From Psilocybe cubensis (taxonomy: Eukaryota), in assembly GCA_017499595.2 (NCBI GenBank), contig CM039001.1, positions 3,596,001-3,660,000 of the forward strand: DNA of 64,000 bases. The letters run 5' to 3'. Numbering within the stretch: position 1 is the first letter of the stretch; each line of letters starts with the position of its first letter. A program made the translations under genes and the position numbers. The notes under the pieces were generated by a model. That model had not been told where the DNA came from. It ran no database searches and saw nothing but the letters and a program-made list of their open reading frames with translations. Shown here one piece after another: positions 1 through 64,000 of the stretch.

Positions 1-1806
1 AAACAATGTCAGTAAGCACCTGACAGTCAACGAATCAAGTGAAACCACATACTGTATAATTAAATGTGATATTTTAATACGTTCCACCCTCTGGTTACAA
101 GCTTCCAGCTCAACGTCTGCAAAGCCGTCGGGGGTAGTGCTTTTAACGATGCCATAGTACCCCTTGAATGTATTATTCCCGACAACGATGACACTCAAAC
201 CTATATAGACGTCGTTGTGGTCTCTTTCTCCAAGCTTTGACGAATGACGCTTTCGCGGGCGAAGAGTAGCATGGGCAGGGGGGACGTAGAATATGACTGT
301 GTGGATGGGCACAATGACCTGAAAAATGTGTTGAACACTACTGAGACAAAGAGAATGACAGTTCACCTACTTCGCGTTCGTGCTCTGGGGCGATAATACA
401 AACAGATCTTCCATCAAAGTCTGACACCCATCCATGGAGATCTTTGTGATCCCCTTCAACGACTTCAACACTATCGCCTATCTGGAAAGCTGCACGTAGA
501 TCGTGTAGTGCAACTGCTTGTGTTATACCTTGGGAGGGGATGTGCACTTCCACCTCAGCGTCAGAAACACTCTTGACCGTTCCAAAAAGACCTAAGTATT
601 CTCCACCAATAATTTTGACTCGATCATATCGTTTCAGTCGAGTCATGGAGATGGCTTTCGAGGCTTGCGCTAAGGTCTCCGTCGTTACAAATGGACACTC
701 GCGAAATTGCTCCAACTCGGACGATGTTGGGAGGACATTGGAAAGATATTTGAGATCGATGGCGTCGAAATCCGTGATAATAAATCCATCCTGGAATATC
801 CTGTCGAGGTGCGATTTCTTGATGTTGTCCGGAGGTCTGGGGATAAGAACAACACTTTTCCAACCCTGGAATGTGAACACAAGGCCGGTAGCATTTGCGT
901 AGGTCGTCCAAGCCTTACGCTTTCCAGCAACCTTGACCCACGATTGGTCTTCAGGGCGTGAGGGTGGGGGATGAGATAGGATCTCCATACATCTCTCCGA
1001 GGATAGCCTAACTAAATGTGTCGGATTAAGCTCTCTAACGAGGCAGGCTAACGTATGCGCATGTTGCATTGATGGCGCCTCGACGTAGATTCTCCCAGGA
1101 ATTGAGGATTGAGCGAAGACAGACCGGGCAAGGATGATGGGAAATGTAGGGTTCGTTGACATCTGCATAATTTTGAAAGCGACGGCCTCTTCGCGTCCAA
1201 CCTATCACTCGTAAGGTGATCAATAAATGCTGACTGAAGACTTATATTATTTTTGCGTACCTTGCAACCTATTTCATACATGATATCAGTCGCGGAAGGC
1301 ATATAATTATTATCACCAAGTCCTCCTGGTTGGGGATTGCCATATTTCTGTATAAGTTCTCGTGAACTAGATGGCTCTATATCATTGTCAGGACGAATTT
1401 TCATGCGTGAAGGCAGAAGCATGGGCAACAAATCGCTCCATTCATCAGTGTTATCTGTATTTTGCATGGCATGATATAGCCGAGAGTGTGCAACACGTTC
1501 CTCATCCTCAGAGTATTCATCGTTATCATTCACTGTATGTCAGAACCCATTAGCATCAGTACATATTGAGCAGAATATATGTAAATTATTGGAACATACG
1601 TAGTTGGCCCCCTTCATAATCAAGCTCTTCCGAACTTTCATCATCATCGGAAACCGCTGCTTCAATGTCTATGAAGGGATTAATGTCCTGATTTTTTGAG
1701 ATCATAATTAAATTTCCCTGAAGTTAGTGATTAGATGGAGGGTTGGATTAGTACACACTGTGCGGTTGCCTAGGCTGTCAAGTCGTCTGCGTTTATAACT
1801 AGACAT
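1..1806 (-). CDS. Spt5-like protein (acidic N-terminus, NGN domain, several KOW motifs); multi-exon, runs off the left edge
   Basis: Predicted start MSSYKRRRL (ATG at 1806), then INPFIDIEAAVSDDDESSEE (resembles the Spt5 N-terminal FIDxEA motif), NGN-like SIPGRIYVEA, and KOW-like LKRYDRVKIIGGEYLGLFGTVKSV, FQIGDSVEVVEGDHKDLHGWV and VYIGLSVIVVGNNTFKGYYGIVK. It is too divergent to be the housekeeping SPT5. Confidence 0.75.
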
Positions 1807-1946
1807 TGTGGGTCTTAAAGACTGTTAATCGATGTTCATCTCACTTAATTTATCATCTTAACTTGTGATAATTTATTTTTAGATACTACACAACCTATTA
1901 CTATGATAAGACACTATGATGAACGGAAAGAGAAAACATATGGTGA

Positions 1947-2141
1947 GAAACACGCTATTTCCGGAGCGATTCTTTAGGGTAGGTTTCCCGTCCTGAAGTC
2001 ACGAGTTGGTTAAAAAAACGCCCCCTTACATCAGCCGCATCACGGTGATGCGGCTGATGTAAGGGGGCGTTTTTTTAACCAACTCGTGACTTCAGGACGG
2101 GAAACCTACCCTAAAGAATCGCTCCGGAAATAGCGTGTTTC
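1947..2141. repeat. Perfect palindrome: 97-bp arms around a 1-nt spacer (G2044), with imperfect outer arms extending to about 1914-2174
   Basis: GAAACACGCTATTTCCGG...CAGCCGCATCAC-G-GTGATGCGGCTG...CCGGAAATAGCGTGTTTC; outer CTATGATGAACGGAAAGAGAAAACA pairs imperfectly with TGTTTTTCTTTCCGTTTGTCATAG. Confidence 0.97.
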
Positions 2142-2317
2142 CAACTTGATTGTTTTTCTTTCCGTTTGTCATAGCGTAGTACCCCTCCCCATAGATTTAA
2201 CATACATTCTAATAAAATAGACATAGACAATACTCTAGACACTCTATAATAGTTTTCGTTCAGTTAAAATTCATCTAGTTGAAAATTTGAGACACCAGAA
2301 AAAAACACACAAAAAAA

Positions 2318-5300
2318 AGTAAGTACCCAAAGAAATAGAATGCAGGGTGAGACGTTGAAGTTTTGTAGTGCAAGCCCAGAAGATTTCCCCCGTTGCCCGA
2401 CTCCAAGCTGAAGAAATTCTGGCGTTTCCCTTCGAAACGCAGGTCGTTCGTCAGACTCTGGAAAACATGTTGCCAGAGTCGCACCCACTCCGCGTAGGTC
2501 TTAATTGGATTGCCATTTATGGTACTAATATCAAGTTTCTGTAGAGGATGGTGGATTTCCTCCGACGATATGAGGACTTCACCTTTTTGAATTACGATGT
2601 TTCATCATCGAGCATGCGAGCGGCCATCAAGTATAGGCAAAGCTTGGCTGCCCTTCAGAACAGCATCGTAGAGACACCCTGCGTAACCTCGGCTACATGG
2701 GAGCAGGCGGGTAGCTTATTTGCAGCATACCGTCTACTCGATCTCGTAGCGTTGTGGCCAGCAGCCTTTGGACCATCGTTGCCGGTGACCGTGCCCCTGA
2801 ATGAAATACAGGCCAGCACAGGAACTAAGGAAATATTTTCACGGTTCAAGGTATGCGATCATGAAGTCACTCAATGTTAATTCTTAATTTTCAAACAATT
2901 ATTGTAGCTTGTAGATGACTTGAAGGACTGGCCGGCAATGCTCTGCTCTGCCAGGAAGCGCATCCTCAGAGCCGACTCTAAGTCGCACAGAAACATCAAC
3001 ACCCCTTCTATCAGTGACACGCCGTCATCCGCTTTCACCCAGGGCGGGCCCTCGGAATCAACGCTATTACTCTGTCTGGCGCGTAACCACTTCAAGGGTG
3101 TTGTGGGGAAAATAATCGGGAATGTGTACTGCGCCTCGCTACACTACCAAATCTTGTCAGGAATGCGCGGTATGAAGGACGATGAACACATTCTACCAGA
3201 CATTCCAACGGACACGGCTACTCTTGCAAATCTCTAGTAAGTTTTCTTTCCTCTATTCATTGATACAATCTGCTCAACATACCCTAGTGCAAGCGGCCAT
3301 CCTGATGCTGCGTTGTTCCTCTCAGAGGTCACGCCATCTCATTTAAAAATTCCTCTGCATGTCGCCCTTTTCATATCCCCCATCCTTCTTTTTGTGAATA
3401 AATCTTGGTATTCTAAGAAATGTGACCGGGAGCAGCTGCTTAAAGTAGGTGTATCCACATCCTCCCAGTTTAACTTGGATTAACGCACTCCTTTAGGCCT
3501 CAAAAGCGCTCGGTAATTGTCGCCCCCGTGTTCTGCGTGAAGTGGAGATGGAAATTTGGAAAATCATTGCAGCGCAAAATTGCGACATCCAGTCAGCCTT
3601 ATATAAACTTGTTATCTCAGACTGCTGGATGGAATGCGAGCGGGTAATTGCACAAGATCCCGCGTTTCACTTTTTCATATGTGTGTTCTACGTACTGTAA
3701 CAAAATAACAATTTAAACTAATAATTGGCCAGCGTCAACGAGCAGCGCCGAGGTTACAGCAAATTCTAACCTAGCAAGGCGCAGCACTGAACCACACGGT
3801 AAGTTATAAGCAAAGTCTGCGTCAATTACATGATTTAAATCCGTTTAAAACAGCTCAACTTCAGACCGTTTCCCATCATGGTGAAAAAACCACCTGTGAA
3901 GGGTCCGACGCAGACGCGGAGGGTGACGATGATCACGAAGTGGACACGACGGAAATGGTCAGCATGGGTCAACGGGAGAACGGGGACAATACGGTCCCTA
4001 CCTCAAATATACAGCCTCCGGAAGACACGTCTTCAGTGGCTGGCAAGGATGTCAGCATGGGTCAACAGGAGAACGGGGACAATACGGTCCCTACCTCAGA
4101 TATACAGCCTCCGGAAGACACATCTTCGGTGGCTGGCAAGGATGTGCCCACGGACGAGCAACCTGGTTTGCCGCGGAGTGATGATATTGGATCTGGTCTA
4201 CTTCAGACTGAGAATACTGGGCCCTCAACTGCAGGGGATTGTGAGATGAACGTCGATCCGGAGCAAGCTGATGTCGACCATCAAATGGAGGATGGTCCAC
4301 ATACCAATGGTCCAGAAAATTTGGGAGACGGCGGGGCTGGACAAGGAGCTGAAGGGTCTTCTGACGAGGCAAATCGTATGTCGGAAGTTCACGAGGGCGA
4401 AAAGCAGGGGCAAGACGGAGAACGACCCGACAAGGAGAACCGAATGTCAGAAGATGGTGAGGAGGAAAGGCCAGACGACAGTTCGTCGGACAATGAGACC
4501 GAGAAGCAGGGGCAAGGGGATGTTCCACCAGTCCAGGAGGACAGAATGTCGGTCGATGGAGAGGGGGTAGGCCCAGAGCAAAACAATGATTCCTCAGACA
4601 TGGAGAGGAATACATTGGAAGACAGCCAAGGCGAAAAGGAGGGGGAGAACGCACCTCCTGCTCCTCTTATTTTGAGGATTCCTCCTGTTTCCCAGATAAA
4701 CAGGAGCAAAAACACCACGGCTGACTCCTCTCAGAAAGGGAAAGGGAAGGGCCGGCAGAGCCTTTCCAAGCGGCCTCCCAAACGCAAGCCGACGCAGGCT
4801 ACCGACACATTTGATTCGGACGACGACCTGTGTATTGATGTCGATCTGTACGACAGCAACACCACCCTTGATGTCGTCAGCACTCCGGAGAAGGTGTATG
4901 GCACCAAAGTTTGGTCCACCTACAACGGTCGTGGCCAACTTAAAAGTTTCTGCGTTGTTGCCCATGTAAGTCATTCTCGATATTGATTTTTTCGTCATTT
5001 ATTTATTCTCCAAACAAGAGTCAAGCCGACGTGGATCGTGTTGAAAGGGTTCTGGAATTGGTCGAGAGTGACTACGTCGATGGAGTTCCATTGCACATAG
5101 CACGTCCCGAAGAATCATGTTTTGCGGTATTCGACCGCAGCACCACGAAATCCATGTATCTGATGGAGTCTTTCTCTGAAAGGAACGTCGTCCTTATGTC
5201 TCCTTCTCAAGAGGAGTCTATTTCAACTTGCTCCGACGAGTTCTACAGCCAGGTACGTCGCCATATGGGTGATATGACGAGCACCAGGTCAATCCAAGGT

Positions 5301-7030
5301 GTGTTTCCTCTTCGATGTTTTGATTTTTCTTTCTGCGTCTCATGCTAATGGCCGTAACAGATATGTCGACCATGTCGTCTAACCCCATCGAGAGGATTAA
5401 GCGTGGGTCCCTCTCTCAGGTCATGGAAGCAGCGAGGATGAAAGGCAAAAGAGGAAAGATCCTCAATGCCCTCGACATCCCTTTACCTCATGCAGGCGCT
5501 CACTCTTTTGACTTGAGTACTGAGGCGGCTGCTCTTCGGGCTACATCTGGTAGCTGGAAGTATAGTACCCCCGTCCCATTTGGTGATATGTCGTGGGGAC
5601 TCATAGCTACAGAGGGGGCATTTTCAGATATCCATATCGATGCCAATGGTTTCTGTTCCTTCATCCAACCTCTTCATGGACTGAAGCTGTGGATTATCAT
5701 GTATCCCAGACGGTTGGATGTTGACCTTTCTTCTGACCGCCGTGTATTTCTGGGAGACAAGCTGGATTACGGGGAAACGCACCACCAAGACTGAATTTAC
5801 GAGGCGATTGTTCTCGATAACCAGTCAGAACTGTATATGATTTTTGAATGTCCTACCCATTTGATTATATTGACGCTACTTTGAAAAACAGCTTCATGAG
5901 ACCGAATACTCTACATATGGCGTATTCTATCTCCTCAGTGGTTTGCCGTGGCGGACATTTTTACTCCTCCACTTCCTTCGAAGAAACCCTGACAGGAATC
6001 ATTCACTGTTTTACCGCTGGATACAGGGCAACGAATACGAATCATTCAACGTCCCGATTTTTCCTGCAGCAAACCATACATTGGTTCTACAAGGTTTTGG
6101 TTGAAGGTGACAGCGACCCAGAAGGTATGAGGTTTTTTACCGTTTCCTACAAGATATCTGATTCTTTTCTTCTATTTTCTCTCAGATTTTTATGAAATGT
6201 ACCATGTCCCATTCTACAGTACGCAGTCCGGATACTCGAGCTTGATAGCTCTGTGCGTGTGCATGATCTTGGCAAATGCGCTCGACTACGAGACCTATCG
6301 AAATCCCGATCAGATGTTCTCCACCAAGACTTCGGCACAGTTAGACGCATGGATGCGGTGGAATACCAACAGCCTGAGCGACGAAGAGCGCAAGGCGTGC
6401 ATCTTTGCCCGTGGCGAAGCCTTGGCTATTCTAGAGTGGCTATGTCATCGCACGAAGTCCATCCACTACATGATTGAGACGGACAAAAACAAGGATGCAC
6501 AAAATATCATGGCGACAGAAAAGTTCCATGAAATGATACTTTGCCGCTATGCCCGTATGATTCTAGCCTACGACGCAGAAGCCAAACATAACAACATTGG
6601 TGGTGCCCCTTGCTGTACCGACACCAGTTTGCTTTTTGTCCAGCTTCAGGGCGTCTGCAGCGGAGAATTGAACAAGGTTATATGTCGCAGTATCGACCAG
6701 CTTCCTCGTTCCTCGGTCCCAAAGATGCTCAAGTTACCCGTAATCACTCTCATTGACTGTGATGCCTGTGCGGATTCCTCAACGCAATTGAGTAGGTGGA
6801 CCAGTGTCTGCCTTTGGATATTCACTAACCACGTCACAAACTAGGAACTCCCAAGGAGATTCTGGAACTTGGTACGAGTGTGAGGGATAAACTGTATCTG
6901 GATGGCATGAAAGTCAAGCTGGAGAGCACAAATCCGAGTACGTGTGTTCGATTATGCCTTTACGTCGCAAATGCTTATCTCTTCATCAGAATCAGAGTCT
7001 GTTCCGCCTTCTAAACGACGGCGACTTTGA
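2318..7030 (+). pseudogene. Large multi-exon JmjC-domain (2OG-Fe(II) dioxygenase-like) gene with one in-frame premature stop
   Basis: JmjC motifs WGLIATEGAFSDIHIDANGFCSFIQPLHGLKLWII (HxD) and LFMRPNTLHMAYSISSVVCRGGHFYS (distal His). TGA at 5792-5794 sits in-frame before IYEAIVLDNQSEL, which splices in frame to FMRPN. Acidic low-complexity middle (3940-4965); C-terminal PSKRRRL. The start and the joining of the upstream exons are inferred. Confidence 0.7.
3958..4143 (+). repeat. 93-bp coding tandem repeat, 2 copies (31 aa VSMGQxENGDNTVPTSxIQPPEDTSSVAGKD)
   Basis: Direct repeat starting at 3958 and 4051, visible in ORF 3940..4986. Confidence 0.95.
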
Positions 7031-7083
7031 TATTGTACAACACATTGACACACATCTTGATTTACATACATGCCATGTTTTAT

Positions 7084-7422
7084 TTAGTACTGAAAGGCGT
7101 GTATGTCCTGTAACATAATGACGATTGTTTTATTATCTGTAGTTGTGTGCTGCTCGTATCGCCAGACCAATACGCAAATTCTCGCTGGGATGAAAGCTTC
7201 TGGCTTTACTGTAACTGCTGTGCGTTTGAATTTATCATCAAGGTCAATGAAATCAACTAACTTACGTTTGTTGATGCTTCTTCCACCCACTTCAAAAAAT
7301 GTGTTAGTGTCTTTGTTCTGGTGCGTATATACAGTAAAGCTCTTCCGAAGCCCTCCTTGGATTGTACTACGGATTGGTTGAATACTAACCCATGTGAAAT
7401 TTGTTTGTATTAACGGAGACAT
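7084..7422 (-). CDS. Small (112 aa) beta-rich hypothetical protein
   Basis: Uninterrupted ATG-initiated ORF (MSPLIQTNFTWVSIQPIR...DNKTIVIMLQDIHAFQY) filling the gap between the JmjC and transposase genes; alternating hydrophobic pattern; family not recognised. Confidence 0.4.
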   Translation of the reverse strand: MSPLIQTNFTWVSIQPIRSTIQGGLRKSFTVYTHQNKDTNTFFEVGGRSINKRKLVDFIDLDDKFKRTAVTVKPEAFIPARICVLVWRYEQHTTTDNKTIVIMLQDIHAFQY

Positions 7423-7501
7423 AATCAGATAACATTTATAGACCCACTGCACGTTACTAAACATTACATTATCAGTTTTTTTTTCGTATCTTCGCTTTTG
7501 T

Positions 7502-10500
7502 ATGAGTCGTTGTTTCAACATGGGAAAGGGCAAGGGCAAGAGAACTCAGGAAATCTGTGTGCGTTGTCCTCGATGCAACAAGCCATTCGCTAAGCATGCA
7601 GATGTCCAAAATCACATCAATCAACCAAAATCGGCATGTCGTTTTCAATATGAGAACGTTATGCATTTTCAGTCCAATCGTTCAAGCTCTACATCTAAAT
7701 CAGCAACCCCCGTATCTCGAGACCCTTCTCCCGAAATTGGTAATTTTATGGAAGTGGACTATATCGACAATTTTCTTGGCGCGTCATCAGAGATGGAAGA
7801 TGACCCACCCCCCAAGGCATCAAAATACAACTATCCGTACGTGAAGGAGGATTATAACGGGGCTGGAAGAGCATTTGGAACAGGCCTTACATTCATGGAT
7901 CAGCTCAAACAGGATCAATTCGAACCCCAGCGGGCGGAAAATTTGTACTATCCTTTTGCCTCGAAAGATGAATGGGAGCTCTCCCTGTTCCTACTTCGCT
8001 CTGACATGAGCGTAGGAATGCTGAATGATTTTTTGAAACTTGAACTGGTAATTGAGCGTACATTCCCATCATTATTTATTTCAGCTGAGTCGATCCCGTA
8101 TAGATAAAAAAACTCAACTTGTCCTACAAGTCGGCAAAAGATCTACGCAACCGGGCAGAGATCCTTCCCTCTGGTCCGCAGTGGAAGAGTCAAACGATCA
8201 TACCAGAAATACCAAGCAAAAATCAGCTAACGCTTTTTTACCGCGATGGATTGGAATGTATCAAGGCGCTTCTCATCAGTCCCTTGCTCCAAGATAGCAT
8301 GCACTTTAGCCCATTCAAGCTCTTCGACAAGTGCAACGAGATGATGCGGGTATACACTGAGTGGTTTAGCGGTGACATTGCGCATTTTATGCAGGTTAGT
8401 AGCAATGCCTTTGTCCAAGTTTGACGACAGTATAACAAGGTTCCCAAGGACCAGCTCCCAAAAGGAGCAACACTTGTACCTCCTATTATTTCCACGGATA
8501 AAACCAACATTTCCAACATGACCGGAGGCCGTGTCGCCTACCCTGGCCTTATCAGCATTGCCAACATAATGATGAACGTTAGAAACAAATCGTCAAATCA
8601 TTTATTCCTTCTTTTTGTTCTTCTTCCCATACCAAAGTTTCTTCATCGCTCCAAAGCTGTGAATGGGATGATGGCAGCACGGCTATATCACCAGTGCATG
8701 GACATTGCTCTAGAATCGGTCAAACAAACTGCGAGGGTGGGAACCACCATGGCAGATGCATTGGGGAATAATTGTTTCTGCTTTACACCGCTTGCTGCCC
8801 TTATCGTTGATACTCCAGAATCTGCTCTGGCGGCTTGCGTCGCAGGATCCACATCCTCTGTGACGTTGGCACAATACGAGACGTTTGGGGATTCCTTTCG
8901 CCACCCTTCCCGAACTGCAGATCATACAATCAACACCATCATGGCCATCAACAATGTTAAGCCCCCTAATCATCTCGAACCATATCTAAAAGAAAGCAAA
9001 AAGCACCGTCTCAATGGGGTTCACCTACCGTTTTGGAGAGATTGGCCCTTGTCTGATCCTTCTGCATTCCTTACGCCTGAACCCCTTCATCACTGGCACA
9101 AGATGTTCTGGGATCATGATGCAAAATGGTGCATTGCTGCAGTCGGAGGTTCCGAATTGGATTTTCGATTTTCGATTTTACAGCACCGCACTGGTTTCCG
9201 ACACTTCAAGGAAGGGATTTCTTCCTTGAAACAAGTGACCGGTAGGGAACATCGGGACGTTCAGCGATACATTGTTGCTCTCATTGCAGACACAGTCAGT
9301 ACACCCTTTATCTTAGCCATCCGGTCTCTGATGGACTTTCGGTATCTCGCACAATCTCAAACAATCTCCGAGGCAATGTGTCTCAGAATTGAGCAGGCAC
9401 TGCAAGATTTCCATGCCAATAAACAAGCCATCCTTGACGCGGGAGCACGTCGAGGTAAAAAAAACAACCCAATCGATAATTTCTATATTCCAAAACTCGA
9501 GTTTTTGCAAAGTGTAGTACACGCAATTAGACTAAATGGATGTGCAATCCAATGGTCTGCAGACACAACAGAGCATGCACATATCGAGGTGGTCAAAGCC
9601 CCTTCCAGTTCCAGCAATAATCAAAGATACGAGCCTCAAGTTTGTCGATACCTTGATCGTCGTGACAAATTGCGCAATTTCGATTTGTTTACAGCTATAC
9701 GAGAAATGAGGATTGATTTTCGGGCTATACACTCTGCAACAATTACGGATGAGGAGGAGCAGGAGGAGGGGGATGAGGGGGAGGAAAACGGCGAGGTTGT
9801 GATGGACACAACGTCAGAACTTCTTTCAACAATCATGCCGATGACAACCTTTCAATCAGCAAAGTCCAATCGCATTGTGGATTACTTCTACAAAGCTAGT
9901 CTCTATGAGCGTGGCGTATTGGAAGGCCCAGTCCCCTACAGAACATTTTCTTGCAGCAAAAACGTTGTTGCCCATTTATCTAGGGATGCTAGTTCCAAAA
10001 GATTGCATATCGACGAGGTTGCGAGCATTTTTAAAATTCCCGACCTACGACCAGCAATTGCCGATTATGTGTCACTCATCAATAAGGAATCAAATCCGAG
10101 ATACACCAATTCTCGAGGTTATCACATCAAGGGGATAACTGGCAGGCGTGTTTCTCCTCCCGGTTGTCCGTTGCCGTATTCAAAACTTGAGGTATGGCAT
10201 AAGGTCCGTATACAGTCGACTGCGTACCAATACCCTCATGAGATCCTGGAGGCAGTCACACTTAATGCATATCCGCCATCTAACAAACATCCTTTTGGAT
10301 ACTTCGATTCAGCAATCATAAACGTGGATGAATCTGAGGAGTGGCCTCGCAGCGGGCTTCAAGGTAGTACTTCTTTGTGACTTTTTTCCGAACCCCGTTG
10401 ACCAGCCAATATTGTAGGCCATTCTGTCGTCGACATTCGTATTATTTTTCGCATTGTCGGAGAGACACCCAGTACTGTGTCTCCCGATATTACTGGAAGA

Positions 10501-10806
10501 TTTCTCGCATACGTCCAACGTTTTGAGGTTTTAAATCAGCCACAGTCTCTAGGTTCTGCGATCCGTGGACCTTACCCAGAGCCAATAACCGGCATGTATA
10601 AATTAAAACGAAGTCAACGTACAGATAACACCATTATGGGTGGAATTTTACCATTGAATCAAATACGCTCCCTGGTTGATCTGGTCCCTCAGATGGGCGA
10701 GAAGGCAAGGCAAAGCCTTACTACACATAACAGTCATTCCACTAGCACCGAGTTCCGATTAAACAAATATTTTGACAAAGAACTCTATTTGGCCCTGTCA
10801 TCATAA
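7502..10806 (+). CDS. Plavaka-type transposase with an N-terminal C2H2-like zinc finger (about 4 exons)
   Basis: CPRCNKPFAKHADVQNHINQPKSAC finger; YYPFASKDEWEL, LFYRDGLECIKAL, ISTDKTNISNMTGGRVAYP, PLAALIVDTPES, PEPLHHWHKMFWDHDAKWC, GFRHFKEGISSLKQVTGREHRDVQR, WSADTTEHAHIEVVK and C-terminal FRLNKYFDKELY are characteristic of basidiomycete Plavaka proteins. No stop seen in the predicted exons. The start may be 7502 or 7520. Confidence 0.88.
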
Positions 10807-10846
10807 CATATCCACCTCAGGAAACCCACAAAGTTTTCAATCCCTA

Positions 10847-11355
10847 ATGCACATTGCCACTCAAATTATCACCCAACACGCCGGCCTCGTTGTACACAAA
10901 GACGACTCGGATCAATATCAACAGCCGCTTCTCACCAGTCCCGCTTTCTCACACTGTATCATCGTCACCTACTGCATATCCCTCCATCCATCTCATCTCT
11001 GCAGAATCAAGTCGTTCTCGCTCATCTTCCGCTCACCACCGCCCAAACTCCAAAGGATTCTTCCCAGAGTGCCTCTTCCTCTAAACAAAAATTCGCCTCC
11101 AGTCTTGTCGGTCCGTCCTGTCCTCAATTAGCGCCCATCTTGCCGGAGATACTCACTTTATTTTTTCAATTCCATTGCAGATTAAGCTGTCAGCACCTTA
11201 TCTGAGATCTGGCGCCCTCAAGACATTCCCTTCCTATTTCTACCCACTGAAGTCCTTTGAGGATTGAGGACATCTGGAAACATACTGCAGACAGCACTAT
11301 GTTATCTCGAAGCCATTCGTCCCAAGGTTTCCAAAATTTGCAAGAGGAAAGCATT
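10847..11355 (+). pseudogene. Degenerate, internally deleted upstream copy of the cyclin-like gene
   Basis: About 10962-11234 is a direct repeat of about 11395-11668, including the intron. GAT CAA has become GAT TAA (11183-11185). 11264-11350 encodes the cyclin-box fragment RTSGNILQTALCYLEAIRPKVSKI. Confidence 0.8.
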
Positions 11356-12490
11356 GGCCTCTCTCCCACAATCCATACCTGCCATGCCTCTGTATCATTA
11401 CCTACTGAATACCCCTCCATCCGTCTCATTTCTGCAGAATCAAGTCGTTCTCACTCATCTATTCCACCCACCATTGCGCAAATTCCAAAGGATTCTTCCC
11501 AGAGCGCCTCTTCTTCTAAACAAAAATTTTTTTCAAGGCTTGCCGGTCCGTCCTGTCCTCAATTAGCGCCCACCTTGCCGGAGATACTCACTTTATTTTT
11601 TAAATTCCATTGCAGATCAAGCTGTCAGCACCTTGTCCGAGATCTGGCACCCTCAGGATATTCCTTCCGTGTTCCTACCCCCCGCCAAAGTAGGGGGTAG
11701 CTCTTTTCCTCCTACTCATTCCCGTCCAACTTCCAAGCAGATCTCTTCCGATTTGCAATCCATAGCGTCTCATACACATCCAATACATCCACACAACAGT
11801 CATCCCTCCGTATCCGGCCATAACCCTTCCCCGACCCTCTTGCTTGCCTCGGGCACCAAATCCGATCAGATATTACCCCTCAAGTCTTTTGTTTATAAAG
11901 TCCTTCGCCACTCAAGGACATCTAAAAACGTACTGCAGATAGCACTATGTTATCTAGAATCCATTCGTCCCAAGGTCCCACAGATTTTGCAAGAGGAAAA
12001 CATCGGCATTCGCTCTTATGCTCAGCCCAAAAGCAGTATTCAGAAAGCTACCCCAGAAGAGCTGGCGATGGATGCTGAGCTTACTGCTCTTGAGAACTCC
12101 GGCAAGATCAACATCATCAATAATTTCATTGACAATTCTATGCAAACATTCCGTGTTGCCGATTCTGGTTCACAAGATCTGGCTGAATCGTGCATCTATC
12201 CACAAGACTCTCTGTCCAGCGTAGATGTGCAGGTCTCAACGGCTCCTCTTTCCACCACCCTTTCTTTGCCATCTCCCCTCCTGTGTCCCCGTAGAGCCTT
12301 TCTGGCATCCCTCATCCTGGCCTCCAAATTTTCACAAGAAAAGTGTTATTCTAACCGTGCTTGGGCAAGGTTATCTGGTCTCCCACCTCGTGAAATTGGT
12401 CGCTGCGAACGTGCCCTCGCACAAGCCTTGCAATGGCGACTCTGGGTCGGCAAATGCGCCTTTGGTGAGAGTGCTGCAACTGCCACATAG
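11299..12490 (+). CDS. Pcl/Pas1/Clg1-type cyclin-box protein (start uncertain; intron 11546-11615)
   Basis: DQAVSTLSEIWHPQDIP, LPLKSFVYKVLRHSRTSKNVLQIALCYLESIRPKV and LLCPRRAFLASLILASKFSQEKCYSNRAWARLSGLPPREIGRCERALAQALQWRLWV match the fungal Pho85-type cyclin box. Confidence 0.82.
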
Positions 12491-12734
12491 TCTCAATAAG
12501 TTTCAACTTTCACGACCGCGCCATGTAGTACGCATTCTCAATAATCACTCTTTTGCTTGCCACCACTACGCGCGCTCCTCCCGCATTCAGTTAGATAGGC
12601 ATCTTCTTAGACTAGCCTAGAAAAATCTATAGAACTTTGTTTTACGTATACAGAACCCCTGAAGAATTTTTATACCCGCGAAGTTTGTTTTCAGCTTGAA
12701 TTCCAACTACGACAAAGTGAGCGTATCACACACC

Positions 12735-13285
12735 ATGCAAATCATCAGCTATGAGGAAATTTTACAAATCGAAGCAGAAGTATTGGCCCCTACTTTCCCA
12801 GATCTAATACATCCTACAACTTTCCCAGAGGCCGCCTCACTTGCTTCTCAAAGACAGCAATACGACTTGGAAATGGCTCAGTTAGTTGAGCAGACCCAAA
12901 AAATGGTCCTTTTGACCGAGAACAGGCTGATACTGGCCATCCTGGCCCTTTTCAACGAAATTAACTGGACCACCCTGGACCCAAGGTTACTATCGTTGGC
13001 TAAAGCCAAGATTACCGAGGGTGACCAGTGGCTCAAAGCACGAGCCGTGAGTTTTCTGTTTCTTCAAGTTTCAAGTTGATACTCTTGCTTAAGATAACTA
13101 GGAGGAGACACTTCGGGATGCAGACTCAGGCAGCCCCGAGCACATATTGACCCAAGGGATGTCCATTATAGCCAACGGCCAGATTCATATTCGAACGGTA
13201 GAGGTGAGTCACAGTGATAACTACTTTGTTTCTACACTTTCTTAGTAATGGGCAGGATCTCATACGAGAATGTCAGGATCATTAA
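12735..13285 (+). CDS. Small helical hypothetical protein (3 exons, about 147 aa)
   Basis: ATG 12735 MQIISYEEILQIEAEVLAP...WLKARA, then two short GT-AG introns that keep frame to ...DLIRECQDH stop. Confidence 0.55.
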
Positions 13286-14575
13286 TAGGGTCAAGATACT
13301 ACATTGTAAATAGACACTTAATTGCCTTTAAAAATGTACATTTTATTGCTTGATATGATTGAAGAGCTTTACTGAGACCAATCACATTGGACATCAAACT
13401 CTCCTAAGTCTGGAATCGTACATAGAGATAGCTAGAAAAATCCAAAGCTCGCAGTAGTAATGTTGGAATGCTACAGAGCTCAACGGAGCATCCCGCCGAT
13501 GACACATGACGCTATACTGTCTACAGCCCACTTTGATGCTACATCCGGTTGGCAGGACAATACGTTGAGTTACCTCCGAAAATCCGGATTTACTGATGCA
13601 GTTGCCACAGCGAGCGGGATGAACAATGAGTGGGCTTACCTGGCCTATGTGCAGCCTCAAACCCAGCCACCATCAAGCTACCCTTGTAGCTGCACAAATT
13701 GCTTAGAGTTGGGTCAGAACCACATTGTTGTAGAAGACGGTACGTGATTCAACCGGTCACAACCTTTGACGACGCCCAGTCTATCTCATCGACGACGAGG
13801 CGTCTTGGACTCGTACGCACTTTCATTTTGTCATTACAATTTCTATATCACATTCAAGTTTCCATAACTCCCCTTACTTCTTTGTCGCATTTGAAAGCAA
13901 CAATTTCAATGCATGGATTGTTTGCGGCAGCATCAAACAGCGTGAATTCATTGGTTGCCTTAAGACCAGTCATTAATAGACAACAATACAACCATTACCC
14001 ACCTATCCGCCCTGGCCCTGGCAATACGTCATGATCGCTACAATTTGGATACCACGGGACTGTCAACTACTCAGTTATGATGTCCCAGATATCTAACGTG
14101 GTCGAACATCCAGTTGAGGCTGCTTTATGCAAGGCGGATAGCCAACTCTTGTCATTTTTATACCTTAATCAAGGCGCCGTGCCCCCACCCTCCAGACACT
14201 ATGCGCCTTCGTCGTTTTCACAAAAGTATGACATATGTTTGAGCGGTTTAAAATAGCATCCATTCTGCGCTTTTGATTTATATCGGAAGGTAAGTAATCA
14301 AGTTAACGATTCTCCGTTGGTATGAGTAACATGATACAAAGATCGTAAATTGCAACACAGTGGGCAACGGATGAGTCACCATTCCGGTTAGACGGCTGTT
14401 AAATTTCTTGCGGAAAGCGTTTGATGTTGTCGAACTCAAGGGTTATATTGAATAATGTAAGTGCATTGGTGCTCTGCCCTGACTCCTGGAGCATCGTACA
14501 TAAACAGACCAGCATTGCGCCCAGTAAGCTGATAGCTTTTCTTCGTGCCACTCTCGATTCAGTTTAAAGGTGGAG

Positions 14576-15952
14576 ATGGCTAAACTACCCATTCGTCAAA
14601 TTTCCTTTGACGAGCACAACCATGATGGAAGACTTGTTCAAGACCCAGCTAGTTGGGCCATTGGTGAGTATGAACATCATATTCTCATTTTTTTGACTTA
14701 GTTGAAGTTCCAGTGGCTTCATTGGTTACCCAGGTTTGGGAAACCATCATTTGTTTCCCTGAAGAAGTTGAATACCTTTGGAGGTACGAGTCTTCCTAGT
14801 TTAAGCAGTGCGTCTCATCTGATGGTAGGGTGGCTGATGCCAGAGGAAAACTGGGGGGTGTAAAAGTACTATACATTTGTTCTCGATATTTAATGCTGTT
14901 GGGTCAAGTGTACGTTGCCACATTTGCTGCTTCAGAACTGCATCGATAACTTTGACGATCATGCCCACACAGGGCGAATCAAGTGTTTTCCGTCAGGTTT
15001 TTTGGCTATGCACCAAAAGATCAAGCCCTGTGTAAGGAGGCATTAATCTCACAAGCCATTTTTACTCAGTTGGGAATCTTCTTGATGGAGGCGGTCATGA
15101 TGTTAAGAGGTGCGTGGTTGAATTGATTCAAAACCAACTGATTTTGATGTATGACCTAGTCTTTGCGCTTTATAATAAAAACCCCAGAATCAAATGTTTT
15201 TTGTTGGGTATTTTTGCGACTTCAATTGGGTTGGAATTATGCGGTAGTGGAGATTTTATCCGCATTACTACAAGTGCGTCTGGATGCACCCCTAAGGGTA
15301 TAAAGAACGTGAGTATATACTATTTCTGGTACGTGGGGAAGACTACTATATGGATACACCAGCTCTAACTGTTCACCAACCCTAGTGCTGGTGTCATGTT
15401 AGGGCAGAGCGTGCTCGTCGTAGCTATGCTCATTGGATTAATTTTAAGGCACCGCTCAGGGAAATCACGAACACCGCTTGTGGCCATGCTCCTGAATCAG
15501 GGTCTGGCAACTTTTGTCCTCGTCTTTGGTATTGTATATTTTACTCGCTTGCGAACCATGCTGTTGCTGATTGAGCATGTGACAGCTCTTATGTCCAGTA
15601 TGATAATTTCTAACCTTTTCCCTGATCTTGTCGAGGGACTGCACAGCGGATATGCTGTGATGTTGTAAGTTGTTCATTGTATATATAATAACATAATAAA
15701 TGACCTAACATTAACCAACTTGAACTCATGGCAGTTGGTATACTACTCTTCTCTCAATTGGTGTAAGTGGCGTTCTAAGTTTTTTCAAACGTTAAAAGGG
15801 GACGCTTCATTGATTTCCAGACTTGTCGACTCGTGCTTCAAATGTGGAAACTAAGAATATCCGAAACCACTATGGTCAGCCCACAAGGGGAAGATTTCGA
15901 GCCGAGCAGCTCCATAGTTCTAACAAGTGTTGTGCCCGAATCCCAGTATTAA
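14576..15952 (+). CDS. DUF6533-type multi-pass membrane protein, copy A (multi-exon)
   Basis: VASLVTQVWETIICFPEEVEYLW, VKVLYICSRYLMLLGQ, MLRVFALYN, LLNQGLATFVL and TCRLVLQMWKL motifs with short GT-AG introns. Confidence 0.8.
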
Positions 15953-16238
15953 TCCGCTGCCATAATCTCTCCGGCTTATCCAGTTGCCAGTGACAATATC
16001 TACTCCCGGGGTTAATGACCCTTTGTTTCGTCTCCAAAATCTTATTGACAATTATAATAGGTTATCTATTCTACCCCAGCTATCCCTGATTCCTGAATAC
16101 GCGAGGCAACCCTGATTGCTTTGAAGCACTTAAATTAGCACATGAAAATAAATTCTGCTTCGATGCATATCATCGTTATTGTGACCGTTGTAAACTGTCG
16201 TCCCTTTGCGTCCTTGCTGAAGTAATTGCCAGCTACCA

Positions 16239-17724
16239 ATGCCAAATTCATTCTTTCAAAAAGATTCCGTCGACGTGCATACTTATCATGATCATGGAGC
16301 ACTCTCTCAAGATTCGGCCAATTTAGTGACTGGTTCGTACATCTTCATATTGTCTCTATTACCAACCATCAATTTAAGAAATATTTTAGTTGCGTCACTG
16401 GTTGTCCAGGTTTGGGAAGCTGCTGTCTGTTTTCCAGATGAGATCCAACATCTGTGGAAGTATGTCTCAGTTTATCTATTATCCAAGCCTAATATAAAAT
16501 GACAACGGAATAAAGAGGGGACTTATTAGGCGCTGTAAAGGCACTTTATGCTTGTTCTCGCTATTTGATGCTCCTGGGTCAAATGTATGCTTTTAAAATA
16601 ATTGATTGCATGGTTTAGTGCACTAACTTGTTCATGTAGAGTTAATCAAGCGCTCTCCATCTATCTTTTTACGCATCCATTGACAGACAGGACTCTATGT
16701 CGGACTATCTCAATCTCTCAGGCAATATGTATGCAAATGAATGTGTTCTTTATGGAGGTGGTCATAACCTTAAGAGGTGCGTAAACGCACAGGCTTACTG
16801 GATAGTTCAACTTTACTTATTTTTTCGTCAGCATTTGCACTATATAATCAATGGCGTAGAATCAAGTTTTTCTTTCTCTTTGCTTTCGCTACTTCAGTCT
16901 TGTTGGAATTTGGCGCTACTGGAATTTTTATTCACACAATGATTGCTCCATCAGGATGCAACTTTTCACCGGCAGCTGGAGCCAAGGATGTGAGTATATA
17001 CTTTTTCAGGTAGGTTTTGCGGGCCAGATTATACACAACTGTTTTTCCGACTCTAATTTTTTACAAATTCTAGCGCTGGTGCGGTATTAGGCCAGATTGT
17101 CCCTGTCGTGTCAATTGTTACTGGTCTAATTTGGAGACATCGTTTGGGAAAATCGCAAACACCTCTTACATCTATGCTCTTGAATCAAGGTTTGGCCACC
17201 TGTATTTTGGTCCTTGGTACTGTATTTATTATTACCTTCCCCGTCCGCAAACGTTGAACGTTGATCACTGACCTATCATTGTCAGCTCTTGTTGTTAGCA
17301 TGATGATTTACAACTTCTTTCCCCAACTCCGCCTTGGAATGCACGATGGACATGCTATGTTATCGTAAGCGGCTTTTCACTTTCAATAATACTACGTAAA
17401 GGCCTAACTTTAATTTCAAAGATGGTACAACACTTTGTTGTCGGTTGCAGTAAGCGTGTTTTGTTACTATACATTTGACTATTTTCGCAACTTATTCTAA
17501 TTATTTTGGATTTTGTACGGCAGACTTGCAGATTATTGCTGCAAATGTGGAAGCTAGCCGCGGATGAGAGAGAGAAAAATTATCCAAGGCGGGATGCTTT
17601 GAACCGAAGAAGTTCCATTATCCTGACCACTGTTATCATGGAATCACATCGTCAAATTACCGACACGACTAGTACTATGCCGACTTATTCAATCACGACC
17701 CCTAAGAATACCAGGATGAAGTGA
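16239..17724 (+). CDS. DUF6533-type multi-pass membrane protein, copy B
   Basis: VASLVVQVWEAAVCFPDEIQHLW, VKALYACSRYLMLLGQ, TLRAFALYN, LLNQGLATC and TCRLLLQMWKL; same exon layout as copy A. Confidence 0.8.
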
Positions 17725-18870
17725 CTTCGGATTACTCTATCTGTAAATCTAATATGTATATATGAACACTTGAATAGTGAGAAATAGTGAACAAATTGCT
17801 ACCATCACTGGCTTGAGACATCTAAAATCGGGTCGGTCTGGTCCACGCTCTGTAAACCTCTAGATACAGAACATTTTAGAGGGTGGTAAGTTTAGTTGAC
17901 ATAAAAATGTAGAAAAAAAAGAATCAATACCCTCACACGATGTCCGCGCAACAGTTACCGATCCACCAAGGGATCGGACTGTCTGTATATTCGTCACAGA
18001 CACCGCCTTTGACATATCTGTTGCATAGTACATTTGGTGAATCTAATGCTGCAGGGTCAATGTGGAACATTACTTACAATCAAGACAGTTCGGAACAGAG
18101 TTTAGCTTTTAGTAAGGAGGTGGTAACGGCATGGCTATGGTGCTGGCATGCATCATCGGACTCGAACTATGATCTTTGTCGAACTCGAAGCAAATCTAAA
18201 CGACTTAATCACCTGAAAACGAGTTGAAAATAATCTCAATCTTATGACTAAGATCTAGAAACGCAGTCAATCGAAAACCGCTGGAAACTCTCCATGCCAA
18301 TTTCCGTGAAAACCTTTCAATCGCCGCCTATGATTCTCACGGAAGTTGCCGTGACATATAGGCACGACAGCTTGGCACAGCTAATAGCGTCCACCTGGTC
18401 CGCCTAAATCTGAATACAAGCCGAGCATTAGGTTGGCACTAAGTTAGAGGACCCCACTGCCTCGCGTCTCACCCGCTATGCATCATTTCATGACGGTGCT
18501 GTTGAATCATCCTTAATTTATAAAAGCGTATTGTATTAATCGCCGTCCATTTAGCTTACTGGTTCTAAGTCTTGAAACGATATATCAGAGTCAGGTTTGC
18601 GTGATATTCGGTTGTGATCCCAGGTGCCCGCTCCTACCAGAAACCATTGAACCGACGAACAGAGCGGCTTTTTCCACCAGGAACATTTGATCCCATTAGG
18701 TGACAAACCTGTGATGACGCCGGTGAATAGCAAGAGGTCAACCCTGATGCGTTGCAACGTACGTATGTCACATATCATGGCACGACAATTACCCACTGCA
18801 TTTGCATCTCTTGCAACGCGTTATATTCGCCCCATTTCTCTATCGTTGATTTAGTGGTTGCAAACTACCA

Positions 18871-20294
18871 ATGATACACCTGCTCCCTAAGATGATTCAA
18901 GCCGTCGACGAAGAAACTCAACTTCGAGCATTTGTGCTAGATCCAGCTAGTTTGGCCACCGGTGAGTATGAATTTCATGTTGTTTTCATTGTTTTAATTA
19001 ATTTATAGCTGCATCACTGGCTGCCCAAGTTTGGGAGACCGTCATCTGGTTCCCTGATGAGGTTGAGCATCTGTGGAGGTGGGTACCACATTGTCTGTGA
19101 AAGTTTACTTCTAATCTAAATCCGTGCCAATGTCTTGTCGTGGTTCAAGAGGTAAACTCAGCGTTGTAAAGATGCTGTATCTCTGTTCTCGCTATCTAAT
19201 GCTATTGGGACAAGTGTACGTGTTACTCCTCTTTATTGTTTCATGGCCGCATATCTTAACATGTCTGACACAGAGCAAATAAGATTCTTTCTGGGTATCT
19301 TTTTTCATATCCAGAGTCAGCCGCGGACATGGCGCTTTGTCGGGGGGTGATTATTTCACAAGCTGTCTTTACCCAAATAGGGCTGTTTCTTATAGAAGTG
19401 GTCATAATACTGAGAGGTAAGTACTGAGTAAATGCTCAGTATAACGATTCTGATTCTATATCCTCTGATCTAGTTCTCGCGCTTTATAGTCAAAAACCTA
19501 GAATCAAATTCTTCTTGTTGGGGGTCTTCACTACGTCAACATCCCTAGAGCTATGTGGTAGTGGAATTTTCATTCGCATGTCGTCCATATCGTCAGAATG
19601 CCACTTCTCTGGCGTGAAGAATATCAGCATATATTTCTTCTGGTGCGTTTGGTTTATCTATCATATTTCTGGAAATGTACTTATTCATGAAAAACCAGTG
19701 CTGGTGCCGTATTCGGGCAGACAGTACTCGTTACAGCGATGCTTATTGGCCTCATTTTGAGACATAGGTCAGGGAAATCACGAACTGCTCTTGTTTCCCT
19801 GCTCCTAAACCAAGGTTTGGCGACATTTGTACTTATTCTTGGTATGCCATACATCACTTCCTTTCCACGCCATTCTTGGCTTATTGCGATTCCGTTAGCC
19901 CTTGTGTCTAGTATGATGGTCTACAACTTTTTCCCTCGTCTTGGCATGCACGAAATAAACGCTATATTGTCGTGAGTCGTTTTTGCATTATTCAATTAAA
20001 GATAACTCTAACTTGAATTAGCTGGTATAATGCTCTTTTGTCCATTGGAGTAAGTAATTGTTCCATTTTGCTATTTAACGTATGGTCTTTTACACCTGGT
20101 TCCCCGTCCAGACATGCCGGCTCTTACTTCAAATGTGGAAACTAGGGTGTCACGATTCAGGGAACGACCCGAGAAGAGACGAAGTGGAGCCACACAGCTC
20201 CATTATTTTTACCAGTATAGTCATTGAATCATGCTATCAAACCCCCAGCGCCCGTCCAACTTCGAATACAGTGCGGCCGACAGCGTCGAGTTGA
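18871..20294 (+). CDS. DUF6533-type multi-pass membrane protein, copy C
   Basis: ASLAAQVWETVIWFPDEVEHLW, VKMLYLCSRYLMLLGQ, LLNQGLATFVL, TCRLLLQMWKL. Confidence 0.8.
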
Positions 20295-21274
20295 CATAAA
20301 ATTTTAAAATGTGATAATGGTTACCCCTGCAATCGCCCCTTTTGACCCTACAAAACCTATGAACCATGCTCAAGCTCACCTAAAGCCATCGAGTACATCT
20401 TCATAGACGATTCTATATCACAAAAACAGTCCTTTGTCAAGCCCACCCCTTCATTGATGATGACGCCGATGGGCCGGCCCATGCACACTACATACCCTAT
20501 AATAGCATGCCACGCGTTCAATGTCGGCCCAATTGCTTCATCGAAAGAATTCATACAACGGCCAAAGATCATGCAAAGCCGTAAGGTGCTGCTATATGAG
20601 CAAAGTATGTGAAGGATAGTTCCAAGTTTGCGCTACGCTTCGGCCGATCTTCAACTCGAAGTTCGAAGCGCTCGTGCGATCAATCCGATCAATCGATCAA
20701 TCGGAGATTGGCCTGAAATCCAATGTTTTTGTTCCGAGGAGGAGCCGAATGTCCTTAGCCGTGAATCGCCTGATTGCCAGGGATTCAAGATCAACACAGT
20801 CTTCGATTCTTCTGGTATCTCCAGAGAATAAGGGAGATGTAGATAAATTATTGTTTGATTTTAATGCTTATATGACTCTAAATATTTCACTTTTTTGGGT
20901 TATTTTTTCGATGTTGCAAGAAATATATGTGTATTCTGTGGGTTTCAATGGTATAGTGACAAAGTAGATATTGAATGGAATCTTGTAGGTAAGCTTTGGA
21001 GGAAGGCATTGTATAGATATTATGGGCGGAATGGATGGAATCTAGTGAGATGACATGTTCGATATTCATATTGTACAGCAAGAAAAAAAATGAACATATC
21101 CAGGTGAAAACATAAATATGGATTAGAAAAGAACACAAGTTGAATATTTGATCGACAAGACATGAGCAATCCATTTGTTATTTCATGACCCTTGAAGGTT
21201 GAACTTCCATATTCTGAAATTGGTTGAGCATAACTTGGTGGTGACCTGTAACGGTTTTCTTTAAGGACAGTAAT

Positions 21275-22633
21275 TCAACGACTTCCATGCAGCCAACGGC
21301 CAAACCAACTGGTCCGAAACGACGCAGTACTAGTATTCGTATTTCCAGTGGGTGTCTCTCCTGAATTATTAATGCCAGAACTTTGACTTGGCCTTCCTGT
21401 TGTCAAGTTTGACGTAGATCCAGAGCCATTACTCGCGTTATCGACGATAACAGTGTACGCTGGAGGTGGGAAGTTGGGGATGGCGTTCTGAGCTTGACCA
21501 TGTCCATGTTCATCCGGCATGCTTTGGGATTGTGAAAGAGGGTTGGGAGGAGATCTGTGCTCGTTTTCATCTTCTTGACTGCCTATAGATTGCGTGGTAC
21601 TGTTACTGTCCGAGTCCGAGTCCGAGTCCGAGTTCGAGTCCCAGACCTCTTGAATAACTTGCTCCAGAACAGGTTCTCCGTTGATATGTATCCTCACATT
21701 ACCATTATTTCTGCTCCTGACAGAGTAATTATGAGATATCGTTGTTCTGGACGTATGCACAGTCCTCTTCCCGGTTCCCGGTTCAGTTCCAGTCCCAGTC
21801 CCAGTTCCCGCTCGGACGCGCTGGGTAGCAGTTGTACCACTCTTCCTATTCCCAGACCTTCCAGAGGCATTCCTCGCATTGGTGATAACGACGGATTTAC
21901 AATTCCCAGAGTTGATATTCGAGACAATGCAATTGACACCGCTGATGACCTGAGGCGCCGACATTGGCTGGGGTGATGGGAATATCATAGGCTCTGGCAT
22001 TGACATTGGAGTATTGTTAGTAGCATATGCTGAGCTACCTTCACCTGCGTGAGAGGACGCCGCGTGGTGGCTCCAGTGCGGTGGGGACCATTGGCGTTCG
22101 TGCATCGGAGCGCTAGATGGGTGTCTGCATTTATTGCTACATCTATGCGGCTTAGCTGATGGGGTATTAGGTTTGCGCTTCCCATTGTTCTTTGCACTGC
22201 CAGACAAATCCAATTTAGACGCTGGACTGGGCGCTGGGGGCCGCGATGGAGGAGAAGGATAGTAGAATGCGGGGTGCTGTAGTGGCCTTTGTGCGTAGGC
22301 GGGGTGAGCACGGGGGAAAGACCGTTGCGCATTTGCAATGGCTGCGGCAGCTTGCGCTTGTGCAGCTCCAGTTATTGATTGTGAGAAGGCGTTCCAGTCG
22401 GTCGTCGGTGACATAAAACTAGGGATGGGCGGTGGGCTGAAGAAGTCGTCGCTGGGCGTCAAATTTGGGTCATTGTGTGTACTAGATGGTGGTGCTTGGG
22501 CAGGTCTTCGTCGAGGGCGGCTAGAGAGGCCTCTGTTGCACGAGTGGTGATATTGTACGTTGGTGTAATTATTGGAGTCGGTGATGACTACTGTATGAGG
22601 ATGCGATGTACTCTTTGCGAGACCGGAAGGCAT
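21275..22633 (-). CDS. Low-complexity S/P/N/T-rich hypothetical protein (X) with a PPxY motif; paralog of 58051-59046
   Basis: Single long ORF from ATG 22633 (MPSGLAKSTSHPHTVVITDSNN) with a TATAAAG about 60 nt upstream; PPPAY; C-terminal SWFGRWL. Confidence 0.65.
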   Translation of the reverse strand: MPSGLAKSTSHPHTVVITDSNNYTNVQYHHSCNRGLSSRPRRRPAQAPPSSTHNDPNLTPSDDFFSPPPIPSFMSPTTDWNAFSQSITGAAQAQAAAAIANAQRSFPRAHPAYAQRPLQHPAFYYPSPPSRPPAPSPASKLDLSGSAKNNGKRKPNTPSAKPHRCSNKCRHPSSAPMHERQWSPPHWSHHAASSHAGEGSSAYATNNTPMSMPEPMIFPSPQPMSAPQVISGVNCIVSNINSGNCKSVVITNARNASGRSGNRKSGTTATQRVRAGTGTGTGTEPGTGKRTVHTSRTTISHNYSVRSRNNGNVRIHINGEPVLEQVIQEVWDSNSDSDSDSDSNSTTQSIGSQEDENEHRSPPNPLSQSQSMPDEHGHGQAQNAIPNFPPPAYTVIVDNASNGSGSTSNLTTGRPSQSSGINNSGETPTGNTNTSTASFRTSWFGRWLHGSR

Positions 22634-23368
22634 GTTTGGGTTGGAAATAGAAAGAGTCAACAAGAGGAAAGGAATACGGACGGTACTTTATACGATTTAG
22701 CATCATCACTGTGTGATTATGCCGAGTCATCGCCCCAGTGGCACGCACTGTATGCGTGGTAGATTGGTGCCACTTTATGCACTTTGGTATTCCGAATTCA
22801 GCGACAGGCCTGTGAGACAAGTATCTGTGTATTCGGAAAACTTTAAATAGACATGGAAGCCACTTGTAAGCTGTGAAAACTCCTCCTGTATAGAAGAGAA
22901 TGGCAGCTGGTATCACCAACACGGACATCCAGGCGCTCCTCCATCCATTTTCAAGTATGAGTATACATAGCAATCAGATAATCTATGCCCAGTCACACTT
23001 GAAGCGCTCGTTGAATCAAGGATCAATCGGAGATTCAATTTCCTTGTTCCGATGACACGCCGTCGTATCCCCACCATATGATTCGGTCTTGAGACGCATT
23101 TCTTATCTTATCGTCATACCAGGTTTCTTTTGTACGCTATAATTTTGCCCGACAGGTCCTTTCTCGCTTTATCCATGCCACCTGAGAGGTATTCAACATA
23201 GAAGACTGCGGGGAGAGAAGCGTCGGAAACGCGAGTCCGAAGTGACCCGAAGCGGGGGAAAACCCGTGACGGAAACGGATGAACGCGAGAAATGACAGAG
23301 AAAGTGTACCCGTACCCCAACAGTTCTTACACCCGGACCACCACATCCAAAAAATCTTGCTGAACGCC

Positions 23369-24678
23369 ATGCTCTCCCGTGTCGCTGCCCGTGCCCTCGC
23401 TGCCCCCTCCGCAGCCCGCTTCTTCTCTGCCTCAGCAGCGCACCAGACCAAGGTCGCCGTTCTCGGTGCCGGAGGAGGAATTGGCCAACCTCTCTCCCTG
23501 CTCCTTAAAAGTGACCCCCTCGTCACATCCCTGAGCCTCTACGACATCCGCGGCGCACCCGGAGTTGCTGCCGACGTCAGCCACGTCGACACTGCCAGCG
23601 AGGTGCGTGTTTTCTGTGGGTGGGTGGTACTGAGGCAATTGATTGCTGTGACGTGTAGGTGAAAGGATACGCTGCTGATCAGCTCGACCAAGCTCTTGAG
23701 GGTGTCAAGGTTGTTGTCATCCCTGCTGGTGTCCCCAGAAAGGTACGTGGCTTTTATTGCAATGTAGATGAATTATCGCTCATTCTCCGTTTTATAGCCC
23801 GGAGTAAGTGCAAACCAACGCGATACAGATGAATTTCATTGACCAACATTTTACCTAGATGACCCGTGATGATCTCTTCAACGTGAGCATTACACTTTTT
23901 ACCATTACTTGTAAATTAACACCGTTTTCTTCAGACTAACGCCTCCATCGTCCGCGACCTCGCTGCGGCCGTTGCCCGCGTCTCTCCCGAAGCCCACATC
24001 CTCGTCATCTCCAACCCCGTCAACTCCACCGTCCCCATCGTCGCCTCCACCCTCGAAAAAGCCGGCGTTTTCAACCCCCGCCGTCTCTTCGGTATCACCA
24101 CCCTCGACGTTGTCCGTGCTGCCCGTTTCCTTGCCGGTGTTACTGGCGCCACCCCCGACCAGACCACTGTGACCGTCGTCGGCGGACACAGCGGTGCCAC
24201 CATCGTCCCCCTTCTCTCCCAGACTGCCTACGGCAAGGGCGTCACTGGCGAGGCCTACAAGGCCCTTGTCCACCGCATCCAATTCGGTGGTGATGAGGTT
24301 GTGAAGGCGAAGGATGGTGCTGGAAGCGCAACCCTCTCCATGGCGTACGCTGGTGCCAAGTTCACCAACTCCCTGCTCCGTGGATTGAACGGCGAGAAGG
24401 GAGTCGTCACCCCCACCTTTGTCAAGAGCCCGCTGTTTGCTGACCAGGGTATTGATTTCTTCTCATCCAACGTTGAGCTCGGCGTAAGTTCTCATCGTTA
24501 ACTCCACTTTTTATTTTTATCGCCGCAACTGAATTGATTTCTCTTTGTGTAGCTTGAGGGTGTTGAGAAGATCCACCCTATTGGCCCTCTGTCCGCGGAG
24601 GAGGAGGAACTTATGGCTGCGTGCTTGCCTGAGCTCAAGAAGAACATTGAGAAGGGCAAGGCTTTTGTCGCTGCTTAG
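23369..24678 (+). CDS. MDH1: Mitochondrial malate dehydrogenase
   Basis: Presequence [61 protein letters not shown] (via microexons); [49 protein letters not shown]; strong C-ending codon bias. Confidence 0.97.
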
Positions 24679-24947
24679 AGTGATGTGGTAGAGTAGAGTA
24701 GAGTAGATGGAGACACTTATATCCAAATACATTTCTTGTTTGGAACTGGATGGTTTTTTTTTTTTCAAGTGTGTTTCGAACAACTTCAGGTTTAATTTCA
24801 AGTGCCAAGTGGTGAAAAGAGAACATGACGAAATATATTGGAAAGCATATATAGAAATCAATGGATGAATGTTGAAAGCAGTGCGAAATCAAGAACAAGT
24901 ACAAGTTACAACATGGGTATCTTTGCGAAACTGGATGTAAGTGTGTG

Positions 24948-25009
24948 TAATTAATGTGAATGTGAATGTGGTTGTGGAATCACAACCACATTCACATTCA
25001 CATTAATTA
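24948..25009. repeat. Perfect inverted repeat (29-bp arms, GAAT loop) between convergent 3' ends
   Basis: TAATTAATGTGAATGTGAATGTGGTTGTG-GAAT-CACAACCACATTCACATTCACATTAATTA. Confidence 0.93.
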
Positions 25010-25133
25010 AACACAGTTACACTTTGGAAAAATTAAAAAAGTCGGGTATGGACTGGCCACGTCCACTGTGTGTGGCCGGCCGACGTAACCGGTACTCTCA
25101 ACGACGTCACTGGAGTGCTGAGCCGTCTGCCGT

Positions 25134-27438
25134 TCATCGTGTTTCATACGCCGCTTTGCCTGCCGACTTGCCGTGGTCGTGGTCGTGGTCGTGGTCGTGG
25201 CACACACTGTTTGTCGGCTCGCTCTGCGTGATCTGCGAGGCCGAGGGGGGCGTAGGCGCCCGTGGGTCCTCCACCTTCCTCACATCACCAGCACCCGCAC
25301 CTTGACCCGAAGGCCCAGCCTCAGCCTCAGCCTCAGCGGCAGCGGCGGCGGCGGCGGCAGCAGCCTCCGCGCGCCTCCTCCTCTTCTCCTCCACATACTC
25401 CCTATCCCTCACCACCCCGCCGACCGTGCGGAACGTCGACGTGATCGGGAGCGGCACCCAGTTCTGCCAGAAGATGAGGGACCTGGTGACGGGCCCCATG
25501 CGCCGTGCGTGTCGGCGGTTCTGTGAGGACGAGGAGCAGGAGCAGGTGGTGGAGGAGGAGTCTTCGGTTGTGATGCGGAACAAGAAGGCGATGACGACGC
25601 TTAGGTTTGCGACTATTAGGGAGACTGAGATCTTTAGGTGCGACGTGTGTGCGCGGGCGGTGGGAAACGCGGAACGGGGACGGAAAAACACAAAGATAAA
25701 GATAGAGTAGAGTAGGTCAGCACCAGAACGCAGCCACAAATTGATACAAGCGCCCACAAAACACACAAGCGCCCCACAAAAAAAGAATAAAATAAAATAA
25801 ATAAAAAAAACTATAAACGCAAACGTACCTGGAGAACAGCAGCAAGCAACTCCGGGAGCCCGCCCCATTTAAGCACAAAATACGCATGGTTGAGGCTGAT
25901 AGCGGTGGTCGCGAGCGTGGTGGAGAATATCGCCACGACGCGGATTTTTTGTTGGTAGTCGAGGTTTATGCGCCAGACGAGTTGGATGGGCGCGAGGATT
26001 AGTATCGCGTCGCTTAGCACGTCGGCTGTATGTTCAATTTGAATTTAAGTGTGTATGTCGGTTTTTTTGGATATTTGGATTTATTTTTGGAGGTTCGGAG
26101 GTGTGAGAGAAGCAAGCGAGCGAGTGAACGGAGCACCGGGTGCAAAAAGTGAAAGTGTGGGGTAGAGATGAGGTGATGATCAGCATTGATATTGATGTTT
26201 GTGAAACGATGGGAATGGAAGAAGAGAAGAGAAGAAGAGGCGCACGACTTCTACTTTTAGGAAGTCAAAGTCGGCAAAGGTGGGAAACGTCTATTCGACG
26301 ATAGAATCGGCTCTGTTGACTTGATACGCGCTACCGTGCGCTTATTAGCGCTTAGCACTTGCGCCAAGTAAGTCACTTGTAAGTAAGCGGATGAACGTTT
26401 GAACGCCGGGGTTGACATCTGTTCAAAAGCACCATGCTCCCTGGACAATGCTCTCTGGACAATGGTGCCGTAACACAATGCCTAGTAGCCAAGCCAGCAA
26501 GCCGCGCAGCGTTGAGTGGGTAAACGTACATCCCATCCCGCAAGTGCCAAAATGCCCCACACCCAAAATGTAACCCCACAAACAACGAAACAGAAAAAGC
26601 AAATACGATTCCAAAAGCAAGGCTAGACAGAGCTAGATTCAGACTCACTGATGACCTGTGCGACAGCGACCTGCGTGCCCAACGGGCACTGCGGGTGGAT
26701 CTGTGATTTCCACTGGTTGGGGTTGGCCTCGCAGACCCACCAGATCTGGGCGAAGAGGATGGCCCAGGTGACGCCGAAGAGGACGCCTGTCCAGACGAGT
26801 ACCGTTCGGAGCCGTCCAAGAGACACCCGGATGATGGTGAGCAAGATGGACATCCGGGACGACCTGGCGGCGAACGCAGAGTCAGTAAGCTCGTTGGCGG
26901 TTGAGGGTTAGGATCATTTTTGGCGGTGGTGTGCGTACCATGTTACAGCGTAGAAGAAATTAGGCAGACTTTGAATTAATATCAATGTTAGCCCAGGATA
27001 AATGGTGAGTTCATTAGTAGCGTTGACATACATATATGCAATAATTAGTTTAAGCCGCATCGAATGCGTGTCTTTTTAGAATGACACCGCAGCATGCCAG
27101 TCAGTCAGTCCAGTCAAGTACTAAGAAGGGGGACTTACAAGGGTCTTGCAAGTGCACCTCTACCGCCGCCATGAACACCACCAGCAGAATCATCGCCATG
27201 AACGCCCAAATGTCGTCCCACCAGATCCGATGCGTCCGCATACGATCCCACAGCCGAAAACAGGTCACCAGCACCGCGATCGATGAAAAGACATAATTCA
27301 CAACTACGATTCCAAAAAAAACAAAAAAAGACAGCAAAAGGTCAGCAATTTAACATACATCGGAGAAGATTTGCCTGAATCGTTTTTCGGAGGGACGGAC
27401 TTACTTCTCACATCTTCTGGTCTCAGACGGCCCAACAT
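25134..27438 (-). CDS. Fungal rhodopsin-domain (PTH11-like) multi-pass membrane protein
   Basis: AVLVTCFRLWDRMRTHRIWWDDIWA, SSRMSILLTIIRV, WAILFAQIWWVCE...QCPLGTQVAVAQVI, DVLSDAILILAPIQLVW and SVSLIVANLSVV match the PTH11-like TM pattern; low-complexity C-terminal tail. Confidence 0.8.
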
Positions 27439-29741
27439 TCCAGACGAATGACAAGAGCGGAGCGCAGGCGCGCTACCCTACTCCACAACGCGCGGGGTAT
27501 CGAACTTCAACGGACGGCGTCCTTGAAGGATATCGGGGGAGGGCAAGAGATGGGAGGAGGGGTGGAAGTGGGACGGTTCAAACGTCAGACGGGAATCCGA
27601 AAAGACAAACCATTGCTTCCCCGGATGCCAGTCTTATTATAACCGCCAAAAAAATGCCAATGGCATTGTACGTTATATAATTTACATTTGCCTGCAACAT
27701 GGGTCGTTGTTGTCATGTTATGTATGCAAGTAGTGCGCATTTCTATTCTAATCATCTACATAGACGGACGGGAGAAGTAGTGCATGCGCATCTATACTGG
27801 ATTCCGGGAATTTTTGGATCCATGGACCATTGACATGGACCGCTTTTGAATTGGATCAAGACAACACGTTTCATGCACAGGTTTTCCTTTGTCACAAAGG
27901 AATTAAATCGCGTTAATTTGCTACGGGTATGATGATTCGCTCGCTCCTTGTCATTTGGGCCTTGTGTTTTTCCACGGGTGGGGTGGGGGTGGACTTACGG
28001 AGTATGTATGTAGTAGATATCCGCAACTAGCAGGAATCAGGATGGCACGCTCTACGCCGATGCCCGGGGTTCCCATAATTCCTTTTCAACAAAGACATCA
28101 AGAAACTAGCACTGGCACTATAATTACTAGCAACTCCTGGTTAGCTTTGTTGATGAGATGGACTCGGATTCCGCAGGGGATAATGGATACTGACAGAGTC
28201 CAGAAGCATCCTGAGGAATAAATGAGGTTGCATCGAGGCTTTCCCTTCCCTTTCAAAAAACATTAAATTTTAATTCCCCGGATTGCGGATGCGGATGCGA
28301 ATGTAATATCTGCTGAATTGTTCACGAGGGGTACTTTTAAAAAAAATAAAACCTGCGAATGGACCAGGCTAGTGGCACGACAGCCAGACAGAGCGCGCGC
28401 GCGCGCACAAATCGGTATATCATAGTCACCCAGAGCACCTCCCTCACGAGTCCGCAAACACCACAAATCAATCCGGAACGTTAGCCATCGACGGTTTACC
28501 GGACTCCCGGAGGAGAGGGGAGGGGATATTAAAGGATCACACTATGTACAATGTGTCAAGGGTACACGTACTCCTATCTCGCAGGCCGCGGAGAATAAGG
28601 TGTCAGGTGGATGGGGGGACGGAACACGATTGGGCTGAGTGCGTATCATTTCCAGCTTCATGTTTTGCGGTACTGCGTCTGAGACTGACTTTCCCGATGT
28701 TAATCCCATATCGAACCGTAGTGTAGTATCTAATAATGTCTAGATAGGATACACAAATCAAGGAAGCGGAAGCTCTCAACTCTGGGACTCAACGATATCT
28801 TTGTGCGGCAGGATCAAAGCCAGATGGGAACCTTTCGTTTTCACGATGCCATATCCACGAGTGATTAATGTTCTAAAAATAAACGGACGAGCATGGTACT
28901 GCCTTCGTCCAGGAGCGAAACACGCAGGGATGATAGGAGAAACAGAATCTTTAAACAAGGGTCGGAGGAGAGATGAAAATCAAGCTGGAGGGAGGGACAT
29001 TTTCCTACGTAAAAAACGGACAATCAGTTTTCGTAGTCGAGTTATCGTAGGATTGAGTACCTGAATTACTCCAACCGAGCGAATGGTGGTAGTAGACGTG
29101 GGTTTAGCGTTTTTCAATTGAGGTTTGAACGTGTGATATGTCACTGAATGTTAGCAGTTTTCTCGTCGCCTGCGTTTGAAAACACAGAATGATTTTGTGC
29201 ATCGATCCAGGGCGCCTAAATCAACAATCATTTATCAGAGTATGAACAGCCAGCGGCAAGACGCTCTGAAAAAAGATTAAACCTGTAAAATTTTAATTTC
29301 GAAATCCTCTCGAGCAGCAATTCGTTGTTCAGGCCCCTTCGGAGTCGATAATTCTGTCTATCAGTTGGAGACAGTTAAAATTTTCCAATGTCACCAAGGC
29401 ATTTTTTTTGACATCATAAAACTACTTGGCGTGTCTCGTACATGCCCAGTGCCTCTCGCACTGCGCAGTTGCATCCAACGGTGCTGACAGTGAAAAAAAA
29501 CGCGATGAATTAGAACCACCCAACTAACCGTGTGACAAACTGAATAACGGATGACGGATGAGAAGCTTCCCAAGATTTTACGGTCTCTTAAATGACAACC
29601 TGACTGAGCCTCGATCAAATATCCGACTGGGAACGGAGGCGGCGGCGGCGTGACCCCACCTATCCACCCACGATCGGTTAGACGGGATTGTCTTAAAGAC
29701 CGTCAACGGTTCCCTGGTCGAGTCGTTATACCGACTCCATC

Positions 29742-30816
29742 ATGTCATATCTATCCACTGATAAAATCTTGAAATCCAGTGATGGCACCGTTATCTTCGC
29801 CAGAGCGGTTGGTCAACCTGATCGACCCAGCCTGGTCTTTGTCCACGGGCTTGCGCTGAGTGGAATTGTATTTGACGACCTGTTCAAGAATCAAGATCTG
29901 TTAGATCGGTTTTACCTGGTACGAATCGAAATGACACCCCCCACCCCCACCCCCACTTCTCCATCCCCGCCTTTTCACCGTTGTCGCGCCCTTCCTAATT
30001 GTACTCATGGAAGGTCTCATATGACATGCGCGGACACGGAAGAAGTGGGAAGCCTGATACAATCGAGGGACATGCATCGAACTTGTACGCGGATGATTTT
30101 GTAGCGGTGGTTAACGCTTTCGGTCTACAGTCTCCTCTCTTCGTGGGCTGGTAAGCAAAGACCAATTTTTGCCGGCTAGAAACTTACCAATGGTCTATGT
30201 ACAACAGGAGCCTTGGCGGTAAGCATGGGACGACGACATTTAGGTAAAACGACATGCTTACATCGATACTGTTGGGGCAGCTACTGTCGCATGCGATATT
30301 TGTGCGAATCTAGAACCAGGCGCGATCTCAGGAATCGTATACGCCGCAGGAATGCCATACCTCGGCCCAGTCACCAGTGTAGTTGGAAAACCATTCGTTC
30401 TTGGGTGTCTTCCAGGTCTCTACTGCACCGATAACGTTAACGTGTCGGTTGAAACCAAGGTCGCTTTTGTTGATTCAGTCTTCACCGATCCCGATAGTGT
30501 TCCTATACACATCAAATGGGCATGGTTAGGCTCTGCAACAGTTCAGTATCCTGCTGTATCTCGAGCAGTTCTTGGGCGAATACAGGATCCAGAGAAACTT
30601 TACGAAGCTGGATCCAACGGGCTTCCGTTATTGCTGGTATACGGTACAGAGGACAAACACCTGGATGGCGAGGCCGCAGATAAGTGGATGAGGCCACATT
30701 TCAAAGATTTTGAGGTTCATTTTATTCAAGAGGGAAGCCATTCGCCATTCTACGACAATGAAGAAGAATTTGTTGGAGTTCTCGTCAATTTCGCGTCTCG
30801 AGTCTTTTCCAAGTAG
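29742..30816 (+). CDS. Alpha/beta-fold hydrolase (AB hydrolase 1 / non-heme haloperoxidase-like)
   Basis: LVFVHGL, YDMRGHGRSGKP, nucleophile elbow GWSLGA (spliced), LLLVYGTEDK, GSHSPFYD. Confidence 0.88.
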
Positions 30817-31012
30817 TCGGAAGCATTCCAATGCATGATGATAGGAGGTTTCCAAACAAGCTTGAGTGTGCAAATGAATAGGAGACAAAGCATGAGTGCA
30901 GACTGTAAGTTGAAGCGTCGTGCAGCTCGCCTTTACTTAATCTTTGAGGACTGTGTATGACAAGGAATGAAATTTTAGCGCTTAACATGAATAGGCGGTA
31001 GGTAAGTAAAGC

Positions 31013-33438
31013 CTAGTTGCATCCTTTCCCGTTCCTCACCGTTACTTCTGGATACTTTTGTTCCAGAAGGAATGGGAAAGCAGGGGTAATAGGACCATTC
31101 TGGCTAAGCTTCGAAACGGCATCATACATGGCGCGCTCTTCGCTATTCATATTAGCCATCAATTCTTCTGCTTTGTTGATACCATTTTCGTGCCATGGTT
31201 CCGGGAAAGGCTTTCCGAGAGGCTCGCAAACAGTCCCAGGCTCGGGGAGGGTCCCATCCACGAAGTACTGGCGAACGTACTTTTGAGTGCATAGGGACGG
31301 GGCAGAAATGGAACAGTGCTTTAGATAAAAGAAATTCAAGTAAGCTCAATTGGCAAAGGACGCAGGTTCGACTCACCCCAGCGGAGTTCTGAGTTAAAAC
31401 GACAGAGTCTTTAAATCCTTTTGACATTTTCTTCGCACTGCGCCCCAGTGTCACATACGTCAGTTTCTATATCTCGTCATGAATTAAAACATGACTTACG
31501 CCCATAGCGGCGTCACCGGGTCTGTAATGCAGAATGTAAGAGTGCACTGTTCACGTGTACGGTAGTTTTAAACCTACCTGCGGTGTTTCCAATAAGTAAG
31601 ATGGGATGGCTTGTGCTTGTGTTAAAAGGCCCTGATGACGGTCATATATAAGGCATTGGGTATAACCCTACGAGACAAGCCGTGCTTACCTTGGAAGTGA
31701 TCTTTAGGAAATTTTGGCCAGCCTCTATAGCTGTCATTAGAGATGGTCAATCATAAACTCACATTCACTTACACGCAACTAAATCGTATTCTCGCCCATA
31801 TTTCTGACCAGCCCGATCCCTCAATTACGGATTTGAAATATTCTTCTGATGATTCCAAGTCGTCGGGTACATCATCGCCATCATTGCATAGAATCGCCGT
31901 CTGGGCATCTATGACGCTATCAAATTGTCTTTTTGAGGCGTCGCATTCGCACTGATACGGTGCAGCAGTAATCCTGTCATAAATTGCGTTGGCTTTCCCA
32001 CCCGCAAGATCGGCAAGTCCTTCTGCGAGAGATTTGAAAGTCGCATAGGGGGAATAAAGGGACGAAAACACAGCCGAACGTAGAAGGATATAGTCAAAGA
32101 CACCGTATTTTGAATCGGATTTTACAGGGATCGGACGACCACGTAATTCACCATATAATCTGGTCAGATTTTGACGGATATCTTCTGCTGTTGGAGCCCA
32201 GAAGGGACAGCCACGGGGACCCGCCTCAGCACACCCGGTGAAGAAAGTGTCCACGGCTTTGTCGGTGTCCAGAAGATTCTTGGACCACAAGGCTGAGGGG
32301 GGGATGAGATATGGTCCGGATATCACAATGATTACAAAGCATACTTGCGTAGTAATCCTCCGAGTCGACAACACCGTCAATCAGAAGACGCTCAATTCTG
32401 TCCTACAGAGAAAGTTAGCGACACAAGGTAAAATCGAAATTGGGTCTCACCGGAAACATTGCTGCGAATGTAGCACCCAAGACAGACCCGTACCTGCCCG
32501 GATTCAGAATTGAGCCATATGTTCCAGTGCAAATAAGTTTCTAGTGGTCTCACGAAAAGCCCCAGTACTGTATCTTCGTCCTGCCATGTGCTTCAACGAT
32601 GCGCAACATGTCACGGGCGGTTTGATCTGTGTTGATGTGCCTTAGGTACCCGTAGTCGGTCTCAGCGGCTAGTTGTCCAAGTACTTTAGAACGAGCCAAC
32701 GTTCTAGTTATACCCTCCTCGGAGTTGTTAGCCAGCGTTGGGAGACCATTTTGGGACCATAACGAGCGCTCGACATCAGTTTTGAAGAACGAAACGCGAG
32801 GTGTAGAACGTGCGATGCCTAATGAATATTATTGTGTGAGCGTGCCAAACCATTTAGCATCAGAAATAATTGCTATTCACCGCGAGGGTCGAAACCAACA
32901 ACGTCGAAGCGAGGACCTACGATGAGGCTTAAAAGGTCACCATTAGTACCTTGAATCAAGTCTACACCACTCCCTCCTGGTCCTCCTGGATTGAAAAGAA
33001 TGGGACCGCGATAAAATCTAGATGTGCTGGGGATCAACGCGGGTTTACGAATAAGAGCAATGGTGGCTTCTTGTCCATCGGGATCTGAATGATTAAGAGG
33101 TACCTGCCAGTATCATGGTTATGATTGTTTAGAAGAAAAATACAAGGGTGCTCACAATCAAGCGGGCGCATTGACGTTCGCGAAAGCAAGGCTGCCATTT
33201 GAGATCTTTGGATGGCACAACCTACAAAAATGAGCGGAAAGTTAAGAAGATCAACTGATCAAGTGATTCAAGATAGTCATGAGTGTCGCCAACACACCTC
33301 TTGCCATGAAAATTCTTTGGACGCCGCTCGCAAAAATGGATTATTGTTTAAGACAGTATAAGAAGATGTCCAATGCAGGACAGCAATTCCACAGAGCAAG
33401 GAAATGAGAAATGCAGTGGCAGGTCTTCGCTTTGGCAT
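31013..33438 (-). CDS. Secreted or anchored alpha/beta hydrolase, tripeptidyl-aminopeptidase (TAP)-like
   Basis: Hydrophobic N-terminus; GPILFNPGGPGGSG, VGFDPRG, TDQTARDMLRIV, YWGFSYGSVLG, AILCNDG, LLIGNTADPVTP, HCSISAPSLCTQKYVRQYFVDGTLPEPGTVC. Confidence 0.88.
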
Positions 33439-34219
33439 AGTGGTCACCAAGAGAGTTGAAGTGGTGGGAAGCTGCCAATGGGCTCAATATCAACCGCTGA
33501 TGCCATCGCATCACTGGAGCCGCAGTACGTTGATCACAATGTACCCCGTGAGTATAACAGAGTTGGGCATTGCATTCGAGAGCACAAGTGACTGTTCCCT
33601 AGGCGCCTAATACCATTGAACATGAGCATGTGCTTCGCAATGGCTTTCGTTTGGTGATAACAAGTGCGCGGAGAGCCCTGAGGGCGTGGCGTATTGGAAA
33701 TTCAACGGAGGTCGCCATGGGGGAAAACTACTGTGCCACCGCGCGGCCCGTGCGCCAGAGGCTGGCATCTGAAGTTTAATTATGGAACTCCGAGAAAGTC
33801 TCCGACTCGGCCAGACCGGGCCCAGAACATCTTAGCGTTCAAAAAAGTTGCATTCATTTAAGAGTAAAAAGCAAGATGCATAGCAGTTCAAGTCCTCTGG
33901 AACACTTACAAAGCTTAATAAATACCGGTCAACGTTCAACGTTCAACCTCAAAAAGTATCTGAATCTAAACACTAACTGGAGCGGCCAGACATTTACGTT
34001 TGTGAGCAATTCTTCTGTTCTACAGTTCTATTTTCAATTGATTTCCTCTGACAATTTTAAGTCCTGCAGATAAAGATATCTAAGACGCTGGCACAGACGG
34101 ATTGGATTATATCTCACAAGGCAAATGTGGTGTCAAAGTAGTAGTGAGCTTACTGTTTCTCCCAAAAAATTCACACATATATATTGTAAAAACTAATTTA
34201 CAGGTAAAATAATTTGAGT

Positions 34220-35693
34220 TCACTTGAGACTGGTGCTCTTCATAGCAGTTGTGCTTGAATAGGTTGGTGTACTAGTTGTTTCTGCAATCGGACATTGTGA
34301 TTCCATGATAACAGTGGTCAGGATAATGGAACTCCTTCGATCCACAGCATCTCTTCTTGGATAACTATCCCCCCTCTCATCCGCTGCCAACTTCCACATT
34401 TGCAACAGCAGTCTGCAAGTCTGCGGTATATAATCCAATTAAATATGATTATTGAGAACCTTGTCAAACAAAGTATGATGAAGAGGCCCGCTTACAGCAA
34501 CTGACAACAAAGCGTTGTACCATCTTTAAAATAAAAGTCAGGCCTCGACGAAATACAATTCAAGTGATAAGCAGCTTACGATAGCATGGCATGTCCATCG
34601 TGCATTCCGAGGCGGAGTTGGGGAAAGAAGTTGTAGATCAACATACTAACTACAAGGGCTGACGATAACGATGGGTTAGTGATCAACCTTCAATGCTTAC
34701 AGGACGGTAATAATAGACACAGTACCGAGGACCAAAATGAAGGTGGCCAGACCCTGACTCAAGAGCATAGATGTAAGAGGGGTTTGAGATTTTCCTGATC
34801 GGTGTCTCCAAATCAAGCCAATAAGAATTGCCACAACAGGGACAGTCTGCCCTAATACAGCACCAGCGCTAGGTTTTGGCTAGTAAGTAGAGTCGGAAGA
34901 GCGGCTGTGTATATTTTAGCGCGATCGACCTACCTGAAGAAGTATATACTCGCATCCTTGGCTCCAGCTGCCAATGAGAAGCTGCATCCTACTGGGCTAA
35001 TGATTGTGTGAATAAAAATTCCGCTGGCGCCAAGTTCCAACAAGACTGAAGTAGCGAAAGTGAATAGAAAGAACAACTTGATTCTACGCCATTGATTATA
35101 TAGTGCAAATGCTGACGAAAAAGTAAGTACGTTGAACTATCAGTAGAGTAGATCTTTACGTACCTCTTAGTGTTATGACCACTTCCATAAAGAAAATACT
35201 CATCTGCGTACACATCGCCTGTGATATCAAAGTCGTCCGACATAGAGTCCTGTCTGTCGATGGATACGTAAAAAGATAGATGGAGAGCACTTGATTAACT
35301 CTGCATGAACACGTCAGTGTACTAATAAACCATGCAATCAATTAATGAAAAGCATACATTTGACCCAGGAGCATCAAATAACGAGAACAAGCGTAAAGTG
35401 CCTTTAAAGTGCCTAATAGGTTCCCTCTATATTCCGTTAACATTTGTTAGGCTTGGATAACTGTTAAACGTTGACATACCTCCACAGATGTTGGATCTCA
35501 TCTGGAAAACAGACAGCAGCCTCCCATATCTGTATAACCAGTGACGCAACTAAATATTTCTTAAACAAACAATTGACATGGAAGACAATATGAAGGTGTA
35601 CGAACCGGTAGCTAAACTCGCCGAATCTTGAGAGTATGCTCCATGATGATCATGCTCGTCGAAGGTACCTTTTTGAAAGAATAAACTTGGCAT
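34220..35693 (-). CDS. DUF6533-type membrane protein, copy B' (inverted paralog of B)
   Basis: Reverse complement aligns with 16239-17724 through exons and introns (e.g. RVNQVLSIYLFTYPSTDRTLCRT, TCRLLLQMWKLAADER). Confidence 0.82.
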
Positions 35694-35985
35694 TGGTAGC
35701 TGGCAGTTGCTTCAGCGAGGACGTAAGGGAATGTGATGGTTTGACAACGGCCACAATAACGATGCATAGCATCGAAGCCGACTTCATTTTGATGTGGTCG
35801 ATTAAATACTCCACAGCACTCAGGGCTGGCTCGCGTATCTAGGGTCAGCTGTGGTATAGATTTAGACTATCATAGATGACATGCATTCAAACGTGCCTTT
35901 GGAGACGAAACAAAAAGTTTGAATGTTGGGCAACGCAAATAAATTGGGTTATAATATAATAGTTGCGACTATCACGTTTACGTAT

Positions 35986-38900
35986 TCATTTAGATTGGGC
36001 CCTGGTAATGGACATTATAGCTGCATTGGCAGGAGAGATAATGTCAACGGGTGGAAACTGCGAGTCAGGCACAACACTTGTCAGTACTACGGAGCTGCTC
36101 CGCTCGAAATCCTCCCCTTGTGGGCCGCTCGTGCCCATTTCGGACGTTCCTAGTTTCCACATTTGTAACAGGATTCGACAGGTCTGGAAGCAAATGAAAT
36201 GTCGATGTGTTAGCAACACAAAGACAACTTGAAATTCCACATACCCCAATCGATAATAGTGTACTATACCAGCTAACGTGAATTCAAGTTGGTCGCTATT
36301 AGGCTATAAAATTTCATCGGTACAATAAATGACTTACGATAGCACAGCGTATCCATTGTGCATGCCGTCGACAAGGTCAGGGAAAAAGTTACAAATTAGC
36401 ATGCTGACCACAAGAGCTGTCAGGTGCTCAGTCAGCGACAGCATGGACTAAATGTTAGAGTTCCCTCTAACGTAGACACACACACGTGCCTGTAGTCACA
36501 TATCACACAGTATTTGTAGACACACCCGTAGCTACGTAGCCTCAGTTCCTTCTTTGTTAGCACACCCAACACGTTCTGGTCCTTCGTCTCTCTCTCCCGC
36601 CTCGTCTCCGGGTCTCCTCCTAACATCAAGAAGGAACTCTAACACATTCAAAACATCCTCTCTCATCGCCTTTTGGCATTTCAATACCACCGTTTCCCAA
36701 ACTGCCTGGACTACCTCGTTCCCCTTCGATCCTGCCCATCCAGCAGGATATCGAAGCCTGTACCGACACTTGTGACCGCTACTCTTGGCAATTATTTTTT
36801 TTGCAAAGAGACCTCTTGTTGCACGAAGAAACCCTGCGTATTGCTTCCAACCAGGGTGCATCTTTTGATACCCTTCGGCGACTTACTGCTGCTGTTATAG
36901 ACTGTCAACGGTCAATCTCACATACCAGAGACCTTCTCGCTTCCGCTGAAAGACAGTTGCGTTACCTACACGACCAGGCTGATCGCGTTCGCGACCTACA
37001 AGATTGTCTGGCTACTCTGTCTCGCCGCATTGATAATCTGGCTTTTACCACCTCTCTTAGCCCTGCTATTTTGTCTGGACTTCACGCCCGCCTTGACGAT
37101 ATTCTCAGCTCTCCTCTCTTCTCCAGGTCCTCTACCCCAGACAGCTTACCTGACCTTGAACCCTCCGATTAGAAGCGCATATATTCACCCTTTTGGCGCA
37201 TACACCCACCCTCTCTGTTTTTTTCTCTTTCCTTTTTTTAATTCGCTTCTCGCTTATCGTTTGCACTCATGCCTCCCGGAAAAAGTAAAGGTCGTTCGGT
37301 CTCCCCCCGTCGTGGTCGTGACGGTAGTGATGACGACACTGTGTCCCGAATTGACCCTGCCATTATCGCTCTCATTAAGGCTAGCCAGGAATCCAATAAA
37401 GAAACTATGAAAGATATTCTCGAACTGTCGCGTATACAAGCCGAAACTATGTTCAAATCATTCCTCGCGTTACCCCAACTCCAAACCTCTACCCACTCCT
37501 CTGCGACTACCTCTACCGCCCGCTCTGGTGATTCACGCGCTTATAAGGTGCCCTTTCCAGGTGCCTTCGACGGCTCCTCTGATACTGTCGAAGACTTGCT
37601 GGCCTCATGGCGTAACTTTTTTCACTCCGACCCCGAAGCATACAAAACCACTGATTCCAAAGTACGCACCGCTCTCAGTTCTTTCAAGACCGGCACGCCC
37701 GCTGTCTGGCGTAACCAGCTCATTGAAGAGCTAGAGTCTGGGCAATGCGTCTTAACCAACTGGTCCGACTTTGAGGAGCGCGTGAAAGACTCCTTCCTGT
37801 TCCATTTCTCGCAACAACGCGCGGCACGCGAGATCATGTGCATCCGTCAGAACTCCACGCCCACTCAAGAGTTCATTATTATCTTCGAGAACCTTGCCTT
37901 TCGCTCCAAGTTTAACGACGAAGCGTTGATCCAATGCTTCAAAATGGCCTTGGATAAGCGTATTATGGAGGAGATTGGACGAACACACCGTGAGATGCCC
38001 ACATTCGCGGAATGGAAGAGTGCCGCAATCTTGATGGCTCACAGACTGCGTGAGACTGATGCCACGGTGACTCCGGTCGTCAACACCACCGCCACCTGGC
38101 GTCCTCCCCCTTCTTTCACCTCCACCCCTTCCACTGTTCAAAAGTCTAGCAACCCCCGCCCCGCTGCTCCTGCCCCCAACGCGACTCTACCTGCAAACAT
38201 CTCCGCTGCTCCGAATCGACGTGCCGCCCTGCCCTGCTTTAACTGCGGCGTATTTGGCCACTTCATGCGAGTCTGCCCCAAACCCAAAGATCTCGAATTC
38301 CAACGCAAATCACGCGCAAAACTGGAACGAGCTCGGGCCGTCCTCGAGTGCTTTGATGCTTTGCCTGATGACGACAAGCATGAGATTCGATGCGTTGATG
38401 TTGACGAAAGTGCCTTGTTTGATGATTCGGATTTTGTTTCTTGCGTCGAGTGAGTAGTACGTCCTCGCCGCTTCTGTACAACAACCCTGTAATTACTCCC
38501 AAATTGCATGTTGCATTGTCTCCAAAATCCGTACCTCTGCCCGTGTTACCTGTTTACGCGACCCCTCAACCTTCATTATCCAATTCTGTATTGACTCCTG
38601 ACAAGCCCTCTTCTTCAACAACATCACCCAACTCCGACTACCCGACACCAACACTCCTGCCCGCGCACCCACAACCTCCAACTATGGCACCCGATTGCAT
38701 TCCATATTCAGACCTCTTTTTATCCTGTCCTGAGGATGATCCACCAGAGCTGCAAGCCCCAGATGCCTCTGATGATTCGGATGAAGATTCGCCAACCAAG
38801 CCTGCTCAACAAACCTCCGCCCACGATGATGCATCTGTCTCTATGACACACGATGCAAGTCCACCACCGGCCCCACGCGACTCTCTACTTTGCAGCCCGC

Positions 38901-41900
38901 CCGTCGCTGACCACACAGACTGCCCGCCTTCAATCCCTACACCTGTCCGCACCGTCCTGTGCAACTTGCGCCGATTACGCAGCACGCCTTGGCGAACCGA
39001 GAGCCTGCTCAAATCCTGGGCCCCAAAGGAGCGTTGGGACGACATTGACGATGATCTGATTGCTGCTCTTTGCGATCTCCCCTGGACCGACGCCGCCAAA
39101 GTCCTCCAGCAGCTCAAGAAGCCCCGCGACTACATCTCCCGCATGGGGAGTAAATGCCTTGACATTCCAATGTCGGCTGCACCCCCAGGCTCGACCTCTT
39201 TGGTGTCGCTGAAAGCGCTCTTAGACAGCGGTGCCACTGGTTGTTACGTGCACTCCGATTTTGTCAAACTCAATGGATGGGTGACTGAGCGGCTGCCCCA
39301 CCCCGTTAGCGTTTACAATGCAGACGGAACTCGCAATGCCAACGGTGCTATCACAGATGTTGTTTACCTTGTCATCCGCATTGAAAACCATGTTGAGCGA
39401 CTCCGCCTTTCAGTCACCAACACGGGATCATCTTCCCTCATCCTCGGGCACTCCTGGCTCTGGTTCCATAATCCGCTTGTTGACTGGCGAGAGGCCAAGC
39501 TCTGCTTTGCACGCTGCCCCACGTCCTGTGGTGCTGACGTGCTGCCGACTTCGCACCCTGATGGCGAAACCGTGAATGTTTGCCGCGAAGGACCCCAGCT
39601 CCGTGAAGACGACATCTTTGATGACAGCCCGGGCCCCTTCACGCCGGTCTCTGCTGCGGAATGGGCTGACGCCTTTGCTGGTGAACTTGCCGATGGTGAA
39701 TCGATGTGCGCGGTTGACCTCAATGAGTTCACGTCCGAACAAGTCCATGGCTCATGCGACCACCGCATTTCTCACTTTTTGCGAACTCAACGTGAAGCAG
39801 CTTCATATCCCGACCGCTACCTGAAGGAATTTGCACCTGTTTTCTCCAAAGAGGAGTTTGACGAGCTCCCACCCCGTCGCCCATGGGATCATGCTATTAA
39901 CCTGAAACCAGATGCAAAGTCGTTCAAAGCAAAGCCGTACCGTCTGTCGCCCGCTGAAACCTCGAAGGTCAAGGAATGGATAGAAGAGGAAAAACGCACT
40001 GGCCGTATACGGGACTCCATCTCTCCCTATGCCGCCCCTTTCTTCTTCATCCAGAAAAAGGATGGCTCACTGCGCCCTGTGCAAGACTACCGACGCCTGA
40101 ACGATATCACGATCAAGAACCGCTATCCATTGCCGCTCATCTCTGACCTCATGGACAAGCTTAAAGGCGCGAAAGTATTCACCAAACTTGACGTCCGCTG
40201 GGGTTTCAATAACATTCGTATCAGGGAAGGCGATGAGCACAAGGCTGCCTTTATCACGGAGTTTGGACTTTTTGAGCCTCTTGTAATGTTCTTTGGATTG
40301 ACAAACTCACCAGCTACCTTCCAGAATATGATGAACGATCTGTTCAAGGATCTCATTGCTGGCGGCCATGTCGTGATATATATGGATGACATCCTCATCT
40401 TCACTGATGATGTCCAGTCCCATCGACATCTTGTCCGCAATGTCTTGCAGATTCTGGAGGACAACAAGCTTTATCTGCGGCCAGAAAAGTGCTGTTTTGA
40501 GCAGGACCGTGTGGAATACTTGGGCGTCATTGTCGGCCACGGGAAAATGTCCATGGATCCCAAGAAAGTTGACGCTATCACCTCTTGGCCAATCCCGCGC
40601 TGTCGTAAGGACGTCCAACAGTTCCTCGGTTTCGTCAACTTCTACCGTAGGTTTATCAAGAACTTCTCCCGCATTGCCGCTCCCCTGCATGCCCTGGGTG
40701 GTTCGGCGCCTTGGGTATGGGACAATTTGTCAACATCCGCCTTCAACGAGCTCAAATCCGCCTGCGCTTCACACCCGGTGCTACTTCTTCCCCGCGACGG
40801 TGCCCCATTCCGCATAGAGGCAGACAGCTCTGGATACGCAACCGGCGCGGTGCTCAGCCAATTTGTTGACAATTCCTGGCAACCGGTCGCGTTTGCTTCA
40901 AAAGCCCTCAGTCCCGTTGAGCGCAACTACGAGATACATGACCGCGAACTACTGTCAATCATGAGGTCTCTCGATGACTGGCGACGCTACCTCCACGGCT
41001 CCGATTCTCCTGTTGAGATCCACACCGATCACAAGAACCTTCAGTATTTCATGACCGCTCAGAAATTGAACCGTCGTCAGGCTCGCTGGTCCCTGCAGCT
41101 CGCTGAATTCGATTTCGTACTCGTCCACAAGCCAGGCCCGACCATGATCTGCGCAGACTCGTTGTCCCGCCGCCCCGACTACGATAAAGGTGTTGGCGAC
41201 AACGAAAACGTCACCTTACTGCGCCCAGAACACATTCGACGTACTGCTGAATGCTCAATTGGGGATGACCCCGTCCTGGCTGACATTCGAACTCACCAGC
41301 ACCAAATCACTGAAATGTGGGAAAAGCACAAGAACCTGCCTGGCTGGTCCCTCCACGACGGCTTGCTTTCATGGCATAACCGAATCTTTGTGCCAAACAA
41401 AGGCAACTTGCGTCAACGAATACTCGCCGACTGTCATGATCACCAATCCGTAGGCCACCCTGGCCGGATGAAGACCATGGAACTCGTCCTGCGCGACTAT
41501 TGGTGGCCGTCACTATCAAAAGACGCGAAGCGTTACGTTGATGGATGCCCCACCTGTCAATCAACTAAGCCTCTGAGGATGGCGCCCGCGGGCCTACTGA
41601 CCCCCAACGAAATCCCTTCCTCCAATTGGGAGATCATTTCCTGTGATCTCATCGTGGACTTACCTAAATCTCGCGGCTTCGATTCGATCTTTGTCGTCGT
41701 CGATAGACTCTCAAAAATGGTTCGTATCATCCCATGCAAAAAGTCAATCACTTCTGAGGGTCTCGCGCGCCTCTTCCGCGACCATGTCTGGAAAGACTTC
41801 GGACTGCCACGACGCATCATCTCCGACCGTGGTTCAATCTTCCTGTCAAACTTTACTCGGGCCCTCAACGACCTGCTAGGCATTTCACAGAACGCGTCCA

Positions 41901-43869
41901 CCGCATTTCGACCTCAAACAGACGGACAAACTGAGCGCGTCAATCAAGAAATCGAACAATACCTACGGATCTTTGTGAATAACAGGCAAAATGATTGGGT
42001 GGAATGGCTTGCATGCGCCGAATTTGCTATCAACAATAAGATTCACTCGTCCACTGGCTTCTCGCCCTTCTTCCTAAACTATGGCTCCAACCCCCGCCGA
42101 ACCCTGCAACCCGCACGCCTCTCGGACGACCGTGTCCCCAAAGCTCTTGAATTCGCCTCTCAAATGGATTCCCTCGCGAAGGAATCCGCTTCAGCGCTAA
42201 ACCTCGCCGCTGATGCAATGAAGCGATCCTATGACACCTCTCACCGCGCTCCACCCGTCTTCAATGTTGGCGACATGGTGATGCTCAGCGCCTCCGACAT
42301 CAAGTCCTCACGTCCGTCTAAAAAGCTCGATGTTAAGCGTCACGGACCTTTTCCTGTGACGAAACGCGTTGGCATCCAGTCTTACACCCTCGACCTACCG
42401 GCCTCGTGGTCGATCCACCCTACTTTCCATGTCTCTAAACTCTCCCGTTTCATACCAGCAGAATTCGATTCCCAAACTTCACCCGCGACACCAACACCTC
42501 CCCCCGCGTTACCACCCCCAGACATTGCAAGTGTGCTCGGCCACAGGGCCCTGCGCAGTGGAACACAGTTCCTCGTGCTGCTCGATGGCTGCACAGAGGA
42601 AGACGCTTCGTGGTCAAGCCACTCATCCTTCCCTAACTCTGAAGTACTAAACAATTACATACGCCTCCACAACATCCCGGACGCCCACCTTTAAGAGGGG
42701 GGTGATGTTAGAGTTCCCTCTAACGTAGACACACACACGTGCCTGTAGTCACATATCACACAGTATTTGTAGACACACCCGTAGCTACGTAGCCTCAGTT
42801 CCTTCTTTGTTAGCACACCCAACACGTTCTGGTCCTTCGTCTCTCTCTCCCGCCTCGTCTCCGGGTCTCCTCCTAACACTAAAAGAAAATAACCTATACA
42901 GTACCGAGGACTAGGACGAATGTTGCCAGACCCTGATTCAGTAGCATTGTCACAAGAGGCGTTCGCGATTTCCCTGTGCGGTGCCTCAAAATTAATCCAG
43001 CGAGCATAGCTATAACCAACACCATTTGTCCGAATATGGCACCAGCACTGGGTTTCAGTGAACAATTAGAGTCGATGCCTTCATGTATGGTAGTGTAGCC
43101 GCACATACCAGAAATAGTATATACCCACGTTCTTCAGACCCTGCCCACTGCACCCTAACGGACTCGTAGTCATGGCAATAAAATTTCCACTACCGTGTAG
43201 TTCCAACGAAATGGAAACGGTGAAAACACCAAAAAATAACCATTTGATTCTGGTACTTTGATTATACAACGCAAAAACTAGGTCAAATTACTATCGGATT
43301 AATTCCACATTCAATCCAAGTACTCACCTCTCAAAATCATCACCACCTCCATAAGAAAGACTCCCAACTGAACGACAACGCTTTGGGAGACTAACGCCTT
43401 CCTACACAACGTTTGGTCTTGTGGCGCATAGTCAAAAAAATCCATGGAGAGCACATGATTCACCCTGAATTTATATGATTATCAAAATCGTCTATGCAGT
43501 TCTTAAGCAGAAAAGATAGTAACGTACACTTGACCCAACAACATCAAATAGCGCGAACAGCTATATAGAATTTTTACTGCCCCAAATTTGCCTCTGGTAT
43601 CAGCCAATCCGCCATGAGATAGGTACATTGATTACAATAGGATAATTCGTACCTCCAGAGATACTCAACCTCTTCCGGGAAGCATATGATGGTTTCCCAG
43701 ACTTGGACAGTCAATGAAGCCACTGAAACGTTAACTAAGTAGAGGATACGAGAATATGGAGTTGATAGAGTTGATACTCACAAATAGCCCAACTAGCTGG
43801 GTCTTGAACAAGTCTTCCAAAATGCTTGTGCTCGTCCAAGGAAATTTCAAGCATGAATAGTTTAGTCAT
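35986..43869 (-). CDS. DUF6533-type membrane protein, copy A' (inverted paralog of A), with a Ty3/Gypsy element in an intron
   Basis: MTKLFMLEISLDEHKHFGRLVQDPASWA start at 43869; exons to LLNQGLATFVLVL at 42905; intron 42904-36417 contains the LTR element; last exon TCRILLQMWKL...SK. Whether it still splices is unknown. Confidence 0.78.
36453..36625 (+). repeat. 5' LTR of element 1
   Basis: TGTTAGAG...CCTAACA; no difference from 42706-42878 seen by eye. Confidence 0.97.
37269..38453 (+). CDS. gag: Gag of element 1
   Basis: Retrotransposon gag motifs PGAFDGS, WSDFEERVKDSF, QCFKMAL; CCHC knuckle CFNCGVFGHFMRVC. Confidence 0.95.
   Translation: MPPGKSKGRSVSPRRGRDGSDDDTVSRIDPAIIALIKASQESNKETMKDILELSRIQAETMFKSFLALPQLQTSTHSSATTSTARSGDSRAYKVPFPGAFDGSSDTVEDLLASWRNFFHSDPEAYKTTDSKVRTALSSFKTGTPAVWRNQLIEELESGQCVLTNWSDFEERVKDSFLFHFSQQRAAREIMCIRQNSTPTQEFIIIFENLAFRSKFNDEALIQCFKMALDKRIMEEIGRTHREMPTFAEWKSAAILMAHRLRETDATVTPVVNTTATWRPPPSFTSTPSTVQKSSNPRPAAPAPNATLPANISAAPNRRAALPCFNCGVFGHFMRVCPKPKDLEFQRKSRAKLERARAVLECFDALPDDDKHEIRCVDVDESALFDDSDFVSCVE
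38429..42694 (+). CDS. pol: Pol of element 1 (PR-RT-RH-IN-chromo-like), in the -1 frame relative to gag
   Basis: LLDSGA protease, YMDDILI RT, EADSSGYA/TDHKNL RNase H, HHCC and DDE integrase (CDLIVDLP, ISDRG, QTDGQTERVNQEIE), GPF motif; slippery G GAT TTT at 38429-38435. Confidence 0.96.
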   Translation, partial: GFCFLRRVSSTSSPLLYNNPVITPKLHVALSPKSVPLPVLPVYATPQPSLSNSVLTPDKPSSSTTSPNSDYPTPTLLPAHPQPPTMAPDCIPYSDLFLSCPEDDPPELQAPDASDDSDEDSPTKPAQQTSAHDDASVSMTHDASPPPAPRDSLLCSPPVADHTDCPPSIPTPVRTVLCNLRRLRSTPWRTESLLKSWAPKERWDDIDDDLIAALCDLPWTDAAKVLQQLKKPRDYISRMGSKCLDIPMSAAPPGSTSLVSLKALLDSGATGCYVHSDFVKLNGWVTERLPHPVSVYNADGTRNANGAITDVVYLVIRIENHVERLRLSVTNTGSSSLILGHSWLWFHNPLVDWREAKLCFARCPTSCGADVLPTSHPDGETVNVCREGPQLREDDIFDDSPGPFTPVSAAEWADAFAGELADGESMCAVDLNEFTSEQVHGSCDHRISHFLRTQREAASYPDRYLKEFAPVFSKEEFDELPPRRPWDHAINLKPDAKSFKAKPYRLSPAETSKVKEWIEEEKRTGRIRDSISPYAAPFFFIQKKDGSLRPVQDYRRLNDITIKNRYPLPLISDLMDKLKGAKVFTKLDVRWGFNNIRIREGDEHKAAFITEFGLFEPLVMFFGLTNSPATFQNMMNDLFKDLIAGGHVVIYMDDILIFTDDVQSHRHLVRNVLQILEDNKLYLRPEKCCFEQDRVEYLGVIVGHGKMSMDPKKVDAITSWPIPRCRKDVQQFLGFVNFYRRFIKNFSRIAAPLHALGGSAPWVWDNLSTSAFNELKSACASHPVLLLPRDGAPFRIEADSSGYATGAVLSQFVDNSWQPVAFASKALSPVERNYEIHDRELLSIMRSLDDWRRYLHGSDSPVEIHTDHKNLQYFMTAQKLNRRQARWSLQLAEFDFVLVHKPGPTMICADSLSRRPDYDKGVGDNENVTLLRPEHIRRTAECSIGDDPVLADIRTHQHQITEMWEKHKNLPGWSLHDGLLSWHNRIFVPNKGNLRQRILADCHDHQSVGHPGRMKTMELVLRDYWWPSLSKDAKRYVDGCPTCQSTKPLRMAPAGLLTPNEIPSSNWEIISCDLIVDLPKSRGFDSIFVVVDRLSKMVRIIPCKKSITSEGLARLFRDHVWKDFGLPRRIISDRGSIFLSNFTRALNDLLGISQNASTAFRPQTDGQTERVNQEIEQYLRIFVNNRQNDWVEWLACAEFAINNKIHSSTGFSPFFLNYGSNPRRTLQPARLSDDRVPKALEFASQMDSLAKESASALNLAADAMKRSYDTSHRAPPVFNVGDMVMLSASDIKSSRPSKKLDVKRHGPFPVTKRVGIQSYTLDLPASWSIHPTFHVSKLSRFIPAEFDSQTSPATPTPPPALPPPDIASVLGHRALRSGTQFLVLLDGCTEEDASWSSHSSFPNSEVLNNYIRLHNIPDAHL
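42706..42878 (+). repeat. 3' LTR of element 1
   Basis: Direct repeat of 36453-36625, preceded by the PPT. Confidence 0.97.
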
Positions 43870-44672
43870 CGCCAACTGTAGACTGAGTCGACAATAGCAC
43901 GCAGAGAAAAGGTGTGAACTTACTGAGCGCTATATCGGGCAGCTTATATATGATGCTCCAGGAGTCAGGGCAGAGAGCACCGAAGCATTGTCATTATTCA
44001 ATACAACCCTTGAGTTTGACAACATCAAACGTTTCCCGCAAGAGAATTAACAGCCGTCTTACCGAAATTGTGACATCCGTAGCCCATTATGTTGCAATTT
44101 AAGACCTTCATATCATGTTACTATCAAACTTGCGACAAAGAAGCAGGGGAGCAGTATGGAGACTTGAATGCGATATAGAATTTTCAAAAATTTGAAAGAC
44201 ATTTCGCAGGGGCATGCGAGTCTATGACGCCTCGTCATCAATCCGATAGACTGGTCGTCGTTAGCCGTTGTGAGTTGTCGAATCACCGTCTTCTCCAACA
44301 ATGTGGGCAACCTAAGTGCCCCGGTGTCCATCGTTTTGTTCCACAAAGAGCGAATAGCGGCGTTAGCGTCTGTCTGTCCAATTATACCTGTAACCGGTCT
44401 GTATAAGAAGTAGTCAGGATAGTCACGAGGCTACTGTCCAACGTGGAGACTCGAGAATCCGAAATCGAGGTATATGGCGCCTCTGGTTTGTGGGTAACTG
44501 TTGTCCTTTTGTATTCGTCAGCACGGACTACGCTAAGAGTTCGGCTTCGTTGGGGAACAAATTAATTGAATCTCCGACAGATCATCGACATCGATCAATT
44601 GATGGCACGAGCGCTTCGAACTTGTAATTTCGGCCGAAGCAATTGTCACAGCCTGCAACATCCTCACCTATA

Positions 44673-44886
44673 CACTGCTGGCGCTGATACATATTTGATA
44701 GAAAAATATGTATCGGTAATTATGTTTCCTATTGGTTTTTGACGTATTTTACTGGAATATAGGCTTCGGGCTTCCCTAATTGGGTAACCCCGGACTCTAT
44801 ATACGAGAAAAATATGTCAAAAACCAACAGGAAACATAATTACCAATACATATTTTTCTATCAAATATGTATCAGCGCCAGCAGTG
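44673..44886. mobile_element. 214-bp MITE with CACTG...CAGTG termini (CACTA/CMC-type ends)
   Basis: 78-bp TIRs (44673-44750 and 44809-44886) with 3 transition mismatches; 3-bp TSD ATA (44670-44672 and 44887-44889). Confidence 0.92.
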
Positions 44887-45505
44887 ATAGCTACTCACTT
44901 ACATCCCGACGTCAACCATTTATGTAGCAGCATTGGGTATAGTATTGATTTGGAAACTCTATGAAATATCAATAGATGGACACTATTATAAATTCAAAAA
45001 GAGAAAATCTCAGATAGCTCCTGGTTTATCGACGCATTTTTGCCATTTTGATGGTCCTGGCGCCCACGATGCTTTAAGCCACTCGGTATCCCACCGTCTA
45101 GACGTTTATTCTATATTAGGTTAAAAGAACAAAGGCAAGTCACTGGGGTCGACACACACACACACACCGTTTCCCAGGCGTCCGCGTCATGCTTTATTGG
45201 TCATCGTCATCTTTACTCGTTCCCTTGTTTTTCCCACCTTTCTTTTCGGTCCATTGCCTGTTTCTATGGCGCACTTAAGGCCTTGGAAGACGATAATATA
45301 ACCTATCAGAAGGTAAGCATCATCGCACCGCTCCTTGATCCGCAACTACCACCTCCAGCACATTTCCCACGCACCTAGAGCGCGAAGGGACTGTCTGACG
45401 GGCGTATTAGCTGTCGAGTAGAGTAATTAACCAAACATAACACGTACCTAAAAGTACTCAAACCCAACCCAACCCAAAAATCACCCACACCCATTAAACT
45501 TGTCA

Positions 45506-47143
45506 ATGAATGTCACCTCCGGCACGGCGCGTGCCAAAAAGACAACCACGGGAATCTCTCCCACGCCGGGTCAGAGTGACGCTGCTTCGGCCGATAGGGC
45601 GACCAGGAGCAAGGGGACTGTAGTCAATGAGGACCTCCAGCAAGTCCAGAACGCGAAGGGAGGACGTACAATCTTGGAGGAACACCAGTTGTTGGTGCCA
45701 GCTGGACAGAGTCTCACGGCGCACCGGGCCGCCGCTTGCCTGTTTCAGATAGCACAGATGTCGAACAAAACTCCGCCCGTCGTGGTCTAAGCCATGAGGG
45801 GACTGGCGTTCATGCTAGAGGACATGGAGCTCCCGCTCGCGACTCAAACCTACCACGACGGATTCGGCGAAGAACTGGCAACTTTCACAAACGAAATCAA
45901 GTCCTTAGTCCAACACGCGCAAGACAAAGTGGATCAGAAACTTGACGAGATCAACAAGGCGACGGCTAATCTTATCAAGTCGGCTAGCGTGACCCCCCCG
46001 CGACAGCCCTCAAACAGCGGACCCTCATACAGCCAGGCCCTCTCGAAGGGCCTCACGTCGGTCAACCAGATCCTGGTACAAGCTAACGTGGCAACAAACC
46101 CCAGAATGTTGGCGCGACACGGCATTCGGGCTCGACAGTCCATGCTGGAAGGCATAAACAAAGATGCGAAAGTCGGCTCCATGGGGGATAGGGAGGCGAA
46201 AGACGCCATCAACAAGATCCTCCAGGCGCTCGAGCCGGAGGGTTCAGTAAGGATCCGGTCGGCAATAAAACAACGGAACGGAGGACTCCTGATCGAGTTT
46301 GACTCGGACTTTGGCGCGGCGTGGATGCGAGTGGAAGAGAACAGAGTCAACCTGTGCAAACAAATCGGAGACGACGTTACGACCAAGAAACGAACCTACG
46401 AGCTGATTGCCATGGGAGTCCCACTCACCGCTGAGCCCGAAGATGCAGACTTCCTGAGGGAGGTTGAGGAATCCAACAGAGTCGACGAGGGCACGATAGT
46501 CTCCATGCGCTGGGCCAAGAAGATCTCGAGGAGGGCGGTAGGTCAGAAGAGCGCGCATGTCATACTCACGGTCAACGATGCCAGCGAAGCCAACAGGCTA
46601 ATCGCCATCGGCATGTACATGGCTAACAAACGGGTGAGAGTACAAAAATGCAAAACTGACCCAATCCGCTGTCTCAAATGCCAGGGATACAATCACTTCG
46701 CGAAGGAATGCACCTCTAAGCACGACATTTGCGGCCACTGCGGAGAGAAGGGAGGACACCGCACTCCGGACTGCGAAAAGACGAAGACTTACTGCGTATC
46801 CTGCGACGCCGACGACCATCCCAGTTACGATCGTACATGCCCGGTCTTCATCAAGAAAATTGCAGAAAAGGACGAGCGTACCCCCGAAAACAAGCTGCCA
46901 TTCATCCCGACGGACGAGCCCTGGACATGGAGCATGGACACGAACGCAGCGCCAGCGACTCTTCAAAAGAAAACACTGGCGCGAGGCCAATCTCCACGCT
47001 GGACGATAGAACCACCTGCAAACTCGCGAGGGTCAACGCTCAAGACACCTGAGCAGAGCCCTGAGCCCGAGGCCTCTCAGCAACCCAAAACGTCCAGAGT
47101 AACCTCGTCGGAGGCGAACCAAGCAGACGACGACGAAAACTAA
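45506..47143 (+). pseudogene. LINE ORF1 (gag-like, three zinc knuckles) with premature TAA at 45788-45790
   Basis: ORFs 45500..45790 and 45794..47143 share a frame across one TAA; CLKCQGYNHFAKEC, CGHCGEKGGHRTPDC, CVSCDADDHPSYDRTC. Confidence 0.9.
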
Positions 47144-47960
47144 AAGATGAGTAACACTCCCCCCCTTGAACAGTATATCCACCGAATAAAAATTCTGCAG
47201 ATAAACCTGAACAAGTCAGAAGTCGCGCACCTCGAGATTATGAACGCAAACCTAGGAAGCGAGTACGACATAGTACTCATCCAGGAACCTCATATCACAC
47301 ACTTCGGGAACATAAGGACGAGCGCCCACTTCCGCCCTATCTACCCAGTCGGATGAGCAGGGACGGCCACCACAAGGTCAGGCATCTGGGTCAACAAACG
47401 GCTGAACACAAGCCACTGGTGTGAAGTAGCGATTCCCGAATCGAACGACATAACTGCAATGAAACTCGAGTGCGAAAGAGGGACGATCTACATCTTCAAC
47501 GTCTACCACCCAGGGCGCACGGGGGGAACACTTCAAGCACTCCAGCGGTATCTCGATAGCCATCGCAGGCAACTACGCGAACCGAATACATTTCAGATCT
47601 GGGCGGGCGACTTCAACCAACACCATCCAATGTGGGACCGCGACGAGGACGACAGACTCTTCACACCTCAGGTGCTGGCGGAGGCCGATAGGCTGATCGA
47701 ACTCGTCGAGGAGAATGGGCTGTCAATGGCATTACCGAAAGGCTTGCCGACCCTTGAACACATGGTAACGAAAAAGCTGTCGAGACCTGACAACGTTTTC
47801 CTTACAGAGGCGCTGCTTGAACATGTCATCAAATGCAATGTCGATTACACCAACCGTCCTGCCAACACCGATCACTATCCGATAGTAGTCGAGATTGACG
47901 CTAGATGTAAGCGAGCCGACGCCACACTCGAGAGGAACTTCCGCACGACCAGTTGGGAAC

Positions 47961-48410
47961 TGTCAGGGTTTCTCCAGTTTCCCCTCTTTATCTTCACAGA
48001 ATTATCTTATCCTTTCATTATCTTATCAATTATCTGATTAGATAGTTTATTTCTTTCATCACAGCCTTTTTGCTCCACTTCTTTCTAGTAAATTCTATAT
48101 GATTCCTAGTCTTACTCATCCTTTTTCTATATGATGTCACTTTTATTCTTTAACCTTCCTTTATGATGTAATGTAGGGAATATTCTAGAATAGCTGTAAA
48201 GTATAAATACTGGACTTGTAGGTAGCTGTAGCTTCAGCTTCAATCTCTTAGGATATCCACTATCATTGGTGTGATCTCTTAGAATCATTGAATCTCTCTC
48301 ACACTCTTATTCTCTCTTTGCTCTCTTATTCTCCCTCTACTCTCTCTCTCTCTCCCTTGCTTGATCTTTGTTGGTGGCCTTGTCACACTGATTATAGTGT
48401 TGCCCTGACA
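47961..48410 (+). repeat. 5' LTR of element 2
   Basis: TGTCAGGG...CCCTGACA; TATAAATA at about 48202; two substitutions versus the 3' LTR seen by eye. Confidence 0.97.
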
Positions 48411-48914
48411 GAAGATTGAAGCTCTCTCAAGACAACTCCACCATCTCTTTTTCAACACCACACTCTTCACCTCTTCAACCTCTTCAACATCATCACCTCA
48501 ACCTTCTTCCTCCACTTCCAACCCACCAACCTCTTCATCAACCTCTTCACCAATCTTCTTACCAACCTCTACATCTCCACCAATCTTCAACATCCTCCTC
48601 AAGACCTTTCCTCAAGACCTTTCCTCAAGACCTTTGGCTCATCATCTTTCCTACTCTCTGTTGTGTGCTGTGTGTGAACTTAGTAGATAGGGATACCAAC
48701 TGTTGGGGCAGACACAGTCCTACTAGTGTTCTGTTTTTGGTGGTCTAGGAAATATCCAGTAACCCTGTGATCCTAGGTTTAGAGCCCTGAGTGGTGTGAC
48801 AACTGGGTATCCAGTAGATAGATATTTTTTTAGAATACTTAGTATAGTTTCAAGGGCACTTTTAGTAGATAGCTTCTCCCACACACACATCAGAGAGCCT
48901 ACCTACCCCTACCC

Positions 48915-50024
48915 ATGGACATGGACCCCTCCCAATTGCCTCCCACCACTCCTTCTGTGGAAGAGCTCATGCATCAGGTCCAGCTCCTTACCCAAGAGTT
49001 GAATTTTCTTAGACAGCAGCAGCAGTCATCATCCACTCCACCACACCCTCAGCAACCAGTCAGTCAGTCACCATCATCACCACCACCACCACCACCTGCT
49101 GCTCTAGATATTCACTCTTTCCCTACCCCTCATGTTGCCCCTTCCTGTTCACACTCTGTCATTAAAGTCTCACCTCCAGATCCATTTGATGGTTCTATGG
49201 AGAAGGCAGAAAACTTCCTCAGTCAGCTCAAATTATATTTCTATGGGAAAGGGATTACAGATGACTTTCAGAAAGTTATTTGTGCTCTATCTCATATGAA
49301 AGGAGGTACTGCTGGGAAGTGGGCATATGAGAAGACTAAAGTAATAGACAATGCTCAGTCCCAAGAAGGTCTTTGGGCTGACTTTGTTTATGAATTTAGG
49401 GAAGTGTTTGCAGATCCAGACCCCTCCAACACAGCTAAGCATAAAATGCACATGCTCAAGCAAGGCAGACAGACTGCTGATGAGTATGTTGCTAGCTTCA
49501 GGGCTCTGATCTCAGATACTGGGTATAATGATGCTGCTTTGGTAGACCAATTCAAGGCTGGGCTCAATGAAACTCTCAGGAATGCAGTCTACTATGTTCC
49601 TGACATGCCCAAAACCTTGGATGAATGGATTAAATGGAGTACTAGGCTAGATAGGCAGTGGAGACAGAGTGAGGCCTTTACCAAGTCTCTTTCCTCCTCC
49701 TCATCTTCTCCCTTTCTTAAAGCCCCAACTCCCAAGGCTGTTCCTAAGCCTACTCCAAATCCTCCAGTCTTTTCCAACAGCAGCTCAAGGACCTTTGGTG
49801 CTCAGGCAAAGCAACCAGATGTAGTTTCCATGGAGGTTGACTCTGGATGGAAGTCAGTTAGGCCAATTGTTTGCTTCAAGTGCAGAAAGCCTGGTCATAA
49901 GGCTGTAAACTGCAGGTCATCAGTTAACATCAATGCTATGACCCATGAAGAACTGGCTGACTACTTTGGGAAATTAATCTTGGAAGGCAAGGAGCAGAAA
50001 GATGAGGAAAAGAAAAATTTTTAG
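48915..50024 (+). CDS. gag: Gag of element 2
   Basis: PDPFDGS, LSHMKGGTAGKW, LKQGRQTADEY, QFKAGL; CFKCRKPGHKAVNC. Confidence 0.95.
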   Translation: MDMDPSQLPPTTPSVEELMHQVQLLTQELNFLRQQQQSSSTPPHPQQPVSQSPSSPPPPPPAALDIHSFPTPHVAPSCSHSVIKVSPPDPFDGSMEKAENFLSQLKLYFYGKGITDDFQKVICALSHMKGGTAGKWAYEKTKVIDNAQSQEGLWADFVYEFREVFADPDPSNTAKHKMHMLKQGRQTADEYVASFRALISDTGYNDAALVDQFKAGLNETLRNAVYYVPDMPKTLDEWIKWSTRLDRQWRQSEAFTKSLSSSSSSPFLKAPTPKAVPKPTPNPPVFSNSSSRTFGAQAKQPDVVSMEVDSGWKSVRPIVCFKCRKPGHKAVNCRSSVNINAMTHEELADYFGKLILEGKEQKDEEKKNF

Positions 50025-53000
50025 AAGCACCATTGGTGAAAGACATGTCCCAATGGAATAGATTTAATGTACTAGAAAATGAAATTGACAGACTTGATCC
50101 TCAGTCTTCAGATTCTGGTGCAGAAATCATGTCTTCTTCTTCCTCTCTTTCTACCTTCCCTGAAAAGATCTACATCCTCAACCATAATCCTAAAACCTCT
50201 ACCCATTTGTCTGTCATCTTAAAGACAATGGACACAGAGAAAAGGTTATCTGTTGATGCTTTGCTTGATTCTGGAGCTACTGGCCTCTTTCTGCATTCTG
50301 GTTTTGTGAAGTATCATAATCTCAACACAAGGAAACTTCCTAGAGCCATTCCAGTCTATAATGTTGATGGTACTCTCAACAAGAGTGGCTCTATCCATGA
50401 GGAAGTAGACTTAATTATGGTACACAAGAACCATACAGAAAGGGCCACCTTTGCTGTTTGTGACTTGGGAGACAAATCTGCTATCATTGGACATACTTGG
50501 CTTTGGCACCATAATCCAGATGTTGATTGGAAGACAGGGGATGTTCAGTTTATTAGATGTCCCTCTGACTGCCAAATGGAAGCCAAAAGAGCCAGAAGAA
50601 AGAGGCAGAGAATAGCTGCAGTCAAAAGGAGGAAACTCCCTCAATTTGATGAAGAAGAAGATGATTCTATTGAAGATTCTTCTGATTCTGAGATTGAGCC
50701 TGAGGACAGAATTTTCATCTCATACCTTCATCCTCAGAAGCAGTCTATTAATGCTACTTCTACTATGTCTCAAAGATTAGCAGAAGAGTCTCATCAGCAA
50801 GCTGATTCTCCTAAGAAAACCTTTGAAGAAACTGTCCCTAAGCACTATCACCAGTTTAAAGGTGTTTTTTCAAAGGAATCTTTTGATAGGCTACCAGACA
50901 GGAAGCCTTGGGATCATGCTATTGAGCTGAAACCTGGTTCTGAACCTTATAGATCCAAGATTTATCCTCTCTCTCCCAATGAACAAAAGGAACTTGATGC
51001 CTTTTTAGAGGAAAATCTGAAGTCTGGCAGGATTAGACCCTCCAAGTCACCTATGGCCTCCCCTGTATTCTTTGTCAAGAAGAAGGATGGATCTCTTAGG
51101 CTTGTCCAGGACTATAGGAAACTGAATGAAATGACCATCAAGAACTCCTACCCCCTTCCATTGATTTCTGACATTATCACCAAACTCAGCAAAGCCAAAT
51201 ACTTCACCAAACTTGATGTTAGGTGGGGATTTAACAATGTCAGAATCAAAAAGGGAGATGAATGGAAAGCAGCCTTTAGAACCAATAGAGGGCTGTTTGA
51301 ACCATTGGTCATGTTCTTTGGTTTAACCAATAGTCCTGCTACCTTCCAAACTATGATGAATGATATCTTTATTGAGCTCATTGATGGAAATGTTGTCATT
51401 GTCTACATGGATGACATTTTAATTTTCACTGAGACTCTTGATCATCATAGAGAGGTAGTCAAGCAAGTTCTGCAAATCCTAGAACAGAACAAACTCTACC
51501 TTAAAGCAGAGAAATGTGAATTTGAAAAGGAAAAGATTGAATATCTTGGACTAATCATTTCACAAGGCAGGATTGAGATGGATCCTGTCAAGGTAGAGGG
51601 AGTTTCTAAATGGCCTGAACCTGAAAATGTCAAGGATGTCCAATCATTCTTGGGATTTGTTAATTTTTATAGAAGGTTCATAGAGGATTTTGCAGACATT
51701 GCTAAGCCCCTTCATGAATTGACAAAGAAAGGAACAGTCTGGAGATGGAGTCTTAGACAGCAGGAAGCCTTTGACCAGTTAAAGAAGAAAGTCACTTCTT
51801 CACCTGTCTTGATTTTCCCTGATGATAACAAGCCATATAAAGTTGAAGCAGACAGTTCAGATTATGCTACTGGGGCTGTTTTATCTCAGGAAGGATCAGA
51901 TGGGAAATGGCATCCTGTAGCCTTTATGTCTAAGAGTCTATCTGAAGTAGAAAGGAATTATGAGATCCATGACAAAGAGATGCTGGCTATTATCAGAGCA
52001 CTAGATGAATGGAGACATTATCTTGAAGGAACCCAACATCCCTTTGAGATTTGGACAGACCACAAAAACTTAGAGTACTTTATGGTTGCCCAAAAGCTCA
52101 GCAGAAGGCAAGCCAGATGGTCACTCTTCCTGTCCAGATTTGATTTTACTCTTCATCATAGGCCTGGTAAAAGATCTCTTAAGCCAGATGCTTTGTCTAG
52201 GAGACCAGATCATAAAAAGGGAGAGAATGATAACCAAAATGTAGTTCTCCTCAAACCTTCCTACTTTAAAATCCAGGCTCTCAAGCAGGGTCATGCTACC
52301 ATTACTGGTGCAGAAAATGATCTTCTTAAGAAGATTAGAGAAGCTAAGGAGATGGATGAAAAGGTGGTCAAGGCAGTTCAGGAGCTCAAGAAATCTTCTA
52401 CCAAGAAGATTGAAGGACAGGAATGGTCAGAAGAACAAGGCCTTATTCTCTACAGGGGGAAGGTGTATGTTCCCAAGGACAAAGATCTTAGAAGAAAGAT
52501 TGTGGAACTGCACCATGATGCCTTCATTGCTGGACATCCAGGGAAATGGAAGACAATTGAGCTAGTCTCTAGGAATTATTGGTGGCCAGGAATGTCACAT
52601 TTTATTGCAGCCTATACCAGAGGTTGTGATAGATGCAACAGAACCAAAACCTTTCCAGCCAAACCTCTTGGCCTCTTGATTCCTACTGAGATTCCCTCTG
52701 ATGTCTGGCAATGCATCTCTGTGGACTTTATTATGGGATTACCAGAATGTCAAGGGTATAATGCCATTATGGTGGTTGTGGATAGACTTAGTAAAATGAT
52801 CCACATTATCCCTACTACAGATGAAGTCACTTCTGAAGGGACAGCCAGACTATACAGAGATTATGTCTGGAAACACCATGGCTTACCCATTAAAATTCTG
52901 TGTGATAGAGGTCCACAATTTGTCTCAAGGTTTATGAAAGAACTCAACTCAATACTTGGTATCCAGACAGCCTCATCTACAGCCTATCATCCCCAAACTG

Positions 53001-53902
53001 ATGGTCAGACTGAAAGAGTTAACCAAGAAATTGAGCAGTATCTTAGACTCTTTATAAACCATAAACAAGATGATTGGGTTGAATGGTTAGCTCTAGCTGA
53101 ATTCTCTTATAACAATAGAGTTCAGGCTTCAACCAGGCAGACACCATTCATGCTCAATAATGGCAGACATCCCAGAATGGGCACTGAACCCCTTAGAGAT
53201 AGTAAAATGGACACTGTGAATACCTTTGTGAAAAATATGGAAGAAGCCAGGAAAGAAGCAGAGTCTGCACTTAGAAAAGCTGCTGATGATATGGCTAAAT
53301 TCTATAATAGACACAGAGGTACTCCAACTCAGTACAAAGTTGGGGATTTGGTATGGTTGGATGGCAAGGACCTCAAAACTGATAGGCCCTCCAAGAAATT
53401 GGATGATAAAAGATATGGGCCTTACAAAATTACCAAAGTTATTAGCCCTAATGCCTATGAGCTTAAGCTGCCATCTACCATGAAAATCCATCCAGTGTTC
53501 AATGTGGTTAAACTTCTACCTTATCACCCAGATATTGTAGGAAGAAAGCCTCCTTCTAGACCACCTCCTGTCATTCAAGGAGAAAATCCTGAGTGGGAAG
53601 TTGAATTTATCAAGGACAGCAGACTTTTTAGAAACAAACTTCAATATTTGGTCAAGTGGAAGAACTATCCTAATGAAGAATGCACTTGGGAGCCTGCAGA
53701 GCATTTAAAAAATGCTTCTAAGGCTATCAAGGACTTCCATGCCAAACATCCTTCAGCACCTAGAAGGATTTCTGCTGTGACCTTTGATAGACTTTCTTTC
53801 ACTCCTATTATTAACTTTACTGAACCTCCTCCTCTTCTTAAACCCTCTAAACTAACCCATCCATGTGCACATTGTGGAAAATGTGCCTTAGAGAGGGGGT
53901 GA
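50018..53902 (+). CDS. pol: Pol of element 2 (PR-RT-RH-IN-chromodomain), in the -1 frame relative to gag
   Basis: LLDSGA, YMDDILI, EADSSDYA, TDHKNL, SVDFIMGLP, CDRG, QTDGQTERVNQEIE, GPY; chromodomain EWEVEFIKDSR...YLVKWKNYPNEECTWEP; slippery A AAT TTT at 50015-50021 directly before the gag TAG. Confidence 0.97.
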   Translation, partial: FLEAPLVKDMSQWNRFNVLENEIDRLDPQSSDSGAEIMSSSSSLSTFPEKIYILNHNPKTSTHLSVILKTMDTEKRLSVDALLDSGATGLFLHSGFVKYHNLNTRKLPRAIPVYNVDGTLNKSGSIHEEVDLIMVHKNHTERATFAVCDLGDKSAIIGHTWLWHHNPDVDWKTGDVQFIRCPSDCQMEAKRARRKRQRIAAVKRRKLPQFDEEEDDSIEDSSDSEIEPEDRIFISYLHPQKQSINATSTMSQRLAEESHQQADSPKKTFEETVPKHYHQFKGVFSKESFDRLPDRKPWDHAIELKPGSEPYRSKIYPLSPNEQKELDAFLEENLKSGRIRPSKSPMASPVFFVKKKDGSLRLVQDYRKLNEMTIKNSYPLPLISDIITKLSKAKYFTKLDVRWGFNNVRIKKGDEWKAAFRTNRGLFEPLVMFFGLTNSPATFQTMMNDIFIELIDGNVVIVYMDDILIFTETLDHHREVVKQVLQILEQNKLYLKAEKCEFEKEKIEYLGLIISQGRIEMDPVKVEGVSKWPEPENVKDVQSFLGFVNFYRRFIEDFADIAKPLHELTKKGTVWRWSLRQQEAFDQLKKKVTSSPVLIFPDDNKPYKVEADSSDYATGAVLSQEGSDGKWHPVAFMSKSLSEVERNYEIHDKEMLAIIRALDEWRHYLEGTQHPFEIWTDHKNLEYFMVAQKLSRRQARWSLFLSRFDFTLHHRPGKRSLKPDALSRRPDHKKGENDNQNVVLLKPSYFKIQALKQGHATITGAENDLLKKIREAKEMDEKVVKAVQELKKSSTKKIEGQEWSEEQGLILYRGKVYVPKDKDLRRKIVELHHDAFIAGHPGKWKTIELVSRNYWWPGMSHFIAAYTRGCDRCNRTKTFPAKPLGLLIPTEIPSDVWQCISVDFIMGLPECQGYNAIMVVVDRLSKMIHIIPTTDEVTSEGTARLYRDYVWKHHGLPIKILCDRGPQFVSRFMKELNSILGIQTASSTAYHPQTDGQTERVNQEIEQYLRLFINHKQDDWVEWLALAEFSYNNRVQASTRQTPFMLNNGRHPRMGTEPLRDSKMDTVNTFVKNMEEARKEAESALRKAADDMAKFYNRHRGTPTQYKVGDLVWLDGKDLKTDRPSKKLDDKRYGPYKITKVISPNAYELKLPSTMKIHPVFNVVKLLPYHPDIVGRKPPSRPPPVIQGENPEWEVEFIKDSRLFRNKLQYLVKWKNYPNEECTWEPAEHLKNASKAIKDFHAKHPSAPRRISAVTFDRLSFTPIINFTEPPPLLKPSKLTHPCAHCGKCALERG

Positions 53903-54352
53903 TGTCAGGGTTTCTCCAGTTTCCCCTCTTTATCTTCACAGAATTATCTTATCCTTTCATTATCTTATCAATTATCTGATTAGATAGTTTATTTCTTTCA
54001 TCACAGCCTTTTTGCTCCACTTCTTTCTAGTAAATTCTATATGATTCCTAGTCTTACTCATCCTTTTTCTATATGATGTCACTTTTATTCTTTAACCTTC
54101 CTTTATGATGTAATGTAGGGAATATTCTAGAATAGCTGTAGAGTATAAATACTGGACTTGTAGGTAGCTGTAGCTTCAGCTTCAATCTCTTAGGATATCC
54201 ACTATCATTGGTGTGATCTCTTAGAATCATTGAATCTCTCTCACACTCTTATTCTCTCTTTGCTCTCTTATTCTCCCTCTACTCTCTCTCTCTCTGCCTT
54301 GCTTGATCTTTGTTGGTGGCCTTGTCACACTGATTATAGTGTTGCCCTGACA
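53903..54352 (+). repeat. 3' LTR of element 2
   Basis: Direct repeat of 47961-48410. Confidence 0.97.
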
Positions 54353-57300
54353 GGAACGCTTTAACAAGACGCTAGAGAAACACCTTGCAGAAACGGAAGA
54401 GGCACTGGAGCTCAATACGGGGCAGGAGATAGACAGGGAAGTTTTGCGACTGACCAAAGCTCTGCAGAATACCATCAAGGACGAGGTAAAGCTACGCAAA
54501 CCTCTCCCGGAGTCGAAACGATGGTGGACCAGCGAAGTGGAGGAAGCCAAAAGGTATAAAAACAGAATGGGCAGCCTGCACCACAGGTTTCGCGCATATC
54601 CTGACCACCCATGCCATCTCGAGTTCAAAGCCGCGAAAAGAGTCTTTGCCAGACTAGTTCTTGACACGAAGCGCAACCACTGGAGCGACTGGCTCCTCGA
54701 AGCCGAGGGCACCGACATCTGGACAGCAAACCGGTATTTCAAGAACCCCGTCGGGGACGGGGGCAGACCCAGAATACCTTCGCTGACAATAACTAACGAA
54801 TACGATGAAAGGGAGGATGTAACGTCAAATGCAGACAAAGCGAAGTTATTCGCGCATACGTTCTTTCCAAAGAAGCCAAACCACTCCTCTGTACCGCAGG
54901 ATTACGAGTACCCTGAAGCAATACAAGACGACGGATATGTCACCCGCCAGCAGATTCAACGCCAACTGGGGAGGCTCTCTCCCTACAAGGCCTGCGGAAT
55001 TGACGAGATACCCAACGTAGTCTTGCAGAAAACGGCACCACTCATAATCAACCGCCTGCACTCGATCTACAATGCGATTCTCAAGACTGGGCACTACCCA
55101 GAGCCCTGGAAACACTCTATTACGGTCGTCCTCAAGAAGCCGGGCAAACCTGACTACAAAACAGCAAAAGCATACAGACCAATAGCCCTGCTGAACACAC
55201 TGCCCAAGGTTCTAACGGCAATTGTTGCTGAACGAATCAGTCACCTGGTAGAACAACATAACCTCCTCCCGAATACCCACTTTGGAGGGAGACCGGGACG
55301 TACAACGGCAGATGCCATGCACTATATGGTCGACAAGGTCAAGACAGCGTGGAGAAAAGAGAAAGTGGTCTCGATGCTCTTCCTCGACGTGGAAGGCGCC
55401 TTCCCAAACGCCGTGACGGACCGTCTCTTGCACAATCTGAAGAAACGCAGAATACCAGAAGTCTACGTCAAGTTTATTCGAGAACTGCTCAGAGACAGAA
55501 AAACAAAACTGAAGTTTGACGACTTCATTTCAGAACTGATGAAGATCGACAACGGGATCGGTCAAGGAGACCCACTGTCTATGATCTTGTACATCATCTA
55601 CAACGCTGATCTTCTTGAAATAGTAGACCGCAGTAATGGCGAGGACGCGATCGGATACGTGGACGATGTAACACTGGTGGCAACGGGGAATGACTTCGAC
55701 GAAACCACAGACAAGCTGAGTATTCTAATTCACAAAGAGGACGGAGCTCTCACCTGGAGCGATAGACATAACTCAAAATTCGCACCCGCGAAGCAAGCGG
55801 TGATGCACCTCGATCCACGCAACCCCAATTCTCTCGAGCACCCTCAACTAGAAGTCAACGGTGAGTTAGTCCCGCTGGTCCGTGACTTCAAATGTCTAGG
55901 CTTTCGCCTAGACTGCCAGCTACGGTGGAAAACGCACTTGCAGAAAGCTATTGAGCGGGCGACGGCATGCGTCAACTACTTTCGACGATTAGCAAAACCC
56001 ACAACCGGCATCCACCCATACCTTCTCCGTCAGCTGTACATAGCGACCGTCTTGCCGAGGCTCACATACGGGATCGACGTTTGGTACACACCGCCAACAA
56101 AACCGATCGGGTACAAGAATAACGTGGGGTCCATAGCAGCGCTGAAGAGAATGACGTCAATTCAGAGAAAGGCCACACTGGCAATAACAGGCGCAATGAG
56201 ATCAACTCCTACGGAGTTGCTGGACGCCTATGCAGGTGTCCTCCCCCTCGAGTTAGCACTGCTCAAGGCCTGCCACAGGGCCCTCGTCCGAATGGCAACT
56301 CTACCTAGCACACACCCGCTACACAAGGCACTATCTAGAGCCGAAACCAACCCGGCAAAACGACACAGGTCCCCGATCAACAACCTCATACAAATATTTG
56401 ACCTAAAACCGAGCACGATCGAAACAATACGACCTACGCCATACCCAACGAACTATAGGCCACCCTTCAAAATTGTGATAGCAAGCTCCAGGGAGAAATC
56501 GATGAGGTACGAGAAGGAGAGCAAAGCTAACGTTAGGGTTTACACCGATGGTTCTAGCCACAACAATGGCACGGGAGGAGCGGCTATACTATTCAGAACA
56601 CGACGAGACAGGCATGGTAAGGTACTGCGTAAGTACCTGGGCACCAAGGAGGACCACAACACCTACGAGGCAGAGGCGGTAGGAGGCCTACTGGCCTCCA
56701 AACTCATCCGAAACGAAGAAACGACGCATCAAGACGTGATCGACGTCTTCAGCGACAATCAGTCCTTACTCCAGAACCTACGATGGCCTAAAGCTAAGTC
56801 AGGACAGCAGATCATGTTAGACATTGATGAAGCTTTTCGTACCCTGCAGGGCAACATCACGCTACACTGGATATCAGGTCACTCCGACGTGTTCGGGAAC
56901 GAACGTGCGGACGAAGAAGCGAAACGGGCAGCAGACGGCGACTCCTCTCCCAGCGACGACCTACCCGCCTCGCTACAAACCACGATGAAGCGCAGCGCGT
57001 CTGCGGAGAAGCAAGCGTACCAGGAAGAGTTGATGACAATCTGGAGAGACCGATGGAATTCATCAAGGAGAAAACAAAAATTCGCCACAATAGACACCGA
57101 GTTCCCATTCAACAAATTCCGGAAAGCTACAAAGAAGCTCAACAGGACCCAGGCCAGCGTATTGATCCAGCTGCGAACCGGGCACGTTCCGCTGAATAGC
57201 CATCTCAGCAAGTTTACCGCAAACCTAGACGAATACTGCCCAAAGTGTTTTGAGAGAAGAGGGGGGAGGAAGGCGGTGGAGACAGTAGAACACTTCATAT

Positions 57301-58050
57301 TCGAGTGCAAGAGGTATCGCCGTCAAAGGAGAGAACTCTGGAACGAACTAGGGGAGGAATGCACGAGCCTCGAAGAACTAACAACAAAATACAATTACAT
57401 CAAGGCCTTACTACAATACATCGCGAAAACCAAACGACTTCGACCCTACAAAGAAGACCTATTACGACGGGGGACTGAAGAAGAGGAGGACGAATGAAAT
57501 CGAGGATGTACACCACAACACACGCACGAACGAGTCATTGCAAGAGGTGAAGAGCAGGCGAAGGAGCCTATATAAAAAGAGCTGGAGGCGTCATCTCAAA
57601 CGGCTTAGGAAGGCTGGGCTAAGTGGGGGGACGTGAGGGCCCCCCATAGCGCAGAGATGGGCCGGGGAAGGCTCGCCACGCTACAGGAGCGTTGTAGGTA
57701 CTTAGGTAGAACCAAGCCAAGGGAGGGGCTCCCCCCTCAGAGGCTATAACACAAAACAAAAAAAAAAAAAAAAAAAAAAGCATCATCGCTGCTGGCAGAC
57801 TCTCTCCAGAGTGTTCACAGGGTTTACACACTCCGGGTCTAAAAGGTAGTGAACTAATTTCAGAATCGACTATTGTCTTGTTCCGGGTGGAGTCATACCG
57901 ACGAGGATGTACAGAAGCTACAATTAAACAACAACGAGGCACACATTCAACGCATGCAAACTTTAGTGGTATAAAGCCGCTCTTTCTGTTTTATTATTCT
58001 ACTGTACAATCTTCCATTCCATTCCCATTACCACCACTACAGCTACTACC

Positions 58051-59046
58051 ATGCAGTCGGGCACTGAAAAATCTACGCAGCGCCCAGCGGTTATCATAAG
58101 CAACTGTGGCAACATTACCACCACCGTGACCAACAACTACACTGATACCAACTACGACTTCGCGGGATTCGGTTCAAATGGTTTCAACGCGCACAATGCT
58201 CATTTTGCATTTGGTCCTGCCAACGCCGCGCATAGTAGCAGAATGCCAGGTACTGGCAGAAGAACCTACTCCCACAAGAAGACATCGACATCGACATCTC
58301 ACAGCCAGACACATCAGACAAGAACTAGCACAGCGAGCCGCCCGGGTCGTGCCCAAGCCCAACAAGTGCCCGTGCCAAATTTTGCTGCCAGTGGAGATCG
58401 ACTAGGCGCCGACATACAGAACTATGTGCATGACGTGCTGAGTCTGCATGGGCTGGGTCATCATCTTCATCCATGGGGGATGGGTTCGACAGGACTCAAC
58501 GGGGACTCAGACAGTCACCCTAATGAGCACCCTGAAGCTGAAGATCATACTGCTGGCAGACGCACGACGACCGAGACGTGTGAGATTTCGGAGGATGGGA
58601 CTAGAACGAAAACAAGAACGGTTCATGTCACGCAGGATTTTGGGAGCCCTGGAGAGTGTGATACTGGCATCCGAGTACATATTGGCACCGACCCAGGTTT
58701 GTGCAATATTGGATCATCTACGGGAGCTCACTCGATGGCTTCAGGTGAGCGTGAGCATAATTAACAGTTCTGTTTGATCTCATTCATACTACTGCTGGCT
58801 GCGCATCACCACCCCACATCCAACCCTTTTGATACAGATATTCCCGGACCACCTCCAGCGTATTCAGCTTCTCCGCCCAAAACTGAAATCGTTGCGAATA
58901 ATTTGAATAGCGCATCTACGCCGACTCAAGCCACGAGTACGAAGCAAAGCAATGATGGTGTGGATGTTGTGAAACGCGACCCCAGAAAATCATGGATAAA
59001 GCGTTTGGGTGGTAAACTCAAAAGGTCGTTGAGCTGGTTCTTCTGA
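58051..59046 (+). CDS. Low-complexity hypothetical protein (Y), paralog of X; splice acceptor possibly broken
   Basis: MQSGTEKSTQRPAVIISNCGN resembles X's MPSGLAKSTSHPHTVVITDSNN; a second ORF has PPPAY and C-terminal SWIKRL...SWFF; GT donor at 58745 with no in-frame AG acceptor seen. Confidence 0.55.
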
Positions 59047-59855
59047 GACGGTGGTCTACAATAGGGTGGGGTCGACTCAGAACCGTGGCGGCATGTAGGA
59101 AAGAACTAATACTAAGCCTTCGGATGACATCGCACTAGTCAAAGTAGCTTTCAGTTATATACCTGTACAGTCTCACGAAACATGGATTACATTAAGATAA
59201 AAGACTTTGAAGGCTGATGTCAACGAAGGGCGTGAGTTGTTATATAACGGTAGAACCGATTATCGATTGCAGAAAACTGGCGTATCTTTCATCATCCTTG
59301 CCGGGGTCGACGCACGTCCTTGGCGTATCACTATCTTTGTGTTTTCAATTCAAAGTCAAAGGAAGGGTATATGAGATGAGTTGAATTTCTCTTCCTTCAT
59401 GAAGATCTGGGTCAAGCTTGTGACCTTGCTTAGCGCCGTAATAGCTGCCCACAAGACGTCGACGCCGTAATACGCACTAGGAAGTCAATAGTGCCGAGTG
59501 ATTTCAAGCTGGCCGAGGTCTTATTAATAAAACAGAAATCTTATTCCAACAGCCTTCACATAATTCCAACCGTTACGAGTAACTTGTTCTCAATTCAAGA
59601 GGAGCCAGAGGTAGAACCGTCATATAAATAGCTGTTACTGGCGTTATTCGCCATCAATATCATTTGCAATGATCGTCCTTTTGCCCAGACAAGCTGTTTA
59701 GACGCTATTCCATATAACTCATTATTTCTCCCGTATCTTCTCCTGCTATAGATTGCAAATGCAAATAACTTCGGAAGAGCAAATTGGACTTTTTAAAATA
59801 ACATTTTTTACATCAACAAGGCATTAGCATTTTTGTAAGTAAATGGTGTTACTAG

Positions 59856-61282
59856 CTACAGGCGTATAGGACGCGAGCGTGTCCCCCTAGATCTATATAT
59901 CAGTGTCTCCAGTTCGAAGTCCATGTCTTCTTCAGAACCATAAGTTTGGCGGTACTCGGCTTCTTGTACGTCGTCATCCTCCTTCTCTCCCTCCTCCTCA
60001 TCATTTTTACGCTTTCTCTTTCTTCTCGAATTTGGGTCGGTAGATGCCACTTTTCGCTTTTTAGTGGCAATATTGGATTTGATAGACCCTTTTTCTCCTT
60101 CTATTGGCTTTTGTGGCCTTTCCTTTGGTGGAGGAGGCACCCAGGTCTGAAATTTCTTGTAGGTCTCGATTTGAAACTTGCTGTCATATCCGACACACTT
60201 CATGGTGTAGACACCCATTTTCTGTGAAGTATACAATATGATTTAAATGAGCCTAAACACCCTCACGGAGACTGTGCAAGGTTTCGCACCTCTTCGCCCT
60301 TGAGATATGCAGCTTGGATCTCCTCAGGTGCGGGCTTTGCCGATTTATTTGCCAGACGGGCGTACGCCCTATCAACTTCAGCTGCAGTAGGTTCACGACC
60401 AAATTCCTTCCTCCACAGAACACGCGCGCAGACGTCAAGTCCCCAAGCATCATTTGCAATATGTTTCGCCTATGTCATACGTACCTGGAGATAGTTACAT
60501 TAGCCTCAGAATTTTAGGCTCCTGATATATAGGATGAACAGACCGCGGCTGATTGGATGGCCCATTCGTCCTTCGTTAACGACTTACACGAACATATTTG
60601 ATATTGGCCCATGTATTGCGATTTGCTGGGGCTGTCGGAAATCTTGGTAAAGACGCGCATGAGCTTAGCCCACTGACCTTTCTTGCTTCCCTGTGGTGGA
60701 TGTGAGTCAAGGTATAAGCCGGGTGCTCCGGGGACCTGAGGTGCTTCTGGCTGGAACAAGGGGCTGAGGTACATGAAGTCGTTTAACCCATGAATCTTCA
60801 GAAACTTTGGGCCAATTCGAGGAAAAATTTGCATTGGACTTCCACCATAGGTCGCGTGAAGGAACGCACGTGGAACTATCAGGTCGATTCGTTCCTTGTC
60901 AAGAGTGATGTTGAACAAATCCAGCCCGATGGGCTTCAAGCGGTCGCGTATAGTACTGAGCAAGAACTCCCGGTTTTTATCTCTCTTGATTTTTATCTGT
61001 AACAAACGATTTCAGGATTCGAATGCGTACTTGAAAATTGGGTAAAAAAACTTACATTTTTCATTTTTTTAAGTTTTTCAAAGTCCTCTTCCATCTCCCT
61101 GACTTCTTCGGGCGGTATTTCGTCGATATGCTCTCTCTTAACGACGTCAGTTGCGTGCTGTTTCGGAGAAAAATGAGTCGCCTATCCACGACGCACGGGT
61201 ATACAAGTCAGAAGCGATGCCAATGTAAATGTATGTACCGGCAGCTTACATCCGAGTCTTTCCTGGTACGTGCTTTGCCCAT
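59856..61282 (-). pseudogene. DUF6697-like gene with premature TAG at 60470-60472
   Basis: VPRAFLHATYGGSPMQIFP, PEAPQVPGAPGL, YMGQYQ, LTKDEW, VRMT*AKHIANDAWG, KMGVYTMKCVGYDSKFQ; basic/acidic C-terminal tail. Family assigned from motif memory only. Confidence 0.65.
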
Positions 61283-61816
61283 TTGAAGTTTCGTTTAGTA
61301 GTCTTGGCAAAAACGAAGGTGGAAAAGGATTCGAGTAAGGCCTTGCACCTTGAGACTAATACTTTGAAGGGTTCGAGGGTTCCTAACCCTGGTTAATATA
61401 TCGGACAGGTGTCCTTGGAATGTGGATGATGGTTATTGGAAGGACGTACGCTTCCCACGGGAACGACTGTCAATCAGACAACAAACAGAAATTGATCATG
61501 TGGGCTCGTGTGGGCTTAGCGCATTTGCTATTTAATACGGGTGATATACAACAAGTACCTGTTTAACGCTTGGGAAAAATAATCAACTCATCAGATAAAT
61601 GACTGAACTCTGTCACCTGTCAAATAATGATAGACGTGCAGGATCTGCGTATAAGTTGATTTAAAGGTGACACGTGGGCGCTTATATTGGCAGTAGGAAG
61701 CACGAGAAATCACAAAACAACCTCTTCTCTCTTACTGAAACCTCGAGTCACACATATACGAATAGAGCTTAAACGAATGTAAGAGTTTACCATAATATTA
61801 TGCTTTATGTATTAGG

Positions 61817-63235
61817 TTACGGATTCACACTTCTTTCACCTACATAAAGAGTCGTGGAAGTATAAAGCGATCCAGTAAGTACAGTCAACTCAAAGTAATC
61901 CGATTCGGCACCCGAAGTCCCTGAATCATCAGAAGTTGACAATTTCCGCATGCGTAGTATCAGTCGGCAAGTCTGGGGACGATGACACGTCGAGGTTAAA
62001 AAGGAAACTAGAGGGAGAATAAAACGATGCCAAAAACTTACAACAATCGATACAACTGCGATGTACCACCTAAACGAAGCAGGGATGGTTCAGCTCATCA
62101 TATCATTTAGTCGAAGAGTAAGCACGTACGACAAAATAGAATCCCCATTCTGCCCATCAAGGTCACGAACAAAAGAGAAAACGGTCAAAGTACCCACTAG
62201 AGCTATAAGAAGAACATGTTGAGTACGCCCATAGGTTCCGAAGACAGAGCTAATACATTACCTAGGACTATGAAAAAGGTCATCACTCCCTGGCTTAGCA
62301 CCATAGATGCTAGAGGTGTATGCGACTTTCCAGATAGATACCGGGTAATCAATCCTATTATAGTTGCAGCGACTGTACTGATCTGTATAAATCCGACGCC
62401 GATTCTGATAGGACGAGAGTCATTAGCCTGTATGCGATGTCGGAATTGCGGGAACGAACACACCCAAAGAGATATATACTAATACGCTCGGCCCTGATGG
62501 ACACACATCCGCGCAGATGAGATACTTTATCGATAAATATGGCGCTTCCCCATACTTCTAGGGTTGCTGAGACGATGAAGAGCAGAGAGAGACACCATTT
62601 TGCTACGGGATGCCGGCCATAGAGTGCATAAACTTAAAAAAAATTAATATTAAGCTTGATTAAAATGTGACGACGCAGTACATTGCCAGAAGAACTCACC
62701 TCTGAGAATAATGACCAGTTCCAAAAGCAACGTTCCAATTTGGGTCCATATTGTTTGGCAGATCAGCTTCATATGGCAAAAGGTCTGCTGCTCCGACTGT
62801 TGATGAAAGTGCAGGGTTATAGAAAGAGCTTGAATCACGCTATATTCATCATGAACAAGCCAGTCAGTTGGCTATAAAGCGGATCGCGAGATGATATTTC
62901 ACTTACATTTGCCCAAGGAGGAGCACATAACGCGAACAACCGTACACCATTTTGACAGTACAGATGTGGCCCCTTTCCGTCAGAATAAAGGAAGAAAGTA
63001 AAGATAAGAGCGAGATTAATTAAAAGGTGCATACCTCCAAAGATATTCGACCTCATCAGTAAAGCAGATCATTGCCTCCCAGAGCTGAGCAGCCAGCGCT
63101 GCAGCTATGATAAATTTGTAAATCAGTGCCCACAATGATGAAAACCCGTCAGAACGCACCTGACACGACGTTAAGCGCCTGAAACTTTGCCGCTGTCACT
63201 TCATCATACGGAGTAGATATCTGATATCCCCCCAT
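61817..63235 (-). CDS. DUF6533-type membrane protein, copy D (more divergent)
   Basis: AALAAQLWEAMICFTDEVEYLW, LELVIILRVYALY, MVLSQGVMTFFIVL, TCRLILRMRKL; same exon layout as the other copies. Confidence 0.78.
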
Positions 63236-64000
63236 CGACGACTGCCACGACAGCACACACAGTCTAGTAGTAGTACCGTTTGACCAGTAGATTCTGAGAT
63301 TTGCTGGCTTGAGGTATTTAAATTCAGTAACTCGGTTCGGCAGGGAAGTTTGTCATCATTCCCGCTGTCAATAATTAGGGGTAGTAAGGCTTCAAAGCTA
63401 TGAATAGGTGAAAAAAAATCCTGCGGTCTATCCGTTGTTGTGGATTGTCGCACAGGTGTGGGACGGTTAGTGGGGTCGGCGACTCGGCCCGCCGCTTGTT
63501 GGGATGAAACGGAGTTTAACTTTAAGATAGGGGCTATGAAGCGCGTCGGATATATACCATTCCTCATTTATGAGGGTGGGACTCCTGCAAGATTTTTAAA
63601 ACATGGTTGGCAAAAAGGAGGTCTAATTCCTTAAAAACAGTAAGATAACAGAAAGAAAAGCATCGAATGATGAGTAAACACTGGGATTGCATTGTGTAAT
63701 GTTGCTCGGCTGACTCCGGTTAGATTTAAAAATTTTAGCCTCCGACTAGCTTGCCAAGACACCTTGAAACTGAACGAAATGGAAAGAATTTCGAAGCTCC
63801 ATCTTGCACTTTCAAGTTTGCGTAAAATAAACCAGGTTCGATGCTGATGTGACTTTATGCACGATCTGCGCGAACCATCACCGTTTGAATCAGGTCTTAT
63901 ATTCATGTTATTTGCAATTTATGTCAACCTTGTGTAAGCCAGTTGTAGTAATTCGGGATAACATCGAGGATGATACGGTGATAATTTCGTAAATGTCCTG

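Follow-up and report, generated by a model that had tools for sequence, protein, structure and literature searches.

Transposons of the PlavakaB lineage, which is related to CACTA/EnSpm and moves by cut-and-paste, carry a TET/JBP dioxygenase in Agaricales (Kojima 2025, PMC12730594), and TET/JBP is given as the only accessory gene known from basidiomycete Plavaka elements (bioRxiv 10.1101/2025.02.11.637652). The latter source describes a giant Plavaka of 17.4–19.1 kb with accessory genes PAG1-3 in the red alga Bostrychia and cites the VANDAL Mutator elements with their anti-silencing protein VANC. Giant Plavaka elements with chromatin-related accessory genes are therefore already known; for fungal transposons, we found no description of a JmjC, an Spt5-like and a cyclin-like gene together beside a transposase. 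The main text of PMC12730594 has zero occurrences each of JmjC, Spt5, KOW and cyclin, and its supplements list TET-less Plavaka families.

Our study examined a window of 64 000 nucleotides of Psilocybe cubensis (contig CM039001.1), in which positions 1–13598 probably form the right-hand part, 13.6 kb long, of one autonomous PlavakaB-lineage DNA transposon with cargo genes aboard. A first-pass annotation of this DNA had described a mobile unit whose cargo counters host silencing, and this observation as a whole is partly confirmed: its structural half, one mobile unit, is well supported, and the whole reading is partly supported.

Extent and copy number of the element

Mean read depth was 529.7 (bins 404–603) over positions 1–13340 and 32.5 (25–39.7) over positions 14008–20000, a ratio of 16.3, in run X14, an independent run of raw DNA reads with the same species label as the window. 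The excess was uniform, at ~16-fold, throughout 1–13598, and contig word depth in run X9 was 610 for the element versus 76 for the flank. Depth dropped from ~590 to ~31 across the bin 13341–14007, and at base 13598 there were 343 loose-end reads whose mutual agreement of only 0.37 indicates heterogeneous flanks, whereas the strongest loose end within the unit comprised 38 reads. Flank contigs from runs X9 and X13 start at 13599. The depth fall, loose ends, flank contigs and terminus sequence delimit a non-coding 3′ terminal region at 13286–13598, the last bases of which are ...GGATTTACTGATG, finishing at 13598 on ...CTGATG. The TGATG at 13594–13598 is the PlavakaB 3′ terminus, the rule for the lineage being 5′-CATCA..TGATG-3′ (PMC12730594).

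The right end is thus at 13598 rather than at 13300, where it had been placed at first pass, and the left end lies outside the window rather than at position 1. A run X9 contig of 6364 nt (depth 550) corresponds to window 1–1976 in its bases 4389–6364, and because the left end is therefore at least 4.4 kb beyond the window, the element measures at least 18 kb; it is undelimited, since its left terminus and target-site duplication fall outside the window. Comparison of copy flanks, as proposed with the first reading, yielded the common end with differing flanks. The 64-kb window has no inverted counterpart of the 13598 end, and no empty site was seen.

The proposed search for collinear copies found gene models on several contigs. 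A cluster at 90 % identity holds 39 P. cubensis gene models of the element, and its 15 listed members, together with two models from two smaller clusters, fall on contigs that show 8 distinct lengths. Sister models are collinear over window 2467–12487 or 2467–13203, with 13–23 mismatches per 1087–1492 aligned residues (tblastn), the copies on the 8 contigs being ~98–99 % identical, and 42437/51170 reads placed on the window were at ≥99 % identity. The element has recently multiplied in P. cubensis to roughly 16 near-identical copies. As the block is multicopy, collinear and adjacent elsewhere, it is neither a single copy nor parted from Plavaka at other loci, the outcomes that the first-pass annotation had named as contrary to its reading. 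Gene content, copy number, the common end and collinearity are the observed part of our explanation, and the uniform depth, the common end, the collinear copies and the lack of a strong internal break bear out the claim that transposase and cargo form one mobile unit. The copies are too alike and too young for selection on the cargo to be read from them. The host appears to methylate element copies, and 12 of the 22 private G:C>A:T changes of the window copy are at consensus CpG.

Transposase and accessory genes

The Plavaka DDE transposase gene (7520–10806, forward strand; Pfam, and tblastn of P0019 and P0016) ends at 10380, or at 10806 if the remainder is spliced on. It comprises a C2H2-like zinc finger (7556–7615), the Plavaka catalytic domain and DUF6830 (Pfam, E 5.1e-45). 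PF18759 was matched on 8104–8424 (E 1.1e-16) and 8425–10380 (E 4e-63), jointly covering 1–325 of 325 profile positions, and the frame is open and complete in the window copy, with no internal stop; the Plavaka transposase of the first-pass annotation is confirmed.

An Spt5-like gene on the reverse strand (1–1806) was identified by Pfam matches above cut-off and by tblastn of the sister copy P0025, and continues past the window edge at base 1. Its layout is an acidic N-terminus, NGN and at least three KOW-like units; the protein starts MSSYKRRRL at 1806–1780 (start codon 1806–1804; KRRRL 1794–1780), and the exons indicated by tblastn of P0025 are 1806–1759, ~1702–1601, ~1533–1234 and 1201–368. 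The reverse-strand ORF 338–1201 matched KOW2_Spt5 (E 1.2e-13, 51 bits, cut-off 28.9), KOW (E 9.8e-8), KOW5_SPT5 (E 1.7e-7) and Spt5-NGN (E 4.2e-5, 23.8 bits, cut-off 22.4), and reverse-strand ORF 1–366 gave an extra KOW5_SPT5 match below the cut-off of 27 (E 5.7e-6, 26.2 bits). NGN and KOW matches in P0025 are also above cut-off, and the earlier identification of this gene stands. So does the KRRRL motif reported in both cargo genes: three exact copies occur in the six frames of the 64 kb, two of which are the Spt5-like N-terminus and the JmjC-like C-terminus.

Spt5-like genes of 98 % identity directly adjoin N-terminal/JmjC/Plavaka genes (JR316_0004105 to 0004109), and on another contig an Spt5-like gene model is two accessions away from a JmjC model, giving two loci beyond the window and three in all. 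Against the single-unit reading, Spt5-like gene models number just 3, versus 39 for the rest of the element; that the genes adjoin in every copy is suggested by read depth and by the lack of strong loose ends. The Spt5-like and JmjC-like genes diverge from a common 660-bp region that includes a near-perfect palindrome of 267 nt (1911–2177), recognized by its fold and by the complementarity of its 133-nt arms (92 %). Its single-strand fold is −149.3 kcal/mol (z −28), its centre at 2029–2059 reads CATCAG...CTGATG, and it is marked by a depth dip and odd joints in the reads.

The JmjC-like gene (2467–7030, forward strand) was delineated by tblastn of sister models P0016, P0009 and P0010 and by fold evidence, and has ~1330 codons in ~10 exons. 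From its N-terminus, the protein, which begins MLPESHP at 2467 and ends on KRRRL and the stop codon at 7013–7030, comprises a conserved domain, a long region of acidic repeats, the JmjC domain and, last, a helical segment. Galerina relatives of 946–1082 aa are matched in the conserved N-terminal domain, in the JmjC domain and in the C-terminal segment. The ORFs at 2545–3483 were rejected as an orphan gene, being 5′ exons of this gene according to the sister models and tblastn; one of the two orphan ORFs of the first-pass annotation is accounted for in this way.

The catalytic core (5633–5925, forward strand) was located from motif coordinates, conservation and a profile comparison with KDM7/PHF8/PHF2. 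It includes the HxD motif HIDANG (5633–5650), the predicted 2OG-binding Lys in GLKLW (5678–5692), an intron (5833–5891) and the distal His in NTLHMAY (5905–5925). A profile of four family members aligns these residues with the Fe/2OG residues of KDM7/PHF8/PHF2 chains, and among 72 aligned relatives the catalytic positions are kept in 64 (H), 64 (D), 65 (K) and 68 (H). None of the four JmjC ORF pieces matched any Pfam family at E ≤0.01; 12 of 13 matches of the family profile against PDB sequences were KDM2/KDM7-type demethylases. An AlphaFold2 model of P0007, a sister copy at 98–99 % identity, has pLDDT >90 over ~residues 360–770, and its best Foldseek matches are ceKDM7A, PHF2, KIAA1718, PHF8 and KDM2A (E 1e-13 to 1e-11, probability 1.00). 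Fold and profile thus point to a putative KDM2/KDM7-like JmjC dioxygenase. Motif and fold uphold the HxD...H gene recognized at first pass, but its frame is broken in the window copy by a premature TGA (5792–5794, forward strand) that falls after the HxD motif but ahead of the distal His. This stop is private to the window copy: sister copies have TGG (W), their proteins reading THHQDWIYEAIVL at the site, and base 5794 is G in 558/596 reads of run X14, giving TGG.

The JmjC-like family is associated with transposons beyond the Plavaka element. In metagenome contigs, relatives also adjoin Helitron transposase genes, and in three related Helitrons (76–86 % DNA identity) a JmjC-like gene with HxD, K and H all intact precedes RepHel by 0.8–1.3 kb in the same orientation. 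A Ulp1 protease domain is present in 4/32 long JmjC relatives. At 48 metagenome loci with JmjC-like relatives, the Plavaka transposase, Spt5-like gene, cyclin and small ORF were found in none (tblastn, E ≤1e-3), so the cargo set of the window does not characterize Plavaka elements in general.

The cyclin-like gene (11600–12490, forward strand) is a probable, weakly supported PHO80/Pcl-type cyclin. Pfam scores were sub-threshold for residues 243–292 of ORF 11567–12490 (Cyclin_N, E 0.0032, 17.6 bits versus a cut-off of 23; Cyclin PF08613, E 0.0049, 17.7 bits versus 21), which tempers the Pcl/Pas1 assignment made at first pass. In its favour, the three best ESM Atlas clusters all belong to PF08613 (0.93–0.91), 15/30 matches are in the PF08613 set, and 5 of the 15 models listed for the 39-member cluster bear the source name ‘G1/S-specific cyclin pas1’. 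The gene has an uncertain start and is joined with the transposase into one model in public annotation. A partial direct duplicate of its 5′ region lies at 10961–11340 (forward strand), where repeats D2, D7, D10 and D13 match 11394–11680 and 11898–11987 at 80–95 %. A small gene of ~3 exons with a mostly helical product (12735–13285, forward strand) is part of sister model P0016 and has no Pfam match at E ≤0.1.

Possible role of the cargo and rival explanations

That the cargo serves the element is a reading we advance tentatively. In keeping with the first-pass proposal of mark removal, elongation and kinase recruitment against host silencing, the JmjC enzyme would strip element copies of repressive histone methylation, or act there like Epe1, the anti-silencing JmjC protein of fission yeast. 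The Spt5 paralogue would be a Pol II-binding factor that maintains processive transcription over the length of this long unit, and the cyclin may direct a host CDK to the JmjC/Spt5 factors or to Pol II. The window copy, its JmjC gene lost to the private stop, could be served in trans by other copies. The same single mobile unit might instead carry its extra genes as neutral baggage, captured from the host or a foreign source as in plant CACTA and Mutator elements and intact only through the recent burst, which is conceivable but short of probable. Copies that are ≥99 % alike (42437/51170 reads) suit this explanation, since intact frames then prove nothing about selection, as do the loss of the JmjC frame in the window copy, the internal deletions in other copies (7782–9157, 27 reads; 8775–8831, 22; 9995–10091, 9) and the 0/48 loci at which JmjC relatives have Plavaka, Spt5-like or cyclin neighbours. 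However, the cargo consists of complete multi-exon genes and no fragments, the JmjC gene matching its Galerina relatives across three parts, and the catalytic residues are kept across the 72 relatives. Helitrons diverged to 76–86 % identity still keep the JmjC gene and these residues, which implies conservation over time.

It is improbable that the unit is a composite of two elements, or of an element and a foreign segment, meeting head to head at the palindrome, with the Spt5-like part as a separate unit that moves together with the JmjC/transposase part or just lies next to it. Depth is equal to the left (491–542) and right (501–603) of the palindrome, internal loose ends reach at most 38 reads versus 343 at the true boundary, and the Spt5-like and JmjC genes are adjacent at three loci. 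The palindrome centre does contain the CATCAG hexamer of the true terminus, like paired Plavaka ends, but the unit contains 13 instances of CATCAG/CTGATG versus 6.7 ± 2.5 expected, which makes the motif only mildly special. Depth down to 404, odd joints with read starts clustered at 1884–2083, and breaks of X9 contigs at 1976 and 2112 might also suggest a junction, although palindromes alone produce such read artefacts. Spread by segmental duplication, or an assembly artefact, with no transposition at all, would fit a unit whose target-site duplication and empty site are out of reach of the window, but is extremely improbable given an exactly common end with a lineage-specific terminus followed by many different flanks, an open and complete transposase frame, copies on 8 contigs and a depth excess in an independent raw-read run.

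Comparison with known systems

With the KDM2/KDM7 demethylases (JHDM1, PHF8, PHF2 and KIAA1718), the JmjC-like protein shares the predicted fold, and its HxD...H triad and 2OG lysine align with theirs. Unlike them, it is transposon-encoded, lacks PHD, CXXC and F-box, has an unrelated N-terminal domain and acidic repeats, and misses the Pfam JmjC model. Specialized Spt5/NusG paralogues include plant SPT5L/KTF1, ciliate Spt5m and the RfaH-type factors on bacterial plasmids and islands, each of them a second NGN-KOW protein serving a particular class of transcription units, of which some are mobile or linked to transposons. To our knowledge, no NGN-KOW paralogue is known inside a eukaryotic transposon. 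Compared with these proteins, the Spt5-like gene of the window has its C-terminal part outside the window, and its Pol II binding and any target are putative.

The Agaricales PlavakaB elements with TET/JBP share with our element the transposase lineage, the 3′ terminus TGATG and an Agaricales host, and likewise have a 2OG/Fe(II) dioxygenase aboard, for which escape from silencing has been proposed (PMC12730594). The dioxygenase itself differs, being of the KDM2/7 kind of JmjC with HxD in the window and TET/JBP in those elements, where the PE-type has HxE and CMD1, NgTET and CcTET as its nearest structures (PMC12730594). The giant Plavaka of Bostrychia is of comparable size (17.4–19.1 kb versus at least 18 kb here), and in both the transposase is accompanied by several accessory genes for chromatin or DNA modification, a 2OG oxygenase among them; both also proliferated as a single family (bioRxiv 10.1101/2025.02.11.637652). 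The Bostrychia cargo, which pairs an N6-adenine methylase with SET and a ParB-like protein with a 2OG oxygenase and has an unknown gene as its third member, is unlike the JmjC, Spt5 paralogue and cyclin of the window, where the element has no Pfam match to DNA methylase PF01555 or SET PF00856. VANC of VANDAL is a protein unrelated to our JmjC, from a plant host, and acts through DNA hypomethylation rather than putative histone demethylation; VANDAL is likewise a DNA transposon encoding a factor thought to undo the silencing of its own copies (cited in bioRxiv 10.1101/2025.02.11.637652).

Extent, copies and age of the element

Our study revealed that the five genes at the left of the window form one mobile unit, as the first-pass annotation had supposed, and that collinear copies of this unit are present elsewhere in the genome of Psilocybe cubensis. 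Public reads were placed on positions 1-20000 of the window for depth and breakpoints. The depth of raw DNA reads of the same species label (run X14) was flat over 1-13340 (404-603, mean 529.7), dropped in the bin that follows and was 25-40 (mean 32.5) over 14008-20000, giving an element-to-flank ratio of 16.3, and the contig word depths of a second run (X9) displayed an approximately 8-fold excess of element over flank. At the right end of the element, position 13598, 343 reads were found to have loose ends with a mutual agreement of only 0.37, which indicates many different flanks, and flank contigs in two runs begin at 13599, the right flank starting with CAG. Loose ends inside the unit were few, the best-supported having 38, 17 and 13 reads, which corresponds to individual variant copies, and the Spt5-like, JmjC-like, transposase, cyclin-like and small genes are therefore contiguous in nearly all copies.

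A cluster at 90 % identity held 39 P. cubensis gene models, including the best match to the exon that bears the HxD motif of the JmjC-like gene. The 15 listed members of this cluster, with 2 models of two smaller clusters, lie on 8 different contigs, and this distribution, the depth ratio and the mixed flanks together support several copies at different sites. When placed on the window, the models span 2467-12487 (P0010 and P0012) or 2467-13203 (P0016), and the gene order of those placed is constant, running from a conserved N-terminal domain and an acidic repeat region through the JmjC-like part and the Plavaka transposase to the cyclin-like part, after which P0016 adds a small ORF at 12735-13285. 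As 42437 of the 51170 placed reads were at least 99 % identical to the window, the burst that generated these copies is recent; some copies carry deletions at 7782-9157, 8775-8831 or 9995-10091.

The last bases of the element are ...GGATTTACTGATG, and the read-defined boundary at 13598 falls on ...CTGATG, so that the right boundary first placed at 13300 is corrected. Elements of the PlavakaB lineage (CMCT clade) were described by Kojima 2025 (PMC12730594) as having termini 5'-CATCA..TGATG-3' and target-site duplications of 2-3 bp. The right end of our element matches the 3' terminus TGATG, but a CATCA end matching the 13598 terminus is absent from the window, outside which the 5' end lies. In run X9, the last 1976 bases of a 6364 nt contig at element depth correspond to window positions 1-1976, so the unit extends at least 4388 nt to the left of the window and the element is at least about 18 kb long. 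Within the window, no inverted repeat of the terminus was found, the 23-nt terminus being present once only, no inverted repeats or termini convincingly paired sequence on the left of the transposase with sequence on its right, and the remainder of the window held no second copy or fragment of the element. A perfect 14-nt pair at 7332 and 13361 was rejected as termini, as it is about what chance would give in 20 kb, lacks a matching duplication and falls within the unit that the reads define.

The Plavaka transposase (ORFs 8104-8424 and 8425-10380, + strand) matched the full length of Pfam PF18759 (positions 1-325 of 325, E 1.1e-16 and 4e-63) and, after the Plavaka domain, DUF6830 (E 5.1e-45). 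Its gene starts at 7520 with a C2H2-like zinc finger and its frame is open in the window copy. This PlavakaB transposon has approximately 16 young copies and a fixed accessory gene set, its 3' end is defined, and it is apparently active. At the 25 best-supported differences between the window copy and the bulk reads, 22 are A/T here and G/C in the bulk, and the consensus has a CpG at 12 of these 22 G:C to A:T changes, which is the mark of methylated-cytosine deamination. This suggests that the host cytosine-methylates the copies of the element, and that they decay by deamination.

Run X10, labelled as a different organism, gave short element contigs within 1-13300 of the window at 99-100 % identity and a depth of only 2-8, and its flank was nearly empty, with depth in one flank bin only (16009-16675). 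These contigs could stem from a second species that has this element, or from material carried over from one sample to another.

To the right of the insertion, at 14600-20000, lie three tandem paralogues of an intron-rich gene, with repeat units 64-84 % identical and a start-to-start spacing of about 1.68 and 2.63 kb. A contig from a presumed RNA run confirmed one intron in these paralogues (15763-15820, GT..AG). Run X13, presumed to be RNA, gave contigs on the flank only and has no bearing either way on expression of the element. A transposon nest occupies 36500-57500, comprising two LTR retrotransposons of the Ty3 type, both with gag and pol in open frames (37242-42691, and 48873-53899 with a chromodomain), and a LINE-like element (endonuclease 47357-48034, RT/RNase H 54351-57494). 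The remainder of the window also holds a malate dehydrogenase gene.

Spt5-like, cyclin-like and small genes

The Spt5-like gene lies on the minus strand, starting with MSSYKRRRL at 1806-1780 and running off the window at base 1. The first-pass annotation had recognized an NGN/KOW gene here, and this was confirmed by Pfam, as the ORF at 338-1201 matched above the cut-offs Spt5-NGN (E 4.2e-5, 23.8 bits against 22.4), KOW2_Spt5 (E 1.2e-13, 51 bits against 28.9), KOW (9.8e-8, 32 bits against 22.3) and KOW5_SPT5 (1.7e-7, 31 bits against 27). An additional KOW5-like match in ORF 1-366 (minus strand) was just below its cut-off (5.7e-6). The sister model P0025 has the same NGN and KOW domains and a weak Spt5_N acidic region (E 0.0077), and the 3' part outside the window, seen in models P0024 and P0025, gave no Pfam match. 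The association with the other genes recurs on a 4.19-Mb contig, where JR316_0004105 and 0004106 (Spt5-like, 98 % identical) precede JR316_0004107 to 0004109, which are an N-terminal piece, JmjC and Plavaka, and on a 3.62-Mb contig, where a 603-aa 'SPT5' model is two accession numbers from a JmjC model. A search for near relatives of the Spt5-like protein found one cluster of 3, and a further search at the 'longer' setting found none.

The Spt5-like and JmjC-like genes are divergent and share a putative promoter region, which holds a near-perfect palindrome of 267 nt (1911-2177). Its centre, 2029-2059, is CATCAG...CTGATG, the hexamer of the true terminus, with TA on both sides, and the palindrome coincides with a dip in read depth and odd joints. 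Candidate readings of the palindrome are a pseudo-end inside the element, a footprint, or a component of a bidirectional promoter. The two genes also have in common the motif KRRRL, located at the extreme N-terminus of the Spt5-like protein and at the extreme C-terminus of the JmjC protein, which may serve for nuclear import. A resemblance to RxL cyclin-docking motifs may also be noted.

The cyclin-like gene (ORF 11567-12490, + strand) had been proposed to be of the Pcl/Pas1 type, which holds as a probable identity (PHO80/Pcl type) from sequence comparison. Two Pfam matches were below threshold (Cyclin_N, E 0.0032, 17.6 bits against 23; Cyclin PF08613, E 0.0049, 17.7 bits against 21), and in the ESM Atlas the top three clusters were PF08613 (PHO80-like cyclin, 0.93-0.91), with 15 of the 30 matches in that set. 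However, phmmer against PDB sequences returned 0 matches at E <= 1, and the single-sequence AlphaFold2 model, with a mean pLDDT of 38, was unusable as structural evidence. The 5' region of the gene is partly duplicated in tandem just upstream (10961-11340 compared to 11394-11680 and 11898-11987, 80-95 % identity), and the duplicate takes in the first cyclin-box helix (NILQTALCYLEAIRPK compared to NVLQIALCYLESIRPK). The small gene at 12735-13285 had no Pfam match.

Public annotation fuses the transposase with its neighbouring JmjC and cyclin cargo in various ways (models P0010, P0011, P0012, P0015, P0017 and P0025), and names the products 'transcription elongation factor SPT5' or 'G1/S-specific cyclin pas1', the latter being given by the source to 5 of the 15 models listed for the 39-member cluster. 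Cyclin and Spt5 genes of the host could be miscounted as a result.

The JmjC-like gene and its family

Sister models placed on the window indicated that the JmjC-like gene runs on the plus strand from 2467 to KRRRL* at 7013-7030, and thus that the supposed orphan ORFs at 2545-3483 are in fact its first exons. With the HxD-bearing exon as query, a homology search retrieved P. cubensis proteins (98-99 % identity) and, at 39-40 %, two proteins of Galerina marginata to which UniRef gives the name JmjC domain-containing. The catalytic residues lie in HIDANG (5633-5650), GLK (5678-5686) and the His of NTLHMAY (5905-5925), and the H, D, K and H positions are retained in 64, 64, 65 and 68 of 72 relatives. 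A four-member profile found 13 PDB sequence matches at E <= 1, 12 of which were KDM7, PHF2, PHF8 or KDM2A; in that search the residues aligned with those of KDM7 were the HxD, the Lys and the distal His. The family is large, as an exhaustive search retrieved 787 cluster representatives down to E <= 1e-3, 268 of them at <= 1e-10. Pfam gave no match on four JmjC ORF pieces between 4944 and 6844 or on the N-terminal domain of the protein, and no JmjC match on sister models P0009 and P0005; among 55 relatives none was above cut-off, with 3 sub-threshold matches to PF02373, 1 to PF08007 (JmjC or JmjC_2) and nothing else. With no match at the Pfam JmjC gathering score, this is a divergent family outside Pfam coverage.

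The structural model was an AlphaFold2 prediction of sister copy P0007, with a 72-sequence alignment, rather than of the broken gene of the window. Its pLDDT was above 90 over about residues 360-770, and the top Foldseek matches were ceKDM7A, PHF2, KIAA1718, PHF8 and KDM2A (E 1e-13 to 1e-11, probability 1.00), followed by JMJD6 and then by KDM6/KDM4/KDM5-type chains, with no TET chain among the matches listed down to rank 50. The predicted fold is accordingly a JmjC double-stranded beta-helix of the KDM2/KDM7 branch. In fungal transposons, TET/JBP proteins of the PE type carry HxE and are similar to CMD1 and NgTET (PMC12730594). This identity was rejected for the JmjC-like protein, since its motif is HxD, not HxE, and its nearest structures are JmjC demethylases.

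The JmjC HxD...H identity of the first-pass annotation is thus upheld by profile and predicted fold. In the window copy the gene is broken. Its frame reads ...THHQD-TGA-IYEAIVL, with the stop TGA at 5792-5794; W stands at this position in all sister models and in a relative of 57 % identity, and base 5794 is G in 558 of 596 reads. An intron at 5744-5803 was rejected, as sister copies read straight through the interval in which the window has its stop. Models P0018 and P0011 share private residues of the window and break exactly at 5791 and 5917, and probably represent the window locus.

A scan of metagenome contigs with a 4-sequence alignment found 48 loci with JmjC-like relatives, at none of which did tblastn match the Plavaka transposase, the Spt5-like gene, the cyclin or the small ORF. 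Pfam was run on ORFs of at least 170 aa from 33 loci of at least 3 kb, namely 12 of the 13 loci of at least 9 kb (L013 was left out, having the same ORF layout as L012) and 21 loci of 3-9 kb, which covered 79 of 90 and 70 of 75 ORFs in the two locus listings; no Plavaka domain was found among them. In three loci on different metagenome contigs (L020:1095-11242, L033:589-6097 and L046:3359-13313) the JmjC-like gene lies just upstream of a Helitron Rep/helicase ORF on the same strand, at a distance of 0.8-1.3 kb. These loci are mutually 76-86 % identical over both genes and retain the HxD, Lys and His, and the JmjC-like gene has therefore been maintained within a diverging Helitron lineage. A Helitron N-terminal domain was also seen in locus L014, and in locus L015 the JmjC-like gene (3653-4726) and a Tet_JBP ORF (8704-9219, E 7.8e-9) are 4 kb apart. 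To judge from the three Helitrons, the JmjC family is apparently a Helitron accessory gene as well. A Ulp1 (Peptidase_C48) domain, common in plant and fungal transposons, was present in the same predicted protein in 4 of 32 long relatives (P0133, P0144, P0151 and P0162).

Possible role of the cargo and comparison with known systems

The transposase is predicted from the families of its zinc finger, its DDE domain and DUF6830 to cut and paste the whole unit. The accessory genes are complete, and by analogy they would most plausibly act on the transcription and chromatin of the element itself, the analogous cases being the TET/JBP-bearing fungal elements (PMC12730594), and both VANDAL/VANC and the giant Plavaka of red algae, which carry methylase/SET and ParB/2OG-oxygenase genes (bioRxiv 10.1101/2025.02.11.637652). 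The KDM2/7-like enzyme would demethylate H3K9, K27 or K36, or alternatively would act like the anti-silencing JmjC protein Epe1, the Spt5 paralogue would bind Pol II via its NGN domain and sustain elongation, and the Pcl-type cyclin would bring a CDK. We hold only tentatively, on these analogies, that the cargo serves the element. That the cargo is baggage is a reading to which we give about equal odds, likewise short of probable, and the remaining probability is spread over other readings.

Cargo that serves the element could go further, and form a self-contained module in which the Spt5 paralogue, the KDM2/7-like JmjC and the cyclin act jointly on the element's own copies, together with a JmjC accessory gene that crosses superfamilies; this we consider rather unlikely. 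In such a module KRRRL(D) would link the proteins as a nuclear-import or cyclin-docking signal, an 18-kb transposon would be kept transcribed inside methylated, heterochromatic DNA, and the divergent JmjC family would move between the unrelated superfamilies Plavaka and Helitron, as TET/JBP genes do. If true, histone demethylation would be a second, independent anti-silencing strategy of fungal transposons. Because the host is amenable to culture and transformation and the copies are near-identical, it becomes directly testable whether transposon-encoded chromatin factors really protect the element from silencing.

Giant Plavaka with chromatin-related accessory genes have been described in red algae (bioRxiv 10.1101/2025.02.11.637652) and TET/JBP-bearing Plavaka in Agaricales (PMC12730594), and according to the red-algal preprint basidiomycetes were known to have TET/JBP as their sole Plavaka accessory gene. 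JmjC, Spt5, KOW and cyclin are not mentioned in the main text of Kojima 2025 (PMC12730594), our literature searches, outside supplements and Iyer et al. 2014 (PNAS), found no description of such cargo, and a search for papers on P. cubensis transposable elements yielded nothing on this element. Its Spt5 paralogue may be the first to be seen within a transposon of a eukaryote. Transposons with their own epigenetic tools are few, comprising VANDAL/VANC, the TET/JBP fungal elements and the red-algal Plavaka with methylase and oxygenase genes. In comparison with these, the P. cubensis element has a different tool set, which includes a histone-demethylase-like enzyme with relatives that Helitrons also carry.

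Follow-up and report, generated by a model that had tools for sequence, protein, structure and literature searches.

Why does a complete and young retrotransposon in a mushroom genome carry not one CpG dinucleotide, when the DNA on either side carries as many as its base composition predicts? The element in question occupies 47961-54352 of the window (the whole 64-kb stretch of DNA analysed), and both this interval and the length of 6,392 bp given in the first-pass annotation of the sequence are confirmed here. The explanation that we consider best overall (probability roughly 0.7) is that the element is an intact chromovirus of the Tf1/sushi type whose lineage shed its CpG ahead of a recent burst of copying.

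An intact chromovirus inserted in a LINE

The element is an intact, young Ty3/Gypsy chromovirus in a mushroom fungus of Agaricales type (Table 1). Its direct LTRs with TG...CA ends, short target-site duplication and polypurine tract are those of a Ty3/Gypsy element, as are the Pfam matches for a capsid and CCHC gag and a pol with the order protease, reverse transcriptase, RNase H, integrase. The pol matches are strong for RVT_1 (E 1.1e-37), RT_RNaseH (4.9e-39), Integrase_H2C2 (6.9e-20), rve (3.4e-10) and SH3_Tf2-1 (3.6e-18), while the gag-asp_proteas match (E 3.6e-3) falls under the Pfam cut-off (18.3 vs 28.2 bits); the chromodomain at the integrase C-terminus places the element among the chromoviruses. 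The first-pass annotation had called the element intact and young, with open gag and pol frames and about two LTR differences in 450 sites; the frames indeed contain no stops, all the expected domains are present and alignment of the LTRs finds two mismatches (A/G and C/G), neither of CpG type.

Table 1. Coordinates of the element, its parts and its neighbours in the window
Feature	Position	Strand	Remarks
Left target-site duplication GGAAC	47956..47960	+	5 bp, identical left and right of the insertion
5' LTR	47961..48410	+	450 bp; ends TGTCAGG...CCTGACA; 448/450 identical to 3' LTR
TATAAATA box, putative promoter	48202..48209	+	sole TATAAA of the LTR
AGCTTCAATCT, putative first 11 nt of transcript	48236..48246	+	reverse complement of 48413-48423, exact over 11 nt
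Putative self-priming primer-binding site (PBS), Tf1/sushi type	48413..48423	+	begins 2 nt past 5' LTR
Untranslated leader, C-rich	48411..48914	+	13-nt unit three times in tandem at 48597-48635
gag	48915..50024	+	369 aa; Pfam Ty3_capsid (E 1.6e-10), Retrotrans_gag (1.4e-9), zf-CCHC (3.3e-4)
A AAT TTT slippery heptamer, putative -1 frameshift site	50015..50021	+	directly 5' of gag stop
pol	50033..53902	+	1,289 aa; protease, reverse transcriptase, RNase H, integrase (H2C2 and core), SH3_Tf2-1, chromodomain
Chromodomain, integrase C-terminus	53594..53743	+	PF00385; pol residues 1188-1237; E 2.5e-15
Polypurine tract AGAGAGGGGG	53890..53899	+	followed by pol stop TGA, then 3' LTR (3 nt gap)
3' LTR	53903..54352	+	450 bp; pairs with 5' LTR
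Right target-site duplication GGAAC	54353..54357	+	final C begins first CpG past the element
Non-LTR (LINE-like) element split by the insertion	45794..57497	+	CpG o/e 1.00; ORF2 interrupted
Comparator Ty3/Gypsy, separate element	36453..42878	+	CpG 430 vs 430 expected, o/e 1.00

The element probably primes reverse transcription from 11 nt of its own RNA. The putative start of the transcript lies 34 nt downstream of the TATA box and pairs with the segment just past the 5' LTR in both the MFE and the centroid folds of 48236-48430 (z -2.05), and reading of the sequence directly 3' of the 5' LTR reveals no TGG-type tRNA primer site. In the leader, reads of one public, independent Illumina run (X19) carry a 13-nt deletion at 48596 in 715 of 1,653 cases, thus the repeat number differs among copies. 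Further downstream, the pol frame is -1 relative to gag and is open from 50006, with a hairpin starting 8 nt past the slippery heptamer (z -1.76), and we infer that -1 frameshifting at this heptamer gives rise to pol.

The host LINE retains an ORF (54444-57497) carrying RVT_1 and RNase_H, and in-silico excision of the element together with one copy of the duplication yields a LINE frame of 1,247 aa that reads across the junction. Five kb from the CpG-free element lies the comparator Gypsy, which has open ORFs, LTRs that are 100% identical and a pol 48% identical to that of the CpG-free element. As this CpG-rich comparator is equally young, CpG-richness is no bar to recent insertion in the host genome.

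CpG is absent from every part of the element

Reading by eye, the first-pass annotation had found no CG where it expected about 250, and had named a substantial computed count as one result that would speak against it; the computed count is 0 against 268.3 expected from base composition, so that the estimate was also right. GpC, by comparison, occurs 214 times (o/e 0.80). Mononucleotide shuffles of the element (n=2,000) hold a mean of 267.6 CpG and never fewer than 220, and the window offers no other stretch of 6,392 bp with fewer than 215. The gap without CpG is bounded by CGs at 47946 and 54357 and extends for 6,411 bp, the runner-up in the window measuring 191 bp. Coding and non-coding parts are alike in this respect (observed vs expected: 5' LTR, 0 vs 13.2; leader, 0 vs 21.4; gag, 0 vs 57.7; pol, 0 vs 159.1; 3' LTR, 0 vs 13.5). 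That CG returns right outside the element, as had also been noted, is borne out by the CG at 54357 and by an o/e of about 1.0 in the 5-kb flanks (307 vs 299 and 300 vs 318 expected), the LINE around the insertion and the second young Gypsy. The values of 1.00 for the LINE and the comparator Gypsy indicate that young repeats in this genome do not, as a rule, undergo strong CpG erosion.

With 0 CpG in 6,392 bp there is no CpG to serve as a methylation substrate, and the earlier statement that the element offers no target for CpG methylation or CpG-directed mutation is true by logic, both being impossible in a zero-CpG sequence. The element also lacks the marks of a dead, RIP-like copy, having 0 stops, LTRs 99.6% identical and a TG+CA o/e of 1.19. 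TG (o/e 1.23) and CA (o/e 1.16) are each mildly raised. The combined TG+CA excess (1.19 vs 1.12 across the window) is less than one would expect had deamination alone driven the purge.

Codons avoid CpG while the proteins are conserved

All 90 Arg codons of the element (gag 12/12, pol 78/78) are AGA or AGG, as the annotation had seen, compared with 8 AGR among 126 Arg codons in the comparator Gypsy. TCG, CCG, ACG and GCG codons are absent, and not one codon ending in C is followed by one that begins with G, the element's own codons predicting 90.5 such junctions (gag, 0 vs 22.1; pol, 0 vs 68.4); elsewhere the element has 314 codons ending in C. Of the 420 pol columns with 90% or higher conservation among 71 distant relatives, the element retains 406. 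Where such a column is Arg, the residue is kept in 29 of 33 cases; the remaining four read K (twice), H and N, and none has turned into C, W or a stop. Across the 77 Arg-majority columns there are nine changes to Lys, none to C/W and four to H/Q (no excess).

Since CGN cannot become AGR via CG-to-TG or CG-to-CA changes, the exclusive use of AGR speaks against simple conversion after insertion. The idea that a single copy was stripped of CpG after it inserted, by RIP-like or methylation-driven hypermutation, draws on the existence of such stripped copies elsewhere and on a simulated one-strand conversion of the comparator Gypsy (all CG to CA), from which that Gypsy can emerge with 0 premature stops and 0 mismatches between its LTRs, so that open frames and closely matching LTRs are by themselves compatible with it. 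However, TG+CA reaches 1.68 in that simulation rather than 1.19, site-wise conversion introduces on average 11.5 stops (never fewer than 5) and 8.8 LTR mismatches, and the Arg codons, the retained conserved Arg and the many like copies in run X19 (below) all weigh against the idea, which we consider very improbable.

The family multiplied recently from a founder probably free of CpG, or nearly so

Copy number was assessed from the raw reads of X19 aligned to a 6,942-bp stretch comprising the element plus flank. Depth is approximately 1,500 in the interior, 3,100 in the LTR and 19-30 in the flank, so that the element stands at about 60 times flank depth, with copies ~99% alike; the LTR:interior ratio of 2.09 leaves no surplus of solo LTRs. 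Among the 69,421 aligned reads, 37,382 match the window at 99% or better and a further 28,123 at 95-99% (94% at 95% or above). More than 1,900 loose read ends at the LTR edge have a consensus of low agreement, indicating many different flanks. Judged from sequence, the family would count as active: the element has intact ORFs and LTRs that hardly differ, and numerous copies almost identical to it occupy differing sites. Approximately 60 copies this similar imply a founder that was already CpG-free or nearly so.

The same reads bear on whether the absence of CpG is an artefact, either of assembly, base-calling or polishing at methylated CpG or of a synthetic construct, engineered CpG-free DNA likewise lacking one dinucleotide wholly. 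The agreement of raw Illumina reads, the presence of the element, whole or in part, in 16 of the 22 runs listed, from 8 studies, the target-site duplication in a LINE ORF that reads through after excision and the CpG retained in flanking transposable elements (TEs) make this explanation scarcely credible. Between 72 and 78% of the element's 31-mers are present in 11 of the 22 runs listed, under several organism labels.

Together, the AGR-only Arg codons, the retained conserved Arg, the absence of C|G junctions, the conserved pol columns, the near-identical LTRs and the similarity of the copies support the loss of CpG in the lineage ahead of the recent burst, under purifying selection. The first-pass annotation had proposed just such a purge before insertion, and the codon usage, the 406 conserved columns and the ~60 copies bear it out.

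Relatives and the place of the purge

Among 81 relatives with DNA spanning at least 1,000 residues, all 39 with a CpG o/e below 0.60 are broken, and the eight with an ORF of at least 1,000 aa have CpG o/e of 0.63-1.29. The 15 most CpG-depleted relatives contain 7-36 in-frame stops each. Nearly CpG-free Gypsy copies in genome G001 have a TG+CA o/e of 1.31-1.35; in L094, the one inspected for reading frames, none reaches 150 aa. Relatives at metagenome loci reach CpG o/e values as low as 0.13-0.3 with CpG-free runs of up to 1.5 kb, and these loci together with G001 show that Gypsy CpG erosion is far stronger in some fungi.

The latter observation raises the possibility that the element became CpG-free in a different host lineage, with far stronger CpG-directed mutation of repeats, and came here by horizontal transfer or introgression, its lack of CpG being a legacy. 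The co-resident young comparator Gypsy and LINE at o/e 1.00, the resemblance of the family to a recent burst with no solo-LTR surplus, the near-identical copies under at least five organism labels and the multi-copy relatives (84% aa identity) in Psilocybe cf. subviscida, the closest named ones, would all fit such an arrival. The organism labels of the runs may, however, denote close relatives or strains, and we regard transfer as unlikely. It alters where the purge took place and leaves the identity of the element as it is.

Named proteins at 55% identity are annotated 'Tf2 155 kDa protein type 1-like'. Approximately 40 protein clusters at 67-85% identity have a low-Arg, high-Lys make-up in common. 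AT content confounds Lys/Arg as a proxy for this clade (r=-0.32 over n=10 calibration loci). It is conceivable, if somewhat doubtful, that these clusters form a CpG-free chromovirus clade of the Agaricales, with multi-copy members in Psilocybe cf. subviscida, that evolved complete CpG-freeness and has long retained it as a heritable counter-defence.

A possible route to the CpG-free state

Methylated repeats erode at CpG, usually together with decay. The element would be transcribed from the TATA-containing LTR, with reverse transcription primed by pairing of the first 11 nt of the RNA just past the 5' LTR and pol expressed via the -1 frameshift, and would integrate with a 5-bp duplication, here inside the LINE. 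In a lineage long exposed to CpG-specific mutation, that is, deamination of methylated CpG in repeats, new copies would be founded only by copies whose proteins still worked. Replacement of the vulnerable codons (CGN Arg giving way to AGR, and NNC|G to NNT/A|G) would put a copy at an advantage, and the CpG-free end state would be absorbing, because no CpG is left to methylate or mutate. Passages of three sources describe CpG-biased transitions in basidiomycete TEs (PMC3318451, PMC4352252, PMC4014442), and in Pleurotus methylation is described in part of another as mostly CpG and concentrated on TEs (PMC6191308). On balance we favour CpG-specific mutation of this kind as the cause of the purge.

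Alternatively, CpG might have been selected against in the RNA (through a ZAP-like sensor, RNA stability or translation). The modest TG+CA excess would suit it, as would the AGR at conserved Arg, which needs transversions or selection and not deamination, and the genomic RNA represents all parts of the element, LTRs included. As CpG is palindromic, the data cannot tell an RNA target from a DNA target. To our knowledge no CpG-sensing RNA factor exists in fungi, which counts against RNA-level selection, and CpG-directed DNA mutation is documented in basidiomycete TEs in the passages cited above; we consider the RNA-level explanation distinctly improbable. CpG-freeness might have aided the burst through escape from methylation, as the 'stealth active element' of the first-pass annotation would have it, a suggestion we offer tentatively; the CpG-rich comparator is just as young.

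Implications

CpG erosion of repeats is known; an intact element that has multiplied at zero CpG is both striking and real. An autonomous 6.4-kb element at zero CpG with every domain kept, and then ~60 copies, demonstrates that a mobile element can evolve through a CpG defence to a state without a target for that defence. The young CpG-free and young CpG-rich Gypsys, a few kilobases apart in one genome, constitute a natural experiment, and their contrast bears on the share of CG methylation versus other layers in the control of mushroom transposons, as well as on repeat annotation and on methylome analyses normalised by CpG. If the clade reading is true, such elements, on which neither CpG methyltransferases nor methylation-dependent mutation could act, would escape the main DNA-level repeat control of mushrooms and could burst repeatedly, and they would provide a natural CpG-free reporter for the role of CG methylation in fungi.

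Comparison with known systems

Reverse transcription of Tf1 is self-priming, and Tf1 has a single ORF. The element has in common with Tf1/Tf2 of Schizosaccharomyces pombe and the Tf1/sushi chromoviruses the PR-RT-RH-IN order, SH3_Tf2-1 and a C-terminal chromodomain, and would, like Tf1, be primed by its own RNA, through a putative site that matches 11 nt near the predicted transcript start, in place of a tRNA site. It differs from Tf1 in its two ORFs, putative -1 frameshift and zero CpG, and is probably distant in sequence, its proposed place in the group drawing on Pfam SH3_Tf2-1 and the names of the 55% identical proteins.

CpG-hypermutated transposable elements of basidiomycetes were reportedly treated by Hood in 2005 and Clutterbuck in 2017. 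Full-text literature searches turned up no precedent for an intact CpG-free element, the 2017 work lying outside that scope. Passages of Horns 2012, Amselem 2015 and Hane 2014 likewise deal with CpG-hypermutated basidiomycete TEs. These TEs share with the element the dinucleotide that is lost, the fungal group and the class of element, but they are mutational wrecks, whereas the element described here has an o/e of 0, is intact, has recoded Arg and exists in ~60 near-identical copies.

CpG suppression with evasion of ZAP is known from retroviruses and other RNA viruses of vertebrates, a subject that PMC12012506 reportedly treats. Vertebrate retroviruses are likewise reverse-transcribing, with CpG far under expectation and functional proteins, but viral suppression there concerns another host kingdom, is partial rather than total and has an RNA-binding protein as its sensor. 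Finally, RIP of ascomycetes is escaped by short or low-copy repeats without the features that RIP recognises. Length and identity thresholds for RIP are given in a passage of PMC3318451. The common logic is that a mobile element lasts for want of a substrate for a sequence-directed genome defence, but here the escape would come from losing the target dinucleotide itself, across a full-length autonomous element.

Absence of CpG from an intact chromovirus

The element at window positions 47961-54352 (6,392 bp, 41% GC) contains no CpG dinucleotide, whereas 268 are expected from its base composition, and GpC is present 214 times (observed/expected (o/e) of 0.80). The tract without CpG runs from a CG at 47946 to the next at 54357, the second-longest such gap in the 64-kb window being 191 bp. 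Segments of the same length elsewhere in the window hold at least 215 CpG, 2,000 shuffles of the element gave a mean of 267.6 and a minimum of 220, and the 5-kb flanks have CpG o/e of 1.03 and 0.94. The first-pass annotation, made by eye from the sequence, had reported zero CpG and LTRs differing at about 2 of 450 sites; the dinucleotide count found it right in all computable details, and 448 of the 450 LTR sites are identical. Both LTR differences (A/G and C/G) lie outside any former CpG context.

The element is a Ty3/Gypsy retrotransposon and a chromovirus, the defining features that were tested all being present (see the table of features). The pol frame is -1 relative to gag and open from 50006. 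The insertion site lies inside a LINE-like element (CpG o/e 1.00), and removal in silico of the CpG-free element with one copy of its target-site duplication yields a 1,247-aa ORF2 across the junction. The window is rich in transposons, with a Plavaka element, of a type of DNA transposon typical of Agaricomycetes, in addition to the LINE and a second Gypsy. Host genes are clearly represented in the window by a single fragment, an ORF with matches to SPT5 KOW domains, which gave no match among longer proteins at E ≤1e-20, probably because it is only a piece of an exon structure.

The second Gypsy, a few kilobases away, provides a ready-made CpG-rich control. Its pol is 48% identical to that of the CpG-free element, and it is likewise young and intact (LTRs 100% identical over 174 bp, a CTAAA duplication, open gag and pol), while its CpG count equals the expectation (430 versus 430) and 118 of its 126 arginine codons are CGN.

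Features of the CpG-free element and its surroundings in the window
Feature	Position	Description	CpG observed/expected
ORF with SPT5 KOW-domain matches	338-1168 (- strand)		
Plavaka transposase ORF	8518-10380	620 aa; Plavaka domain (E 4.4e-52), DUF6830 (E 4.6e-45)	
Second Gypsy	36453-42878	CpG-rich Ty3/Gypsy	
Palindromic/hairpin repeat	44668-44890	224 nt, 88% match to own reverse complement; just upstream of LINE ORF1	
5' LTR	47961-48410	450 bp; ends TGTCAGG...CCTGACA	0/13.2
Leader			0/21.4
Leader tandem repeat	48597-48635	13-nt unit (CCTCAAGACCTTT) three times	
gag	48915-50024	369 aa; Ty3_capsid, Retrotrans_gag, CCHC knuckle	0/57.7
Putative frameshift heptamer		A AAT TTT at 50015-50021, immediately 5' of gag stop; hairpin from 8 nt downstream (z -1.76)	
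pol	50033-53902	1,289 aa; protease (weak match), RT, RNase H, integrase zinc and core, SH3_Tf2-1, chromodomain	0/159.1
Polypurine tract		AGAGAGGGGG, upstream of 3' LTR	
3' LTR	53903-54352	450 bp; same ends	0/13.5
Target-site duplication		GGAAC, each side of the element	

Recoding of CpG with conservation of the protein

All 90 arginine codons of the CpG-free element are AGA or AGG, as the first-pass annotation had read them, and TCG, CCG, ACG and GCG codons are absent. A C-ending codon (314 in all) is never followed by one of the 478 that start with G, against 90.5 such junctions expected from the element's own codon composition. The protein is conserved: 420 columns reach 90% conservation or more among 71 distant relatives (identity ≤62%) in the alignment, and the element keeps 406 of them. 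Of the 33 arginine columns in this set it keeps 29; at the other four it has K, K, H and N, and neither C, W nor a stop. At columns where arginine is the majority residue in distant relatives, lysine is raised in the element and in the 41 proteins nearest to it (12-13% versus 5.8%), while the direct deamination products H/Q or C/W show no excess there. This pattern fits an old change to AGR codons, with AGR-to-AAR drift coming later, and does not fit raw deamination damage. Judged from codon usage and conservation, the loss of CpG is specific and under selection.

Rejection of conversion after insertion

An alternative is that the CpGs were converted by hypermutation in situ. Complete CpG conversion was simulated on the second Gypsy. 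Choosing the strand site by site gave a mean of 11.5 premature stops (minimum 5) and 8.8 LTR mismatches, whereas conversion of one strand only could give 0 stops and 0 mismatches, so that open reading frames and near-identical LTRs are by themselves indecisive. In the CpG-free element TG and CA are both mildly raised (o/e 1.23 and 1.16), and the combined TG+CA o/e of 1.19 compares with 1.68 after simulated conversion and 1.31-1.35 in real stripped copies. In-situ hypermutation was rejected, since CG-to-TG or CG-to-CA changes cannot turn CGN into AGR arginine codons, the TG+CA excess is too mild and many near-identical copies exist. An artefact as the origin of the CpG-free sequence was also considered and rejected.

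CpG erosion among relatives

Of 8,000 candidates scored in the protein search, 2,995 are relatives at E ≤1e-30, and identity falls from 85% to 54% over the best 120. The closest cluster (84%) includes at least six copies of full length (1,253 aa), spread over five Psilocybe cf. subviscida scaffolds, and a Lyophyllum shimeji relative is 55% identical. These nearest named relatives, together with the Plavaka transposase, assign the host to the Agaricomycetes, probably to the Agaricales. Low arginine (about 6%) and high lysine (about 8-9%), as in the CpG-free element, extend to relatives of about 67% identity, while most of those below 60% have arginine of about 8-9% and lysine of about 5-6%; K/(K+R) is 0.53-0.63 in the element's clade versus mostly 0.29-0.50 elsewhere. 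This clade signal is clear but may be no more than a hint of CpG-freeness, the ratio being a proxy that among 10 DNA loci correlates weakly with CpG (r=-0.32), is confounded by AT content and reaches 0.57 in one locus of o/e 1.06.

DNA of the 67-85% identical relatives was absent from the JGI metagenome scan (best 60%), IMG/VR (best 53%) and prokaryote genome contigs, and 94 loci of more distant relatives were collected instead: 80 from metagenomes (43-60% aa identity, CpG o/e 0.14-1.07), 11 from IMG/VR (0.13-0.73) and three labelled as prokaryotic. Integrity was compared in the 81 loci covering at least 1,000 residues. An ORF of at least 1,000 aa is present in 8 (CpG o/e 0.63-1.29), all 39 loci with o/e below 0.60 are broken, and the 15 most depleted (0.13-0.40) carry 7-36 in-frame stops each. 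Nineteen of the 80 metagenome loci contain CpG-free runs of 600-1,491 bp (26 runs, GC 32-41%), and ten of these runs matched the element's pol by tblastn. Strong CpG erosion of Gypsy elements is thus common in related fungi and in this sample always accompanies decay, the CpG-free element excepted.

Two loci (L092 and L093, on Pyrinomonadaceae-labelled MAG contigs) encode a fungal-type Gypsy pol, 58-59% identical, with CpG o/e of 1.2-1.3, probably reflecting eukaryotic contamination of the bin. The record G001 (L094-L109), titled as a Lapillicoccus MAG chromosome of 6.65 Mb, is apparently chimeric: from 0 to 4.0 Mb five samples have GC of 0.68-0.71 and CpG o/e of 1.12-1.19, while from 4.4 Mb on seven samples are eukaryote-like (GC 0.31-0.54, CpG o/e 0.18-0.92). 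The latter part holds at least 5 long copies (84-90% nt identity) of a nearly CpG-free Gypsy-derived repeat, with 2, 15 and 27 CpG in copies where about 300 are expected and the TG+CA o/e of 1.31-1.35 cited for stripped copies; the one copy checked (L094) has no ORF of at least 150 aa.

Copies in sequencing runs

Of 22 runs listed by a 31-mer index, 16 (8 studies) contain the CpG-free element whole or in part, and 11 of the 22, under several coded organism labels, hold 72-78% of its 31-mer words. Four runs were placed on window 46961-53902. Raw Illumina reads of run X19 give a summed depth of 19-30 over the LINE flank, about 1,500 over the interior (mean of 23 bins) and about 3,100 over the LTR, placing the element at about 60 times the flank; at an LTR/interior ratio of 2.09 there can be few solo LTRs. 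At the LTR edge more than 1,900 reads run out into loose sequence of low consensus agreement (0.35-0.5), which indicates many different insertion sites. Identity to the window is at least 99% in 37,382 of the 69,421 X19 reads placed on this interval, 95-99% in 28,123, 90-95% in 2,963 and below 90% in 953. Copies about 99% like a CpG-free one cannot descend from a founder of normal CpG content, so the founder was itself CpG-free or nearly so. Applying 40 of the 461 difference rows jointly, a small and selected sample, created no CpG. Despite the absence of CpG, the 254 variable places in X19 are dominated by transitions of C>T (88) and G>A (50), with T>C (35) and A>G (24) less frequent and C>T exceeding G>A on the plus strand. 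One leader unit is missing at 48596 in 715 of 1,653 X19 reads, so that repeat number is polymorphic among copies.

With a substitution rate near 1e-9 per site per year, the two LTR differences would place the age of the window copy at roughly two million years, with very wide uncertainty. The index listed no RNA run that contains the element; from run X14, tentatively taken to be RNA, came 5 short contigs at depth 2-4, which speak neither for nor against expression. Run X12 contains a high-depth family about 83% identical to the element, in which a 154-nt stretch, within those 40 difference rows, apparently has no CpG. Window 50326-50327 reads CA and this family has TG there, a single case of the pattern to be expected if two lineages had each lost an ancestral CG by separate decay on opposite strands.

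Probable history of the element

Studies of basidiomycetes describe CpG-biased transitions in transposable elements, ascribed in Agaricomycotina to 5mC deamination (PMC3318451), an association of Masc2-like Dnmt1 with CpG signatures (PMC4352252), CpG-to-TpG hypermutation in Rhizoctonia (PMC4014442) and, in Pleurotus, methylation mainly at CpG and concentrated on transposable elements (PMC6191308). Under such CpG-directed pressure any CpG at an essential position would be a liability to a transposon lineage, and copies swapping CGN for AGR, and NNC|G for NNT|G or NNA|G, would leave more working descendants. Zero CpG is an absorbing state, in which CpG methylation and CpG-directed mutation lack a target. 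We consider a purge under CpG-directed pressure, with recoded copies favoured, the most likely history (probability about 0.6).

That escape from CpG methylation or mutation also contributed to the burst is plausible but unproven, and we hold it only tentatively. The chief counter-observation is the equally young second Gypsy next door, which shows that CpG-richness is no bar to recent insertion in this genome. The same neighbour also allows that the element was already CpG-free when it arrived from another host, an unlikely event in our estimation and one compatible with a purge under CpG-directed pressure. Of the earlier proposal that a young element had been purged of CpG before insertion, the intact state and the CpG-free or nearly CpG-free founder stand. 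The element is unusual in that it has lost CpG totally and yet is fully intact and present in many copies. Searches of full-text literature turned up no account of an intact retrotransposon free of CpG; a precedent may be in the paper closest to this subject, Clutterbuck 2017 (Fungal Genet Biol 104:16), which PMC11451569 and PMC10787394 cite.

A predicted self-priming site

No tRNA-type primer site was found on reading the sequence after the 5' LTR. Positions 48413-48423 are the exact reverse complement of 48236-48246, which lie 34 nt 3' of the LTR's only TATA box, and the two segments are paired in both the MFE and centroid folds of the putative 5' RNA (z -2.05). We take this layout to be that of the self-priming Tf1/sushi elements. 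Through this predicted self-priming site the CpG-free element would work in the manner of the Tf1/sushi group.
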